DNA of 63,949 bases, the filler included, from Lenisia limosa (taxonomy: Eukaryota; Protista; Breviatea): NCBI GenBank assembly GCA_001655205.1. It is 21 parts of 21 records of this genome, joined end to end, with 100 filler letters (N's around TTAATTAATTAA, not from the genome) between each part and the next. Parts side by side here need not be neighbours in the genome. Positions count along the whole stretch, not along the records: positions 53,750 to 55,001 come from LPNZ01001762.1; 20 more parts are not named here. One strand, given 5' to 3'. Made by a program: the position numbers and the translations under genes. The notes beneath the pieces were generated by a model, which was not told where the DNA came from, did no database searches, and saw nothing but the letters and a program-made list of their open reading frames with translations. Each line of letters starts with the position of its first letter. The first letter of the stretch is position 1. Shown in pieces: positions 1-63,949 of this stretch.

Positions 1-77
1 ATGCCATGAACTCACTATAATGTGACAAATAGTCTTCTAATTCCTTTCCATACTCTCCTCATAGTTCATGATGACTA

Positions 78-170
78 GGGCTTCACTTCAGTGTAAAAAA
101 GACTGAATTTCTCAATGAATCCTAGAAAACTGTCGATATTTCTGCGGTTTTTGGAACCGAAGTGAAGCCC
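78..170. mobile_element. MITE family A copy (GGGCTTCACTTCGGTTCGAAAA TIR, ~90-100 bp)
   Basis: Ends GGGCTTCACTTC...GAAGTGAAGCCC with internal core TCGATAAATCCTCGA. About 18 full or partial copies in the window. Confidence 0.85.
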
Positions 171-3100
171 GAATGATTTCCCAAGGAAAATGGAGTTACG
201 ACTTATCCCGATCACTGTACATACATATGATAATAGCATTATATATCATATGATGTTATTTCCGCTGCATAATTTTTGATGATCGTCATATTATCATGCA
301 AGGATGGAATGATGGAGGTCTTCACTTGGTCCAAAAAAAGACTGTCTCGACAAATCCTCGATAATATCGATTTGCCCCCAAGACATTTTTGGATTAAAGT
401 GAAGCACAACACTACGTCACATCGACTTGGGATTTTCATATAGAGAATCCCATAAATTTCTTCCCATGTAAGCATTCTGACTATATTTCAAGGAAACACA
501 AGTCGATACGCCGGAGTTTAGGTTGACGGGTGTGAAACTGCCCGATATGTTGCGTGACACACTTACATGATAGAGTGGGGCTTAGCGGATATGTTGCTCC
601 GGTGGTACCGATTTTGACATAAATGGACTTCGTCGGCTGTTATAGTAAAACAATGGAGGGGGAGGGGCATATATGTAGAAATGATAACAGAAGCCATCCA
701 TAACCTGATGCAATAATAAAGCAAATCATTACCATTGATGTTAAAAAGGGAATTGTGCTTGAAAAGAAAATGTTAGAAACCAGACCTTCATGTAGATGTA
801 AAGACTGTCAACTTGGGCGGTGTTACCAGCGGAAATGATGTTGTGCTGTTCATCGGCTGCAAGGAAGTCGGTCTGGGATGACAATTACATTGGTGAGGAG
901 AAAAACACACGGGATAAGTCTTGACCGATTTGCTAGTGATTCCCCAAGGAAAACTAGGTCAAGGCTTTCATGGTAGAATAGAAAATAATGAAGTATCCGC
1001 CCAAAGCCGTCCATAACATCACATTTATCATGTTTATAAGGTATATTGATTAGAAACATGCTGAAGCCGTCCACACCATCACGTTGATGTTGATGATGGA
1101 TGCTGTACGATTAACTGATCTTCAAGTGACTGTGGTTCCCAACCAATCCAATTAATAGACGTACCTTAGTCACTGTATGGATACAATTATTCGGAAATGA
1201 ATTTTTTAATCTTGTGTATTGTTTTGTACCAAAAGATTGTACTGTGTATCCTGTTGCTATCCAAACCAACCTCAATTGTGAACTGATCAGGGAACACGTA
1301 GGGATATAGGGAAAGACGCGAGGACGTGGTTGTGAACTTCATAACACGCCTTGAGAATGAAAGCGGTTCACAATAGACTATTATTCAAAAACAAAAAAAA
1401 GACTGAAATTTTTGATGAATTCTCGATAAATTCTCGCTATATTCTCGATAAATATCAATATTTTTTCGGTCTTGGAAGGTATTTTAACTTCTATATTACT
1501 TGATAAAAAATACATGTCATAGTATATCTATTTATATATCGATGTATGTTAAGACTCTCATATATCTATTTATATATCGATGTATGTTAAGATAGTATAT
1601 CATACAAAGCTTTTCAACCTAGTCGCAAAGATTCGACAAGATATTATCACCATGACAGCCACACTCACGCAGGAGAGTGGTTCAATGTTTTTTGGCCGCA
1701 CGAAATAGTCAAGTCTTGGGCAATATGCTTGATAAAAATCTGAAAGTGTAATTGCCTTGGTAATATGTGATGAAACCTGACCAAAAAGAAGCTAAATCAA
1801 ATATAAGGGGTAAATTCGAAATAAGAAACTCCATTGGCTCTGATGATTTGGGCATAAATAACCCATAATAATGAATCTACAAATAAGAAATTTGGTCATT
1901 ATCGAGATAATCATGGGGTTGACCCAAACCTCAAAATGCCATGAGAGATCCTTGGTTGTCGGAAGAGAAACGGCGGAGGATCCGACATCAAAGGTTCCGA
2001 ACCTCGCCATCGGTTCCACTTCCGAGGTGGCCCAATACTGGAAACATAAATGGCAATGCCAAATCCTTCAGATAGTTATCATACATACAGTGTGACTTGT
2101 ACTAGTGGTAGATAAATAGTAACGCATATCAGATGTATTTGAGGTATTTAAGGACTTCATTCTCAAAAAAAAAAAAAGATTGAATTTCTCAATTGCTAAA
2201 ACATGGCTAGCTTTCCCGAACAGTGCTAGGCAAATATGAGCAAAGAAAAATACTGAGAATGTATTCAACAAAAAAAAAAGAAGCCCAAAATCAACTCTGT
2301 TGACTGACAACACACTAGGGTTGATAACATAGCCTTGTCCATTCTATCCTAAGCTCAGCCCATGCCAAAATAGTGTGCTGCTTTTACAAAATATGAATAC
2401 TAAGGGTGTTCAAAACCGCAAAATTAAAACAATATTACAATATAATAAACACTATCATCGCAAAAGCAAACCTTATACGAGCCTGAGTATTCAGTGTTGA
2501 CAAGAGGGCGGAAGGCATACTCAACAAAACTGGCGCTTATCACCGATTTGGACTCGAGAGAGACGCAGAACGCATTAACTTCTCCTGAAAATTGACATTA
2601 TCAATGTATTGACGCTAAAGAGACATGCAGAAGGCTGTGTACAGAGGGTTATATTCCGCAAATGAATGGGTGAATCAATATACTACGCACCAATATCACT
2701 TAAAAACGAGATAGTCTGGATACCCCAAAAATGGGGCAGTTGAGGTGAAACATGTTTGCCAACTTGTAGCTGGGGAAAATGAATCACTAAATGATGTATC
2801 ATATTATTGTAAATAATAGAAGTATGTAAAGATATATTATCAATACTAGATCTATATATGTATATATCTGAACTTCGCATAAAATACTCCATTATGTGCT
2901 CCCAGGTAAAAATGCAGAGAACCTCTCACGTTGAATCGTATCGAATGTCATAAGTTCTGCCAGCTGCATTTCCACTGATTGGCCTGAAAAAGGGGTAAAC
3001 TATTGAGTATTGACATAAGATTAAAGACCGAATTCTCGATAAATCCTAGATTTACGCCAAAATTGAATCCAGATTTCATCATTCTTTTTGAAACTACTCC

Positions 3101-3373
3101 AGTATCAAAATTCAAAATAGACAAGGCGGATAACAACTAGAAAGCCACCATCCAAGCACGCCAATCAAATACTTCTAATGTAAAGTATTGGAGTTCATAA
3201 TATTATATAAGCATAGGATGGATGGCTAACTGACACAAAAATGCACAACACACGAAATGTTGTGCATTGTTGGTTTTTTGTCACTCACGCTACCATCTTT
3301 ATATTATACGATTTGCGGATTTGCGGATTTGCGGATACCATAAAGTGTTCAATGAGTAACCTTATAACATCAC

Positions 3374-3520
3374 GTGTTGAAGCTCCACAAACCCTTGATC
3401 AGCACATCGCTGGAGTAGTCGGCAACATTTGCTGTGACTGTTCCCGTCGCATCAAGACTGATCCCAGAGCAGATCCCAACAAAAATGTTTATCACCAACA
3501 ATAACAAGAACATTACAACG
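3374..3520 (-). CDS. Probable exon encoding a signal peptide-like N-terminus, unknown protein
   Basis: Acceptor in CCACCTTTTAG, GTGATG donor. Open frame VVMFLLLLLVINIFVGICSGISLDATGTVTANVADYSSDVLIKGLWSFNT. Confidence 0.4.
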
Positions 3521-4495
3521 CTAAAAGGTGGAAGCAAATGGAAGCAAACAGAGCAAAAAACAGAAAAATATCACGTGCATGGCGCGTGCGTTTCTTGTAC
3601 AATGAAATCAGTCAATCAACCAGACAGCACTGACAGCACCGGGTCAGCACTTTCATCTTTCCTTTCTCTTTTGATCAGATGTAATTCTAGTAACCTCCAT
3701 CAGTTAAACAATAGTTGTTGAGAAACAAGAAAGGAAATCACGAGCTGACGTCTTAAACCAGTTGCAGTTGTTTCTCAAGGCACTTCAACTCTGCCACCCT
3801 TGGAGGAGGTAAGCTTGGGTGAATAGTGACATTATTGAAGGTTTATCAATCAAACAGGTAATGGTTTTATAGATTCACAGAGCCCTTTGCCCTTGTCTTT
3901 GAGTTTTTTTTAATTGCCTTTTTTTCATTCATTATCTCTACTCTCACTATCGCCGACAAACTCCTTATAAACGGTCGATCCCAACGGATGAATGTTTACT
4001 CTACCCTTAACTCAAGCTTTTCAACCGACCACTTTTACCTATATCAAGCAAATCCAACGTACTGTTTCTATAATAATTGCAATTATTATCGTAGTGTGTG
4101 TAGTGAAGGATCAGTAAATAGCCTTTGTTGTGCATTCATGTAGTCTCTAGAAGCCAACTCCAGTTAATGTTATTTTTTTGATAGTTCGTCTTTTTTTTTG
4201 TAATAAATTCAATCATGCTACACTTGCAATAAAACCAAATTACACCTTCTATTTTTTGGTTTACTTCCTAGGGCTACAATGAGTCGCTTCCGCATGCCTT
4301 CAATGCTACATGCGCCTCTTTTGCCAAGTATGGGGTGGTCAAATAGAGCCTCACGTAGACATGTAAACTATCGATTATTTATCGAAGATAGTACATATCA
4401 TATATCGAGAATTCAGTCTTTTTTTGGAACCGAAAGTGAAACTCAATCAAATAGAAGTGAAGTTCCATTTCGAAACGAGTTTCCGATATATTAAA

Positions 4496-4570
4496 CAGTT
4501 GCAGATAAGTCTTGGCCAATTTTCCTTGGGAGAACTATAGCAAATCGGTCAAGACTTATCCCGGTCACTG
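4496..4570. mobile_element. MITE family B copy (CAGTGACCGGGATAAGTCTTGACCGATTTGC TIR, ~75 bp)
   Basis: Near-palindrome ending GCAAATCGGTCAAGACTTATCCCGGTCACTG followed by TA. Confidence 0.8.
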
Positions 4571-4600
4571 TATATATTCTTTATTCCAATAGTTGACTGA

Positions 4601-4700
4601 NNNNNNNNNNNNNNNNNNNNNNNNNNNNNNNNNNNNNNNNNNNNTTAATTAATTAANNNNNNNNNNNNNNNNNNNNNNNNNNNNNNNNNNNNNNNNNNNN
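4601..4700. other. Artificial scaffold-joining spacer (44 N + TTAATTAATTAA + 44 N); first of 20 in the window
   Basis: Identical 100-nt cassette with stops in all six frames. Also at 17297, 19986, 23555, 25689, 28494, 35819, 38934, 40307, 42427, 43610, 45085, 47593, 49625, 52124, 53650, 55002, 57580, 60949 and 62467. Confidence 0.97.
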
Positions 4701-5431
4701 CCCCCCCCCCCCTTTTGTGGTGCTTCAGAAGCGACTAGCCTGTGCTGTGTTTGTTTTGTTGTTTTCAACCGTTGTGTGTTTCTTCTTGCCGACAATGTTG
4801 ATTTAGTGCTTTTTTTATTGTTAAGTTCACTCCTGTTTTTAAACCATCTTTATGCCCCTTGGGTCCTGGGGTCAGTTTATGAGTTCTTGATTATTTTGTT
4901 TTCTTAATTCCTCACTAATCAGATGAAAACAATCGTGAATCAGAGCAAGAGGTTTGTTCCATGTATCCAGCAAAATAACAGAAACTATCTTTATAAGATG
5001 TGACATCATTTTATCATTTATTAGAGGGGGGGGGGGTGCTATCTAATGTGTGGCTCAAATAAACAATCAAATCAAATACAACTGCATTGGATGACTTTGG
5101 CTTTGGGTGATAGATGTACATTTCCTAACTTCAGTGCCACATGAGCTTTATAATCAATTCAAGATTGTTTTTCAGCAGTCATATTTTCTATATAAACACA
5201 AAGCCTCCTCCCTTTCCTTCCGAATAGCATCTCAACATAGCAATCCAAATATCTAATCCCTCCAGGAATACCCTAGAAAGCGTCCGGGTACCCGACAAGG
5301 CGCGCAACGCAAGACGCAACGACGCCATTAAATAAAAATTGTACACTTGTAGATTCTAATAATAGGGTGACCAGACCAGTGGAGACTATCATTTCATTCA
5401 CACTTTCTAATATACAACAACATAACGAGGC

Positions 5432-8400
5432 TTAGAGGTTGATTGCTCTGACCTTGGACCATTTTGCCTTCCTTTTCCTCATCATCGGGAAGGATGGCGT
5501 TGAAGGCGTATCCCATGGCGTCTGCGCCACATTCGCGCTCTGCGTGGGGGCTACGGCCTGGTCAAAAGACAGAGTGTCAGGACGGGTTTGCCTCTGATAT
5601 AAATCCGCTTGATGCTGGGGGGCTGAAGGCTGCTGCTGCTGTGGCTGATTTAAGTCCTGCTGCTGTGGATGCATCTGGGCGTTTGGTTGGAACTGTATCT
5701 CGTTTTGAGGGAAGGCGTTCTGCGCGGGGCTATTCGGCTGGGCCTGGACCTGACCGTTGTAGGGACTTGTTGAAGGCATGTAGGAGACTGGAGTGTTGTA
5801 GTGGCGGGCAAATGGCGAGTTGGGAACTTGGGGTCCGGTTTGGCCTTGTCCTTGGGGAGGGGTTAGAAAGGGTGTTTGATGTGGTGATAGTGTGGATTTC
5901 TCTAAAAGAAGCATTTGCATTCACATAGTGGTGTTGAATGAGTTGTGGACTTGCGAAGCCAATTTGTTTTGATCCTGCCAAAGCGATCCATTATCATTAT
6001 CCCTTATGCAACAGAACTATAATCAATGCCCGGTATTAATGGTATGGTGCAGAAATAAGACTTCACTTCGGTACAAAAATTCAGGTAAAATATTGATAGC
6101 TCTCGAGGATTCATCGAGAAATTCAGTATTGTTTTGAACGGAAATAAAACATTATGTAGTAACATTACTCGAAGCATTATTGACCAACCAGAGTTGAGCT
6201 TGGCTGCAGGCGAATTTACACTCGCGTGGCTTGGAGGATCGTCTTTGTTGAACACATGGCTGGGGAAGGGGGGNNNNNNNNNNNNNNNNNNNNNNNNNNN
6301 NNNNNNNNNNNNNNNNNNNNNNNNNNNNNNNNNNNNNNNNNNNNNNNNNNNNNNNNNNNNNNNNNNNNNNNNNNNNNNNNNNNNNGGGAGCCACGCACCT
6401 TGTGTCATGAGTCGTATCAATGCGCACGCGCCTATTTTGGTCGTTTTCTCTAATGAGATCCTTGTGATCCCAGTTGTCCAGCTCGGCAAAGGGGTTGTTG
6501 GTAACTTCTGTGAGATTAGCGAGCTGTATTGTTGTTGGTAATTTCTGTGAGATTAGCGAGCTATATCGTATATGTAGGTGATGGGTTGTGCTTCCCCATC
6601 AGTCCCAAGTATGTATCGAAAAATGCTGCATTTCTCAAATAATCCTCAAAATATATTGACTTAATACAANNNNNNNNNNNNNNNNNNNNNNNNNNNNNNN
6701 NNNNNNNNNNNNNNNNNNNNNNNNNNNNNNNNNNNNNNNNNNNNNNNNNNNNNNNNNNNNNNNNNNNNNNNNNNNNNNNNNNNNNNNNNNNNNNNNNNNN
6801 NNNNNNNNNNNNNNNNNNNNNNNNNNNNNNNNNNNNNNNNNNNNNNNNNNNNNNNNNNNNNNNNNNNNNNNNNNNNNNGTCTTGGGGACTGTTTGAGCAC
6901 GCCTTTTGGACGGTTGTTGACTCGAGGAGAGGCAAGGTTTTTCGGCTGGTACTTGGAAGGAACTCCCCTTGCAAGTTTCCTGGTGTGTTACATTATGGCG
7001 CGTAGACTTGGGATTCCCAGGTAGTGTGTACAGCACGGGAATTCAACAAATGCACCGTTGTGTCTGAGATGAAGGATTCCTTATGGTCACAAAAATATAA
7101 ATCCTTAATATTTCTCGCCAGTATTTGGCTTTTTTCGGACGTGGGGAAGTATTAANNNNNNNNNNNNNNNNNNNNNNNNNNNNNNNNNNNNNNNNNNNNN
7201 NNNNNNNNNNNNNNNNNNNNNNNNNNNNNNNNNNNNNNNNNNNNNNNNNNNNNNNNNNNNNNNNNNNNNNNNNNNNNNNNNNNNNNNNNNNNNNNNNNNN
7301 NNNNNNNNNNNNNNNNNNNNNNNNNNNNNTCATTGTGTTTACAAAAAAATAATGATGTTTTAGTAACCTGTCCCACTGTTTGAGTTGGTTCTGAGTATCA
7401 TGGTAGTTCTGGACTTGGGGCTGACAAGCGGAGGGGTATGGGGCATAGGGGGTTGCAGGGGCAGAAGTGATAACCTGGGGGTAGGTTATGGATTCGGTTT
7501 TCGTTATTTGATAAGACATTGGTAGTGGACGAAACGGTGGGACAATTCAAAATGAGATACAATTCTTCAAATTTGTGCTTCCATACGGTGCCAAAAAAAG
7601 ACTGCATTTCCCGAAATATCGAGATATTACTGGCCTTTTTCGGACGTAGGGAACCACTACTTCTAATATGTAATATCTCATTTACCGGTTTAAACAACTC
7701 GAAGAAGTCGGATGAGTGGTTCAAAGGGTTATACGTTCGAACGGGAATCTGAAATTGTGAAAGAGCGATTTAAGACAACTTGTATTAAAACTTCTAAGAA
7801 TTACTCCCGGTTCTATTAAAGCTCAAAAAATAACGGAGTCTATAGCTCGAGAAGAACGACAATTCAAGCTTGGACACAAAGATAACTGAAATAATGTTAT
7901 TTCAGAAATATATTGAGCCATATCCAATTCAGTTGGTAATAACTAGTTTTAGTCTCCAATACCGACCTCATCCACAAAGTCCTGCACAAGCTTGCGCTCT
8001 TCTGCCGTCGGATCCGAGAGACCCATTACTGTGGTTCGGAGATCACCCAGAACGGGAAGCAGAGAGTCCACTGAGACAATCTGGGGAGTAAAACAACACC
8101 ACGGCACATTCGTAAGAAAAAGTTGAGATTCACATGCAATGGGAATTCTGTGTGATTTGAACAAAGCAATTGATATTCGTGTAATAGGCCCGTGTTGTGG
8201 TATTAGTGAAAAAAAAACAGTCAGTATTGTCACCTTTATTATTCTTCAAGTTTCATAGTTCAATGAATGTACACAGCTTAGTGATAAAGGTGGTTCAGCC
8301 GTGTAAAAGACCCAGGTAGTGTTATCAGAAGACAAATTCAGGTCACCTTCTGTAGCATGAAGCACTTGTCAGCGGAAGGAATCAGGATGTACCAAGTCAG

Positions 8401-9060
8401 AAACGGCCTGATTACGTGGCTTTTAAACTTGCCGCGCGAGATAAGGAATTCAAGGTCGCAGTGTGAGGAGAGGACGAGACCCTCATCGTTGTCTAAGAGG
8501 TTCTCAATGAGGGCTATGGCGTTGGACTGAAGAGCTTCCACCTGGATTGTTATCATTTACTTTGAGGTACTTGTAGAAAAGATGGCCTTTCTTAATATTA
8601 AACCATGAAAATCATTTTCATAGTTTAAGTACTGCGGGGCTATATTATATTAATTTGTAAAAAATCAGGTTTATTCAGATATTTAGCTGGATGTTTCAAA
8701 ACGATAACTTTTTTTTTTATGTTGTTCCCATATCCAATTACAATTCCCAAAAAACCCCATCAAACTGTTTCCCCCCAATACTTCACAAGGATCTTCTCTG
8801 AAGCTAACAATCGGCGAGAGTACTGAGGGCTATATGGGTCAGTGAACTGATATATGCGGTACTATTCTCAAATTTTATATTTTCAAAATTATCACAAGAA
8901 ATTTCACTTTATACTAAAGTAGTGCAAAGTGGAACTATGATTTGTCTCAAATGGTTTTACAAATAGTCAAGAGGTGGTCGACATGTAAGATGCTCCCCCA
9001 CCTTTCCATGCACCATGAAGTACGACATTCTCTCCATTGGACATCTCATGTGGATATCCA
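5432..9060 (-). CDS. Multi-exon gene of unknown function with a Pro/Gln-rich last exon (partial, approximate model)
   Basis: GC-richer open exons with GT/AG ends: ~7950-8085 (IVSVDSLLPVLGDLRTTVMGLSDPTAEERKLVQDFVDE), ~8345-8555, 6399-6507 (VTNNPFAELDNWDHKDLIRENDQNRRVRIDTTHDT), and a P/Q-rich terminal ORF 5432-5905. Gaps prevent a full model. Confidence 0.55.
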
Positions 9061-9404
9061 GGACGGTTTTTTGGGAGTAGGAGTGCGAGAGGGGCGAAAG
9101 GGTCTGAATTGCCTCTACAGTGTAAACAACAGGGATTACATCTCGTGTTTATTCAATTCTGTCTTGAAACAATGATGAAATATTCGACCATTGCTGTCTG
9201 TCAAACTCATATAGTACATATATTTCCAAAAAACTGAATTTTTAAGGATCAATCTCATATATTTTATTGCATTGTACACTTAACGTTTTTTATATCTCCT
9301 AAACTCAGCAAAATGGGATATTTCTCAATGGTTATCTCGAAAATTTAGCCATGGTTTGCAAAATCCGTTTCCATGAAGAGTGAAATTCTTGATAAAAATC
9401 ATAC

Positions 9405-9590
9405 ATGTAAATATGTGTTTTTTGAAACAAAATGTGTTTTTTTCGAGAGATATAAAAACAGTGTTTGGAGTCCCAAAATGAATAAATAAAACTAGTTTTG
9501 TAACAAACACACAAGTTGCAAGATGTACAAATGTTTAAACCAACTTGGTGATTGCTTAGGAGAAATTATATTATACAAGAAAGACTACAC
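9405..9590. repeat. Dispersed repeat family E, 5' part
   Basis: High similarity to 11303-11460 (AAACCAACTTGGTGATT...AGGAGAAATT...ACAAGAAAGACTACAC). Confidence 0.8.
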
Positions 9591-9721
9591 NNNNNNNNNN
9601 TCATTCTTAATAAGCGTGAATTTTGACAATACACGGGTACCAATTTTGAGAGTACCCGGGTATTTTTCGAACAATGAATATCTTGACAGAATAGGGCAAA
9701 CTTGTAAAAATATCAACACAG

Positions 9722-11094
9722 AAGTACACATATTCCTCCTACCTTGGAAATGGCTTGGGGGAAAGGGCAGTTAATGAATTTTTTTTCTATTATATTATTT
9801 GAGTGTGGGGGGATTTATCTGGTTATATCATATAGTAATATCATATTCTTGGGCTAAGCATTTGGAAACACCAAAGGGAGCAAAAACAACAACAAAACAA
9901 TAAAGACCCGGTTGGAGTTTACATTATGTTCTCTAATCGTTAGAAGAGAGTTTGGCCTCTAAAAACCTTTAACAACTTACTCAATTCAATATAATATGAA
10001 AAGATATACTATGTTGTATATGTAGGGCTTTACTTCGGTTCGAAAAATGACTAAATTTCTCGATTAATCCTCGAAAACTATGGGTATTTTGACTGTCTTT
10101 TTCAAACCAAACTGAAGCCCTATAATCTATATGTTCACTAATGTCTTTAGAGAGTTTGGCAAGGTCAAATCCGGCCGACATCTGTGTACCGGGAGGGAGG
10201 TGGGGGGGGGGGGGNNNNNNNNNNCGACTATTTAGATTGCTTCTTTGCGTCCTCTTCCACGACCACAAAGTTGTTTTTCTAGGATGAACACAAATATAAA
10301 GTCGCTGACTAGCTCAAAAATGACTTTAAACCGGTTTTTGANNNNNNNNNNTCAGGTTGCAGTGAAGATCATTAGCAAAGAAAAGGTCTCAGAAGACATT
10401 TTCATGGGTGAACATCTTGCTCGTGAAGTTGCAATTATGGTGGGAGGCGGTGCTGTACAGTCTCTATTGAAACTAAGATCATAGAGATCCAGCAGTTGAC
10501 TACAAAAGAGAACACAACATCCACAGAATACAACAGAAACAGGAGGATTTCATGCCTTTTTATTTCATAAGTTTCCATTTTTACTTCCCTCCCCCATTTC
10601 AGTCCTGCAGAAAAAACTAGACCATTTATGCTTACTTCTGCAGAAAAAACTACACCATCCCCTGATTTCATATTTTTCGTTTTTACTTCCCTCCCACCCC
10701 TTTTACTCCTGCAGAAAAAACTAGATCACCCGCATGTTATCCGTTTGTTCGACGTGCTGGAGGATGATGATTACGTCTACCTTGTGTCGGAATACGCCTC
10801 TGTTTGGGGGGAGGGTTAGGGTTAGTATTAGTTTGGGAAATCACACAACTCGGTTAAGAATTTTCCCGGTCACTGTATCTGGCCGAAACCGTTGACACTA
10901 TCGGTTTCATAGAACTGGAGTATTGAGATGAGAGACTTTTCATTTTTCCTATCATATTTATATTTTCATTTTTCCTATATTTTTTTGATTTGTTTGCTCT
11001 CATTATTCAGGGCGGCGAGATCTTTGATCTGGTTGTGGAGAACGGGCCAATGCCGGAGGAATTAGTACTGCGCGTTGCGCGCCAATTGTTGAGC
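9722..11094 (+). CDS. Ser/Thr protein kinase of CAMK/SNF1-MARK type, N-lobe exons (partial)
   Basis: Exons 10151-10199, 10356-10439, 10715-10801 and 11011-11094 splice in frame (phase 0): EFGKVKSGRHLCTGRE|VAVKIISKEKVSEDIFMGEHLAREVAIM|KKLDHPHVIRLFDVLEDDDYVYLVSEYAS|GGEIFDLVVENGPMPEELVLRVARQLLS. This covers the Gly loop, VAVK, alphaC Glu and hinge. Candidate upstream exon 9722-9753 (KYTYSSYLGNG) has a non-canonical junction. Confidence 0.92.
10025..10120. mobile_element. MITE family A copy with TA on both flanks
   Basis: TA|GGGCTTTACTTCGGTTCGAAAA...TTCAAACCAAACTGAAGCCC|TA. Confidence 0.85.
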
Positions 11095-11302
11095 GTGGGT
11101 TGGATGAAAACCATGCACCAGCACATATATACACTGTATACGATATTGCTGGTACATGATAAATGATGAAAATATACCGTTTCAGCGTATATTATGTATC
11201 CCAGTTATACAATATATTACATACCCCTCCCCGTTCTCAACCCTCATGTGTTGCTGCTAGCAATAAGTTTTCTAATATGGGTCATCGTATATCACACCAT
11301 TC

Positions 11303-11590
11303 ATAAATATGTGTTTTTTTTCGAGAGTTGCAAAAACAGTGTATGGAGTCTCGAATAAGTAAACGTAGTTCTGTAACAAATACGTTGCATACATGTTTAA
11401 ACCAACTTGGTGATTACTTAGGAGAAATTGTATTATATACAAGAAAGACTACACACAAGAGTTGTATCCTAAAACGGACTATTTAGATTGCTCCTCTGCG
11501 TCCTCTTCCACGACCACGAAGTTGTTTTTCTTGGATGAACACAAATATAAAGTCGCTGACTAGCTCAAAAATGACTTTAAACCGGTTTTT
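11303..11590. repeat. Dispersed repeat family E, longest copy
   Basis: Its 5' part matches 9405-9590 and its 3' part matches 10225-10341 (GACTATTTAGATTGCT...GACTTTAAACCGGTTTTTGA). Confidence 0.8.
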
Positions 11591-12399
11591 GAGAACCTTC
11601 TTTTTTAAAAAGAAACACGTTTTGTTAAAAAAACACATATTTATGAACGTATATCGATATAGTATATACATATGATATATATATACATATATCGATATAT
11701 GATATATAGTATATGTATATGACGNNNNNNNNNNACAAACCCTGTGAAAGAGGCTGGCCTGCAACCGCGCAATATGGCGTAGCCGTCGCGTTAGACCCGT
11801 TTTGGACCGTAATACCATGGCATTTGCAAACTGCGTCTTTTGTGTTCACATCAGGGACTGGTAAACTGACCTGTGGATTTTAGTTTATTTTTCATGGGGC
11901 TCCAAAAATTTGCATTTCCCTTATTTGGATCAGTATTTAGATCTACAATATTATCAAGGATATTCAATAGTGGAGCATTGTTGGATTGATAAAAATGAAA
12001 TGAATGATAATTAATTCAGAATTGCTCAAAACTCAATTGTTTTTTTAGAAATGGCGTGAAAAGTGTGGTATTAGGAAGCAAGTCATCTCGAAAGTTGACA
12101 TGTTGTTCTTTTAACTGTGTATTCGAAACGTATGGTGGTTATTGTTTCTGGTGTCCCTATATATCTTCTTTTATTCCATCGTTCTAACATCTGTTTTTCT
12201 TGCTTTGTAAAAAAAACTCGAGTATACATAAACGATAATCCATTACGGTAAATGGAGTTTTCTCCCCTAAAACGCTCCAATGTCTTCTTCCTTGTAACCC
12301 AAAATAAGTTCCTAATGCGCTTTATTTCCGTCATCTTATAAACAGATATTGTCTCAAAAACCAACATACCTGACTCTGCTCAAAGTGAAGGGAAACAGG

Positions 12400-15300
12400 A
12401 TTGAGAGCCGAGGAGTAGCGAATTTCGACAGTTTTCATATCAGAAAAGCTCTCCTGATAGAAGAATTCATGAAGCCATCTCTTGAAATGTCTGTCAAAGG
12501 CAAGGCGGTCTAAAGGGTAAAATACAGTTTTTGCTTTTTTTTATGGACGGAAAAAACAAGTAAGGGTTATGTTTCAGAATTGGCTGATAAAATATATGGA
12601 GTTGTAAGGTAAATGATTGGGTGAATTAATAGTATACTATAATTTAATCTTTTATAAGCGTGATGGTGCGGACGGCTTCGGCCAGATGCATCTTTATTGT
12701 TCATTGCTCTATGATATAATATCGATATGTAAAAAAATTTAAATTGACATTTGATGACAGAAAGTGACGCTTTTAAAGATACTTATTGGGGTTCAGTTTT
12801 GTTCTCAAAATATACTGAAGTTTTGGTGTATGTATTATCTATTTTTATCGGTCTATTCCGAAAGTGACACACTCCACACCAGGAGGCAATCTGAGAAGGG
12901 AGCAGTTGAGAATGTCAGCAGACATGGTGGTAAAGGAAGCAAGGTTCAGGTCGGCAATAGTCGATTCTTCTTCTAATGGGTGAGGCTTTTGTGGTGTTCT
13001 TGTGTAGATTGAATATTTTGTTTTTGAAATTGTATTAATATGTATAATATATTCAACTTTGATAGGTTCCTAAATTGGTAAGCAGGATCTCTCCACAAAC
13101 CAGGTGTTTTTTTCTCAGCCAGGTTAAGGAAGACGGAAGTATTGGAGACGTAATAAAAGACAAACTAAACAAATTAGATGGGAGTTTATGGTGCTTAACT
13201 CTTGGTTTTCAAAGACTGATGCCAGGACATTATTGATAAATATTATTATTTTCTATGACTTATCATATGATTGCTTCTTAAAAATAGTATTTTAATCGTC
13301 TTCACGCTCATAAATACCCTTATTCAAGAAAAACAGAAACACCAAGGGGTCAAATTGAGATTACAATTACATATCGAGCGCTATTGAACCCTTTATGATG
13401 GAAATTATCCTACCTCAATACTGTTTTCAAAGAGGTTGTTCAACTCCCTCTCCATTTCTTCTGAGGCTTCTGCAATCTAGAAGAGTTAATACATAAGTAA
13501 AAAGAGAGAAGATTACAAGAAAAGGATAAATAAAAATTGTGATTATATAATGGCTTTACTAACTTGTAAATGTGGAAATAGTCATCTTTTGCTAACAATA
13601 AAAACAAGAACAGAATCCCCAAAACCCGATTTGTTATGAGTGCTATTGACTTTGTTGGGCTAGAGGACAGCAAAGAAACTCTCGTGGCTACATCCGAAAT
13701 CTCTTTTCCAGCTACAAAACATCAGAGATCTAAATCAAAGTGGTGATCATATTCTTAATGATCTCAAAATCAATAAAAAACAATAGTATCTTTTATTTGT
13801 TCAGGCGTTTCTAAAAACCATTTAAACTTGATGAATGTATTGTGAAAGAATAACAAGCTATTTGAGAATTCAACTGAAAACACCTATGACAGACATGTCC
13901 AGCCACCAACCTATCTTCTCTTCAACCTTCTCCATTCCATTCATTTCAACACTCTTAACAATGTCTTCCAGCTTATGAATGAAAGCCGAGGCAGACTCTG
14001 TGGCAATGGGCGTTGCCCCAGCCTCGTCAAGAGTGATTAGGTGAAGCGTTTCATGAAATTGACTCTCAAGGCTGGGGGTTGACATTTGCAAGCCGTGAAG
14101 CACCAAAGCTTGTAAACTTGCGCATGCTGACGCTAATGACTTTCCCAGTAGCTCAGGATTGCCGCTACCACTGTCAATAAGGTCAAGAACAATGAATCGG
14201 TCCCTCATGGCGAAGGATCACTGAATATTTGGAGAAGATCAAGGGGGGAAGCTTCTTTTGTTTTTTAATCTAACGTTACTTCTTTCAATATAGTCGCTTA
14301 TATTTAATTAACAGGACAGAAGAATGAACAGAGACAGAGGCGTCTTTTCTCAAATAGGACTTGGACAGAAATGTGGCGTTTGCGCGCTGCCTTAAGGTTG
14401 CTTCTCCCAGCTCTCGTCCATACGATTCACCATTTTTGAAAGTTATTATTTATATATTTATACATTCATACATTTATACATCGTGATAGTGGAGAAAGGA
14501 AGCGCTGTCGTGACTGTGGTCCTCACTAAGCCCTGATCAATCAAGTAGGCGTCCCCCTAGTCTTGCTGTTGAGGTATTCGAATCTTATATTGATAAAATG
14601 TTTTTAGCTTTCTCTGGTAACACATTCTTCTTCTCCTTCTCTGCAATCCATCTTTCAATTTATATTATTATACCCTTGACCTCCCATGACCCATGGAGCT
14701 GTCATGTACAAATATGTTATGTATATATTTGGCTCACCCCCTTCACCCATTATGTTTATATGTTTGTGGTTAATTTTTTCCCCAATACAATGGCTTTTTA
14801 AAAACCAAAATTAGGGGAAAAGTAACAACCAGAAGAGGGTAGTATTCTTGTCAAACATCTTATTTACCAACAAAAGGGATAGAAAAGTATTTATATCCCC
14901 CCCCCCCCCNNNNNNNNNNNNNNNNNNNNNNNNNNNNNNNNNNNNNNNNNNNNNNNNNNNNNNNNNNNNNNNNNNNNNNNNNNNNNNCTTAGGAAAACTT
15001 ATATTTTTGACGACTGCCCTCAACTGAGCACAACTTTCTTCAAAGAGTTTTTAAGCCCCCTGCCTTATTCTTGATATTGGACATCTGCACCATGGTCAAC
15101 AAGCACAACTTGAACTTGGGAAGAAATCTTAATTTTGTTTTGACCACGATAGTTTGTTTTGTGTTTTTTTGTGATGAGGTGCTCAGAAGTTTTTTTCTAT
15201 ATCATATAGTATGATATACAATATAGTAATATATATATGATATATATTGTCAATCCCTCGATGTTTCCCAAATGCTTACTCCCCCTTTTCTCTTCTATAC

Positions 15301-15614
15301 AATTATCTATTTTGCTTGGGACGGCTCTAAGCGTTATTATAGGTTGCGACCATTAATAAGTCTTTTTTTTAACATTTCTCTTCACGCTTTACAGGTATGT
15401 TTGGTGATCGAGTGGTAGGACTCTTCAAAAGCTGGCTCGGGCTTGGCTTCCTATTTGAACGATAACATAGCATGTCATTTCCTTTCACCAAGAGCGTATG
15501 AACTGTTGTCATTTGCTTAGGAGAAAGTAGACAAGTCCGCTTGCCTCTTGGTTGACTAGCGGTGGTTTTAGGAGATATTTCTATGTCATAGCACTCTGTG
15601 CATTTGCATTCCAT
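12400..15614 (-). CDS. Multi-exon gene of unknown function (partial, approximate)
   Basis: Open exon-like blocks: ~12400-12510 (RLAFDRHFKRWLHEFFYQESFSDMKTVEIRYSSALNP), ~12880-12975, ~13885-14205 (DRFIVLDLIDSGSGNPELLGKSLASACASLQALVLHGL...), ~15400-15614. Confidence 0.5.
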
Positions 15615-15863
15615 AACTCAGACTCAACATTCCAATGTCAATTGAGCGTGAAAATATCGAAAATTTTTGAGGATACCGAGAAAAGAGCTTCACTCAATTG
15701 AAGTTATTAATTTACGAATTAATTGGCCTTTTTACTAAGTAAAATGTAATTGCCAATTAATGTACATCTATGTATGTAGGAATACGCACCGTGTCTCATG
15801 TGACATCAGCAAATATAAAGTACATGGGAAATAAACAAGAAAAAAAACACTTCACTACTCTCC

Positions 15864-17281
15864 TCAGGTCTTGCGTCTCGTTAAATGGTCGAACAGCACG
15901 ACTTGGACATACTCCTTTGTTTTGATCTCGTATCGCACACTGTTGTCTCCGGGTGGGCTCTACAGAGTTAGTTTTTGAGTGTGAGATCATCATATGAGAG
16001 TTTCACTTTCGGTTCCAAAAAAGACTAAATTCTTGATAAAGCCTATATAAATATATAGAATATTTTGTTAGTGTTTAGGAACCGAAAGTGAAGCTCTTGC
16101 CATAATCTACAAATACGTGGATGTAGAAACGGGTAGTACACCATCATGTATAAAGAGACATTTGATTATAGTAAAATATTAATGCACGCAATCATTTGCC
16201 TGACAACTCTTTGTACACAGATTTCTTAGTGCTTAGATATGAAAGTGCGATTCTCGTGAGAATTTCATTAACACTGACCGCGATAAGTCCTGATACGATT
16301 GACGAAAGATGAAGCTCAATATCCGTGTCAGGATTAAACGCGGCCAAGTGTATAAAGTTCAATATCGGTGCAATCAAGCCTACTTTGGGGTCAACGTTTA
16401 TCACTTTTCGGTCTCTTTTGTTCTTAAAAAGCAAACCGGAGGGGTCGTCAGCAATAACCTGTGGGGACAGGGGTTACAAAAAAAAAATAATATATATATA
16501 TAGATATATATAAAAGGAAATTCAATTCTACCATATTTACGAAGTATCCCTATATAAAATAATAACACATAGTAGATGAGAAACAAAACAAGGTTGCACA
16601 CGCTGATAAGAGAGTATTGGGTTTAGTATAAGGTGAGAAATCAAACAAGGTTGTATCTGGCCGAAACCGTCCACACCATTACGCTTCTAAGAGATAGTAT
16701 TAATTCACCCAATCATTTGCCTTGTAACTTGCATACCTGGAAATTGGGTGTGGGGTTGGAGGTGGAGGCAAGGGTTTCCCAGTTGAAAAACCTTGAACAA
16801 TTAGGGAAAATAAAATTCTTGCGGTAACATGAAAATAAAGGGTGTTTACTGTTTTTGTCAGATACTTCTGGTCGATGCACCTCCTTATGAGCGATATTGA
16901 TTGATGCAAAAAATAGGAATACTGCTGTTGATAGAAGACATTGTAATGTAATTACATGTAGGATGTGAAATAAATAACAAGGTTGTATCTGGCCGAAGCC
17001 GTCCAATCNNNNNNNNNNNNNNNNNNNNNNNNNNNNNNNNNNNNNNNNNNNNNNNNNNNNNNNNNNNNNNNNNNNNNNNNNNNNNNNNACGCTTTTGGAA
17101 CCGAAAGGGAATTATTTGAAAATTAAGTTCCCACTCACGAGAGATCTGAGGCTCTCGGCATGATTCGTTTCTTCCGAGCAAAGTAGAGGGCAAACTGGTC
17201 CGTTTTGAGACGATGGGCAATGTCGATGTAGGCTGAAACCTCTTGACCCTTGGCATTCTTGTCTCGGATGAATGCGATTGT
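15864..17281 (-). CDS. CFAP299: Cilia- and flagella-associated protein 299 (C4orf22/DUF4464 family), 3' four exons
   Basis: Exons 17281-17139, 16791-16737, 16458-16384 and 15959-15864 splice with canonical GT-AG in frame: [122 protein letters not shown]. Matches the recalled family motifs [17 protein letters not shown] and PGDN..DH.TRRK. Confidence 0.9.
16576..16730 (+). repeat. Dispersed repeat family D (GAGATGAGAAATAAAACAAGGTTGTATCTGGCCGAAGCCGTCCACACCATCACGCTT...TAATTCACCCAATCATTTGCCTT)
   Basis: About 16 partial or full copies, e.g. 1062, 12600-12700(-), 16965, 18400, 28180-28250(-), 48490, 49025, 50180-50240(-), 55320, 56405, 62620-62775. No obvious TIR. Confidence 0.85.
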
Positions 17282-17556
17282 CTGGGGGGGGGGGGGNNNN
17301 NNNNNNNNNNNNNNNNNNNNNNNNNNNNNNNNNNNNNNNNTTAATTAATTAANNNNNNNNNNNNNNNNNNNNNNNNNNNNNNNNNNNNNNNNNNNNGGCT
17401 CATCCCATCTACACTCCTTCCTCTAATATCTTTTCAACCCTCTTCCTCTGGCCATGTAGTCAACCTCACCCCGCCTGCACCGCCATATTCAAGGTTGATG
17501 ATGGAAGTGGTCCGTTCCTCTGGCCATGAAGTCAATTTCACCCCGCCTGCACCCAC

Positions 17557-19210
17557 ATATTCAAGGTTGCTGATGGAAGTGGGCCCGTAGTCGAACTCCT
17601 TGATGTCACTCATGCCATTCTAAATCGGAATAAATACAAAACCTCCCAAAACCAGAACAATAACTCATCAGACAAAGCATCCAAAAACAAATGTAAGTTC
17701 ATTAAGGTGAATACTTACATAGTGAAGGAAGGGCCCTCCCCAGTTGTTTGTCTTAATAACTTGGCCTTGAGAATTAGAAGAGAAACAAATTACAAGAATC
17801 CAGGCGTTCCTTCGACCCCAAGGCATGATAAAGACTATCATGAAACCAAACCAATATCTCTTAGAAGCATGATGGTTCAGGCTTAGGCCAGACTCTAAAC
17901 TATTTCTCGAAATTTTTTGGAGCAATGTGGAGTCCCTAATCACACCAGAGGGTTCCATACAGACCCGGTCGATGAAGATAACGGCTTTGATATTGATGTT
18001 CCTTTGTATATTTTAATTATCCCCAGATTAGATATGGTATCACATGAAATAGCCACCAGAAGCTTCTAGTGATAGTGTCTATATACTAGTACATGTAGTA
18101 TAATATATCATATAATATAATATACTATACTATATGATACAATATCATATACGATATACTATTTCATCTAATATCATCATCAACACTATGTTTTCTTTTG
18201 TTATTTATTCCCCCGAACCCACTGTTACTCGAGATATTTACCCAAAATTCCCCTCGAACCCACCATTGCTCGAAACGATGAAGACACTGTCATGGCTGAG
18301 TATCTCTGTAACCAATCCAGTGGGCAGGACTGTGTCGTCTGGTGTTGAGCTTCTTGGCTACACAGTCAGAGGGATCAAAAGGGACGATATGCAAAAACAA
18401 AACAAGATCTGGCCGAAGCTGTCCACACCATCACGCTTACAAGAGGTTAATAGATTACAATAATACTAATTCGATCTCGGTATAATGATGGGTATTTTTT
18501 TATCCCAGTGTTGTGAACGGCTAAGGCCAGACGCTCCCGATGAAGAATTTTCGCAAATGAATATCAAATTTCAGCAATGCAAACATTGTATAGAGCCTTT
18601 CCTTTCACGGTCATAGAAGTGAACGTTCTTGAAGGCATGTAGATCTCAGCAATTCCAAGCTGCAGAATGAGGAATCCAAGGCAATTCTCAACTTGATGAT
18701 ATATCAAGAAGATAAAAGAAGGAAACGGGGGGGGGGGGGTNNNNNNNNNNNNNNNNNNNNNNNNNNNNNNNNNNNNNNNNNNNNNNNNNNNNNNNNNNNN
18801 NNNNNNNNNNNNNNNNNCATCAATATTCATCGTGGTTTATTTCCGAGAAATTTCTTTTAGAAACAAAAGGTAACCGCAAAAACTAAAAGCCCCACCCCAC
18901 CCCGGAAACTGACACGGACGCTACTGTGGTGTCACCTACGGCAAGAACCGTCACCAATCCTGTGCGGTGTTAACTCATCTAAACTGCCTGTGTTTATTCT
19001 ATTTCTGTTGAATCCAGTCAAAAGGATACGAAAATGCCATTTCAAGTATTGCTTTTGACAATATCTGGAAAAAATATCAATACCAAGTCCCTGTAAGGTT
19101 TAAGATGTGTAATTTGGAACAAGAAGAAGCAGTAAATCAGACAGGGATCCTGCATAATGTTGAGCTTACCTTCGGTTGTAGCATCATTGGTGTCAAACTT
19201 GGCTACTGCA
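17557..19210 (-). CDS. Multi-exon gene of unknown function (partial)
   Basis: Exon-like blocks with GT/AG ends: 17557-17619 (NGMSDIKEFDYGPTSISNLEY), ~18265-18360 (PRSSTPDDTVLPTGLVTEILSHDSVFIVSSN), ~18600-18700, ~19145-19205. Confidence 0.5.
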
Positions 19211-20171
19211 GTATAACCTAAGAAGATAAACCGAGGAATTTATTTTTGAAAAAGTTGCTCATTAATTTTATCTGGTATTTTTTGGAATCGGAGTGAAGCC
19301 TCAAAAAAGACTTCTGTCGTCAATTCCTCCGTATGGTCCAGAAAAGACCAACATCATATCGTATTTATCGAGGATTTATTGAAAATTCATTATTTTGTAT
19401 CGAGCCATGCTTTCCTATCCAATCAAAGCATTTCCTTCCCAATCAGTCCAAAAAAAAAAGAACTTATCAAGAAATCTTCGAATAATATCGATCGATTCAA
19501 CTTTTTTTTTTAAGGTGGTTCAGTCCTCTTTTTGATTTTTGAAAAAATATAATAAAAGTGTAGAAAGTAATAAAAATGAGCCTTCGGGATAATTCCGCAG
19601 GGTAGTTTTTCGTATAAAGCCCTGAAATGGAAATTTTAAAAAAAAATGGGTGAATATTGCCTGGAATGTGCTAACTGAGGCTATATGAGGCTAATACTAT
19701 ATCGACGATAGGTGTTGGTTTTGTGTAGTCACTTACATTATTCAAATTCCTCAAATATCGTGTTTAACCCCAAAAAGGTAAAAAAAGCGAAGCCCAAAAC
19801 ATCTAAAATTGGAACGAAGTCGGGAAAATGGGCATTTTTACGTTTTTCTACCCCACGCTATTTCATACGAAAAATTACACTGCGGAATTACTCGAAGGGT
19901 CTTTTTAATCTTACCACGCTTTTATTGTTTTTTTCCAAAATAAAAAAAAAGGACTGAACCACCTTAACAACAACAGCCCCTCTCCNNNNNNNNNNNNNNN
20001 NNNNNNNNNNNNNNNNNNNNNNNNNNNNNTTAATTAATTAANNNNNNNNNNNNNNNNNNNNNNNNNNNNNNNNNNNNNNNNNNNNTTTTTTCTGGGAATA
20101 TTATTCGTTTTGCAATTTGAACCTTCATGCCACTATTATCCATCGATATTTCCCCTTGTTTCACTCCGCAG

Positions 20172-23100
20172 ATCCGTCTTAACGACAATCACCCCTATGA
20201 GTTAAGTGACTCAAACTTCATCTTTGAATCCGCAGCTTCGCTTATGGTAGGCGGAGAGGGGGGGGGGTGCTATAAATGGCGGGAGTATAATATATCCGTG
20301 AACCGATTTTTCGTAATATGGTAGATTTCTGATTATTTTGTCTTCACGCTTTTATATGTTATTTCTGAAAACCTTTTGTGAACACACCTCTGCTTTTAAA
20401 CTTTTTTTATTATTTTTTTTAGATTGGCTGGGGAGATAACTATGCTTTTGGGTTTGAACAACGATCAATCCCCATTTTGGTGAGCTTCTACTTATAATAT
20501 TACCAATAATTTTGGCAATATTACAAAGCGGTTTTCTTACTACTCAGTTCCTTGACGCTTATTCAAGACGTATGATCACAATATACGGTAGGTCCAAGGG
20601 GGGGTATATGGATCTATTTTGCCAGGAGTAAAGGGCTATTGAGTCGGAATGATGAACGAAAATACTATGAGGCTTCATCCTGAATAGAGGGTTATTGAGA
20701 CTTATTAGTCAATTATTGCACAAGTGTACAGTGACCGGGATAAGTCTTGACCGATTTGCTATGTGATTTCCTCAGGAAAATGGGCCTGGACTATCCCAGT
20801 CACTGTATATGAGGTTTCATATCACTGCATGGAAAATGACAGTTCAAAAGTGTGAAAATGATCCAAAAAGTTTGATGACGGACCCATCTTATGACTGCAG
20901 GCGAAATTTTGCTTACACTCAACCCCACGCCGCTCTACCAAGCTATTGAGCCTTGCATCTTAGAAGCCGGAAGGGCAACAATGAACCTTCAGGTGGGAGC
21001 GTTTTGTCTTTTTTTTTACTTGATCTGTTCGATTGGGATCTCATGTTCCGAAAATTGACTGACGACAAGCCTCAATGATACTCTGTTATACTCGGGATGA
21101 ACCCGCGTGCTATATTTGTTAACGAAAATTGATCATATATATGATATGTATTAGAGTATCATTGAGCCATGTTGGTCAATTATCATTTCCAACTTTGATC
21201 TGTATAGCTCTCTCTACGTCAGGAAACGACTTACACTTTAACCTTCACAATTCTTGGAATGCCGACAGCTAGCGTTTGGGGGAGTAGGCTACTTTGTTTT
21301 GTGGGCTTCACTTCAGTTCGAAAAAGACTGAATTTCACAATAAAACCTCGAAAACTATCGAAATTTACCTGGGGGACTTTGAACCCAAGTGAAGACTTTT
21401 TTGAGGGTCCCAACTAGGTTTCCACTTTGGTCCACCGGCACTCTTGAAAATATGATATTACAAGTAGAGCTTCACTTCGGTTCGAAAAAAAAACGGTAAT
21501 TTTCGAAAAATTTTGAAGAAATTCAGACTTTTTTTGAACCGCGCTGTGTCAGCAGAATATGTATCATCTGTTTACTGTTGGGAGAAATAAGAATTGGGTA
21601 GTAGCTGTGAAGCTAAATCCCTTGAATTAGTTCTTCACTTTTTACATAATCTAATTCATTTCACATTTCACGAAACTCTTTCCTTACTTTGTGTGTAGTA
21701 TCTTATCCATTCTGCTCCCTGTGAAGAGCATGCCACCAACTCAACAAGTGTGGAGAACGTCTGCTCGTGTCTTGAGGGAAGCTACCTTGACACTTCAGGA
21801 CCCGGGTGAGTTGGGGGGGGGGGCGCTTTAATACCTATGTATCACATGGTTGACTTTCGAGTATATCAGAGTATCATTGAGACTTGTCGGTCAACTATCA
21901 TATGAGGAGTGGATATGAGTTATCATATTACTGTGTTGAAAATGGGAGTTCACGATTGTGAAAAAGACACTCAAAGTGATCGCCTTTGTTCCATTGGATC
22001 TCGTATTCTTAACCCCCCCTCCCTCAAAACACCCCAATATGTCTACTGTCCTCCTAGCTCCTCTTCTTTATAGGATGCGGTGCTGCAGATGCGACTGGCC
22101 TGGGCTTTATTGTATTTTTTTTTTATTGTTCTCAACCCTCGTGTACTGTCAGCCAACCGAGTTGATTTGACTTTTTTTTTTTTTNNNNNNNNNNNNNNNN
22201 NNNNNNNNNNNNNNNNNNNNNNNNNNNNNNNNNNNNNNNNNNNNNNNNNNNNNNNNNNNNNNNNNNNNNNNNNNNNNNNNNNNNNNNNNNNNNNNNNNNN
22301 NNNNNNNNNNNNNNNNNNNNNNNNNNNNNNNNNNNNNNNNNNNNNNNNNNNNNNAGTGTTGTCGGCCGAAATTTGCTCCAGCTGCCCCCTCAGAATGACC
22401 ACTGTTGAGAGAGGATCGAACTCATCTGCGCTATGTGTGTGCAAGGATGCATATATCAGAGGTTTGAAGGGATTATGGGGGGTGGAGGGGGAGGGGGGAG
22501 TAAAACAAAGGAAATATCGATGAATAATATTGGCGTAAAGTTACGATTCTGAAACTCCAAACAAAAAACAAAAAAAAACAAGCAATAACACGTGCAACCA
22601 ACACTAAAACTATACAAAAGCCAGTAAAATTGGAAAATTTATGAAATATAAATACCCGAAATCAACTCTGTTGGCTGATAACACACGAGGGTTGATAATA
22701 ATAATAACAATGAGGGGCGGTGCAGGGAGGGATTATGGGGGTGCTTGTGAAGTTTGGAGGGATGATTATGGATTCTGGGCACGTCTTTGAGTAAATAAGA
22801 AATTTTTTTTGTATTGCCAAACTCCTCATCATCCTAAGTACTAACGTTTTCTTACCCCTCTAGTTGAGGATACTTGTCATTGCCCCCTCAACCAAGATTA
22901 TCAGTGCAAGCCTTGCGGGGCCAATTCGAGAAGACTCTCATATGTTAGGGGATCATATTTGGGGTGTTCTTTTTCATTTTCCTGCTCATAAAATACGAAA
23001 TCCTTGATAAATATCAGATATTTCACTGCCCTTTTTTGACACCATTGCGAAGCCATAAGCATTACGGCTTTGTGATAATTGGGATGGGAAACATTGTTAT

Positions 23101-23526
23101 ATTATAAACTTTCCATTCTTTTGCAAATGAAATTGTTTTAACAAAAATTGCACGGATCTAGTATAATTTAAAGATGAGGGATAAAACCAATCCTTTCACT
23201 CCCCTCCTAATGAACCTCTTCATTTCTCCTCTTTTAATAGTCAGGAGGGAACACTATATTGCGTATTTGATCATTAAAGGGAAAACAAAATATAACATAT
23301 GATATGTCATTATAATAGAAACTAATTGCCATGCATATCTAGTGCACTTGCTTTTCTTTTTGAAATACGAAATATTCATGTTATGTAGTATATACTAGTA
23401 ATATATGATATATAATTCATTCAAAATCTTGGGGAAACCTAATTACCAAGTTTTTTATTCTCTAGGAGGAGACCCTATGTTCTTGTGATGCTGGCTATGG
23501 AGGTCCATCGTGTCCTCCTTGTCTAG
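20172..23526 (+). CDS. Cys-rich EGF / GCC2-GCC3 (ephrin-receptor-like) repeat protein, likely secreted or surface (partial)
   Basis: Exons 21699-21805 (APCEEHATNSTSVENVCSCLEGSYLD), gap-22461 (CSSCPLRMTTVERGSNSSALCVCKDAY), 22864-22943 and 23466-23526 (EETLCSCDAGYGGPSCPPCL). The last three splice in phase. Upstream exon 20172-20246 is less certain. Confidence 0.7.
20729..20805. mobile_element. MITE family B copy with TA on both flanks
   Basis: TA|CAGTGACCGGGATAAGTC...GACTATCCCAGTCACTG|TA. CAGTG ends plus TA duplication are typical of Tc1/mariner. Confidence 0.88.
22073..22184 (+). repeat. Intron-associated repeat family C (head and body)
   Basis: GGATGCGGTGCTGCAGATGCGACTGGCCTGGGCTTT...CAACCCTCGTGTACTGTCAGCCAACCGAGTTGATTT. 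More than 20 copies in the window. Confidence 0.85.
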
Positions 23527-24160
23527 GTAGTGGGAGCCTTCCCCCCCCCCCCCCNNNNNNNNNNNNNNNNNNNNNNNNNNNNNNNNNNNNNNNNNNNNTT
23601 AATTAATTAANNNNNNNNNNNNNNNNNNNNNNNNNNNNNNNNNNNNNNNNNNNNATATCTGTATTGTATAATACATCATATATAGCTACTATATATGAAA
23701 TACATGTGTGATATAGCGGTATGGAATAAAAAAACCAAGATATGTAGATATTAGTAGAACCCTAAACCATACATTGTCTGTAGTCTTCGCATTGATTAGA
23801 GAGGAACCCATATTAATTTTTACTTTATCCACTTGTGATATGATCATACATGTATGTTGACCCATATCCGCTTGTGATATGAACATATGTTGACCCATAT
23901 ACATTTTCATAAGCAGTATGTCACCAAGTAGTCTGGATAAGATGTTTGAAGAAAATAGAATTGCTTACTTGGTATAAATAATGAAAATTGGATTGTTTTT
24001 TACCCTATACCAAGATCTGGTTGAAAATCATGCCTTTTGATATGTCACTTCTGGGTGATGTAGCTGCTCTCGCAATATATAAAAGATAGTTTAATATAGA
24101 GTTCTGCTACCCATGCTAAACAATGTGTGATTTATTTCTTCTGGAATTAATGAAGTTCAG

Positions 24161-25628
24161 AACACGATGGGGTGACTGCTGTGGGAAGTTACATTACAGT
24201 AATGCAGGTATGTGAGTATGATTCTGGTTGACACTGTGAAACAATTTCCTTATTTCAACTTTGTTTTGTTCACAATTACCAGTTTATTGTTGTCATTTCC
24301 CGTAGTACAGATATGTCAAACAAGAGCTAAGAGGAATATACTCGAAACTTGTAACTGTATTTTGTTTTATTAAGATACTCTATATATTGGGTTCTCCTTC
24401 TCACAGTTTATTTCTAGTTTAATGTTGTCATTTCCCGTTTATTTCCAGTTTAATGTTCTGGCCGAATGGAGTTCACCTTCGTTCACGCATACACCCCAGA
24501 AGTACTTGGTAAGAAGTTCGTTTCGCGTCCAAAATACCAAAACGTAGAAATTGCAAGATTTTTCTTTCCATTGTTTTTTCCCCCTAAAAATGACTTTTTA
24601 GTAACTTTTTTATTCTAAATATAAACACCAAAAGAAACACGCCATGTTTAGATGAGCCTCAATTTATCTTACCTTTCTGATCTGGAACCTTCATGAATAA
24701 TAATAGAGTATTTGGTTACATAATTATTTGAAACCTTCCATTTTTGAACTTAGGTCTTGGACGTTTTTTATGGTCTCTTCATTGTACTGTGAACTGCCGG
24801 GCTTTTTGCTTCCTTCCTTATTAGGATGTTGCTGCATCTTACCTTCCTTATTAGGACTGGGAGTATCGAAAACAGCAGATCATCCAGGAACTTCTCCGAG
24901 TGGGACCCCACATTGCCTGTTTTGAGGTTGGGGGGCAGAATATATATACTATATTATATGATATATTAAATTTAATCAAGGGATACGCAATAATATAATA
25001 TCATTTATACGTAGGGAGAGGGGGGTAATTGAAAGCAATAGGTGTTTAGCTGATTTCAGACTATCCTGCAAAAATAGCTGATTATTCATATTAATGGCAT
25101 TATTGACCCTATAATCCAATCTCTTATAAGCATGATGGTGTTGATAGGTTTGGCGATACTCCCGTGTTTTTATTTCGTTCAATTACTGGGATTCTGCGCA
25201 ATTTACTTTTCAAAGTCATTAATTACAAAATCCATTGCATTTGTGACCGTAGTACAGGAGGTTGATCACGATGACGTACTTGAATTGGCACGTGCCTGTG
25301 GATATGAGTACATCAAGCTGGCCAAGAAGAATAATTCGGACGCTGCCGCGATTCTCTATTTGAAAAAGTGGGACATGTCAGATACTATCTCACAGATATC
25401 ATATGATATAGTATATCTATTTCCAGCTTACCCCCATCATAAAGTCGCATATATTTTTTGGTTTTTCTGGTGTTTTTTTGTTAAATAAATTTTCCAATTT
25501 TACCCCCCCCCTCCCTCCTAGTGACGTGCGAATTGAAAAGAAAGTCGAATTACGCTATAAATCTGAAACTGAACCTGGGGCAACAGACAACCAAGTTGCC
25601 ATCATCGCAAGAGTGGTGTTTAAGAATG
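24161..25628 (+). CDS. Nocturnin/CCR4/Angel-family EEP phosphatase-deadenylase, N-terminal catalytic-domain exons (partial)
   Basis: Exons 24161-24207, 24449-24508, 24855-24926, 25258-25367 and 25522-25628 splice in frame: YITVMQFNVLAEWSSPSFTHTPQKYLDWEYRKQQIIQELLRVGPHIACFEEVDHDDVLELARACGYEYIKLAKKNNSDAAAILYLKNDVRIEKKVELRY...NQVAIIARV. Matches the recalled motifs VMQWNILA, W..R...I..E, CLQEVDH, D.CA.F and NQVAI. Confidence 0.85.
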
Positions 25629-25853
25629 GTGGGGGGGGGGGGTAAAACAAAGGAAATGTCGATGACGAATATTGGCTTAAAGGTACTANNNNNNNNNNNN
25701 NNNNNNNNNNNNNNNNNNNNNNNNNNNNNNNNTTAATTAATTAANNNNNNNNNNNNNNNNNNNNNNNNNNNNNNNNNNNNNNNNNNNNCAACAGAGTTGA
25801 TTTGGGTTTTTTTGTTTCATAAATTTTCCAATTTTACTCCCCCCCCCCCGCAG

Positions 25854-25934
25854 ACTGAATCTGTCCACCTCCGCCTCAGATTTTGTTGGAATGAGCCTCT
25901 TTAGCCCCGAAACGGACAGCTCTCCTGAAGCCAC
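25854..25934 (+). CDS. Isolated exon, unknown protein
   Basis: Family C tail + CCGCAG acceptor, GTAGGG donor; LNLSTSASDFVGMSLFSPETDSSPEAT. Confidence 0.5.
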
Positions 25935-27717
25935 TGTAGGGGGGTGAAGGGAGAGGAGAGAGAGACCTTAAGCAAGAATAGAAGAGAGAAATACGTCATC
26001 TACATTTAGTGTAAGTAACTCACTATTCAAAACAAAACTCTTGAAGATTTCAAAATACAAGCAAGGAAGCGTTTTTTGGGAGAATGTTTAGCCAGGGGTT
26101 ATATCGCTGTTTTCATAATATTCAGGGGAAGAACGAGGGATTTGAAAGTGCCCGTCTCCCCCCACCGAAGATGTCCATTTTAGGCCTCCCTCCTCAGGTC
26201 AAGAAGGACCCCGAAATGCCCAATCAGCAGCATCAGTCCCTTCTCTCAGTTGGCTTGGGTTGTCTGTGGTGTTTTGCCAGCGTAATCTTCATATATCGTG
26301 TAAAACATATAGTATATCATTATGATACATATCATTATAGATAATACTATATTACAAGATAACACGATATCTTACATAGCTTTGTGAAGATACTACCTTT
26401 TCATTTCTTTGCCTGAAAATACCCCCCCCCCCCNNNNNNNNNNNNNNNNNNNNNNNNNNNNNNNNNNNNNNNNNNNNNNNNNNNNNNNNNNNNNNNNNNN
26501 NNNNNNNNNNNNNNNNNNNNNNNNNNNNNNNNNAAAAGTGAGCACTTGGAAGAGTTCAATCATTTCAAATAAATTTATTTTAAAAGTTGGGATTTTATTA
26601 CTTCTCTCAGTTTGTTTTGTGTTTCATATATTATCCTTCGCATGTCAATGTTGTATTTCATCTAAAGTTTTCATTTTGCATTGATAGCTTACATAAAATG
26701 ATTTCGTTTTGAAGTTTAGGCTTTCGGTTTTCTCAGATTTTTTTTCACCCCTCTAGCCAGCCCCAATATATTTATAGCATTGGAAGGAAGATGGTCTGGT
26801 GAGTATAGTGAGATTAAAGGCATAAATGTGTGTATTGTTGTATTTTCGTTCTCTCTTTTTTTGAAAAAAGCTTCTTCTAAATATTGTCAAATAAAATGTC
26901 CCAACCTTCTGTCTGTGAAAAAAACGAAGAAAAATGAATAAATAGCCGCTCCACTACGTAAGGTACCCCACAGTCCCTGTTTATTTGGGGTCGTTGGCCC
27001 CCACCATTCGCCGCACCCCTGAGAGCATATTCTGGAAATGTTAGCGACATGATGTGGCCGAGAGGATGAGAATGAAGGAACATATTATGAGTGGGGGGCG
27101 GGGGAGAATACCACAGGTATGAGTTGTATTTAAATTTGTCTTTCAATTATAACAAGAGTAGAAATGAGAAATAGTTTATCCATGTGAAAATGAAGAAAGA
27201 AATGATAGTTCATCCTTGGGAAAATGAAATATCCACTCCACCAGTCAAAACCCTTCATTATTGTTACCCCCCCCCCCCNNNNNNNNNNNNNNNNNNNNNN
27301 NNNNNNNNNNNNNNNNNNNNNNNNNNNNNNNNNNNNNNNNNNTCGAAGTTCGGAGGGAGATCAAGGACTCCAAATGCGCCGGAATGTAGGTCTTCTGAAA
27401 GGATGATTAAGAGGACAAAATAATATGTAGTCCAATTGTATTGTGAATAAAAATACTATTTCTATATCATATAGTATACTATACATACATGTATATATCA
27501 TATTAAAATGCGTTTATAATAAAACAGTACATAAAGGGAATATTGGTCTTCTTAAAGCAGGCCGCTAAACCAGAATGAAACCTCGGAGTGTAGGGATTTC
27601 CTTATGGATTTAGGGTACAGCTTTTGACTACTTTTAACCAAAATTCATGGATTTGGGGCTCGGTTAATGAATCGGGTGTGGAGACCTGCTTTAATAGGGT
27701 ACTTAAGGAAAATCCAT

Positions 27718-27960
27718 ACTCCATACAAACCTAATGGTCCCTTATCAAACGTCCTTACTAATTCTCAATACAAACCTAATGGTCCCTTATCAAACGTCCT
27801 TATTAATTCTCAATACAAACCTAATGGTCCCTTATCAAACGTCCTTACTAATTCTCAATACAAACCTAATGGTCCCTTATCAAACGTCCTTACTAATTCT
27901 CAATACAAACCTAATGGTCCCTTATCAAACGTCCTTACTAATTCTCCATACAAACCTTAT
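27718..27960. repeat. 45-bp tandem repeat, ~5.3 near-identical units
   Basis: Unit TACAAACCTAATGGTCCCTTATCAAACGTCCTTACTAATTCTCAA. Open in two + frames (e.g. YKPNGPLSNVLTNSQ). Confidence 0.95.
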
Positions 27961-28279
27961 TGCTGTTCATCCAGTGATGGAATGTTTCTTCGTCCATTTC
28001 ATATGCCTTCACGTACATCTTCACCTGAATTTGTCAGGAGAGTAAAAATGGAACAGTTATGAAATAAAAAACAACAACAATAACAAAAAAAGAGCCCAAA
28101 ATCAACTCTGCTGGCTATGTATCCGAGTGTACTGTTTCACCTAGTCTTTTTTGAGAGAGTTGATGCATTATACTATAATCCAATATCTCTTACAAGCGAT
28201 GGTGTGGACGGCTTTGGCCAGATAACCTTATTGTATTTCTCATTTCTACATCCGCAAAATATTCTGATATACTATAATA

Positions 28280-28370
28280 AGCTTCCTACGGTCAAAAAAG
28301 ACAGACTTTCTCGATAAATCCTCGACAAATATCAATATGAAACGGTCTTTTTTGGACCGTAGGGAAGCCC
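28280..28370. mobile_element. MITE family A, subfamily A2 (GGGCTTCCCTACGGT...ACCGTAGGGAAGCCC)
   Basis: Same core as family A with variant TIR; followed by TA. Related copies at 43811-43889 and ~48960-49010. Confidence 0.8.
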
Positions 28371-29862
28371 TAGATATAATACATAGAAATATAATCTGAC
28401 AAAGAGATAAATAAATAAATAGGGATAACAACATTGGTTATGACTTTGTGCAGCCTTTTTTTGCGTGAAAGTGCCCCCCCCCCCTCGACCCCCNNNNNNN
28501 NNNNNNNNNNNNNNNNNNNNNNNNNNNNNNNNNNNNNTTAATTAATTAANNNNNNNNNNNNNNNNNNNNNNNNNNNNNNNNNNNNNNNNNNNNGAAGCAC
28601 AGCACTCGAAGCAGAGTCTCGCATGCCATTCCTTCAAGGCCTCTGCGAGGACGATCAGTCAGAGTACGCAAGTCACAAATCCTCGGGTATGATGTTTCTC
28701 TTATTAGTTATCAAATTTGTGATGCAACAAAGCAATGCCGACTGTTCTCCGATACTTGTTCTGCTTGCGGCATACGCGCCTCCTACCTCTTTCGCCGATC
28801 AGTTCTCTATGCTCTTTGAGATCGTACAAAATTCGGCATTATCCATACAGCCACTCCAAGTCCACTCTTGAGTTTGCCTCCCAATGAAGACCCTTGCGGG
28901 AGCTAAGCTAATCATGCTACTCAGAGGAATTGAGAAGCAGACTGACACTGCTCTTGTCCGTGCGGACGTTTTTTTCTTAAAATTATATTTACTTTTTTCT
29001 CACCTCTATTCAGCTCCAAAAAGACCTAGCAACCTGTGTGATTGGATCATTTCATCTTTCTTCACTGCTCCTCTATTTAGTGAGCCACTTATTTGAGATA
29101 GTTTCTTTAGTTTACCGACGATGAAGTTGTTAAGGTGGACTGCCCCATTCCATTTTAGAGTTCATTGAAAAATATTTTTCTTCTCATGGTCAAACCACCG
29201 TCTTTTTAAGCTATTTCACTTGTTTGGAAAAAGTTATGGTGACGTGGATTGCCCAAATTCACTTTTCCTTCATTGAAGAAATTTTTTCAATATTGTAAAC
29301 AGAACTTTCATGAAATATATCGATATGCACTATTTGTGGATGAGTGAGCAACCATCTTTTGTGATGAACTTATATATTTGTGAATGAGTAACCACTGCCA
29401 ACTGAGATGAGATCAAAGATGATGGAACAGTCCTTCAAACCTATTGGTAGGCATACGAAGTGACCGGTGATACCGGGTGGGGTCTTGAACAAGACTCGTT
29501 TGTGGTTTGAGCCTCCTCTTCTTTTTTACAAATTCCAAAATAAAATGGTATGATCCTTATTCGCTAAAAAAATATTTTCAAACAACTTTTAGCAGCTTAC
29601 GCTGTTTAATGATCCAGACTGTTGATCTTGGTTTGATAACTGGTATTTCTCTATCTTTATTCCTAACTCTTCAATTTTCAGACCACAATTAGCATTTTTT
29701 GTGGATGAATCACTTTGTTTTTTGTGGATGAGTCACCATATGATATACATACTTCCAGTGAAAACTGTCACAATCGATGGTATTTGTGGATGAGCAACCA
29801 TTATTAGTATATTTTGTGCGAGCAACCGCTCTGCCTCCAGCGAAGTTGTCAAGTTCTAAATC

Positions 29863-30264
29863 ATGAACGGTCACATCCTAAACAGTGACTGCAATCTCGA
29901 GCCCCACGGCTTACTCCAATCCAACCTCAAGTCTTGGTATCACAATTGCGCCATCTCCATCTTCTTTGGCGATGTCTTCGCTGCCGCAAAGACCGAACTT
30001 ATGGCCAGATACATGCTCGCCACTCTCTTCACCAACTGGAAAGAGATAGACATTGGCTATGGTGAATACAAGATTGTCTCCCCAACAAGGAGATCCATCG
30101 TCCTAGGTGTTCTCCTTGACATTTTATCAATGACTGCAAGCCTCCCCCAACACAAGATTGATGCGTACTTCTTCAAATTCAATGCGGCTCCCTCTCCGAG
30201 CTTCAGTCCATCAGCGACAAGCTCAAATGGACAGGTAGAGTCCTGCCTATCAGGAGATGACTGA
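29863..30264 (+). pseudogene. Degenerate reverse transcriptase C-terminal fragment of a DIRS/Ngaro (tyrosine-recombinase) retrotransposon
   Basis: SIFFGDVF (decayed YxDD)...KIVSPTRRSIVLGVLLDILSMTASLPQHKI, then a frameshifted SELQSISDKLKWTGRVLP. This follows the DIRS pattern PT..I.FLG..LDT..M...LP..K....LQSL.GKL.W...V.P. Confidence 0.68.
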
Positions 30265-30384
30265 CGAAGTCCCTGAATGATAAGGTCACCAAGAGAACTA
30301 AGGATAAGGTTGTGACTAATATTTTGATGGAGTAAACGAGCACACAGACTTCTTTATGCTTTCATTAGAATGAAAGACACCTTT

Positions 30385-30725
30385 CTAACAACATTCAACC
30401 TAGTAACTCAGCAAATACACCCACACTGAACAGTAATATTATATGAATGAAACACTTCCTCAATTCGCAATCTTAGCAAATATAACCACACTACTAACCA
30501 GAGGAGACTTGACGGTTGCGCATTAATCCTAAACAGTTGTTAATGAACAGTAATATGACTGAATAGCTTTGCAAAATACACAACTTAGTAACTTAGCAAA
30601 TATACCCACACTATCCAGAGGAGGCTTGACAGGTGCTGATTCCTAAACAGTTGTTAATGTTTCAGTAATATTAAATAAACACCTTCTCAAATACGCAACG
30701 ATAATATACCCACACTAACCAGAGA
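30385..30725. repeat. Three imperfect ~115-125 bp tandem units
   Basis: Recurring AGCAAATATACCCACACTA..CCAGAG and TCCTAAACAGTTGTTAATG..CAGTAATAT motifs. Confidence 0.7.
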
Positions 30726-31271
30726 TTTAACCGGGGGCGCGTTGGGAGCGGTACAATCCTCGTTGATGCGTTTCATGAGGACATTGGTGTGCTGAAGAGT
30801 CAACAAAATAAAAACAACGTCGTCCTCAGGTTTCGGTCATAGAAGTTGCACATCAACGTCATAGACCGGCTGTCAAGGAGGTAAGACCTCACCCTCAGCA
30901 GCTGATACCTAGAAGAAACGCTTGACTCCTTTTTAAAATTAAGATTCAACATAAAAAGGGAGGCAAGGTCCTTCAGGTCAGCTTCTCTGCTGGGTTCAGT
31001 TCCCTTGGGTACTCGTCAGACAAAGACAAGCACTTGAGGAGGTCAATCCAGGCTTGGAAGAAAAAGCGTGAAGTAGATGAGAGGGGTAGAGTCCATTTCT
31101 TGGTCGAGACCGTTGTATTGTAGTTATTAGTCTAGAATACCAGTGAAAAGGAATTTTAAATGTGGGTATCTATTACTTATTGAAAATCTAGGATGTTCGC
31201 CACAGAATACTTCAAAGTATAAAATTACTTACATCATAGTTTGAGTGGACAAACATGTACATGTACATGTA

Positions 31272-32526
31272 CAGTGCTCCAGATGAATAGCTGCACTCAT
31301 GTCTTTACCTCGTTTTAGAGTCTACTACTATCATTTTTAGTTGAAAAATTGTCAGGTTGGAGCTAAAGACTCCAAGTTTATGTTTCCAAACTCGATTTTT
31401 AAAAAATGAAGTGAACTGATTTTTACTTACCATATATAAAAATGTTCGAATATTGGATGTTTTATGAGGGAAAATTAACAAAATAGACAGTGTGAAATAC
31501 GGTTTTGGCGCGCTTGTAACTTTGAAATACAAGTTTTGGCGCTCCTGTAATTTACGGTGACTCAATAAATATATTAAAAAAATTACGGATGACAACCGAT
31601 AAAATGAACTCTTGCACGTCGGAACTTTTTTCATCGTCTCTATCATGGTGGAATGAAAAGTCCAAAACAAATGTGGCGGTTAGTCCACAATGACAATTCA
31701 TCTGTCAACCAGCTGTATAAAGTCTGATCAAGGTCTGAAGAATGTTGGAAAATCACCCATGAGGTGGGAAAACCTTCTGGAAGGCATCGGGCCACCACTT
31801 CCGATCAAGATCAGATGATTGTGTCAACTGTCATGGAAAAACCAATGCTTCCACTTTCCAAACATGTGAATACTCTTCGTTCTCTTGGTAATGTCTCATC
31901 TTTTATCATTGCGGCACGTCTTCATGAGTCGAATATTTATGCTTTTCGACCATTGAAGAAACCTCTCATTTCCGAAAAAAATCGTGTCCATCGCCTCCAG
32001 TGGGCAAGAGAAAGACTCAATTGGACTGTTAATCAGTGGAATAAAGTTGTTTGGACGGATGAATCAAAATTCAATCTCTTTAGACCAGATGGAAATATCT
32101 TTGTATAGAGACCAGCGATCCCAAAATGGCAATGCATCTTGTGAAGATGTTTTGTTTGAAAATCTGAAATCTGCTTGGAATTATTACAAAAGGTGAAATC
32201 ACGACTCTCATTGAATCTATGCCGAGACGCTGTGAAGCTGTAATTCGTGTAAATGAAGGTTCTACCAAGTATTAATAAGGGAAAGATTTCAAAATTCCAG
32301 AAAACATTATCTCATATAAACCTTCATATACGAAAAGGGGCCGAATAGTAACAAATTCCTTATATGGTAAGTAAAAATTTGTTCACTTCATTTTAAAAAA
32401 AAGCGAGTTTGGAAATATAAACTTGGAGTCTTTAGCTCCAACCTGACACTTTTTCTACTAAAAATAACAATAGTAGACTCTAAAACGAGGTAAAGACATG
32501 AGTGCAGCTATTTATCTGGAGCACTA
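31272..32526 (+). mobile_element. Tc1-family DNA transposon, internally deleted and non-autonomous, ~165-bp TIRs, TA target duplication
   Basis: TA|CAGTGCTCCAGATGAATAGCTGCACTCATG... at 31272, with its inverted copy ending ...CTGGAGCACTA|TA at 32526. Arms match through TTACTTACCATATA. Confidence 0.93.
31764..32275 (+). pseudogene. Tc1 transposase remnant (HTH region + first catalytic Asp; central DDE segment deleted; frameshifted C-terminus)
   Basis: RPLKKPLISEKNRVHRLQWARERLNWTVNQWNKVVWTDESKFNLF..DG, followed within ~120 nt by LIESMPRRCEAVIRVNEGSTKY* (Tc1 C-terminal signature). Confidence 0.92.
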
Positions 32527-34340
32527 TATATTTTTGGATTACAACATGCAATCACGTATTTCTAGGATTCAACATTTTTTGGCTTCTATGATTCGCTACA
32601 CTCAATTTTCTTGATATGATTGGTCATGTATCAGTATGACCAGGAAACCGATGGCAACGTCCTCTTCCAGCGAGTCATTGCTGTTATCGAGTTATGGTGC
32701 AACCTGCCTTCGGCAAACACGAAGAATTGGTCGAGCTGGCTTCCAAAAGAACCAGACCAATTGGTTTCAAAAACCGGAGTAAGTAAATATTACCATGTAT
32801 ATTTGACTGTAGACATAACATGCTATGCCGCTGCATGTATGCAGTGTTTCAAAGCTTTTAATGCTTTCCTCAGTGTTTCGAATATTGATGTAAGTTAATT
32901 TCTTCAAAGACCTTGACGCTACAGAGCACTTTTTTTCTACAATGAAGTCAATTGAGCCATTTACCTCGATGTGGCTGAGGTACACGACAGTAGCCTCATT
33001 CTGCAACATTAGGAGGATGCTCCGATGGATTCGCTGAATACAGACCGATCTGGTGTGTCGGTCCACCCGGAGTTGTAAACCTCATGGCAAGAGTGCCTGG
33101 GCAGATATGGAAAAGGCCAAGCAAAGCCTGGTCATACTCCCGTATAATTCCTTAATAAAATCAGCAGACAACAATAAAATCTTTTGCCCCAGAAAACACC
33201 TTGATAAATCCATCTCAGTACGTATGAATTTCCCTTGAGTTTATTTCTGCAGCAGAAACAAGTTGGCTGCTCCTTTGTCACTCCCGTAATTGTATAATGA
33301 AAACAACTTAAACTCTGAATGTGTTTGTCACTAATAAAGTATATATTAACACATTAACACCTAATAATAGTGGCCAGGGGCTCGCTGCTTCGACAAAGGT
33401 TCGCCAGGGGGAGACTTGGATTGTCAGACCCTGTACTTTTTTTTACCTTTATACTAGCTGTGTATTTTGGCGGCTAAGGCGAGCTCCAAGAAGAAATCAG
33501 GGTAGACCACTGTCGAAAAATCAATCCGAGCCTAAAATATTTGAGTACTCTTCTAGCTTCCCTAGCATTAAAACGAGATTGGAAAGGTCCGGAGAGGTAG
33601 CGATATAGCAGTGGAAGAAGGAAGAGAGGGACGATAAAAAGAGGCAAGGGAAAGCGTAGTAACTCTTTAATGCTCTACTGACATTTAAACTGGTTAAATC
33701 ATTTAGTATTGAAGTAAATTGGATAAAAGCAACTAAATCCTCCAGAATTCAAACTCAACATGTACTCAAAGCAAGTTCTGCTGCTCTGTTCTTGACAAGT
33801 TCTGGCCGTCTCAAAGTCTCAAAGCTTTGAACTGACTTTGAAATTCGTATCTATACGCAAACGATACGAAGAGAGACAGCTAATCTCCTTTTAATCTCTA
33901 AAAGCTCAACTGGAAGTGTTTTGCGAGGGAGAAAAAGCCTTTTGAGGGCTGACTCAAGTCTAACTCCCTAAACATTATCTCACTGCACTTTTAATCGAAT
34001 ATAGCAAACATAAGGAAAGCGAAAATTGATCATAATATACCATTTCAATCTCGGTTTAATACATTAGAGGTTATGCGAAAAACTTGCTCCCATAAACTTT
34101 GTCGGAAGTAAAAACTTTCCGCTTCCGAAGGCTTCCGGCAAGGAAAGCCTCTGAAAAGCTTATTTTGAAAACAAGTTTTTTTGGCAACTTTCTCGTCCTC
34201 GGATTGTCCTCAGTTATATTAGAGTTGTCCCTTCTTCTCCTCCATTTCTCTTCCAATAATCAATATTTATTACTGGATATCAAATATATAAGTTGTATGT
34301 TGTATAATAAGCCTATCATCATTGACATTATTACAATAGG

Positions 34341-34560
34341 ACTTTATCTCCATTCACACCACCTTATCTTCATTCACAACACTTTATCTTCATTCACACC
34401 GCTTTATCTTCATTCACACCATTTTATCTCCATTCACACCGCTTTCTCTCCATTCACACCACTTTATCTCCATTCACACCACTTTATCTCCATTCACAAC
34501 ACCTTATCTCCATTCACACCACCTTATCTCTATTCACACCAAGTTATATCCATTTACGAA
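34341..34560. repeat. 20-bp minisatellite, 10 units plus one degenerate unit
   Basis: Consensus ACTTTATCTCCATTCACACC with exact 20-nt periodicity. Confidence 0.95.
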
Positions 34561-35918
34561 ACTAGCTTATCCAAATTTAAATACGATTGTTCCTCTGCTT
34601 AAGGTTGTGTGAGTTGTTTGTGTTTTATTACCCACTTCTAAGAAGAATGAATATAGATTGTGTTTGTGAGTGTTATGCATCATAGATTATGATTTTATGA
34701 TTTCGGTAATGTATGTGTAAAAAAATATATCCACTGTTGTGTATATATAGTTTTACTAAATACATATATATGATATATATATAATATTGGGACAAGTGGT
34801 GACCCAGGTGGTAGGGTGGTAGTGCATGATTTAGTGAATTGAGCGGCGAAGAGAACAAACCCAAAAAACCTCAACACCCTCCAGAACACCAGACACGCAA
34901 CCACTTTGAAAAATAATAATAGCACCCTGCCAGAATCCGCTGATTACAATATTATTTGATCTTGCCAAGAATAAATAGTTTTTGGTGGCGGTTTTGGCCA
35001 CAAAAGGTTGAAATAAGGCGGTAACGATTATCATCATCACATTTCAGTTCACATTATTAGATAATAATAAGCAAATAATCAAATAATTGGCAAGTGTTCG
35101 TATCTCATTGTAGCGAGTAGTCACTCATGCCTTCTTTCTGCACAGCCCCAGAATGCCAGGGCATGGTGTTTCTCTCTGCTGAAGCTCATCATTTTCACAA
35201 ATGGCAGTCACAGTGCAATGGAAAAGCTATTAGTATGAGTTGGGAATTGGGGGGGGGGTAGTTTGTATTGTTAACTTTTCAGACAAAGTCAACCAGGAAG
35301 CTACTGCTTCAGCTTATGGTGGGTGGGACTTTATTTTTATTATTTTTTGATGGACAATGATATATACAATATCAGATGAAGAAAAATAAAACATATAGCC
35401 ATAGCTAAGTCCATCAATGGAGAGTATCTCTTCGGTTACGAAATACTGCAACACCGGAAGGGGACAGGTTTGATTAAAAATTTCCGTTAATGTTTGAGTT
35501 TATTGCAAATCCCGAGGAACTGAAGGAATCTGCAAAAAAAGAAGAACCCACCCTATCAGGGTGGGGTCGTTGGCCCAACTGCTGAAATAATTGATTAGCT
35601 GAAAAAAAGCAAATGACTCCAAAAGTGAAGAAGAAAGAACACAACCAAAATCACTACTACTCGAAAGGTCAAAGCTAAAAAAAAGTAATTTATTTGAAGA
35701 AAACAATGCAGATTTGTATCCTGACGTAGGTCCCCAGTTGTATCATGAGTCTTTCTCAACTCCAAGTTCCCCAATTGTGAATCATGTTTCTTCCTTATCA
35801 AAATCGGGTAGAATATTTNNNNNNNNNNNNNNNNNNNNNNNNNNNNNNNNNNNNNNNNNNNNTTAATTAATTAANNNNNNNNNNNNNNNNNNNNNNNNNN
35901 NNNNNNNNNNNNNNNNNN

Positions 35919-37785
35919 CAGTCAAAACACCTTCAACAACCGTCATATCTCCGTCGATCTTAGTGATCTGAGGCTGGAGCTGCCTCATGGCTGTGGACTT
36001 GCTTGCCTGTAGGGATCAGAAATGCAATACAAGACAGAGTATCAGCGAGGTAGAGTGAGGAAGAAGAAGAAGTAGAAGCAGTCTGCGGGGTCTCACCTTA
36101 GTAGTACCTGATCTGGAAGTGAAAGCAGGGGCAACAGCGGGTGCAGATACACGGTTGATGGCGGTGACAGATACAGTCGCTGGGACCTCAGTACCGGTAA
36201 CGTCGCGAGCAACAAGCNNNNNNNNNNNNNNNNNNNNNNNNNNNNNNNNNNNNNNNNNNNNNNNNNNNNNNNNNNNNNNNNNNNNNNNNNNNNNNNNNNN
36301 NNNNNNNNNNNNNNNNNNNNNNNNNNNNNNNNNNNNNNNNNNNNNNNNNNNNNNNNNNNNNNNAAAAAACAAAAAAAAACGAGAGAGGAACAACTCGCAT
36401 ATTCTGTTATCTCATGTTAGTTAGAACAGACTCATCACTGCACCTCCAAGCAACTCGCATACCTTGACCTTTCCGTCAACATTCTCAACCTCAACAGTAA
36501 CGGGCTTAGGGAGTCGAACGAGAGCAGCAACAGCAACCTAGGTGTAAGAGAAGAAAAGGAAATGGTGCACCTATTTCCTCGGTTATTACATTCCAGTTTT
36601 TACATCCAACCTCTACCATACTAATTCCCCCCACCCCCCAACAGTAACACAATGGGCATCAACATAGTTGTCCATCTTGGCAGACTCAAGCGTCTTGGCA
36701 ATGGAAGAGAAGACCTGATGGGACTTAAAATTAATCCTGAAAAACAAAGGTTACTTTCTTCTTTGTATTATCAGTCCACCTTACCTTGGAGCCCTTCTTG
36801 AGAGGCTTCTTTGTGGCAGAGGCGACGCTGTGGAGACCTGACAGAATACGGGATGTGCCACAAACGTCATCAACATCAATGTTGGGTACAATGCTGCGGA
36901 ACTGAAAAGGTGATCCAATCATTAATCATACTGCATTATGTTTTTTAAAAAAAAACAAGAGCTATATTATTCAAACACCACTCACAGCTTCACGGATTTC
37001 AGTCAGCTTTGAAGCAGTGGAGGGTGCAAGACGAGCAAGTTTGCCAGCGGCCTAATTAAATGGTCACGTAATGAGGACAAGGCAAAATCAATAATATTAT
37101 TCTATTTCACTCTTCCATGTTAACATTTAACTGACACATAACAAAGGCAGCGCAATAATATAAAAATAGATGTAACAATTTTACTCTTCCAAAAGACATT
37201 GTGAGGGGAGGGGGACAAAGCATACAAGAAGGAGATATCCGGTTTCAGTGGTATCAGATACGGAAGACGACAGGACAGACATGACCTTCTCGTTCAATCC
37301 CCAGGCGGCAACATCACAATTGACCTGGAACAAGTGAGAAACTTTTTACGAAATACACTGCCAGGATAAAACTGCGAACCTCATGGCAGGCAAAAAGAGC
37401 AGCATAGATTTCAGTGATTTTCTTTGACTTAGCAGCTTTCGTGAAAAGAGCCTCATAGTTGGTTTCAAATTTGCAGTCCAAAGCCTTGTTAATGGCAACG
37501 GCGTAGAAAGCTTTCATTGCAGAGTTCTGAGAAATTTTGGCAGCGCTGCAAAGCTTCTGTGTGATGGATTTATCGAGCACAACTTCATTTTTCTGGGACA
37601 TCTGAATGGTTAGAGCGATTTCCCCCAAATAAAAAGCCAAAAGAAAAACAGCATAAGGGATCCTAACCTTAAGAAGGGCATAACCATCTTCTAAATCATC
37701 AAACTGGCCCTCTTTAAGCGCTGAAATCAACTGAGTATCAAACTCAATATTGAAATAAGCAGACGTGAAAGCCCACACCATGCAA
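35919..37785 (-). CDS. Multi-exon gene, unknown protein (distant resemblance to ribophorin II, not established)
   Basis: Open exons with GT/AG ends, e.g. ~37375-37585 (KNEVVLDKSITQKLCSAAKISQNSAMKAFYAVAINKALDC), ~36785-36900 (FRSIVPNIDVDDVCGTSRILSGLHSV), ~36465-36538 (VAVAALVRLPKPVTVEVENVDGKVK), ~36100-36217. Confidence 0.6.
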
Positions 37786-39384
37786 AAGAGGAGTAAACTC
37801 CCTGTGAAAGAGTAAGTTCGCTGGATATACGTGACTCAAGGCTTACGAAGGAACATAGTGAATGAAAAAAATGAACGCACTCAAAACAATCTAGTTAGTG
37901 ACAATGTCAGATTACAGTTTATTTCCCTTTAATATGAGGCTTTAAATACGAAAAGATACTTTTTTTTCAAAATTTTCAATATGAAACAATCCGGCGCCGG
38001 GGCAATATTTGAACCTCTAACCACTCCCCCCAGCTCTCTTCCCAAGGCTGTGTAATTTGAAATGGATATAAAAATTGTATTGATTTTCTTCGACAAATAA
38101 TTGAAAATCGTGAAAATTTTTGTGATCACATTCCACACTCTCTTTTGCTCCTTTCATTAAATCTTGGCATCTTACGTCCACCATGCCCCGTCCGTCAGGT
38201 GCATGTTTATCATGCAAAAAATTGAAACTGAAATGCTCGTAAGCTCAGACTTTTCTTTGATTTCTCGTTGTTTTTTTTATTTATTTATTGAATTCTTGAA
38301 CTGTTCTTAAGTGTTGAAATGTACAGTCATAATTTTAGGGGTCCTCCCGTATGTGATCGATGTGAGTCAAAAGGAAAAGGTGATGAGGTTTTATTGTAAC
38401 CCACTTAGAATGTGTATTTACCCAGAAAGTACTGTCAGTGTATAACCAGAAACAGAAACAGCCGATATTGCGTAGCAAGTGAGCTGAACGCGTTTAAAAT
38501 TTCACATCACTCTACAGACAGACAATCCAGCTCCAAGGACAGAATTCGGCCAACAACAGACTTCAACTTGCTTCTCTTAAATTCCAACATTTCAGTTTGA
38601 ACCACTGTTGTTTTATGCTTAGGCCTGTGTGAAATATTCAATCGAATTCTTTACGGCTTTGAAGTGAACATCCAAGAGCTTGTCAAACCAACTTCTTTCG
38701 TATTGTTGAATCTCTAATTTAGGGCGATTTGTTCTTGTCATATGTAATGTCCTATGGAGGAATGCGGTTCTTTTCATGTCAAAATGAGGCACAAACGTTT
38801 GTTGACTCGTATTATATTGTATTATTTCAACACCATAATTATTTCATAGGATGCTCCGAGCTGCGTTTTCTTTCCTTGAGGTACTGACAAAGTCTATTTT
38901 CCCACACTTACAACTCTTGCTTGATGTAACAATNNNNNNNNNNNNNNNNNNNNNNNNNNNNNNNNNNNNNNNNNNNNTTAATTAATTAANNNNNNNNNNN
39001 NNNNNNNNNNNNNNNNNNNNNNNNNNNNNNNNNAACCTGTATAAAAAACGACAGTGTGCGAGACGAAGAGTTCCGAACCGAAATCCGCCGCCGCTGAGCC
39101 AGGCCCTCAAATCGGATCTGCCAAGGGTCACGTTTTGGTTTTGGGTTATAATACCTAATTAAAGACCGTCTCTTACTTTGAAAACAAAATTAATGGGTGA
39201 CCAGTAACAAAAGTTTGAATATATTATCCTTATGTTTGTTTTGTTTGTATTCTTAGATGGTAAAATATAGTGTGTTTTCAATTGTTTGCCAAATTCTATT
39301 GCCACATTTCACAGTCATCAAATTTCATGAAAATTCCCAAAAAAAAACCCAAGACATGACATAACCCATAGTCCCCATCACACC

Positions 39385-40007
39385 TCTTTTGATGAGTCGA
39401 AAGCCAGTTTTGAACCAGAACCGCCATTGTTCATTTCAGCCTGACACGCGGACTTGTCTTTGAGAATGGTGGCGAGGCCGGCTTCGAGTATCGCGTTCTG
39501 AATGTACGGTTGCTCCTTAATCCCAATGTCGCTCTTGGGAATATCTAGGGTGTGATTGAACTTTAAACAAAAATTTTGTATCTATTGACATTAAAAGTAT
39601 CACTATGTCTCTTGGGAATATCTGGGGTGCCATTTGTTTGTACGGAATACTAGACAATAAAACATAGGATATACTACAACTATGATATGTAAAATATCAC
39701 TAAGATAGAATGTACGGCTGCTCCTGATCCCAATGTAACTCTTCGAAAAACTAGGGTGTAATGCACTTGTACGGAATACTGCCACCATCACCTCCACCCG
39801 CCATATTAAGGCTCCACTTCGGTTTGAAAAAGACTGGTAAAATATCGATAGTTTTCTATGATTCATCAATAAACCCTGTCTTTGCTTCGAACAGAAGTGA
39901 AGCACTAATTAACATGTACCATATTTAGCAATGTATAAACACCCACCCCTGTTGGCACCATTCAACACCGCCTTGAGCTGCTGGAGCTGATTTTTCGATT
40001 CTGGTTT
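39385..40007 (-). CDS. Two probable exons of an unknown protein
   Basis: 39947-40007 follows a family C tail + CCCCAG and ends at GTGGGT. ~39385-39498 reads NAILEAGLATILKDKSACQAEMNNGGSG. Phase linkage not resolved. Confidence 0.4.
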
Positions 40008-43000
40008 CTGGGGGGGAGGGGGGAGTAAAATGGAAATTTACGAAACAAAAAAAACCCAAAATCAACTCTGTTGGATGCCAACAAGGGCTGATAACAAACT
40101 TTATCCGCTGTCCCATCATCTCCCCCTCCCTCCCCACTATCACCACTAATACCTAGAGCTTCACTTCAGTTCGAAAAAAAGAGTAATATCTTAACATCAT
40201 GATAATGCGGCATCCATCCACTTAACGGTTGCTATTGAATCCCAATGTGCTTGTACAGAATACTACCATTAACATAACCCTTCTCCGCTCGATAACAACA
40301 CACCTCNNNNNNNNNNNNNNNNNNNNNNNNNNNNNNNNNNNNNNNNNNNNTTAATTAATTAANNNNNNNNNNNNNNNNNNNNNNNNNNNNNNNNNNNNNN
40401 NNNNNNCAGAGTTCTTTCTTCCACTTACTTGGAGTCCTTCCATGCACACCTTCGCTACCTCACTGCGACAACATCCTGTACGTCGCTGGACTGTCTCAAG
40501 TCAAGAAGCGCGATTGCTAAGGCGAGATACAATCTCTCTCGTTTAGAGACTTCAAAAGGGCTGGCTGTCAAGGTACCTGCGGGATTTGTCCAGCAAGACA
40601 AAGCCATTCGTAATAAAGAGGGCTGAGAGGCAAGTGAAAATCTCAACTTATATAAAAAGGGGGGTTGAAGAAAAAAAAATGGACAAAAGGCAATGAACTG
40701 AACTCTGCAGCATTGGCTATTGTTCATTTACGGGATTCATCAATTGCACACAAGTTACCTCTCATATCTAGAGCATTATCAGATGAGCATGGTGAAATCA
40801 TCAGTGATGCTGTGATGTCAGTTTCTATGACTGGTGCAGCTTCAGTGAGATTCTTTGTTTTAAATGGTGGTGAAGATGTTGCTGTGATTGTGATACAGCC
40901 TGGTCAGGTTAGCTTCATGTTTTTTTTTGCTCATATACCAGGTAATTGNNNNNNNNNNAGCAGATCGAGCTCGTAATGTAGAAGTTAACAGAGGTGGCAT
41001 TCTTGCACCTTCTACAATGACACTTACAAAGCTTGAGAAAAAACAAAAGAAAAAAAGTAACTTGTTGTAAACATCTATTATTACCCTTGATAACAGTTGA
41101 CTGTGTTGATGAAATGGTATTATTTTGAGGAGGTAAATTTATTTTTTGTTTAAAAGTGTGTGCATGTAATTTAAACAAACTAAAACTGTATTTGGGCTAA
41201 GTACTGGATCAAAAACAAAGAATGAGCTAAAAACTCGAAAAAAAAATAAGCAACGGGAAAGGGGAATAAACAACGAAATTTCTGCGCCTGAACATATGAT
41301 ATACTATATATATATATATAATTTTTATATTATTATTACCCTTTGTTATATTAATTTCTCCAGACAATCTCGTCCAGTTCCACGATTCACTGAATCCCAC
41401 GCACTTCCCGAGCCAAGAAGAAATTACACCAGTACATTTACCTGAGATATAATATATGAAGAATATATATACACATTATCTATTATACGGTAGGTGAGCA
41501 TTGGGATTTGGAAGGCGGATGGAGTCCCGTTTTCTCATTGTGCCTTGAGAGTAAGGTAATCTAAAAGCAATAGCATTTTACTGAGAGATTATCATTACTA
41601 ATGCGTAAACCCCAAAAAAAATCATGAAATATTATTATAGTATCCTATGAATACTATATAATATACTATGCATGTTTCATATCAAATCAACATGCATAAA
41701 AATATATCATGTACTAGATGAGAAATAAAAATTGGTGGTCTCTGGCCAAAGCCGTTTAAAGCAGGGGTCTGCTTAATTATTCTTAACTGTTGTTCTGGGG
41801 CGGACAAATATATAATTTTGAGTATAATCGTTTCCGTGAGATTATTAGCGGAATTCCTATATAGGACACAGTAATGTCTCTGTTTTACACCTCTTTGTGA
41901 AATTATCATCTAAATTAATGAAATTTAGCACTTTCTATAGGTGATTTTAGACTTGAAAACTATGCGATTTGACCTATAGTTCAGGAAAAGTTAATACCTT
42001 GAAAAGAACATTATCCATTTCTCTTGGAGTTGATCAAAAAAGTGCATATTTCTTGCAATGTTCCATGGAAAAGCGGGCAAAATTAAATTTAAACAGACTA
42101 CCACTTTAAACCATCACGCTTATTTTACCTACCATTCATGGCGATTGAGACAGTGAGGGACTGACGCATCACTCACGGTATTGCATGCAAGCCACCCGGT
42201 TCTGACTTACTTGAATCTTGACGACGTTAAAAGAACTACAAATAATACATACTGAAAGTACATACCTCTAGCAGTGAAAATATAATAAGAAGAACCTTTA
42301 TAAGCAAATGTTATAATCATCCCAACTAACCATACATATATATGCTACCGCGCAGAATTCCCGTAAATTATCCGTATTTCCGTAAATTATTATTTTCTCC
42401 ACTTTAACCCGGCTATTTCAACAAAANNNNNNNNNNNNNNNNNNNNNNNNNNNNNNNNNNNNNNNNNNNNTTAATTAATTAANNNNNNNNNNNNNNNNNN
42501 NNNNNNNNNNNNNNNNNNNNNNNNNNCGAAAGGGGTGGGGGTAAATCCCTGTCTTTCAACTACCTCACGAAAGCCCTCTATACAACCATGGGAATAATTA
42601 ATAACCATTTAAAAAGAGTAGAGCATACCAAAAGTTTTTCATCCTGGTATTTCAGGGCTTGAAGCAGCGCAATGAATTGATCCTCCCATAACGAAAAAGG
42701 GGGAAACTCCGGATGACTTGCAGAAGTGAAAGTACTTGACCTCGGCCTCTTAAATTGTTAAATAAAGGACTGGAGGGGAAAGAAAGAGGCTTACTCGTTT
42801 AGATTCACTCATGATTGACGACTCTAGAATCCTTTCAAAAGTTACATTCCTTCCTAAATACAAGTGCTTCAAAAATCTGAACGAATCTACAAGCCTCTTC
42901 GCCTCTTCAAGGCTTTTTGGGTGTTCTCTAGTTGTTCTACAACACAGTATTATATATCGAAAAATATCGATAAATATCGGGACTATCTCATTTCCAGGAA

Positions 43001-44054
43001 TGTTGCCTCATTCCATCCCTTTCCCTCTTTTCCACAATCCCTTACGTCCATATAACCCCTTAGGAGCAAGCAGGACAGGCGAAGGGAGCAGGAATTGAGA
43101 AGATGAACAGGAGGCGGCCAATTGAGGTTTGTTTCCTCCCACGTTTCATATTATTGCCTTTTCAACCCGATAGAAAAAGTGGGGCATTGGGTTGTTGATG
43201 AATCTTTCCCACAGCAATAAGCGTAGCAAAACTGATCAGATCTGACCTTCCCTTCTTACTTCATTTGAAGTATATTTAAACACACAAGTAACCAAACTGC
43301 CCATATGTACTCATATATCACACCCTCATTTATTTTCTTATTATGGATTGATTTGTGTTTGCTTTTTATTTCCTCAAAGACGAAATTTCTCGATTATTAT
43401 CCCTCATAAATAATGATATTACATCTTTCTTTTGGATTTAGGAGAGAGGGGATGCAATTATCTTCCTTGAGAGGGAGAGAGAGAAAGAGAGAGAGAGGCG
43501 GTAATAACCCAAACCGTGGAATAATTAGCGTATTGAAGGAAGATTCCAGCTTCTCTCCTATGTATTCTTTGACCTCTCTTTTATATTTTATATCAAGAAT
43601 ATTAGGGCTNNNNNNNNNNNNNNNNNNNNNNNNNNNNNNNNNNNNNNNNNNNNTTAATTAATTAANNNNNNNNNNNNNNNNNNNNNNNNNNNNNNNNNNN
43701 NNNNNNNNNTTTCTGAAGTCCATGGTCTCAATAGACCCAAACTCCAAACAAATGGTCTCGCATTATCTCAAGTAAGGGGATGTAAATGGGTGGCAAATGT
43801 ATTATGTAGGGGGCTTCCCTACGGTTTTTTTAAAAGACTAAATTCCCGATCAATATTTCAACGGTCTTTTTCGGACCGTAGGGAAGCCCTAATTATTTTG
43901 TGATAGCGATATTTCACCTTGGGGACTAAATTGGGTATTATGGAAATTAATGAGCTTAGTGTTGTCTAATCCTCCATACTATAATACATATTACACTCCC
44001 TCCCCCCAGTATTTTTGTATTTTTTGTATTTTTTGTATTTTTGTGTTTTTGTAT

Positions 44055-44190
44055 TTTTGTCATCTGGTCTTTGTCTGTGGTTTCTCGTGTTTGTTATTGC
44101 TTGTTTTTGTTTGTTGGAGTTTCAGATTATTCGATTCGTGATTAGTACCTTTACGCCACTATTCTTCATCGAAATTTCCTTCGTTTTACT
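44055..44190 (+). repeat. Intron-associated repeat family F (TGTCATCTGG...TTATTGCTTG...GAGTTTCAGATTATTCG...TAGTACCTTTACGCCA...ATCGAAATTTCCTTCGTTTTAC)
   Basis: Near-identical to 60131-60270. Inverted copies at 22497-22625 and 25640-25688; short copies at 20128-20171 and 57075-57113. Confidence 0.85.
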
Positions 44191-45607
44191 NNNNNNNNNN
44201 NNNNNNNNNNNNNNNNNNNNNNNNNNNNNNNNNNNNNNNNNNNNNNNNNNNNNNNNNNNNNNNNNNNNNNNNNNNNNNNNNNNNNNNNNNNNNNNNNNNN
44301 NNNNNNNNNNNNNNNNNNNNNNNNNNNNNNNNNNNNNNNNNNAGGGGTGTATATGCATAAGTCTTCACATGTTTTCCTTGGTAAATCACCTACAAATCGG
44401 ACAAGACTCCCGGTCACTGGATCTGGTTCTACTCTTCATGAGTTTCGGTATCACTGTTTTTTATTTAAAATTATGTTAATGTGAAATGAAGAGAGGTAAT
44501 GTCGCTTGTGCTGTATACGGTATGTCATTATTTGCCTGTTGGCTGGTCAGTCTGGGGGGGAGGGGGGAGGAGGAATGGTGGATTGTCNNNNNNNNNNNNN
44601 NNNNNNNNNNNNNNNNNNNNNNNNNNNNNNNNNNNNNNNNNNNNNNNNNNNNNNNNNNNNNNNNNNNNNNNNNNNNNNNNNNNNNNNNNNNNNNNNNNNN
44701 NNNNNNNNNCCGATTGCAATATGTCTATAACCCCCCCTCCCCTACAGTAAGACGAAACAGCCCTCAACACCCCTCTGGAAGGCCAAGCAAGCAGCGATGA
44801 TGGCTAAATTCTCGGCTGATCAAAAAGCCTTCGCTCTGGAAATGTGGGGATGGGTGCTGTATCCCTGTTAAGACCTAATGTTTTCTTCTTGTTATTCTGT
44901 TTGCTGGTATAGTGCCAAGATTGCACGTTAATTAATGAAAGCAAATCCATCGAATAAATACAGACATGGGATACTTTAAACCATCAAACAAAATGTACAC
45001 AGATCCAAGTTTCACCCAAAACTGACCCATTTAGGGACACGGTATCCGACATTAGTGATGATGCAGTGGGGGGGGGGGGGGGGGNNNNNNNNNNNNNNNN
45101 NNNNNNNNNNNNNNNNNNNNNNNNNNNNTTAATTAATTAANNNNNNNNNNNNNNNNNNNNNNNNNNNNNNNNNNNNNNNNNNNNCACCACCCCCCTTTAG
45201 CAATTTTCCATTTTGACACTATCCAGTATTCAGTCTTTGGTATTACTAAACGAAATGACACTTGAACTCCCTAACCTCCTTTTTACTAAATGTTGTTTTT
45301 TAGAAATACATTTATTGTTCTTTCAAAACCTTACCTCATCCGGAGTGTGCAGCAAGTTGTCGTCGCCAATTACGAATCGACGATTGCTAAACATGTCAAT
45401 ATTCTGAAAAATACGAATTTCGGAAAGAAAAAGCTCGGTAAACTATTAACATATATCGATAATTTATCGCAATATATCAGTGATTTGGAGTTTTAAATGT
45501 ATGATAAATAAGATTTCCTAATACTATCCAGTTTAGTTTACAGATAGCTTTATATATAGCTTCTAATACATGTTCGATTACATATCAAATAGTATTTCTT
45601 TCTTGCA

Positions 45608-45737
45608 GGGCCCGTGCATTAATTGAAAAAAATAATTGAAAATTTTGAAGTAAAACCTATTATCATAGACATTTCAGCCACTTCCATTCCAAATTTTGTC
45701 AAATATTATCATTCATAAAATTAATTGCACGGAGGCA
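45608..45737. mobile_element. MITE family G copy (GGGC[T/C]CCGTGCA...TGCACGGAG TIR, ~130 bp)
   Basis: Related full copy at 50928-51062; right end only at ~63045-63068. Confidence 0.7.
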
Positions 45738-45789
45738 CACTTTTTCAGAACATCCCACAAACAAATAGCCTAATGCGCAGTCACAGGAA

Positions 45790-47070
45790 AATTTAGTTGT
45801 GACAACCGTGACCTTGCCAAGTGCTCCTTTGGACACCATATTGACCAGCGTGTTCAAGAGGAGCTGGAGGAGGGGGGATAAAATGGAAAATTGATTACAA
45901 AAAAGAAGAAAAACACAAAATCAACTCTGTTCGCTAACACACGAGGGTTGATAACAACAAAACANNNNNNNNNNNNNNNNNNNNNNNNNNNNNNNNNNNN
46001 NNNNNNNNNNNNNNNNNNNNNNNNNNNNNNNNNNNNNNNNNNNNNNNNNNNNNNNNNGTCCTGAGCAAACAAACAAAAAAGAGACCCACATTTGCATGAT
46101 AAATGTACTTCTTCTTCAGTTTCTGCGGTTCATTGTCCTTCTAAATCATTATTCTTTAGTGATGAATAATGTGTTTTTACGGTATCCCTATGTGTTGTTT
46201 CTTTCCCTAGTTGTAATTCTATATATTTCTTATTCAAAAACGTACATATGATTCAATAATAAGTATGATGATATTGATTGTAAGGTAGTAACCCCCCAAC
46301 AGAAGACAGGCGTTCCCAGGCTTGGATGGCTTTTTCGATATCTGGGCAATGTCTGCGCATAACCTGTTTTGGCGTGAAATGGCGTAGTAATATGGAAATA
46401 TGATAATTTTGGAGCAAATTTGGATGGAAAGAGATAAAGCGTGATAAAGGTGGTATTTGCGAGTTAGTGAAAGTACAAAAATCCACGTTACATATACATA
46501 AGTTTTCCTGAAACCCCTCTAACAGCAAGCGGGAAAACCGTCAGAGGGTACTTGGCAAGCTGGGTGAACTCGAAAGCGTTCATCTTGGAGGCTTGGTAAA
46601 TAGTCACAGAGTCTTCCACTAGGACCAAACGGGGGGATGTGACAAGGCCGCTGCGGGTGGATTAATAAATAATGTGTCTAGGTGTGTGCAATATGTCCGG
46701 GGTTATTTAAATTTTGCTTATGTCTATGATTTCTTTTAATAAAAATATTTATATTCGTATTATCTAGAGTGACTGGGATAAGTCTTGACCGATTGTCTTG
46801 GAAATCCGTTGCAAATCGGTCATAACTTACTTATCCCGGTCACTGAATAAACATTTATATGTGAGTGTGTGGAGGGTGCCCATTACATCATTCCGTTACA
46901 ATGAAAGAAACTATCATCATCCCACTACACCACCATGAAACATCATCATCAAATCTCCCCACAAAGTCTTGGCGAAACGCGTCATGAATGCAGGCATGTC
47001 GTCGTAGTCAGCATGGGTGGTGACAAGGTCGTCTCTCTCGGTCGGGGGGAAAAGCTGGATAACAGATATT
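45790..47070 (-). CDS. Multi-exon gene of unknown function (partial)
   Basis: Exons starting at 47070 (ISVIQLFPPTERDDLVTTHADYDDMPAFMTRFAKT), ~46620 (VEDSVTIYQASKMNAFEFTQLAKYPLTVFPLA), ~46355 and 45863 (LLLNTLVNMVSKGALGK). Two acceptors lie directly after family C tails. Confidence 0.55.
46767..46845. mobile_element. MITE family B copy
   Basis: GAGTGACTGGGATAAGTCTTGACCGATT...AAATCGGTCATAACTTACTTATCCCGGTCACTG. Confidence 0.8.
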
Positions 47071-47221
47071 CTGAGGGAAGTAAAATTGGAAAATTGATGA
47101 AACAAAAAGAATACTAAAAAAAGCCGAAAATCAATTCTGTTTGCTAATAGCGTCCACGCCAGTCGCTTATGAAGCACCGCATTAAATTAATATATTATAT
47201 ATTAACTATATATCATATAGG

Positions 47222-47592
47222 TTGGTGTTTAAAACCGCGAACATGCTCACCCCTACTACTCTCGATATCTTGGCTGAGGAGAACATAATCCTCTTCCTTC
47301 TCCCTTCCCACACTTCTCACGGCACCCAACCACTCGATCTTGTCACCTTCGGGGCGTTCAAGTCAAAATTGTCTTCAATTCTTGACCGCATCTCAAAGCC
47401 CATTGAAACAAGCAACAAGTCCCTTGGCCTTCGAGTGTTACTTCTTGCTGCCGGACTCTCGGCACTTTCCCAAGCCCTTGATCCTCTTTCCGTTCAAAGC
47501 GCTTTTGAACGTGCTGGTATCTTTGGGAATGTACTCACTTCAGACGAACCCAAGATTGAGATCCGTCCTTCTGTCCTACTCCGTCGCTGTCT
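47222..47592 (+). mobile_element. pogo/Fot1-type DDE_1 transposase C-terminal fragment (open frame, truncated by scaffold end)
   Basis: NIILFLLPSHTSHGTQPLDLVTFGAFKS...VQSAFERAGI matches the pogo signature LP.HTSH.LQPLD...F..LK...I...F...GI. Confidence 0.85.
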
Positions 47593-49144
47593 NNNNNNNN
47601 NNNNNNNNNNNNNNNNNNNNNNNNNNNNNNNNNNNNTTAATTAATTAANNNNNNNNNNNNNNNNNNNNNNNNNNNNNNNNNNNNNNNNNNNNCCGCATCC
47701 CATCACTCGGGGGGGGGGCAACCCAAATCAACTCTTTTGGACAAGCATATAGGAAACACAGGAGTGTTTTCGAAAAAGAACATTGAGAAGAGGAAGGATA
47801 TACTAATTATTGTTTTTTTTTTGTTTTTTTTTTTCAATGTGTTAACTGTAATTTCTAACGCAATGATATTATCCCTCAAATCCACTCGTTTTAAAAAAAG
47901 CCTCAACCAAGATCGTATCAGAGAGCTTTGTATTCTCACAAAGGCTGAGAATGATCAAAAAAAGGTTGTCAAAAATGAGCATCAGCAACAGTCACTGACT
48001 AGGAAAACCAACTGAAAACCATTCTTCTTAGGCATAAAGCAATAACTAAGGTGTTTTATGGAAGGGAAGGAAGGTGGTGAGAACTAGATGGGAAATAAAG
48101 AGTACACCAGAAGGCAAACTCAAGACCACTGCTCCCTCCTTGGCTATCTCGCTTCTTAATAGCTTTAAGCCGTTTAATGATCGTTAAACAAGAGCTCAAG
48201 AGCGCTCACCTGGCTAAATTACACGAAGCACAGCGGTATCATATTGCGTTGTAACGGACGGAGACTTCTTTGATGTAAAGTAAACTATTGACTATCCTAC
48301 ACCTGTATATAGCAATATGATCAAAGAATACACCCAGATGAAAAAGAAAGAAGGAAAGAAACAATTAAAAAATGACAAATAGTGAGTGATCTTAAGATCT
48401 GTTTTTTGTGTTTCTTCTTTTTTATTTTACCAGCTAAACCGGAAGACGTAGTAGGGAGTGTAAGGAGATGAGAAATAAAGGAGCTAAAGAGTATCTAACC
48501 TTGATCTGACCGAAGCCGTCCAGACCATAACACCATCACGCTCGTAAAGCAACTCGTATTAGACTATTATGAAAGTTGTAATTTTGACAAACTGTTTATT
48601 GAAATTGTTTTGATCTGATGTGTAATATTCCCTCGGTAGAATACGTGCGAATTGTACCATAAGACTGCACTATTACAACCACAACTTCCCCAGCACTCTG
48701 AAGATTCAAATAATGACGAATAGAAAACGCGGGTGATAAAATACAAGCATATATATTGGACCTTAGAATTACAGACTTATTTTTCCTCGGATGACATCTC
48801 GGAAATGTCTAAAACGTTACAGAAGATGATGCGAAGGGTAAACGAGTTTTTACAGTATTTNNNNNNNNNNNNNNNNNNNNNNNNNNNNNNNNNNNNNNNN
48901 NNNNNNNNNNNNNNNNNNNNNNNNNNNNNNNATATTTATCAATATTATATTGATATTTTATCGATATTTCATCGATAAATCCGGTCTTTTCGGGAGCGTA
49001 GGGAAACCCTACCTTGAAATATACAGAGATGAGAAATAAAACAAGGTTGTATCTGACCGACATCACGCTTGTAATAATTCACCCAATCATTTGCCTTTCA
49101 AATCGATTCTTTTCCTAATAACATGTAAAACACCCGCATACCCG

Positions 49145-49395
49145 GGGAATAGGATGACGCTGATACGCCGTTTGTGACACTAGCGGCCGGGGAGGGCGTA
49201 TCTAAATATGGTAAATTGTGTCTAAATATGGTAAGTTATGTATAAATACGGTAAGTAATACCTAAATATGGTAGGTAATCTAAATAGTAAGTGTAGATTA
49301 CCCCACCCCCACAGCTGTCGGAATAAGAGCCGGAAGCAGAAGAAGGGCTGAAGTCGGACGAGTCGCTATAGTCACTGAAACTGTCCGATTCGGAA
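49145..49395 (-). CDS. Two probable exons of an unknown Ser/Asp-rich protein
   Basis: 49395-49313 (SESDSFSDYSDSSDFSPSSASGSYSDS) follows a family C tail + CCGCAG and ends at GTGGGG. It is phase-compatible with the next exon LSQTAYQRHPIPR. Confidence 0.5.
49201..49296. repeat. ~20-bp imperfect tandem repeat x5 inside an intron
   Basis: Unit (T/C)CTAAATATGGTAAGT.... Confidence 0.8.
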
Positions 49396-50433
49396 CTGCG
49401 GAGTAAAATTGGAAAAGTCAAATTGGAAAAGTCAAATTGGAAAAGTAAAATTGGAAAAGTAAAATTGGGAATTTATGAAACAAAAAAAAGCCCAAAATCA
49501 ACTCTGTTGGCCCGAAGGTAATGGCATTTACCACCAACTGCAACTATTTTAATACCCCTCCATTATACCCCCAACCTTGAAACGGGGCGTCGGCGTAGCG
49601 CCTCCTGTTTGCGGCTGTGCGCTCNNNNNNNNNNNNNNNNNNNNNNNNNNNNNNNNNNNNNNNNNNNNTTAATTAATTAANNNNNNNNNNNNNNNNNNNN
49701 NNNNNNNNNNNNNNNNNNNNNNNNTTTGCTCGGATTGTATGAGGATGTTCTTTGGGTCACAGCACCTTAACCCCCCATTATATCGTATACTATAACTTGG
49801 AATTCACTTCGATTCAAAAAAGACCGATGATAGTTTTCGAGGATTTATCAATAAATTTAGTCTTTTTTTTGGACCGGAGTGAAGCCGTATATATAACCCC
49901 TTACGCCGCCATAGCAAACGGCCGCGGAGGTTCCTTCGAAATTCGGCATTCCGACATAGTGGAGCTAGACGACATTATGGGCCCCGCGACGGCCGGAAAA
50001 GAAACCGGTACGGAGGGGTATTTATATGGAGGTATCGTATTACTATTTGGTGATGGCGTGGAGGATGCAACCTTATGTTGTTTTTCATCTCTAATAATAA
50101 AACCTAACATGAAATACTCCATAGTCCATTACATTTGTGGGCACGGAAGTATGGTAATTTGTTTATGGTATCCTTATGTATCCATTGATGGTGTGGACGG
50201 CTTCGGTCAGATACAACATTATTTTTTATTTCTCATTGCTATATATACCTAATATATATTATATACATATGATATATGATATGATATATATATACTATAT
50301 AAACAGTATGATGGTGACCGATTTTCGTGTTTCACATTCTCCTTTGTCACCCCCCATTATTATCGAAATTTCCCAATTCTTCCATTTACCTCAGAGTTTG
50401 TATCAGATATTCCAATTTTACCCCCCTCAACAG

Positions 50434-52071
50434 AATCGTCTATGAACGTTGTGATGGGAGCTGTTGATCCGAGCCACACCTACACTATTACCTACCATGT
50501 ATGGTGGAGTAGTAGATTTTCCTGATGTGATATGATATATATATGAAATGAAATGATGATATGATATGATATAAAATGATATGATTTCTGATTTCGAAGA
50601 TTTATCGAGTAATTCTGTCTTTTTTTCAAACCGAAGTGAAGCCCTATCTGCAAATTATTTTTTCATAAATTTTCCAATTGTGTTCCAATTTTACCGAGTG
50701 ATNNNNNNNNNNNNNNNNNNNNNNNNNNNNNNNNNNNNNNNNNNNNNNNNNNNNNNNNNNNNNNNNNNNNNNNNNNNNNNNNNNNNNNNNNNNNTATTTC
50801 ATAAATTTTCCAATTTTACTCCTCCCCCATTCACACCTACCCTATTACCTTGCATGTCTGTTTGGGGGAACAATTACCGCGATAAGTCTTGCCACGATTG
50901 ACTGAAAAAAGCTCAAGATACATATTAGGGCTCCGTGCATTTAAAAAATAATTGCAAAATTTGAAGTGAGACCTGACCTAGTGTCATTGGAACCCCATTT
51001 CAGACACTTTACTTTCAAATTTTATCAATTAATTTCTTCAAAAAATTCACTGCACGGAGTACTTATACATAATATAATACGTATTATATGATATAGTAAT
51101 AATTATATAGTATATGTTATGATAAATATATCCATTTAACCTCCCTCCATCCCAGCTGACAGAAACCTTGCCCCCTGGAGGATGTGTGGTGTTCCAATTT
51201 GCCTCATCTTATACTACCAAAGACAACCAGAGGTTTGGGGGTACTTGTTTTCGGGCGCAAGTGATTACACGTTTGCACATTTATATTCTTAAGGGATCCT
51301 CCAGATTTACGGTTCATGTTTTGTATTTAACGTTTCATTTACACAGCATTGAGATCCCCAGTCTTTTTATTTTATTTTATTCCGGCCGCATGGACTGCCC
51401 GATTGCTAAATTTTGTTAAACTCGCTTAAACGAATCGGGCAGTCCATGCGGCCGGAATATTTCAAAATAATATAAAACTGGAGGATCCCAACGGGGTGTA
51501 CATTTGCAAATGTTACTCAATTGTAAAAATATACGTTTTCAAAACATAGATCGGGTAGTCCATGCGGCCGGAAAAAATTAAAAAACTGGAGGATTTCAAC
51601 GGGGTGTAAATGTGCAAATAATGTTCTATTTGCACCTATCAATTTACTTGTCCCCATCTTTATGTAATGGGATGCGGTGCTGCAGAAGCGACCTGGGCTT
51701 TGTTTTGTTGTTAGTTGAATGTTAGTTTTTNNNNNNNNNNNNNNNNNNNNNNNNNNNNNNNNNNNNNNNNNNNNNNNNNNNNNNNNNNNTAGCCTATTTT
51801 TAATTGATTTTGGGCTATTATTTATGTATAATATAATCCAATTGTACACACACACACACATACATACATACACATACATATACATAGACACACACACATA
51901 CATACGTATCATACGTATCATACATATACATACATACATACATACATACACACCCAAACATGCAATAAAAGCCATATTTACTCCCCCAGACTCACCCGGG
52001 TCGTCTCACGGCGCCTCCAAGCCGCTTCGGATGTCCCAACTTTCCTGCGATCTATTGACATCACTCTCACG
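50434..52071 (+). CDS. Multi-exon gene of unknown function (partial)
   Basis: Exon-like blocks: from 50434 (SSMNVVMGAVDPSHTYTITYH), ~51156-51230 (LTETLPPGGCVVFQFASSYTTKDNQR), ~51990-52071 (LTRVVSRRLQAASDVPTFLRSIDITLT), each with a C-rich acceptor and GT donor. Confidence 0.5.
51270..51620. repeat. Foldback-like inverted repeat with perfect 26-bp central stem and tandem sub-units
   Basis: 51379-51404 ATTCCGGCCGCATGGACTGCCCGATT is the exact reverse complement of 51433-51458. The right arm unit is repeated again at ~51550-51620. Confidence 0.85.
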
Positions 52072-52325
52072 GTACGGTTTTTTTGTTTTGTTTTTAGGGG
52101 GGTTTTTTGGGAGGGGGGGGGGGNNNNNNNNNNNNNNNNNNNNNNNNNNNNNNNNNNNNNNNNNNNNTTAATTAATTAANNNNNNNNNNNNNNNNNNNNN
52201 NNNNNNNNNNNNNNNNNNNNNNNGTGGTGGTGGTGATGATGATGATGGCTGTGATGTTGTTGTTTGATGATAATGATGAGGATGAGGGTTTTGATGATGA
52301 TTGACATTTCCTTTGATTTACCGTG

Positions 52326-52481
52326 GTGGGATGCGGTGTTGCAGAAGCGACTGGCCTGTGCTTTGTTTTTTTGTTGTTATCAACCCTTGTGTGTTGTCAG
52401 CCAACAGAGTTGATTTAATCTTTTTTTTTGTTTCTTAAATTTTCCAACTTTACTTCCCCCACGCAATATTAACTCGAACAG
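52326..52481 (+). repeat. Full-length family C copy beginning GTGGGATGCGG and ending at a functional-looking CAG acceptor
   Basis: Complete head-body-tail structure directly upstream of RhoGAP exon 52482. Confidence 0.85.
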
Positions 52482-53501
52482 CTGCGGACGTTTCCGCCTC
52501 TCTCGCCTTGGTCTTCACCCCCCTCTTGTTGCGTACCACAAGCCCTAAAAAGTGAGTTGAAGGGGAAGGGGGGCTTGGGTGGGCTGTTTTTTTACCCAAT
52601 GCAGATATCATATCATATGAAATGTTGCAGGGCTTCACTTTGAAGAAAAAAGAGACTGAATTGCTCGATAAATCCTCGAAAACTATGGAAATTTCACGTT
52701 CTTTTTCGAACCCAAGTGAAGCCCTAATCATATGATAGTCAAAGAATCTAACAGTTTGTGACAACCAACTTGATATCAGGATGATCCAGCATTTTTTTTG
52801 AGAAGTCAGCGTTTTTATGATACCCATTGTTTTTATAAGATTCTTCAATATTTTATTGTGAAAATTTCCCATTTTCGTGGCAAACCCAATTTTATGTTCC
52901 AGCGTGAACCTTCCCAGCACGGAGTCTCTGGCAGTGGATGCGCTTATTCAGAACTACAAACCGTGTTTTACTGTTGGAGGGATTTTATTGTATCCGAGAA
53001 GTCCTAAATCTTTCATTTTTACACACACACACATACCCACCATCACCATCATCATCACCATCATCACCATCACTATCACCATCACCATCATCATACCGTC
53101 CAACAGATTTCAGTTTTTTTTTGTTTCATAATTTTCAATATTTACTCCCTCAGGACTCCGCCCCCTCACGCCCTGCCACCAAAAGTCCCCCAAGACCCGT
53201 GCACAGCTCAAACCAGAAAATGCCGACTTTGTCTCGCGGACCTGTGGGGGGCTTTTGGGGATNNNNNNNNNNNNNNNNNNNNNNNNNNNNNNNNNNNNNN
53301 NNNNNNNNNNNNNNNNNNNNNNNNNNNNNNNNNNNNNNNNNNNNNNNNNNNNNNNNNNNNNNNNNNNNNNNNNNNNNNNNNNNNNNNNNNNNNNNNNNNN
53401 NNNNNNNNNNCATCAAGTACAATGACCTTCTCGAGGAGTTTACGGAGGTGGATGAGGAGAACAAATCTCTCCTTGCTTCTCACTCCGCTCTCAGGGCTGA
53501 G
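52482..53501 (+). CDS. RhoGAP-domain C-terminal end followed by Pro-rich linker and coiled coil (partial)
   Basis: Exons 52482-52551, 52903-52972, 53154-53243 splice in phase, with a further exon gap-53501: SASLALVFTPLLLRTTSPKNVNLPSTESLAVDALIQNYKPCFT|DSAPSRPATKSPP...|IKYNDLLEEFTEVDEENKSLLASHSALRAE. Compare RhoGAP NLAIVFGP.LLR...V..LI.NY..IF. Confidence 0.65.
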
Positions 53502-53546
53502 GTTGGGGGAGCTATTATCGATACTATTGATGGCTTGGAATCCTCA

Positions 53547-53612
53547 ATAAACCCTCGATAAACCCTCGATGAACCCTCGATAAACCCTCGATAAACTTTC
53601 GATAAACCCTTA
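53547..53612. repeat. 11-bp tandem repeat (AAACCCTCGAT) x~6
   Basis: Directly visible; one unit degenerate. Confidence 0.85.
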
Positions 53613-53749
53613 ATAAGACATAAAAGGTTCCCCTTTTCACATAAAGTCTNNNNNNNNNNNNNNNNNNNNNNNNNNNNNNNNNNNNNNNNNNNNTTAATTA
53701 ATTAANNNNNNNNNNNNNNNNNNNNNNNNNNNNNNNNNNNNNNNNNNNN

Positions 53750-54014
53750 TATATTGATTTTCCAATTGTTTATCTTTGTTGAATATAATTAATAACTTAA
53801 CCAAATCATCATCACCTTTAATCATCTTATAATTTCCATCTACTCTGGTACAGTATTCCAAATATGTTTTATTAAATTCTTTTTCAAACCGTTTTATCTT
53901 TCTAATAGCTTTTACCTTTGTCCAATATAATTTAAATCTTCCATATCCATTTACTACAGGGGTTGATATTGTATTCAAAAATACAACAATAATTAAAATT
54001 GTTAATGGATCCAT
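53750..54014 (-). CDS. Intronless hypothetical protein with N-terminal hydrophobic segment (virus-like scaffold; 3' truncated)
   Basis: MDPLTILIIVVFLNTISTPVVNGYGRFKLYW...; open to the scaffold end. Confidence 0.6.
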
Positions 54015-54064
54015 TTAAAGAAGAAATAAATTAAAAAATTATTTCATTATTTTATTTTCCATAA

Positions 54065-54328
54065 ATGACTACCAAGATTTGTAAGACGTGTCAAGAGGAA
54101 AAAGATATTTCAAACTATTATGCTAATAATAAAGAGAAAACAAGTTACAAACCAAATTGTATAACTTGTATCAAAAATAAAGTCGTTGTTCGAAAAGACT
54201 TAAATAATAAAGTATGTAAAACTTGTCAAATATTACTTCCAATTGGTGATTTCTATTTTAATACTAAATCTAAGACCACTCGAAAACCGAATTGTAAAAT
54301 GTGTATGAAAGTACTGCGGAAAAATTGA
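54065..54328 (+). CDS. Small protein with two tandem CxxC-x22-CxxC Zn-binding repeats (virus/Polinton-type)
   Basis: KICKTCQEEKDISNYYANNKEKTSYKPNCITC and KVCKTCQILLPIGDFYFNTKSKTTRKPNCKMC. Intronless, 87 aa. Confidence 0.8.
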   Translation: MTTKICKTCQEEKDISNYYANNKEKTSYKPNCITCIKNKVVVRKDLNNKVCKTCQILLPIGDFYFNTKSKTTRKPNCKMCMKVLRKN

Positions 54329-54390
54329 TGGTCGTTTTTTAATCTTTTTGAAAAAAATATTTTTCACTTTTTATTTTCCTAGAAAGAACG

Positions 54391-54915
54391 ATGACCAACT
54401 CTACCAAAATTTCTCAAGCTAAAATGACTGAACCTCTTATTATTCAAAAATTTGAATATGAAATTAAAAAAGTTGAAGCAAAGGATGTTTCAGTTGTTGA
54501 TGATATTGATGAAGTAGATATTTTCTCGGATGAGGTTAAAGAAGAAAAGGAACAAGATATTGACTATAATAAATGTCCCATAATATTTGTTCAGAATAAA
54601 GAACAACATAAAAATAAATCTGAAGATAATTCTTATTGTACATTTACATATGATATGCGACGTGGGTTAACAAATTGTATTCGAAATGATAGAGTTCTCA
54701 AAGAATATTTCAAAGACTATATTGTAGAAATTGAAAAAGATAAGAAATTTACTGATGAAGATAAGGAAAAATCTAAAAATCTAATTAAGGAAATTGTTAT
54801 GTTAACAAACTCTGGTAAAATGAAAATTAGATTTACAAAAGGAAATGAATGTGTAACTGATAATAACTACAAAAAGTATTACTGGAATTTTAAAATTGTT
54901 TTGGCTAAAAAATAA
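54391..54915 (+). CDS. Intronless acidic/Lys-rich hypothetical protein, 174 aa (virus-like scaffold)
   Basis: Uninterrupted 525-nt ORF in very AT-rich DNA with short intergenic spacers. Confidence 0.75.
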   Translation: MTNSTKISQAKMTEPLIIQKFEYEIKKVEAKDVSVVDDIDEVDIFSDEVKEEKEQDIDYNKCPIIFVQNKEQHKNKSEDNSYCTFTYDMRRGLTNCIRNDRVLKEYFKDYIVEIEKDKKFTDEDKEKSKNLIKEIVMLTNSGKMKIRFTKGNECVTDNNYKKYYWNFKIVLAKK

Positions 54916-54970
54916 ATTGTGTGAAATAAAAAATTAATAAAATGAAAAAAATTATTTTTTTATCTCTAAA

Positions 54971-55001
54971 ATGACAACCTTAATTGAACTCCCCATCGAA
55001 A
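54971..55001 (+). CDS. Start of a fourth ORF (MTTLIELPIE..., F-box-like start), truncated
   Basis: ATG preceded by the same upstream motif as the other ORFs; only 10 codons visible. Confidence 0.35.
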
Positions 55002-55151
55002 NNNNNNNNNNNNNNNNNNNNNNNNNNNNNNNNNNNNNNNNNNNNTTAATTAATTAANNNNNNNNNNNNNNNNNNNNNNNNNNNNNNNNNNNNNNNNNNN
55101 NCCCCCCCCCCCAAATATTCAACAGGCAAACCCAAAAACATCCAAGGCAAG

Positions 55152-57450
55152 CCCACCTGTACATCCAAGGCATTGGGGGTGTTATTTCGAGCCGTCTTGG
55201 GACAGTAAATCGGCCTGTTTCTGTAGCCAGGGTAGCGACGAAGCTCGTTATCCACGGCTGTCGGTGTTAATAAAAAAACAACAACAAAAAAAAAACCAGG
55301 CCATTGCGTATAATATTGAATTATTGTATAATATTAATTCACCCAATCATTTGCCTTACAACTCTGTACACACAGCTTTCTGCGTGCCTCCCCAGCATAC
55401 AATACACTCATTATCGCCTCAGGAATCGAAGAAACCCTCATAATGATACCAATTGTAATATGGTAAATTACTCTCATATGTGTAGGGCTTCACTTCGGTT
55501 CAAAAATGACTGGGGAAATATCGATAGATATCAAAGATTTATCGAGAAATTCTTTTTTCGAACCGAAATAAAGCCCTATGTATATGATACATTTCACTCG
55601 TATACAATATATCTACATGTATATCATACCTTCAGTATACTCATTGTCGCCCCAGTAGTCGAAGAAACCCTCATTGTTGCGCGAGCCTGCAGCAACGCTT
55701 GGATTACAGACCATGGTGTAGAGCTTCTGCCATCTTTGGGGGTAAAATTGGACAATTTATGACAACAATTTTGGCTCGCAACACATGAGTTAAAAACAAC
55801 AAAACGAAGGTAAAAGAAAAACAAGGAGGGGGGGGGGGGNNNNNNNNNNNNNNNNNNNNNNNNNNNNNNNNNNNNNNNNNNNNNNNNNNNNNNNNNNNNN
55901 NNNNNNNNNNNNNNNNNNNNNNNNNNNNNNNNNNNNNNNNNNNNNNNNNNNNNNNNNNNNNNNNNNNNNNNNNNNNNNNNNNNNNNNNNNNNAAATATAG
56001 GAAATTTATACAAGGGAAGTGTAGAGAGAGTAAAAATGGAAAAACAATGAAGTACCTCTCCCTTTTTTGAATTACCTCCCCAATTCTACTTCACCCCACT
56101 CCCACTAGTATATTTAAAGTTAATATAAATAGTCCTTCACTTCGGTTCGAAAAAGACCGGTAAAGTATCGATAGTTTTGCGAGGATTTTTCGAGAACTAC
56201 AGTCTTTGTTCGAACCGAAGTGAAGCCCTAAATATAAACATTCTTCATACTCTCGACAGTACCCACCTCTTTCTAGCACGATCGTATCCAGCGGACGTGA
56301 CATCTAAAGCCGGCATTTCTAGGTCGGATTTCTTAGGACGGCGCTCCTGCTCGCGCGCCTTATACATGTCTATAGGATAAATGTGGGGGACTTATATCTA
56401 GCAATAAGAAATAAAACCTAAGGTTGTATCTGGCCGACATACATGTCTACTGGACAATTAATATGTGAGGATTTATCGAGAAAAACATTAACCAAATTTC
56501 AAAATTGTCATATTTCCAAATTGCATACCTTTAGCCAGGTAGAAGACAAGAGTATTGACCAGGGGGTTGTTGTAGCGGTGATGGAGCATTACCATGGACA
56601 TAACTACGAAAATTAGGAACGTTTGCAATGGCTAAAGTCAGGAATTTATGAAGCCATAGAGAATAAAAAGGGGGGTGGAGCTAGCAGTCATAACCTGGGG
56701 CATAAGATGGGGGAAAAATAAAGACTATACACCCACCAGGATCCTATAGTTAATTAACAAGTATCATAAAACCAACAAAATAAAGAAAAAAATAAATAAA
56801 AAAAATAGAAAAACAAAACAAAGAATAAAAAAAAATCCTCTCCAATCGTTCCGCTCACAGATTTTGAAGCCAGCGTCCATTTTCGGTGTACCGTCCAGGT
56901 CATTTGTAGCGATGTATGCCTTGGGCTGATCCATGCGGGGGAAGCGGAGGAAAAACTAGGGGGTGATTGGGAAGGTCTGGAAAAAAAAGATGGTGATTGG
57001 AAGTGAAAAAAGAAAGTTTATGGAACAAAAACAAAAAAAGAAGCCCAAAATCAACTCTATTAGCTGACAGACGATAATACGTTTACGCCAATATTCCTTC
57101 ATTTTACCCTCCCNNNNNNNNNNNNNNNNNNNNNNNNNNNNNNNNNNNNNNNNNNNNNNNNNNNNNNNNNNNNNNNNNNNNNNNNNNNNNNNNNNNNNNN
57201 NNNNGTTGATAATAACGCCGAAGAAGTCCAGGCAAACAAACAGCCATGGTCTGGGGGAGTAAAATTGGAAAATTTATGAAAAAGCCTAAATCAACTGTAA
57301 AAATTAAAAAAAAATACGAGGTTATAGCTAAAAATGATGCAAAATAATGCTTTTTGTATGCCTCCAACTTCCTTACACGCTCCTTATTGTCGCATGCAAC
57401 AAAACGTCCAAGAATCATCATAAGTAGCTTGAACCACAACATGATGGACA
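55152..57450 (-). CDS. STRA6-like (RBP-receptor family) membrane protein, C-terminal exons (partial)
   Basis: Exons 57450-57369 and 57250-gap, then 56955-56859, 56603-56529, 56369-56267, 55733-55641, each run splicing in phase: ...NKERVRKPWLFVCLDFFGVIIN...FFLRFPRMDQPKAY...KMDAGFKIFMSMVMLHHRYNNPLVNTLVFYLAK...YDRARKRWQKLYTMVCNPSV. Motif order resembles STRA6 (R.D..L / D.GY..Y / H.NP / RARW.L.YTL..NP.L). The 3' end beyond 55406 is uncertain. Confidence 0.62.
55485..55576. mobile_element. MITE family A copy with TA on both flanks, inside a STRA6-like intron
   Basis: TA|GGGCTTCACTTCGGTTCAAAAA...TTTTTCGAACCGAAATAAAGCCC|TA. Confidence 0.88.
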
Positions 57451-57887
57451 CTGCAACGGTGAGTTTAATAGGGATTTTGATGGCTGTTGCTTTTCGTTAA
57501 AGAGGGTTAGTTTTAGGAATTTAATTGGAATTTTTGTGCTACCTTCTGCCCAATTTCTCCTTTTAGTTCCTATAATATTNNNNNNNNNNNNNNNNNNNNN
57601 NNNNNNNNNNNNNNNNNNNNNNNTTAATTAATTAANNNNNNNNNNNNNNNNNNNNNNNNNNNNNNNNNNNNNNNNNNNNGGGGGGGGGGGGGGATGAAGG
57701 CAATTTTCATGTGTTTATTGACGTTTGATAAGTATACATTGGTGGAGGCCATAATGATATTCAGGTCTTCCCTTCTCAATACATCCTATCAAGGTCATTT
57801 TGAGCCAACGTCTTTTAAACATCATATTAACGTATTTTTAAACACCCCGATAACATCCTAGTGATAACCCCCCCGATAACATCCTAG

Positions 57888-60800
57888 TGATAACCCCGAC
57901 CTTCGCGACCGGGCCTACATTTACTGGCGCCTCCTCTCCACTGACCCTGAAGCCGCAAAAACCATCGTATGAAGGGTGTTTTTTTTTTTGAAACATGAAA
58001 AATTAAATTTGCTTATATTTGCATTTCAAAACTTGCTTCCTGAAAACCCCCCATTATTGAGGTTTTTTGAGGGACTTTTAGTGCCGATTCAAAAAAACCA
58101 CTTGCGTNNNNNNNNNNNNNNNNNNNNNNNNNNNNNNNNNNNNNNNNNNNNNNNNNNNNNNNNNNNNNNNNNNNNNNNNNNNNNNNNNNNNNNNNNNNNN
58201 NNNNNNNNNNNNNNNNNNNNNNNNNNNNNNNNNNNNNNNNNNNNNNNNNNNNNNNNNNNNNNNNNCGCGTGGAGCCTGCCCTACTCGATCGTCTGGTCCG
58301 CCACATCTCCAATTTGGCTTCTGTATATCACAAGTGGGGAAGTTAAGGAAATTGGTTTGGAAAGTGGTTGTTTTTTTTTACAAATGGAGCTTATGGGAGG
58401 GTATCTCTAATCTCTCTAGTGTTTATCGTAATTGAGGGGGGGGGGGCAAGGTTTCATAAATGTTCCAATCTTGCCGTTNNNNNNNNNNNNNNNNNNNNNN
58501 NNNNNNNNNNNNNNNNNNNNNNNNNNNNNNNNNNNNNNNNNNNNNNNNNNNNNNNNNNNNNNNNNNNNNNNNNNNNNNNNNNNNNNNNNNNNNNNNNNNN
58601 NNNNNNNNNNNNNNNNNNNNNNNNNNNNNNNNNNNNNNNNNNNNNNNNNNNNNNNNNNNNNNNNNNNNNNNNNNNNNNNNNNNNNNNNNNNNNNNNNNNN
58701 NNNNNNNNNNNNNNNNNNNNCGCGGGGACTGCTAGATACAGTGACCGGGATTAGTCATGACCGATTCGCTATGTACCAAGGAAAATCGGTCAAGACTTAT
58801 CCTGGTCAATATACAGTCTGTATGATCATATCCTATTAATTTATTAACGAAATGGAAGCATCATCTTTGCGGTGTATAGCAACACTGCAACAATCCTTTT
58901 ACAACACAACAACAACCCTATAACAACACTGCAACATTCCTACAACAACATCCTTTTAACGTTTCAGCAACAGCCCCGGCCGCCTCCTCTGCTCCTGCGG
59001 CAGCCCCTGCCGCTACCCCCGCTGCCNNNNNNNNNNNNNNNNNNNNNNNNNNNNNNNNNNNNNNNNNNNNNNNNNNNNNNNNNNNNNNNNNNNNNNNNNN
59101 NNNNNNNNNNNNNNNNNNNNNNNNNNNNNNNNNNNNNNNNNNNNNNNNNNNNNNNNNNNNNNNNNNNNNNNNNNNNNNNNNNNNNNNNNNNNNNNNNNNN
59201 NNNNNNNNNNNNNNNNNNNNNNNNNNNNNNNNNNNNNNNCCAATGACATTCTCGATCTTCTCGGCGACTGTGGGGGGGCTTCACTTCGGTTTGAAAAAAG
59301 ACCGATAAAATATCGATAATTTTCGAAAACCGAAGTAAATCCCTAGTAGTGAAATTCTCGACCGTGACGACGGCGTAGAGAGGGGAGGGGGGGCTACTGT
59401 GTATAGTACACCACCACTTTACTTCCCCCCTGTCTAACAGAGTTGATTTTGGCTTTTTCGTTTTGTTTTATTAATATTCTGATTTTACTCCTCTAGCCAC
59501 CCCTCCCCCTCCCCCCTTTTTATATAGTGTATTATTATTTTTTCTCACTCGCCNNNNNNNNNNNNNNNNNNNNNNNNNNNNNNNNNNNNNNNNNNNNNNN
59601 NNNNNNNNNNNNNNNNNNNNNNNNNNNNNNNNNNNNNNNNNNNNNNNNNNNNNNNNNNNNNNNNNNNNNNNNNNNNNNNNNNNNNNNNNNNNNNNGCCTG
59701 GGCGGTCCGGTTCAGGTGAGGAGGGTATAATGGGGATGGTTGTTATACGTCTTTAGAGATGCTGTTTATTATCTCTAAATAAGTGTAACATCTGAAGACT
59801 TATCCCGGTCACCGTACATATCATATAGGGCTGTTGTTCATTATACTTCTGTCCAATTTTATCGCCTAGGCCCCCATGGCTTCGGTCGGAATGAACATAG
59901 CACCCTCCACGCTGTTGACTGCCGAAAAGGCTAAGGGACTCGAGGTCGTTGGCAACTTCGCCAAGGGACAGGTATGGGGGGGGGGTGCAAATATGCATTN
60001 NNNNNNNNNNNNNNNNNNNNNNNNNNNNNNNNNNNNNNNNNNNNNNNNNNNNNNNNNNNNNNNNNNNNNNNNNNNNNNNNNNNNNNNNNNNNNNNNNNNN
60101 NNNNNNNNNNNNNNNNNNNNNNNNNNNNNTTGTCATCTGGTTTTTGTCTAGTTTTAGCGTTGGTTGTTCGTGTTTGTTATTGCTTGTTTTGTTTTTTGTT
60201 TGAAGTTTCAGATTATTCGGGATTAGTACCTTTACGCCAATACTCTAATCGAAATTTCCTTCATTTTACATTTCCCTCACCCCTCAGAACAACGGGCTGG
60301 TCCTGGACATGAAGATGACGAACAAGGCCATGCAGCCGATCGGACAGTTTGCTCTGCAGTTTAATAAGAACTCCTTCGGACTCAAGGCCGGTCCGGTCAC
60401 AGTGGGGGGGGATAATTTCCATTTTTCACCCTTCTCAATTTTNNNNNNNNNNNNNNNNNNNNNNNNNNNNNNNNNNNNNNNNNNNNNNNNNNNNNNNNNN
60501 NNNNNNNNNNNNNNNNNNNNNNNNNNNNNNNNNNNNNNNNNNNNNNNNNNNNNNNNNNNNNNNNNNNNNNNNNNNNNNNNNNNNNNNNNNNNNNNNNNNN
60601 NNNNNNNNNNNNNNNNNNNNNNNNNNNNNNNTTCTCCATCATGCTCCTAATTGCAGTGTATAAAAACAATTATTCCATCAATCCATTTCACTCCCTCAGA
60701 TCCAAGCGATCAACCCTGGCCAAACTATCCAAGCAGTCGTTGAGGTCGGCACGGGAGGCCAGGTTGCCCCCTGCACGCCCTTCACCAAGGTTGAAATGGC

Positions 60801-60943
60801 TCTGCAGTGCTCCACAGGCGTCCACTTCTTCATGGACACTGTCCCGATGCATCTCCTGTTTAGCGCTAATGGCAGACTGGAGCAAGATCTTTTCCTTAAG
60901 GGATGGAAGGGCATTGAAGGCGAGACGGTCGAAATTCTTAAAA
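57888..60943 (+). CDS. AP1B1: AP-1/AP-2 complex beta subunit (beta-adaptin): trunk end, hinge and appendage exons (partial)
   Basis: Exons 57888-57966 ([24 protein letters not shown]), gap-58333 ([22 protein letters not shown]), 58968-gap (APAA hinge), gap-59269 (DILDLLGD), 59870-59971 ([16 protein letters not shown]), 60288-60401 ([27 protein letters not shown]), 60700-60943 ([20 protein letters not shown]). All match recalled beta1/beta2-adaptin motifs; AP1B1 and AP2B1 cannot be separated. Confidence 0.95.
58739..58811. mobile_element. MITE family B copy
   Basis: TA|CAGTGACCGGGATTAGTCATGACCGATT...AATCGGTCAAGACTTATCCTGGTCA. Confidence 0.8.
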
Positions 60944-61795
60944 GTTGGNNNNNNNNNNNNNNNNNNNNNNNNNNNNNNNNNNNNNNNNNNNNTTAATTAA
61001 TTAANNNNNNNNNNNNNNNNNNNNNNNNNNNNNNNNNNNNNNNNNNNNGTCGGGCGTTCTGGTCTCGCAGTTCATCGATGTATCGGTACAGCAGCCGTAC
61101 CGACTCATCCGTACGTCGAACCTATTACTGTTAGGATTCTGTCTAATGTGTCATGATATTGTGTCTAATGCGCCATGTTACTGTATCCGCTGAGAATTTG
61201 AGATGGTTGAATAGTTTACTACGTAGAGATGAACACACTCATGCTGGGCTTTGTTTTGCTGGTTCCAACCATTCTTAGGAGAAATAATTTTGGTTTGTTT
61301 TCCCCATTACCCCCCCCCCCCCNNNNNNNNNNNNNNNNNNNNNNNNNNNNNNNNNNNNNNNNNNNNNNNNNNNNNNNNNNNNNNNNNNNNNNNNNNNNNN
61401 NNNAGCAAAAAATAAACAGGATTCAACTCTCAGGATGATTGATTTCGATCTTGCAGAATATCATATGTTGGTTTTCTATCATGTTAGTGTTTTTACAATA
61501 TTGTGACAGAGACTACCCTACAAAGCGAAACCGAGGATATATTATCTGTACAATAAATTCTGTAATCAAATAAATGAAAATGTGAATTCAAGTACCACTT
61601 TTTATGTCATATATACGTATATGATATCTTCAGATACATGTACATTTTTTTGTTCCTGTAGATATGAGAGGAAATAAAGGAACAATCAGATATTCATAAT
61701 ATCACTTTCAGTTCCAAAAAAGAGTGAATCTCTATAAATATCGATATTTCTTGTACTTTATTACCGAGAATGAAGCGGCAATAATGACCCCTCAC

Positions 61796-62348
61796 CGGGT
61801 GGCTGGACGTCTGACGGCAGGTATCGGTTGAGGTCGGACCAGTCGGGTCGAGGCGTGGCCGCGCGGCGCAATCGGTGGTTATCCTCGCGGACTAATATTG
61901 TAAATTAAATGCTCGGTTTTGTGGTGTTTCAGTTGACTGATTTATAAATAGATTAATTGAACTGCGACAATATGGGAGTTATGTAATTGGGGAAGAAAGT
62001 AGATTTATAGNNNNNNNNNNNNNNNNNNNNNNNNNNNNNNNNNNNNNNNNNNNNNNNNNNNNNNNNNNNNNNNNNNNNNNNNNNNNNNATATCTCTATTT
62101 TCATGATTCTGAAGACCTTTGTGAAAGCGTGTAGAAAAGGGGGATAGAAACTATAACTCAAAATATGGCATGAGGGTGTGGAGTGCAGCGAAGGCAATTG
62201 TATCTAGCTAGGGCTTCTCTTCCGTTCGAAAAAAGACTGAAGCGAAGCCCAAATGATATCATATCAATGATGTATTGAAGAGCTCACCAGAAACCAGCAT
62301 TGTTTTGGCCTCCTCCAGTTCGGCGATGTTTTTGCCTTCTTGTTGCCT
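61796..62348 (-). CDS. Coiled-coil protein exons ending in TPRPDW, possibly TSNAXIP1-like
   Basis: Exons 62348-62288 and 61891-61796 splice in phase: RQQEGKNIAELEEAKTMLVSVREDNHRLRRAATPRPDWSDL. The TPRPDW motif after a coiled coil is recalled from TSNAXIP1. Confidence 0.45.
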
Positions 62349-63558
62349 CTAGATATGGGTAATTCTGAATTAATTGTTCAATAGGTGGAAATATTGAAGT
62401 AATAAAATTGGCAAGAGAAAATTGCTCAATATATTGTATATATCATGTATTATAGCTAATTATATANNNNNNNNNNNNNNNNNNNNNNNNNNNNNNNNNN
62501 NNNNNNNNNNTTAATTAATTAANNNNNNNNNNNNNNNNNNNNNNNNNNNNNNNNNNNNNNNNNNNNATACTGGGTCAGATTATGTTGTAGTAGTCGAAAC
62601 CAGACCATACAATCTAGACGCAGAGATGAGAAATACAAAAGAAGGTTGAATCTGTCTACACCATCACGCTTATTAGAGATATTGGATTACTATATCTGGC
62701 CGAAGCTGTCCACACCATCACCCTTATCAGAGATACTGGATTATCGTAAAATATTAACTCACCCAATCATTTACTTTATAACTTCGCGCACCCCCCCCCC
62801 CCNNNNNNNNNNNNNNNNNNNNNNNNNNNNNNNNNNNNNNNNNNNNNNNNNNNNNNNNNNNNNNNNNNNNNNNNNNNNNNNNNNNNNNNNNNNNNNNNNN
62901 NNNNNNNNNNNNNNNNNNNNNNNNNNNNNNNNNNNNNNNNNNNNNNNNNNNNNNNNNNNNNNNNNNNNNNNNNNNNNNNNNNNNNNNNNNNNNNNNNNNN
63001 NNNNNNNNNNNNNNNCCTATGTCCCTCGTCCATTTTTGAAATTAATTTTTCAATTAATTGCACGGAGTTAAATAATCAAAATGTTTAACTTTCAGATCCA
63101 AACTACGTATCAATATTTATCATCATATGGCAGCTTTATTGACTAAGTCAAATGTACCCTAAATCATGACATGGATATTGAGCTTTATCTTTAGTCATTC
63201 ATGTCGTCACGGTATATTTTATTAACACCCGTATAGCTCCTGAAAGAAGACCCCCACGATAATGGTTGAATGAGGGGAGGCAGCTCTAAGGGCTGCACGT
63301 TGAGTGAAGGGATGGATGGATCGCGTTGCTTCTAAATCGGATAAGTCGTTTTGGTTGTTGTGATGGCTTGAACCGAAGTGATGGCTTCTCGATAAATTTA
63401 GAAAAATATCGATTTTATTTTATCAGTCTTTTTCGAACCGAATGAAGCCCTGGTTTTGTATTACTATTTATTTTTTAAAAAGAAAAGCCCGGAAATGTGC
63501 TTCGATAATATCAACATCACCGCTCTCTTTTAGAACTCAACTGAGGCTCAGATAACTA

Positions 63559-63645
63559 GGGCTTCACTTCGGTTCGAAAAAAAGACTGAATTTCTCGATA
63601 AATCCTCGAAAACAATCGATAATTTCCCGAACCAAAGTGAAGCCT
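63559..63645. mobile_element. MITE family A copy
   Basis: TA|GGGCTTCACTTCGGTTCGAAAAAAAGACTG...CCGAACCAAAGTGAAGCC; another copy at ~63368-63451. Confidence 0.85.
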
Positions 63646-63844
63646 TCGTGATAACCCACCTTTTCCGGAGCGGAGATGAACTTGCCTAGGACTGCTGTTC
63701 GTGACACCGCCCCTGATGACGATTGCGCAACTGGAGGGGGTAAAAACGGGTTATTCTCGAGGGCTTCAGAAGGTTTAATCCCCAGATTTATGTTTTATTC
63801 AATCAGTCAAATGTATGTTAGGAAGCTATCAGGATCCGGCGGTT

Positions 63845-63949
63845 CAGAGGGGGTAAAAATGGAAAATTTATGAAACAAAAAAAAAAGCCCAAAATCAAAA
63901 ATCAACTCTGTTGGCTGATAACACATTGATAACAAAAACAAACAAAGCC
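63845..63949 (-). repeat. Family C copy (minus orientation) upstream of a probable minus-strand exon ~63659-63733
   Basis: GGGGGTAAAAATGGAAAATTTATGAAACAAAAAAAAAGCCCAAAATCA...ACTCTGTTGGCTGATAACAC. Confidence 0.85.

Follow-up and report, generated by a model that had tools for sequence, protein, structure and literature searches.

A compact, AT-rich scaffold

The window analysed here, a stretch of 63,949 nucleotides from the Lenisia limosa assembly GCA_001655205.1, strings together 21 small scaffolds with N-flanked linkers in between; most of the scaffolds derive from an intron-bearing eukaryote. One of the scaffolds, LPNZ01001762.1, carries four short, closely packed and intron-free genes on 1.25 kb, the fourth being represented by its start only (Table 1). 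This arrangement agrees with a preliminary description of the locus, which listed three ORFs and the start of a fourth, a divergent ORF1/ORF2 pair, and short spacers, found here to be 50, 62 and 55 nucleotides long. The frames of ORF1 to ORF3 represent real genes, as relatives with 75-79% identity preserve each frame in its entirety. At the left end, a 615-bp contig from sequencing run X1 extends 275 bp beyond the scaffold. No capsid, ATPase, polymerase or integrase gene, terminal repeat or host junction lies on the 1.25-kb scaffold, in keeping with the initial impression that no hallmark gene is visible there, and ORF1 to ORF3 match no family of pPolB, primase-helicase, rve integrase or tyrosine recombinase. 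The double jelly-roll capsid protein, penton and A32-like ATPase of PLVs, the cysteine protease of virophages, the Nucleocytoviricota core genes (PolB, RNA polymerase, VLTF3, A32, D5) and the terminase, portal and HK97 capsid genes of tailed phages are likewise missing from it.

The GC content of the scaffold is 0.244, compared to 0.358-0.456 in the other 20 scaffolds of the window, and is lower than in any of 558 host windows cut to the same length, in which it averages 0.390 (sd 0.028) and never drops under 0.325, bearing out the description of the scaffold as very AT-rich. ORFs cover 0.84 of its length, a value reached by none of 1000 Markov-resampled sequences, whereas none of the 20 other scaffolds exceeds 0.58. 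The scaffold had also been described as unlike every other one in the set. This holds for GC content and coding density, but not for G/C runs of 8 or more, which are likewise absent from 7 of the 20 other scaffolds, nor for the host-repeat markers (three motifs that we selected), which are all absent from 5 of the 20; both features are lacking in 2 of the 20. The raw tetranucleotide correlation between the scaffold and the rest of the window is 0.90, within the range of 0.72-0.98 for host scaffolds, so the scaffold is not singled out by this measure.

Table 1. Positions of the features discussed in the text, counted along the window.
Feature	Position	Strand	Description
Whole scaffold	53750..55001	.	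AT-rich, intronless, gene-dense; 24.4% GC; both ends open, between two linker blocks
ORF1	53751..54014	-	residues 1-88 of a 111-residue protein; ~20 hydrophobic residues at the N-terminus; no family
ORF1/ORF2 divergent spacer	54015..54064	.	50 nt, 10% GC; box at 54033
ORF2	54065..54328	+	87 aa; basic, histidine-free; four-cysteine module (beta4-alpha2-like) twice in tandem
ORF2-ORF3 spacer	54329..54390	+	62 nt; box at 54351; recognisable in the source sequence of P0009
ORF3	54391..54915	+	174 aa; N-terminal half acidic and modelled at low confidence; alpha/beta domain at the C-terminus (~residues 82-171) conserved
ORF3-ORF4 spacer	54916..54970	+	55 nt; box at 54946; TCTA right before ORF4 start
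ORF4 start	54971..55001	+	10 codons, cut by scaffold end
High-copy host repeats	9741-10580, 12261-13100, 16461-17296		very high copy
Protein kinase exon	10571-10816	+
DUF4464 gene	15801-17281	-	at least three introns, spliced in X2; introns overlap high-copy repeats
Tandem repeat arrays	27628-28059, 34096-34609		long open frames kept
Tc1/mariner-type transposase fragment	31728-32105	+	Pfam HTH_Tnp_Tc3_2, E 5e-12
Ribophorin II exon	37317-37835	-	N-terminal domain
Possible pogo-type DDE_1 transposase fragment	47186-47593	+	E 0.0024, below cut-off

Most of the remainder of the window belongs to an intron-bearing eukaryote, with the features listed in Table 1. Pfam searches of the window frames gave matches for 4 of 17 at E<1e-4, namely Ribophorin II, a kinase exon, DUF4464 and pieces of a Tc1-type transposase, and Rfam gave no match within the window. 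DUF4464 is presumably a ciliary protein, and hence we take the host to be a flagellate. In the poly(A) run X2, splicing is seen at 15959-17137, where the joints end in CT..AC when read along the plus strand. The host repeats reach a summed X1 contig depth of 14,649, versus ~35 for unique DNA, consistent with the MITE-like family noted in the preliminary description.

ORF1 and ORF3 are orphan genes

The ORF1 product is 100% identical, across its 88 residues, to the 111-residue protein P0006, and 77% identical to P0007. Its residues 1-24 have a Kyte-Doolittle 19-residue mean of 1.55-1.72, suggesting that the N-terminus is likely a membrane anchor or signal. Nothing at a useful level was found for ORF1 in Pfam, PHROG or NCBIfam; a PHROG match to a small terminase (E 0.009) does not recur with the relative P0007. 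The best PDB sequence match is the minor capsid protein P15 of PBCV-1, a protein that carries a membrane-inserted N-terminal arm, but with an E value of 0.25 the match is at chance level and is considered as a lead only.

For ORF3, a profile search of 1.84 billion protein representatives returned three matches: P0004 (75% identity), P0008 (51%) and the fragment P0009. Structural models of ORF3 have mean pLDDT values of 48.7 and 49.8, with the C-terminal domain partly modelled. With these models, Foldseek found no match in BFVD at E<=0.001, and no fold stands out among 48,161 chains in VIA-align (best Z 3.4). Two candidate identities were rejected, the first being an XLF/XRCC4 look-alike in the Atlas, with scores of 0.81-0.83 that are at chance level, and the other troponin C in the PDB, where the matches are confined to the acidic stretch (E>=0.17). 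No ORF3 relative was found in the JGI metagenomes or in PLSDB.

Taken together, the relatives of ORF1 and ORF3 amount to five singleton ENA/MGnify proteins, one of which looks decayed, and neither gene has a relative in IMG/VR, GTDB or INPHARED, a phage, viral and prokaryotic search space of 50,697 phage records, 2.9 million viral contigs and 185,579 prokaryote genomes. P0004 is encoded together with P0005, a relative of ORF2, on one 6,036-bp contig. P0008 is encoded on an ENA contig of 11,215 bp; no longer contig with an ORF3 relative is known, and hallmark genes are most likely to be found there. P0009, encoded on a 3,300-bp contig, reads on across the spacer between ORF2 and ORF3, has no start codon for ORF3, shifts frame and ends at an early stop. 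From its sequence P0009 looks like a decayed copy, an assembly error being possible.

Best matches to bacterial or organellar genes, which the preliminary description had named as the finding that would speak against a viral origin, did not turn up. There are no GTDB relatives of ORF1 or ORF3 that would support a bacterial chromosome as the source. An organellar or code-4 origin was also rejected, as both Trp codons are the standard TGG and ORF2 stops at a TGA, with P0005 ending three residues later.

ORF2 is a predicted zinc protein resembling nuclease N-termini

ORF2 contains two CxxC...CxxC repeats that lie 45 residues apart and are identical at 18 of 38 residues, confirming the tandem CxxC repeat protein of the preliminary description. 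The cysteines are found at positions 6/9/32/35 and 51/54/77/80 in ORF2 (P0002) and P0005 alike. All eight are kept in P0005, where histidine is likewise absent. Both proteins are basic, and in ORF2 K/R residues outnumber D/E residues by 20 to 6. Each repeat has the two CxxC pairs, ~23-26 residues apart, that define a beta4-alpha2 module. Matches are found by several tools, including Pfam His_Me_b4a2 (E 5e-4, below the cut-off), PHROG endonuclease N-termini (best E 6e-12), and, in the PDB, residues 71-114 of Hpy99I (E 0.027), with the nuclease-profile matches falling mostly in the N-terminal, non-catalytic part. The general-base histidine of a His-Me finger is absent, there being no histidine at all in P0002 or P0005, and ORF2 is thus not an HNH nuclease; with no nuclease domain either, its assignment as an HNH or endonuclease VII enzyme was rejected. 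ORF2 is instead predicted to be a zinc-binding, DNA-binding protein. In Hpy99I, as outlined in PMC2699513, a structural zinc ion sits in the first repeat, which also makes the contacts to the major groove, and all catalytic residues reside in the second repeat.

In the preliminary description, the CxxC repeat was taken as a mark of Polintons and Polinton-like viruses (PLVs), virophages and giant viruses. This was not confirmed by the searches, in which the PHROG, Atlas, INPHARED and IMG/VR matches were all phage. For instance, the five Atlas clusters listed for the module (98-160 aa, score 0.94-0.95) have Uroviricota as their commonest phylum, and the repeat occurs in 9 INPHARED phage records, mostly annotated as HNH or endonuclease VII. 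In IMG/VR it occurs at 10 loci (L001-L003 and L052-L058), none of which is on a contig named as a giant-virus MAG; the 9 loci with inspected ORFs all look phage-like (for L002, ORFs were counted only), and the zinc module is the sole feature these loci have in common with the scaffold. Tandem modules are present in 7 of 7 phage-like loci, phage-likeness being judged by eye from ORF content. Because the profile, Atlas and locus matches point to tailed-phage proteins, the repeat cannot carry an argument for a PLV or a giant virus. PHROG and INPHARED cover prokaryotic viruses only and IMG/VR is phage-rich, and absence from eukaryotic viruses is therefore not implied; the cysteine repeat may also be present in eukaryotic viruses. 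A limited literature search found no description of this repeat in PLVs, from which we make no claim of absence.

A shared box in the spacers

The sequence AAAAAA[AT]TATTT is found at positions -32, -40 and -25 before ORF2, ORF3 and ORF4, and nowhere else on the scaffold; in 57,250 bases of host sequence the box occurs a single time. None of 2000 dinucleotide shuffles had the box in all three spacers, a count to be read with the fact that the motif was picked after the spacers were seen. A motif-free test of spacer similarity was marginal, with 22 of 500 shuffles attaining the observed score. Closer to the genes, ORF1 and ORF2 both start with TAAATG after a T-rich run, and ORF4 and the second ATG of ORF3 sit in TAAAATG, although the composition alone gives a 6-15% chance per spacer of TAA or TAAA ahead of the ATG. 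TCTA precedes one of the four starts (ORF4), and CCTA precedes ORF3.

Neither the promoter motif AAAATTGA nor a Shine-Dalgarno-like word is present before any of the four starts. Neither sigma-70-like promoter sites, of which there are 12 against 9.5 +/- 3.1 after shuffling, nor terminators, of which there are none, show enrichment. The absence of Shine-Dalgarno words is compatible with a phage, as they precede only 1 of 20 and 0 of 12 ORFs in the phage loci L001 and L002.

The box was also sought in other viruses. The pattern of the third spacer has no match in IMG/VR, and a box-plus-start pattern has 48 single matches with no systematic use of the box; among these are 11 giant-virus-MAG loci, with the box before at most one ORF in each. 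Across 51 viral loci the box lies ahead of at most two ORFs per locus, and a stricter box pattern has no match, the window included. T-rich leaders fail to separate giant-virus-MAG loci from phage loci lacking Shine-Dalgarno words (127 and 38 ORFs). Our literature search, with the same restricted reach, found no description of this box, and again no claim of absence is made. For ORF1, ORF3 and the box there is no match in the collections searched, whereas the kind of element to which they would belong is already known.

Several versions in one sample

Run X1 contains 0.78 of the sampled words of the scaffold and may be its source. Three contig pieces unique to this version have depths of 24.3, 17.5 and 29.4 in X1, and host depth is 23.2-37.9 in the 7 listed of 1483 records on the scaffold at 4701-17296, most of the 1483 lying on repeats. 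This version is thus present at roughly the contig depth of single-copy host DNA, although contig depth is not a copy number. A second version, spanning ORF2, the spacer and the ORF3 start, is present at a depth of 115.2 and has 20 differences in 140 bases of ORF2. Of its 11 listed codon changes, 5 are silent and 6 are replacements, all 6 of them to the P0005 residue. As P0005 matches a variant within the run, P0004 and P0005 are best regarded as a sister copy and not as independent support.

The X1 contig pieces branch exactly at the starts of ORF2 and ORF3, where short shared nodes have depths of 45-146. In addition, loose ends at 54939, 54962 and 54971 arise where two other X1 contigs seem to share the stretch ahead of ORF4; beyond it, they would meet an ATG after no more than 9 and 3 letters and open different frames (short matches at 85% likeness, among the pieces listed). 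This is a hint that other X1 contigs share the pre-ORF4 leader but enter different reading frames. The stretch 54800-54925 is without an X1 contig, to which we attach no weight. No RNA data set is listed as containing the scaffold, and the one partial contig of poly(A) run X2 that matches it is under 90% identical and has no bearing on expression. At least two versions are thus present in X1; multiple non-identical versions in a sample and a GC offset from the host, here 24% versus 39%, are typical, though non-defining, traits of PLVs and Maverick/Polinton elements.

Origin of the scaffold

The scaffold looks and behaves like a fragment of an endogenous PLV or virophage, and is not placed in a named family. 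In the reading that we prefer, to which we give an even chance, it is the accessory-gene region of a multi-copy endogenous virus of the Polinton-like/virophage type, resident in a flagellated protist. The virus would likely be integrated as several diverged copies in the host genome, with each gene transcribed singly, and not as an operon, from a leader made up of the box, a T-run and TAAATG or TCTA. ORF1 would be anchored in a membrane, and for ORF2 the prediction is that it coordinates two zinc ions and reads the major groove in the manner of the first Hpy99I repeat; as it cannot cut by the HNH mechanism, it is probably a regulator. The copies would likely diverge, recombine at the shared gene starts and decay, and a short-read assembly of such copies would break into small stand-alone scaffolds, in agreement with what PMC10120064 describes for endogenous viruses of protists.

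The preliminary description had proposed an endogenous or co-sequenced virus, citing the cysteine repeat. That basis was not confirmed, but host-like depth, diverged versions, a decayed-looking copy, the shared box and the lack of bacterial or organellar best matches lend circumstantial support to an origin of viral type and to an association with the host sample. The compact intronless genes and the narrow distribution of ORF1 and ORF3 also speak for the preferred reading. The depth weighs little in this list, since coverage-based binning would give host-like depth to any passenger. Against the preferred reading, the scaffold shows neither a hallmark gene nor a terminal repeat or a junction with host DNA, its GC content is below that quoted for virophages, and its ORF2 module matches phage proteins only.

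That last point speaks for a tailed phage or prophage. The scaffold would then be an early or accessory region whose host is an AT-rich bacterium without Shine-Dalgarno sequences, living in the same culture and co-binned. Phage early regions can contain small genes that each follow a repeated box, every tool match of the ORF2 module is a phage protein, Uroviricota being the commonest phylum in the five listed Atlas clusters, and its tandem arrangement recurs in all seven phage-like loci. We nevertheless judge a phage unlikely: ORF1 and ORF3 have no relative in any of the phage, viral or prokaryotic collections searched, bacterial promoters and terminators are not enriched, and several versions together with a decayed-looking copy would better suit a resident family. 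An origin from a giant virus (Nucleocytoviricota), whether endogenous or sequenced along with the host, is improbable to a similar degree. Here the versions would be strains or paralogues, and the leaders would be read by a cytoplasmic viral RNA polymerase, for which the low GC, the 50-62-nt spacers and the TAAATG starts after T-rich runs, which resemble the poxvirus late promoter as given in PMC5294985, can be cited, along with the chance-level match of ORF1 to P15. However, TAA or TAAA before an ATG has a fair chance from composition, AAAATTGA is missing from all four leaders, the box is not used repeatedly in the 11 giant-virus-MAG loci, ORF3 has no significant BFVD fold match, and IMG/VR, giant-virus MAG contigs included, holds no relative of ORF1 or ORF3.

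A more ambitious proposal, which we regard as decidedly unlikely, is an undescribed lineage of endogenous DNA viruses in a little-sampled flagellate, with gene families missing from the viral collections searched and with its own promoter box, read by an unseen giant-virus polymerase or controlled by the two-module zinc protein, a nuclease-derived repeat turned regulator. Least probable of all is that the scaffold belongs to a capsid-less mobile element (a linear cytoplasmic plasmid, a transpoviron-like element or transposon cargo) or to a second compact, AT-rich eukaryote. A shared box upstream of each gene is typical of cytoplasmic linear plasmids, the sister contigs are 3-11 kb long, and the scaffold shows no capsid gene; on the other hand, neither ORF3 nor the scaffold has a match in PLSDB, which is a bacterial set. 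Ordinary eukaryotic housekeeping DNA would also not be expected to pack three orphan genes, unrelated to one another, at a coding density of 84%.

If the endogenous PLV/virophage-type origin is correct, the scaffold adds one more host and two orphan gene families to a widespread class of integrated protist DNA viruses. Specialists would find little unexpected in the fragment by itself, elements of this type being well documented. Its value lies in the unseen remainder of the element and in the identity of a helper virus, if there is one, that reads the box, and the three longer sister contigs and the promoter-like box provide a handle for recovering the whole element.

Comparison with known systems

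The closest counterpart of the ORF2 modules is Hpy99I, which, in the description of PMC2699513, has the same spacing of CxxC pairs, and whose ORF2-aligned residues 71-114 overlap the groove-contacting first repeat. The N-terminal zinc modules of phage HNH and endonuclease VII proteins likewise have two CxxC pairs spaced as in ORF2. ORF2 differs from both in that nothing but the two modules is present, histidine and a nuclease domain being absent, and the match is modest. For the gene starts, the poxvirus late promoter, as presented in PMC5294985, has a T-rich core followed by TAAAT(G/A), similar to ORF1 and ORF2. This is a resemblance only, TAAATG being expected fairly often in spacers of 90% AT.

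The endogenous PLVs and virophages of protists described in PMC10120064 are defined by a major capsid protein (MCP) gene, which is frequently accompanied by pPolB or primase-helicase, an integrase and terminal repeats. The scaffold shows none of these, and no protein homology to the scaffold ORFs was found for the elements as that account gives them. As portrayed there, they are nonetheless similar to the scaffold in their GC offset from the host, in the several non-identical versions per sample, in their recovery as stand-alone short-read contigs, and in their poor sequence conservation. The EMALEs of Cafeteria burkhardae, together with mavirus, offer a further comparison. EMALE GC content is 30-53% in PMC8547959, and that of virophages is quoted as 27-51%, so that the scaffold at 24% lies below both ranges; it carries no mavirus-like gene, TCTA precedes only one of its four starts, and its main box is different. 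Within what PMC8547959 reports, the likenesses are low GC, short genes and a motif shared between upstream regions, and in type 4 EMALEs the TCTA of the mavirus/CroV motif is found in an AT-rich context, as it is before ORF4, which is again a resemblance. Promoter motifs of giant viruses are also found in a PLV, PgVV-14T, according to the summary in 10.1101/2022.07.28.501842.
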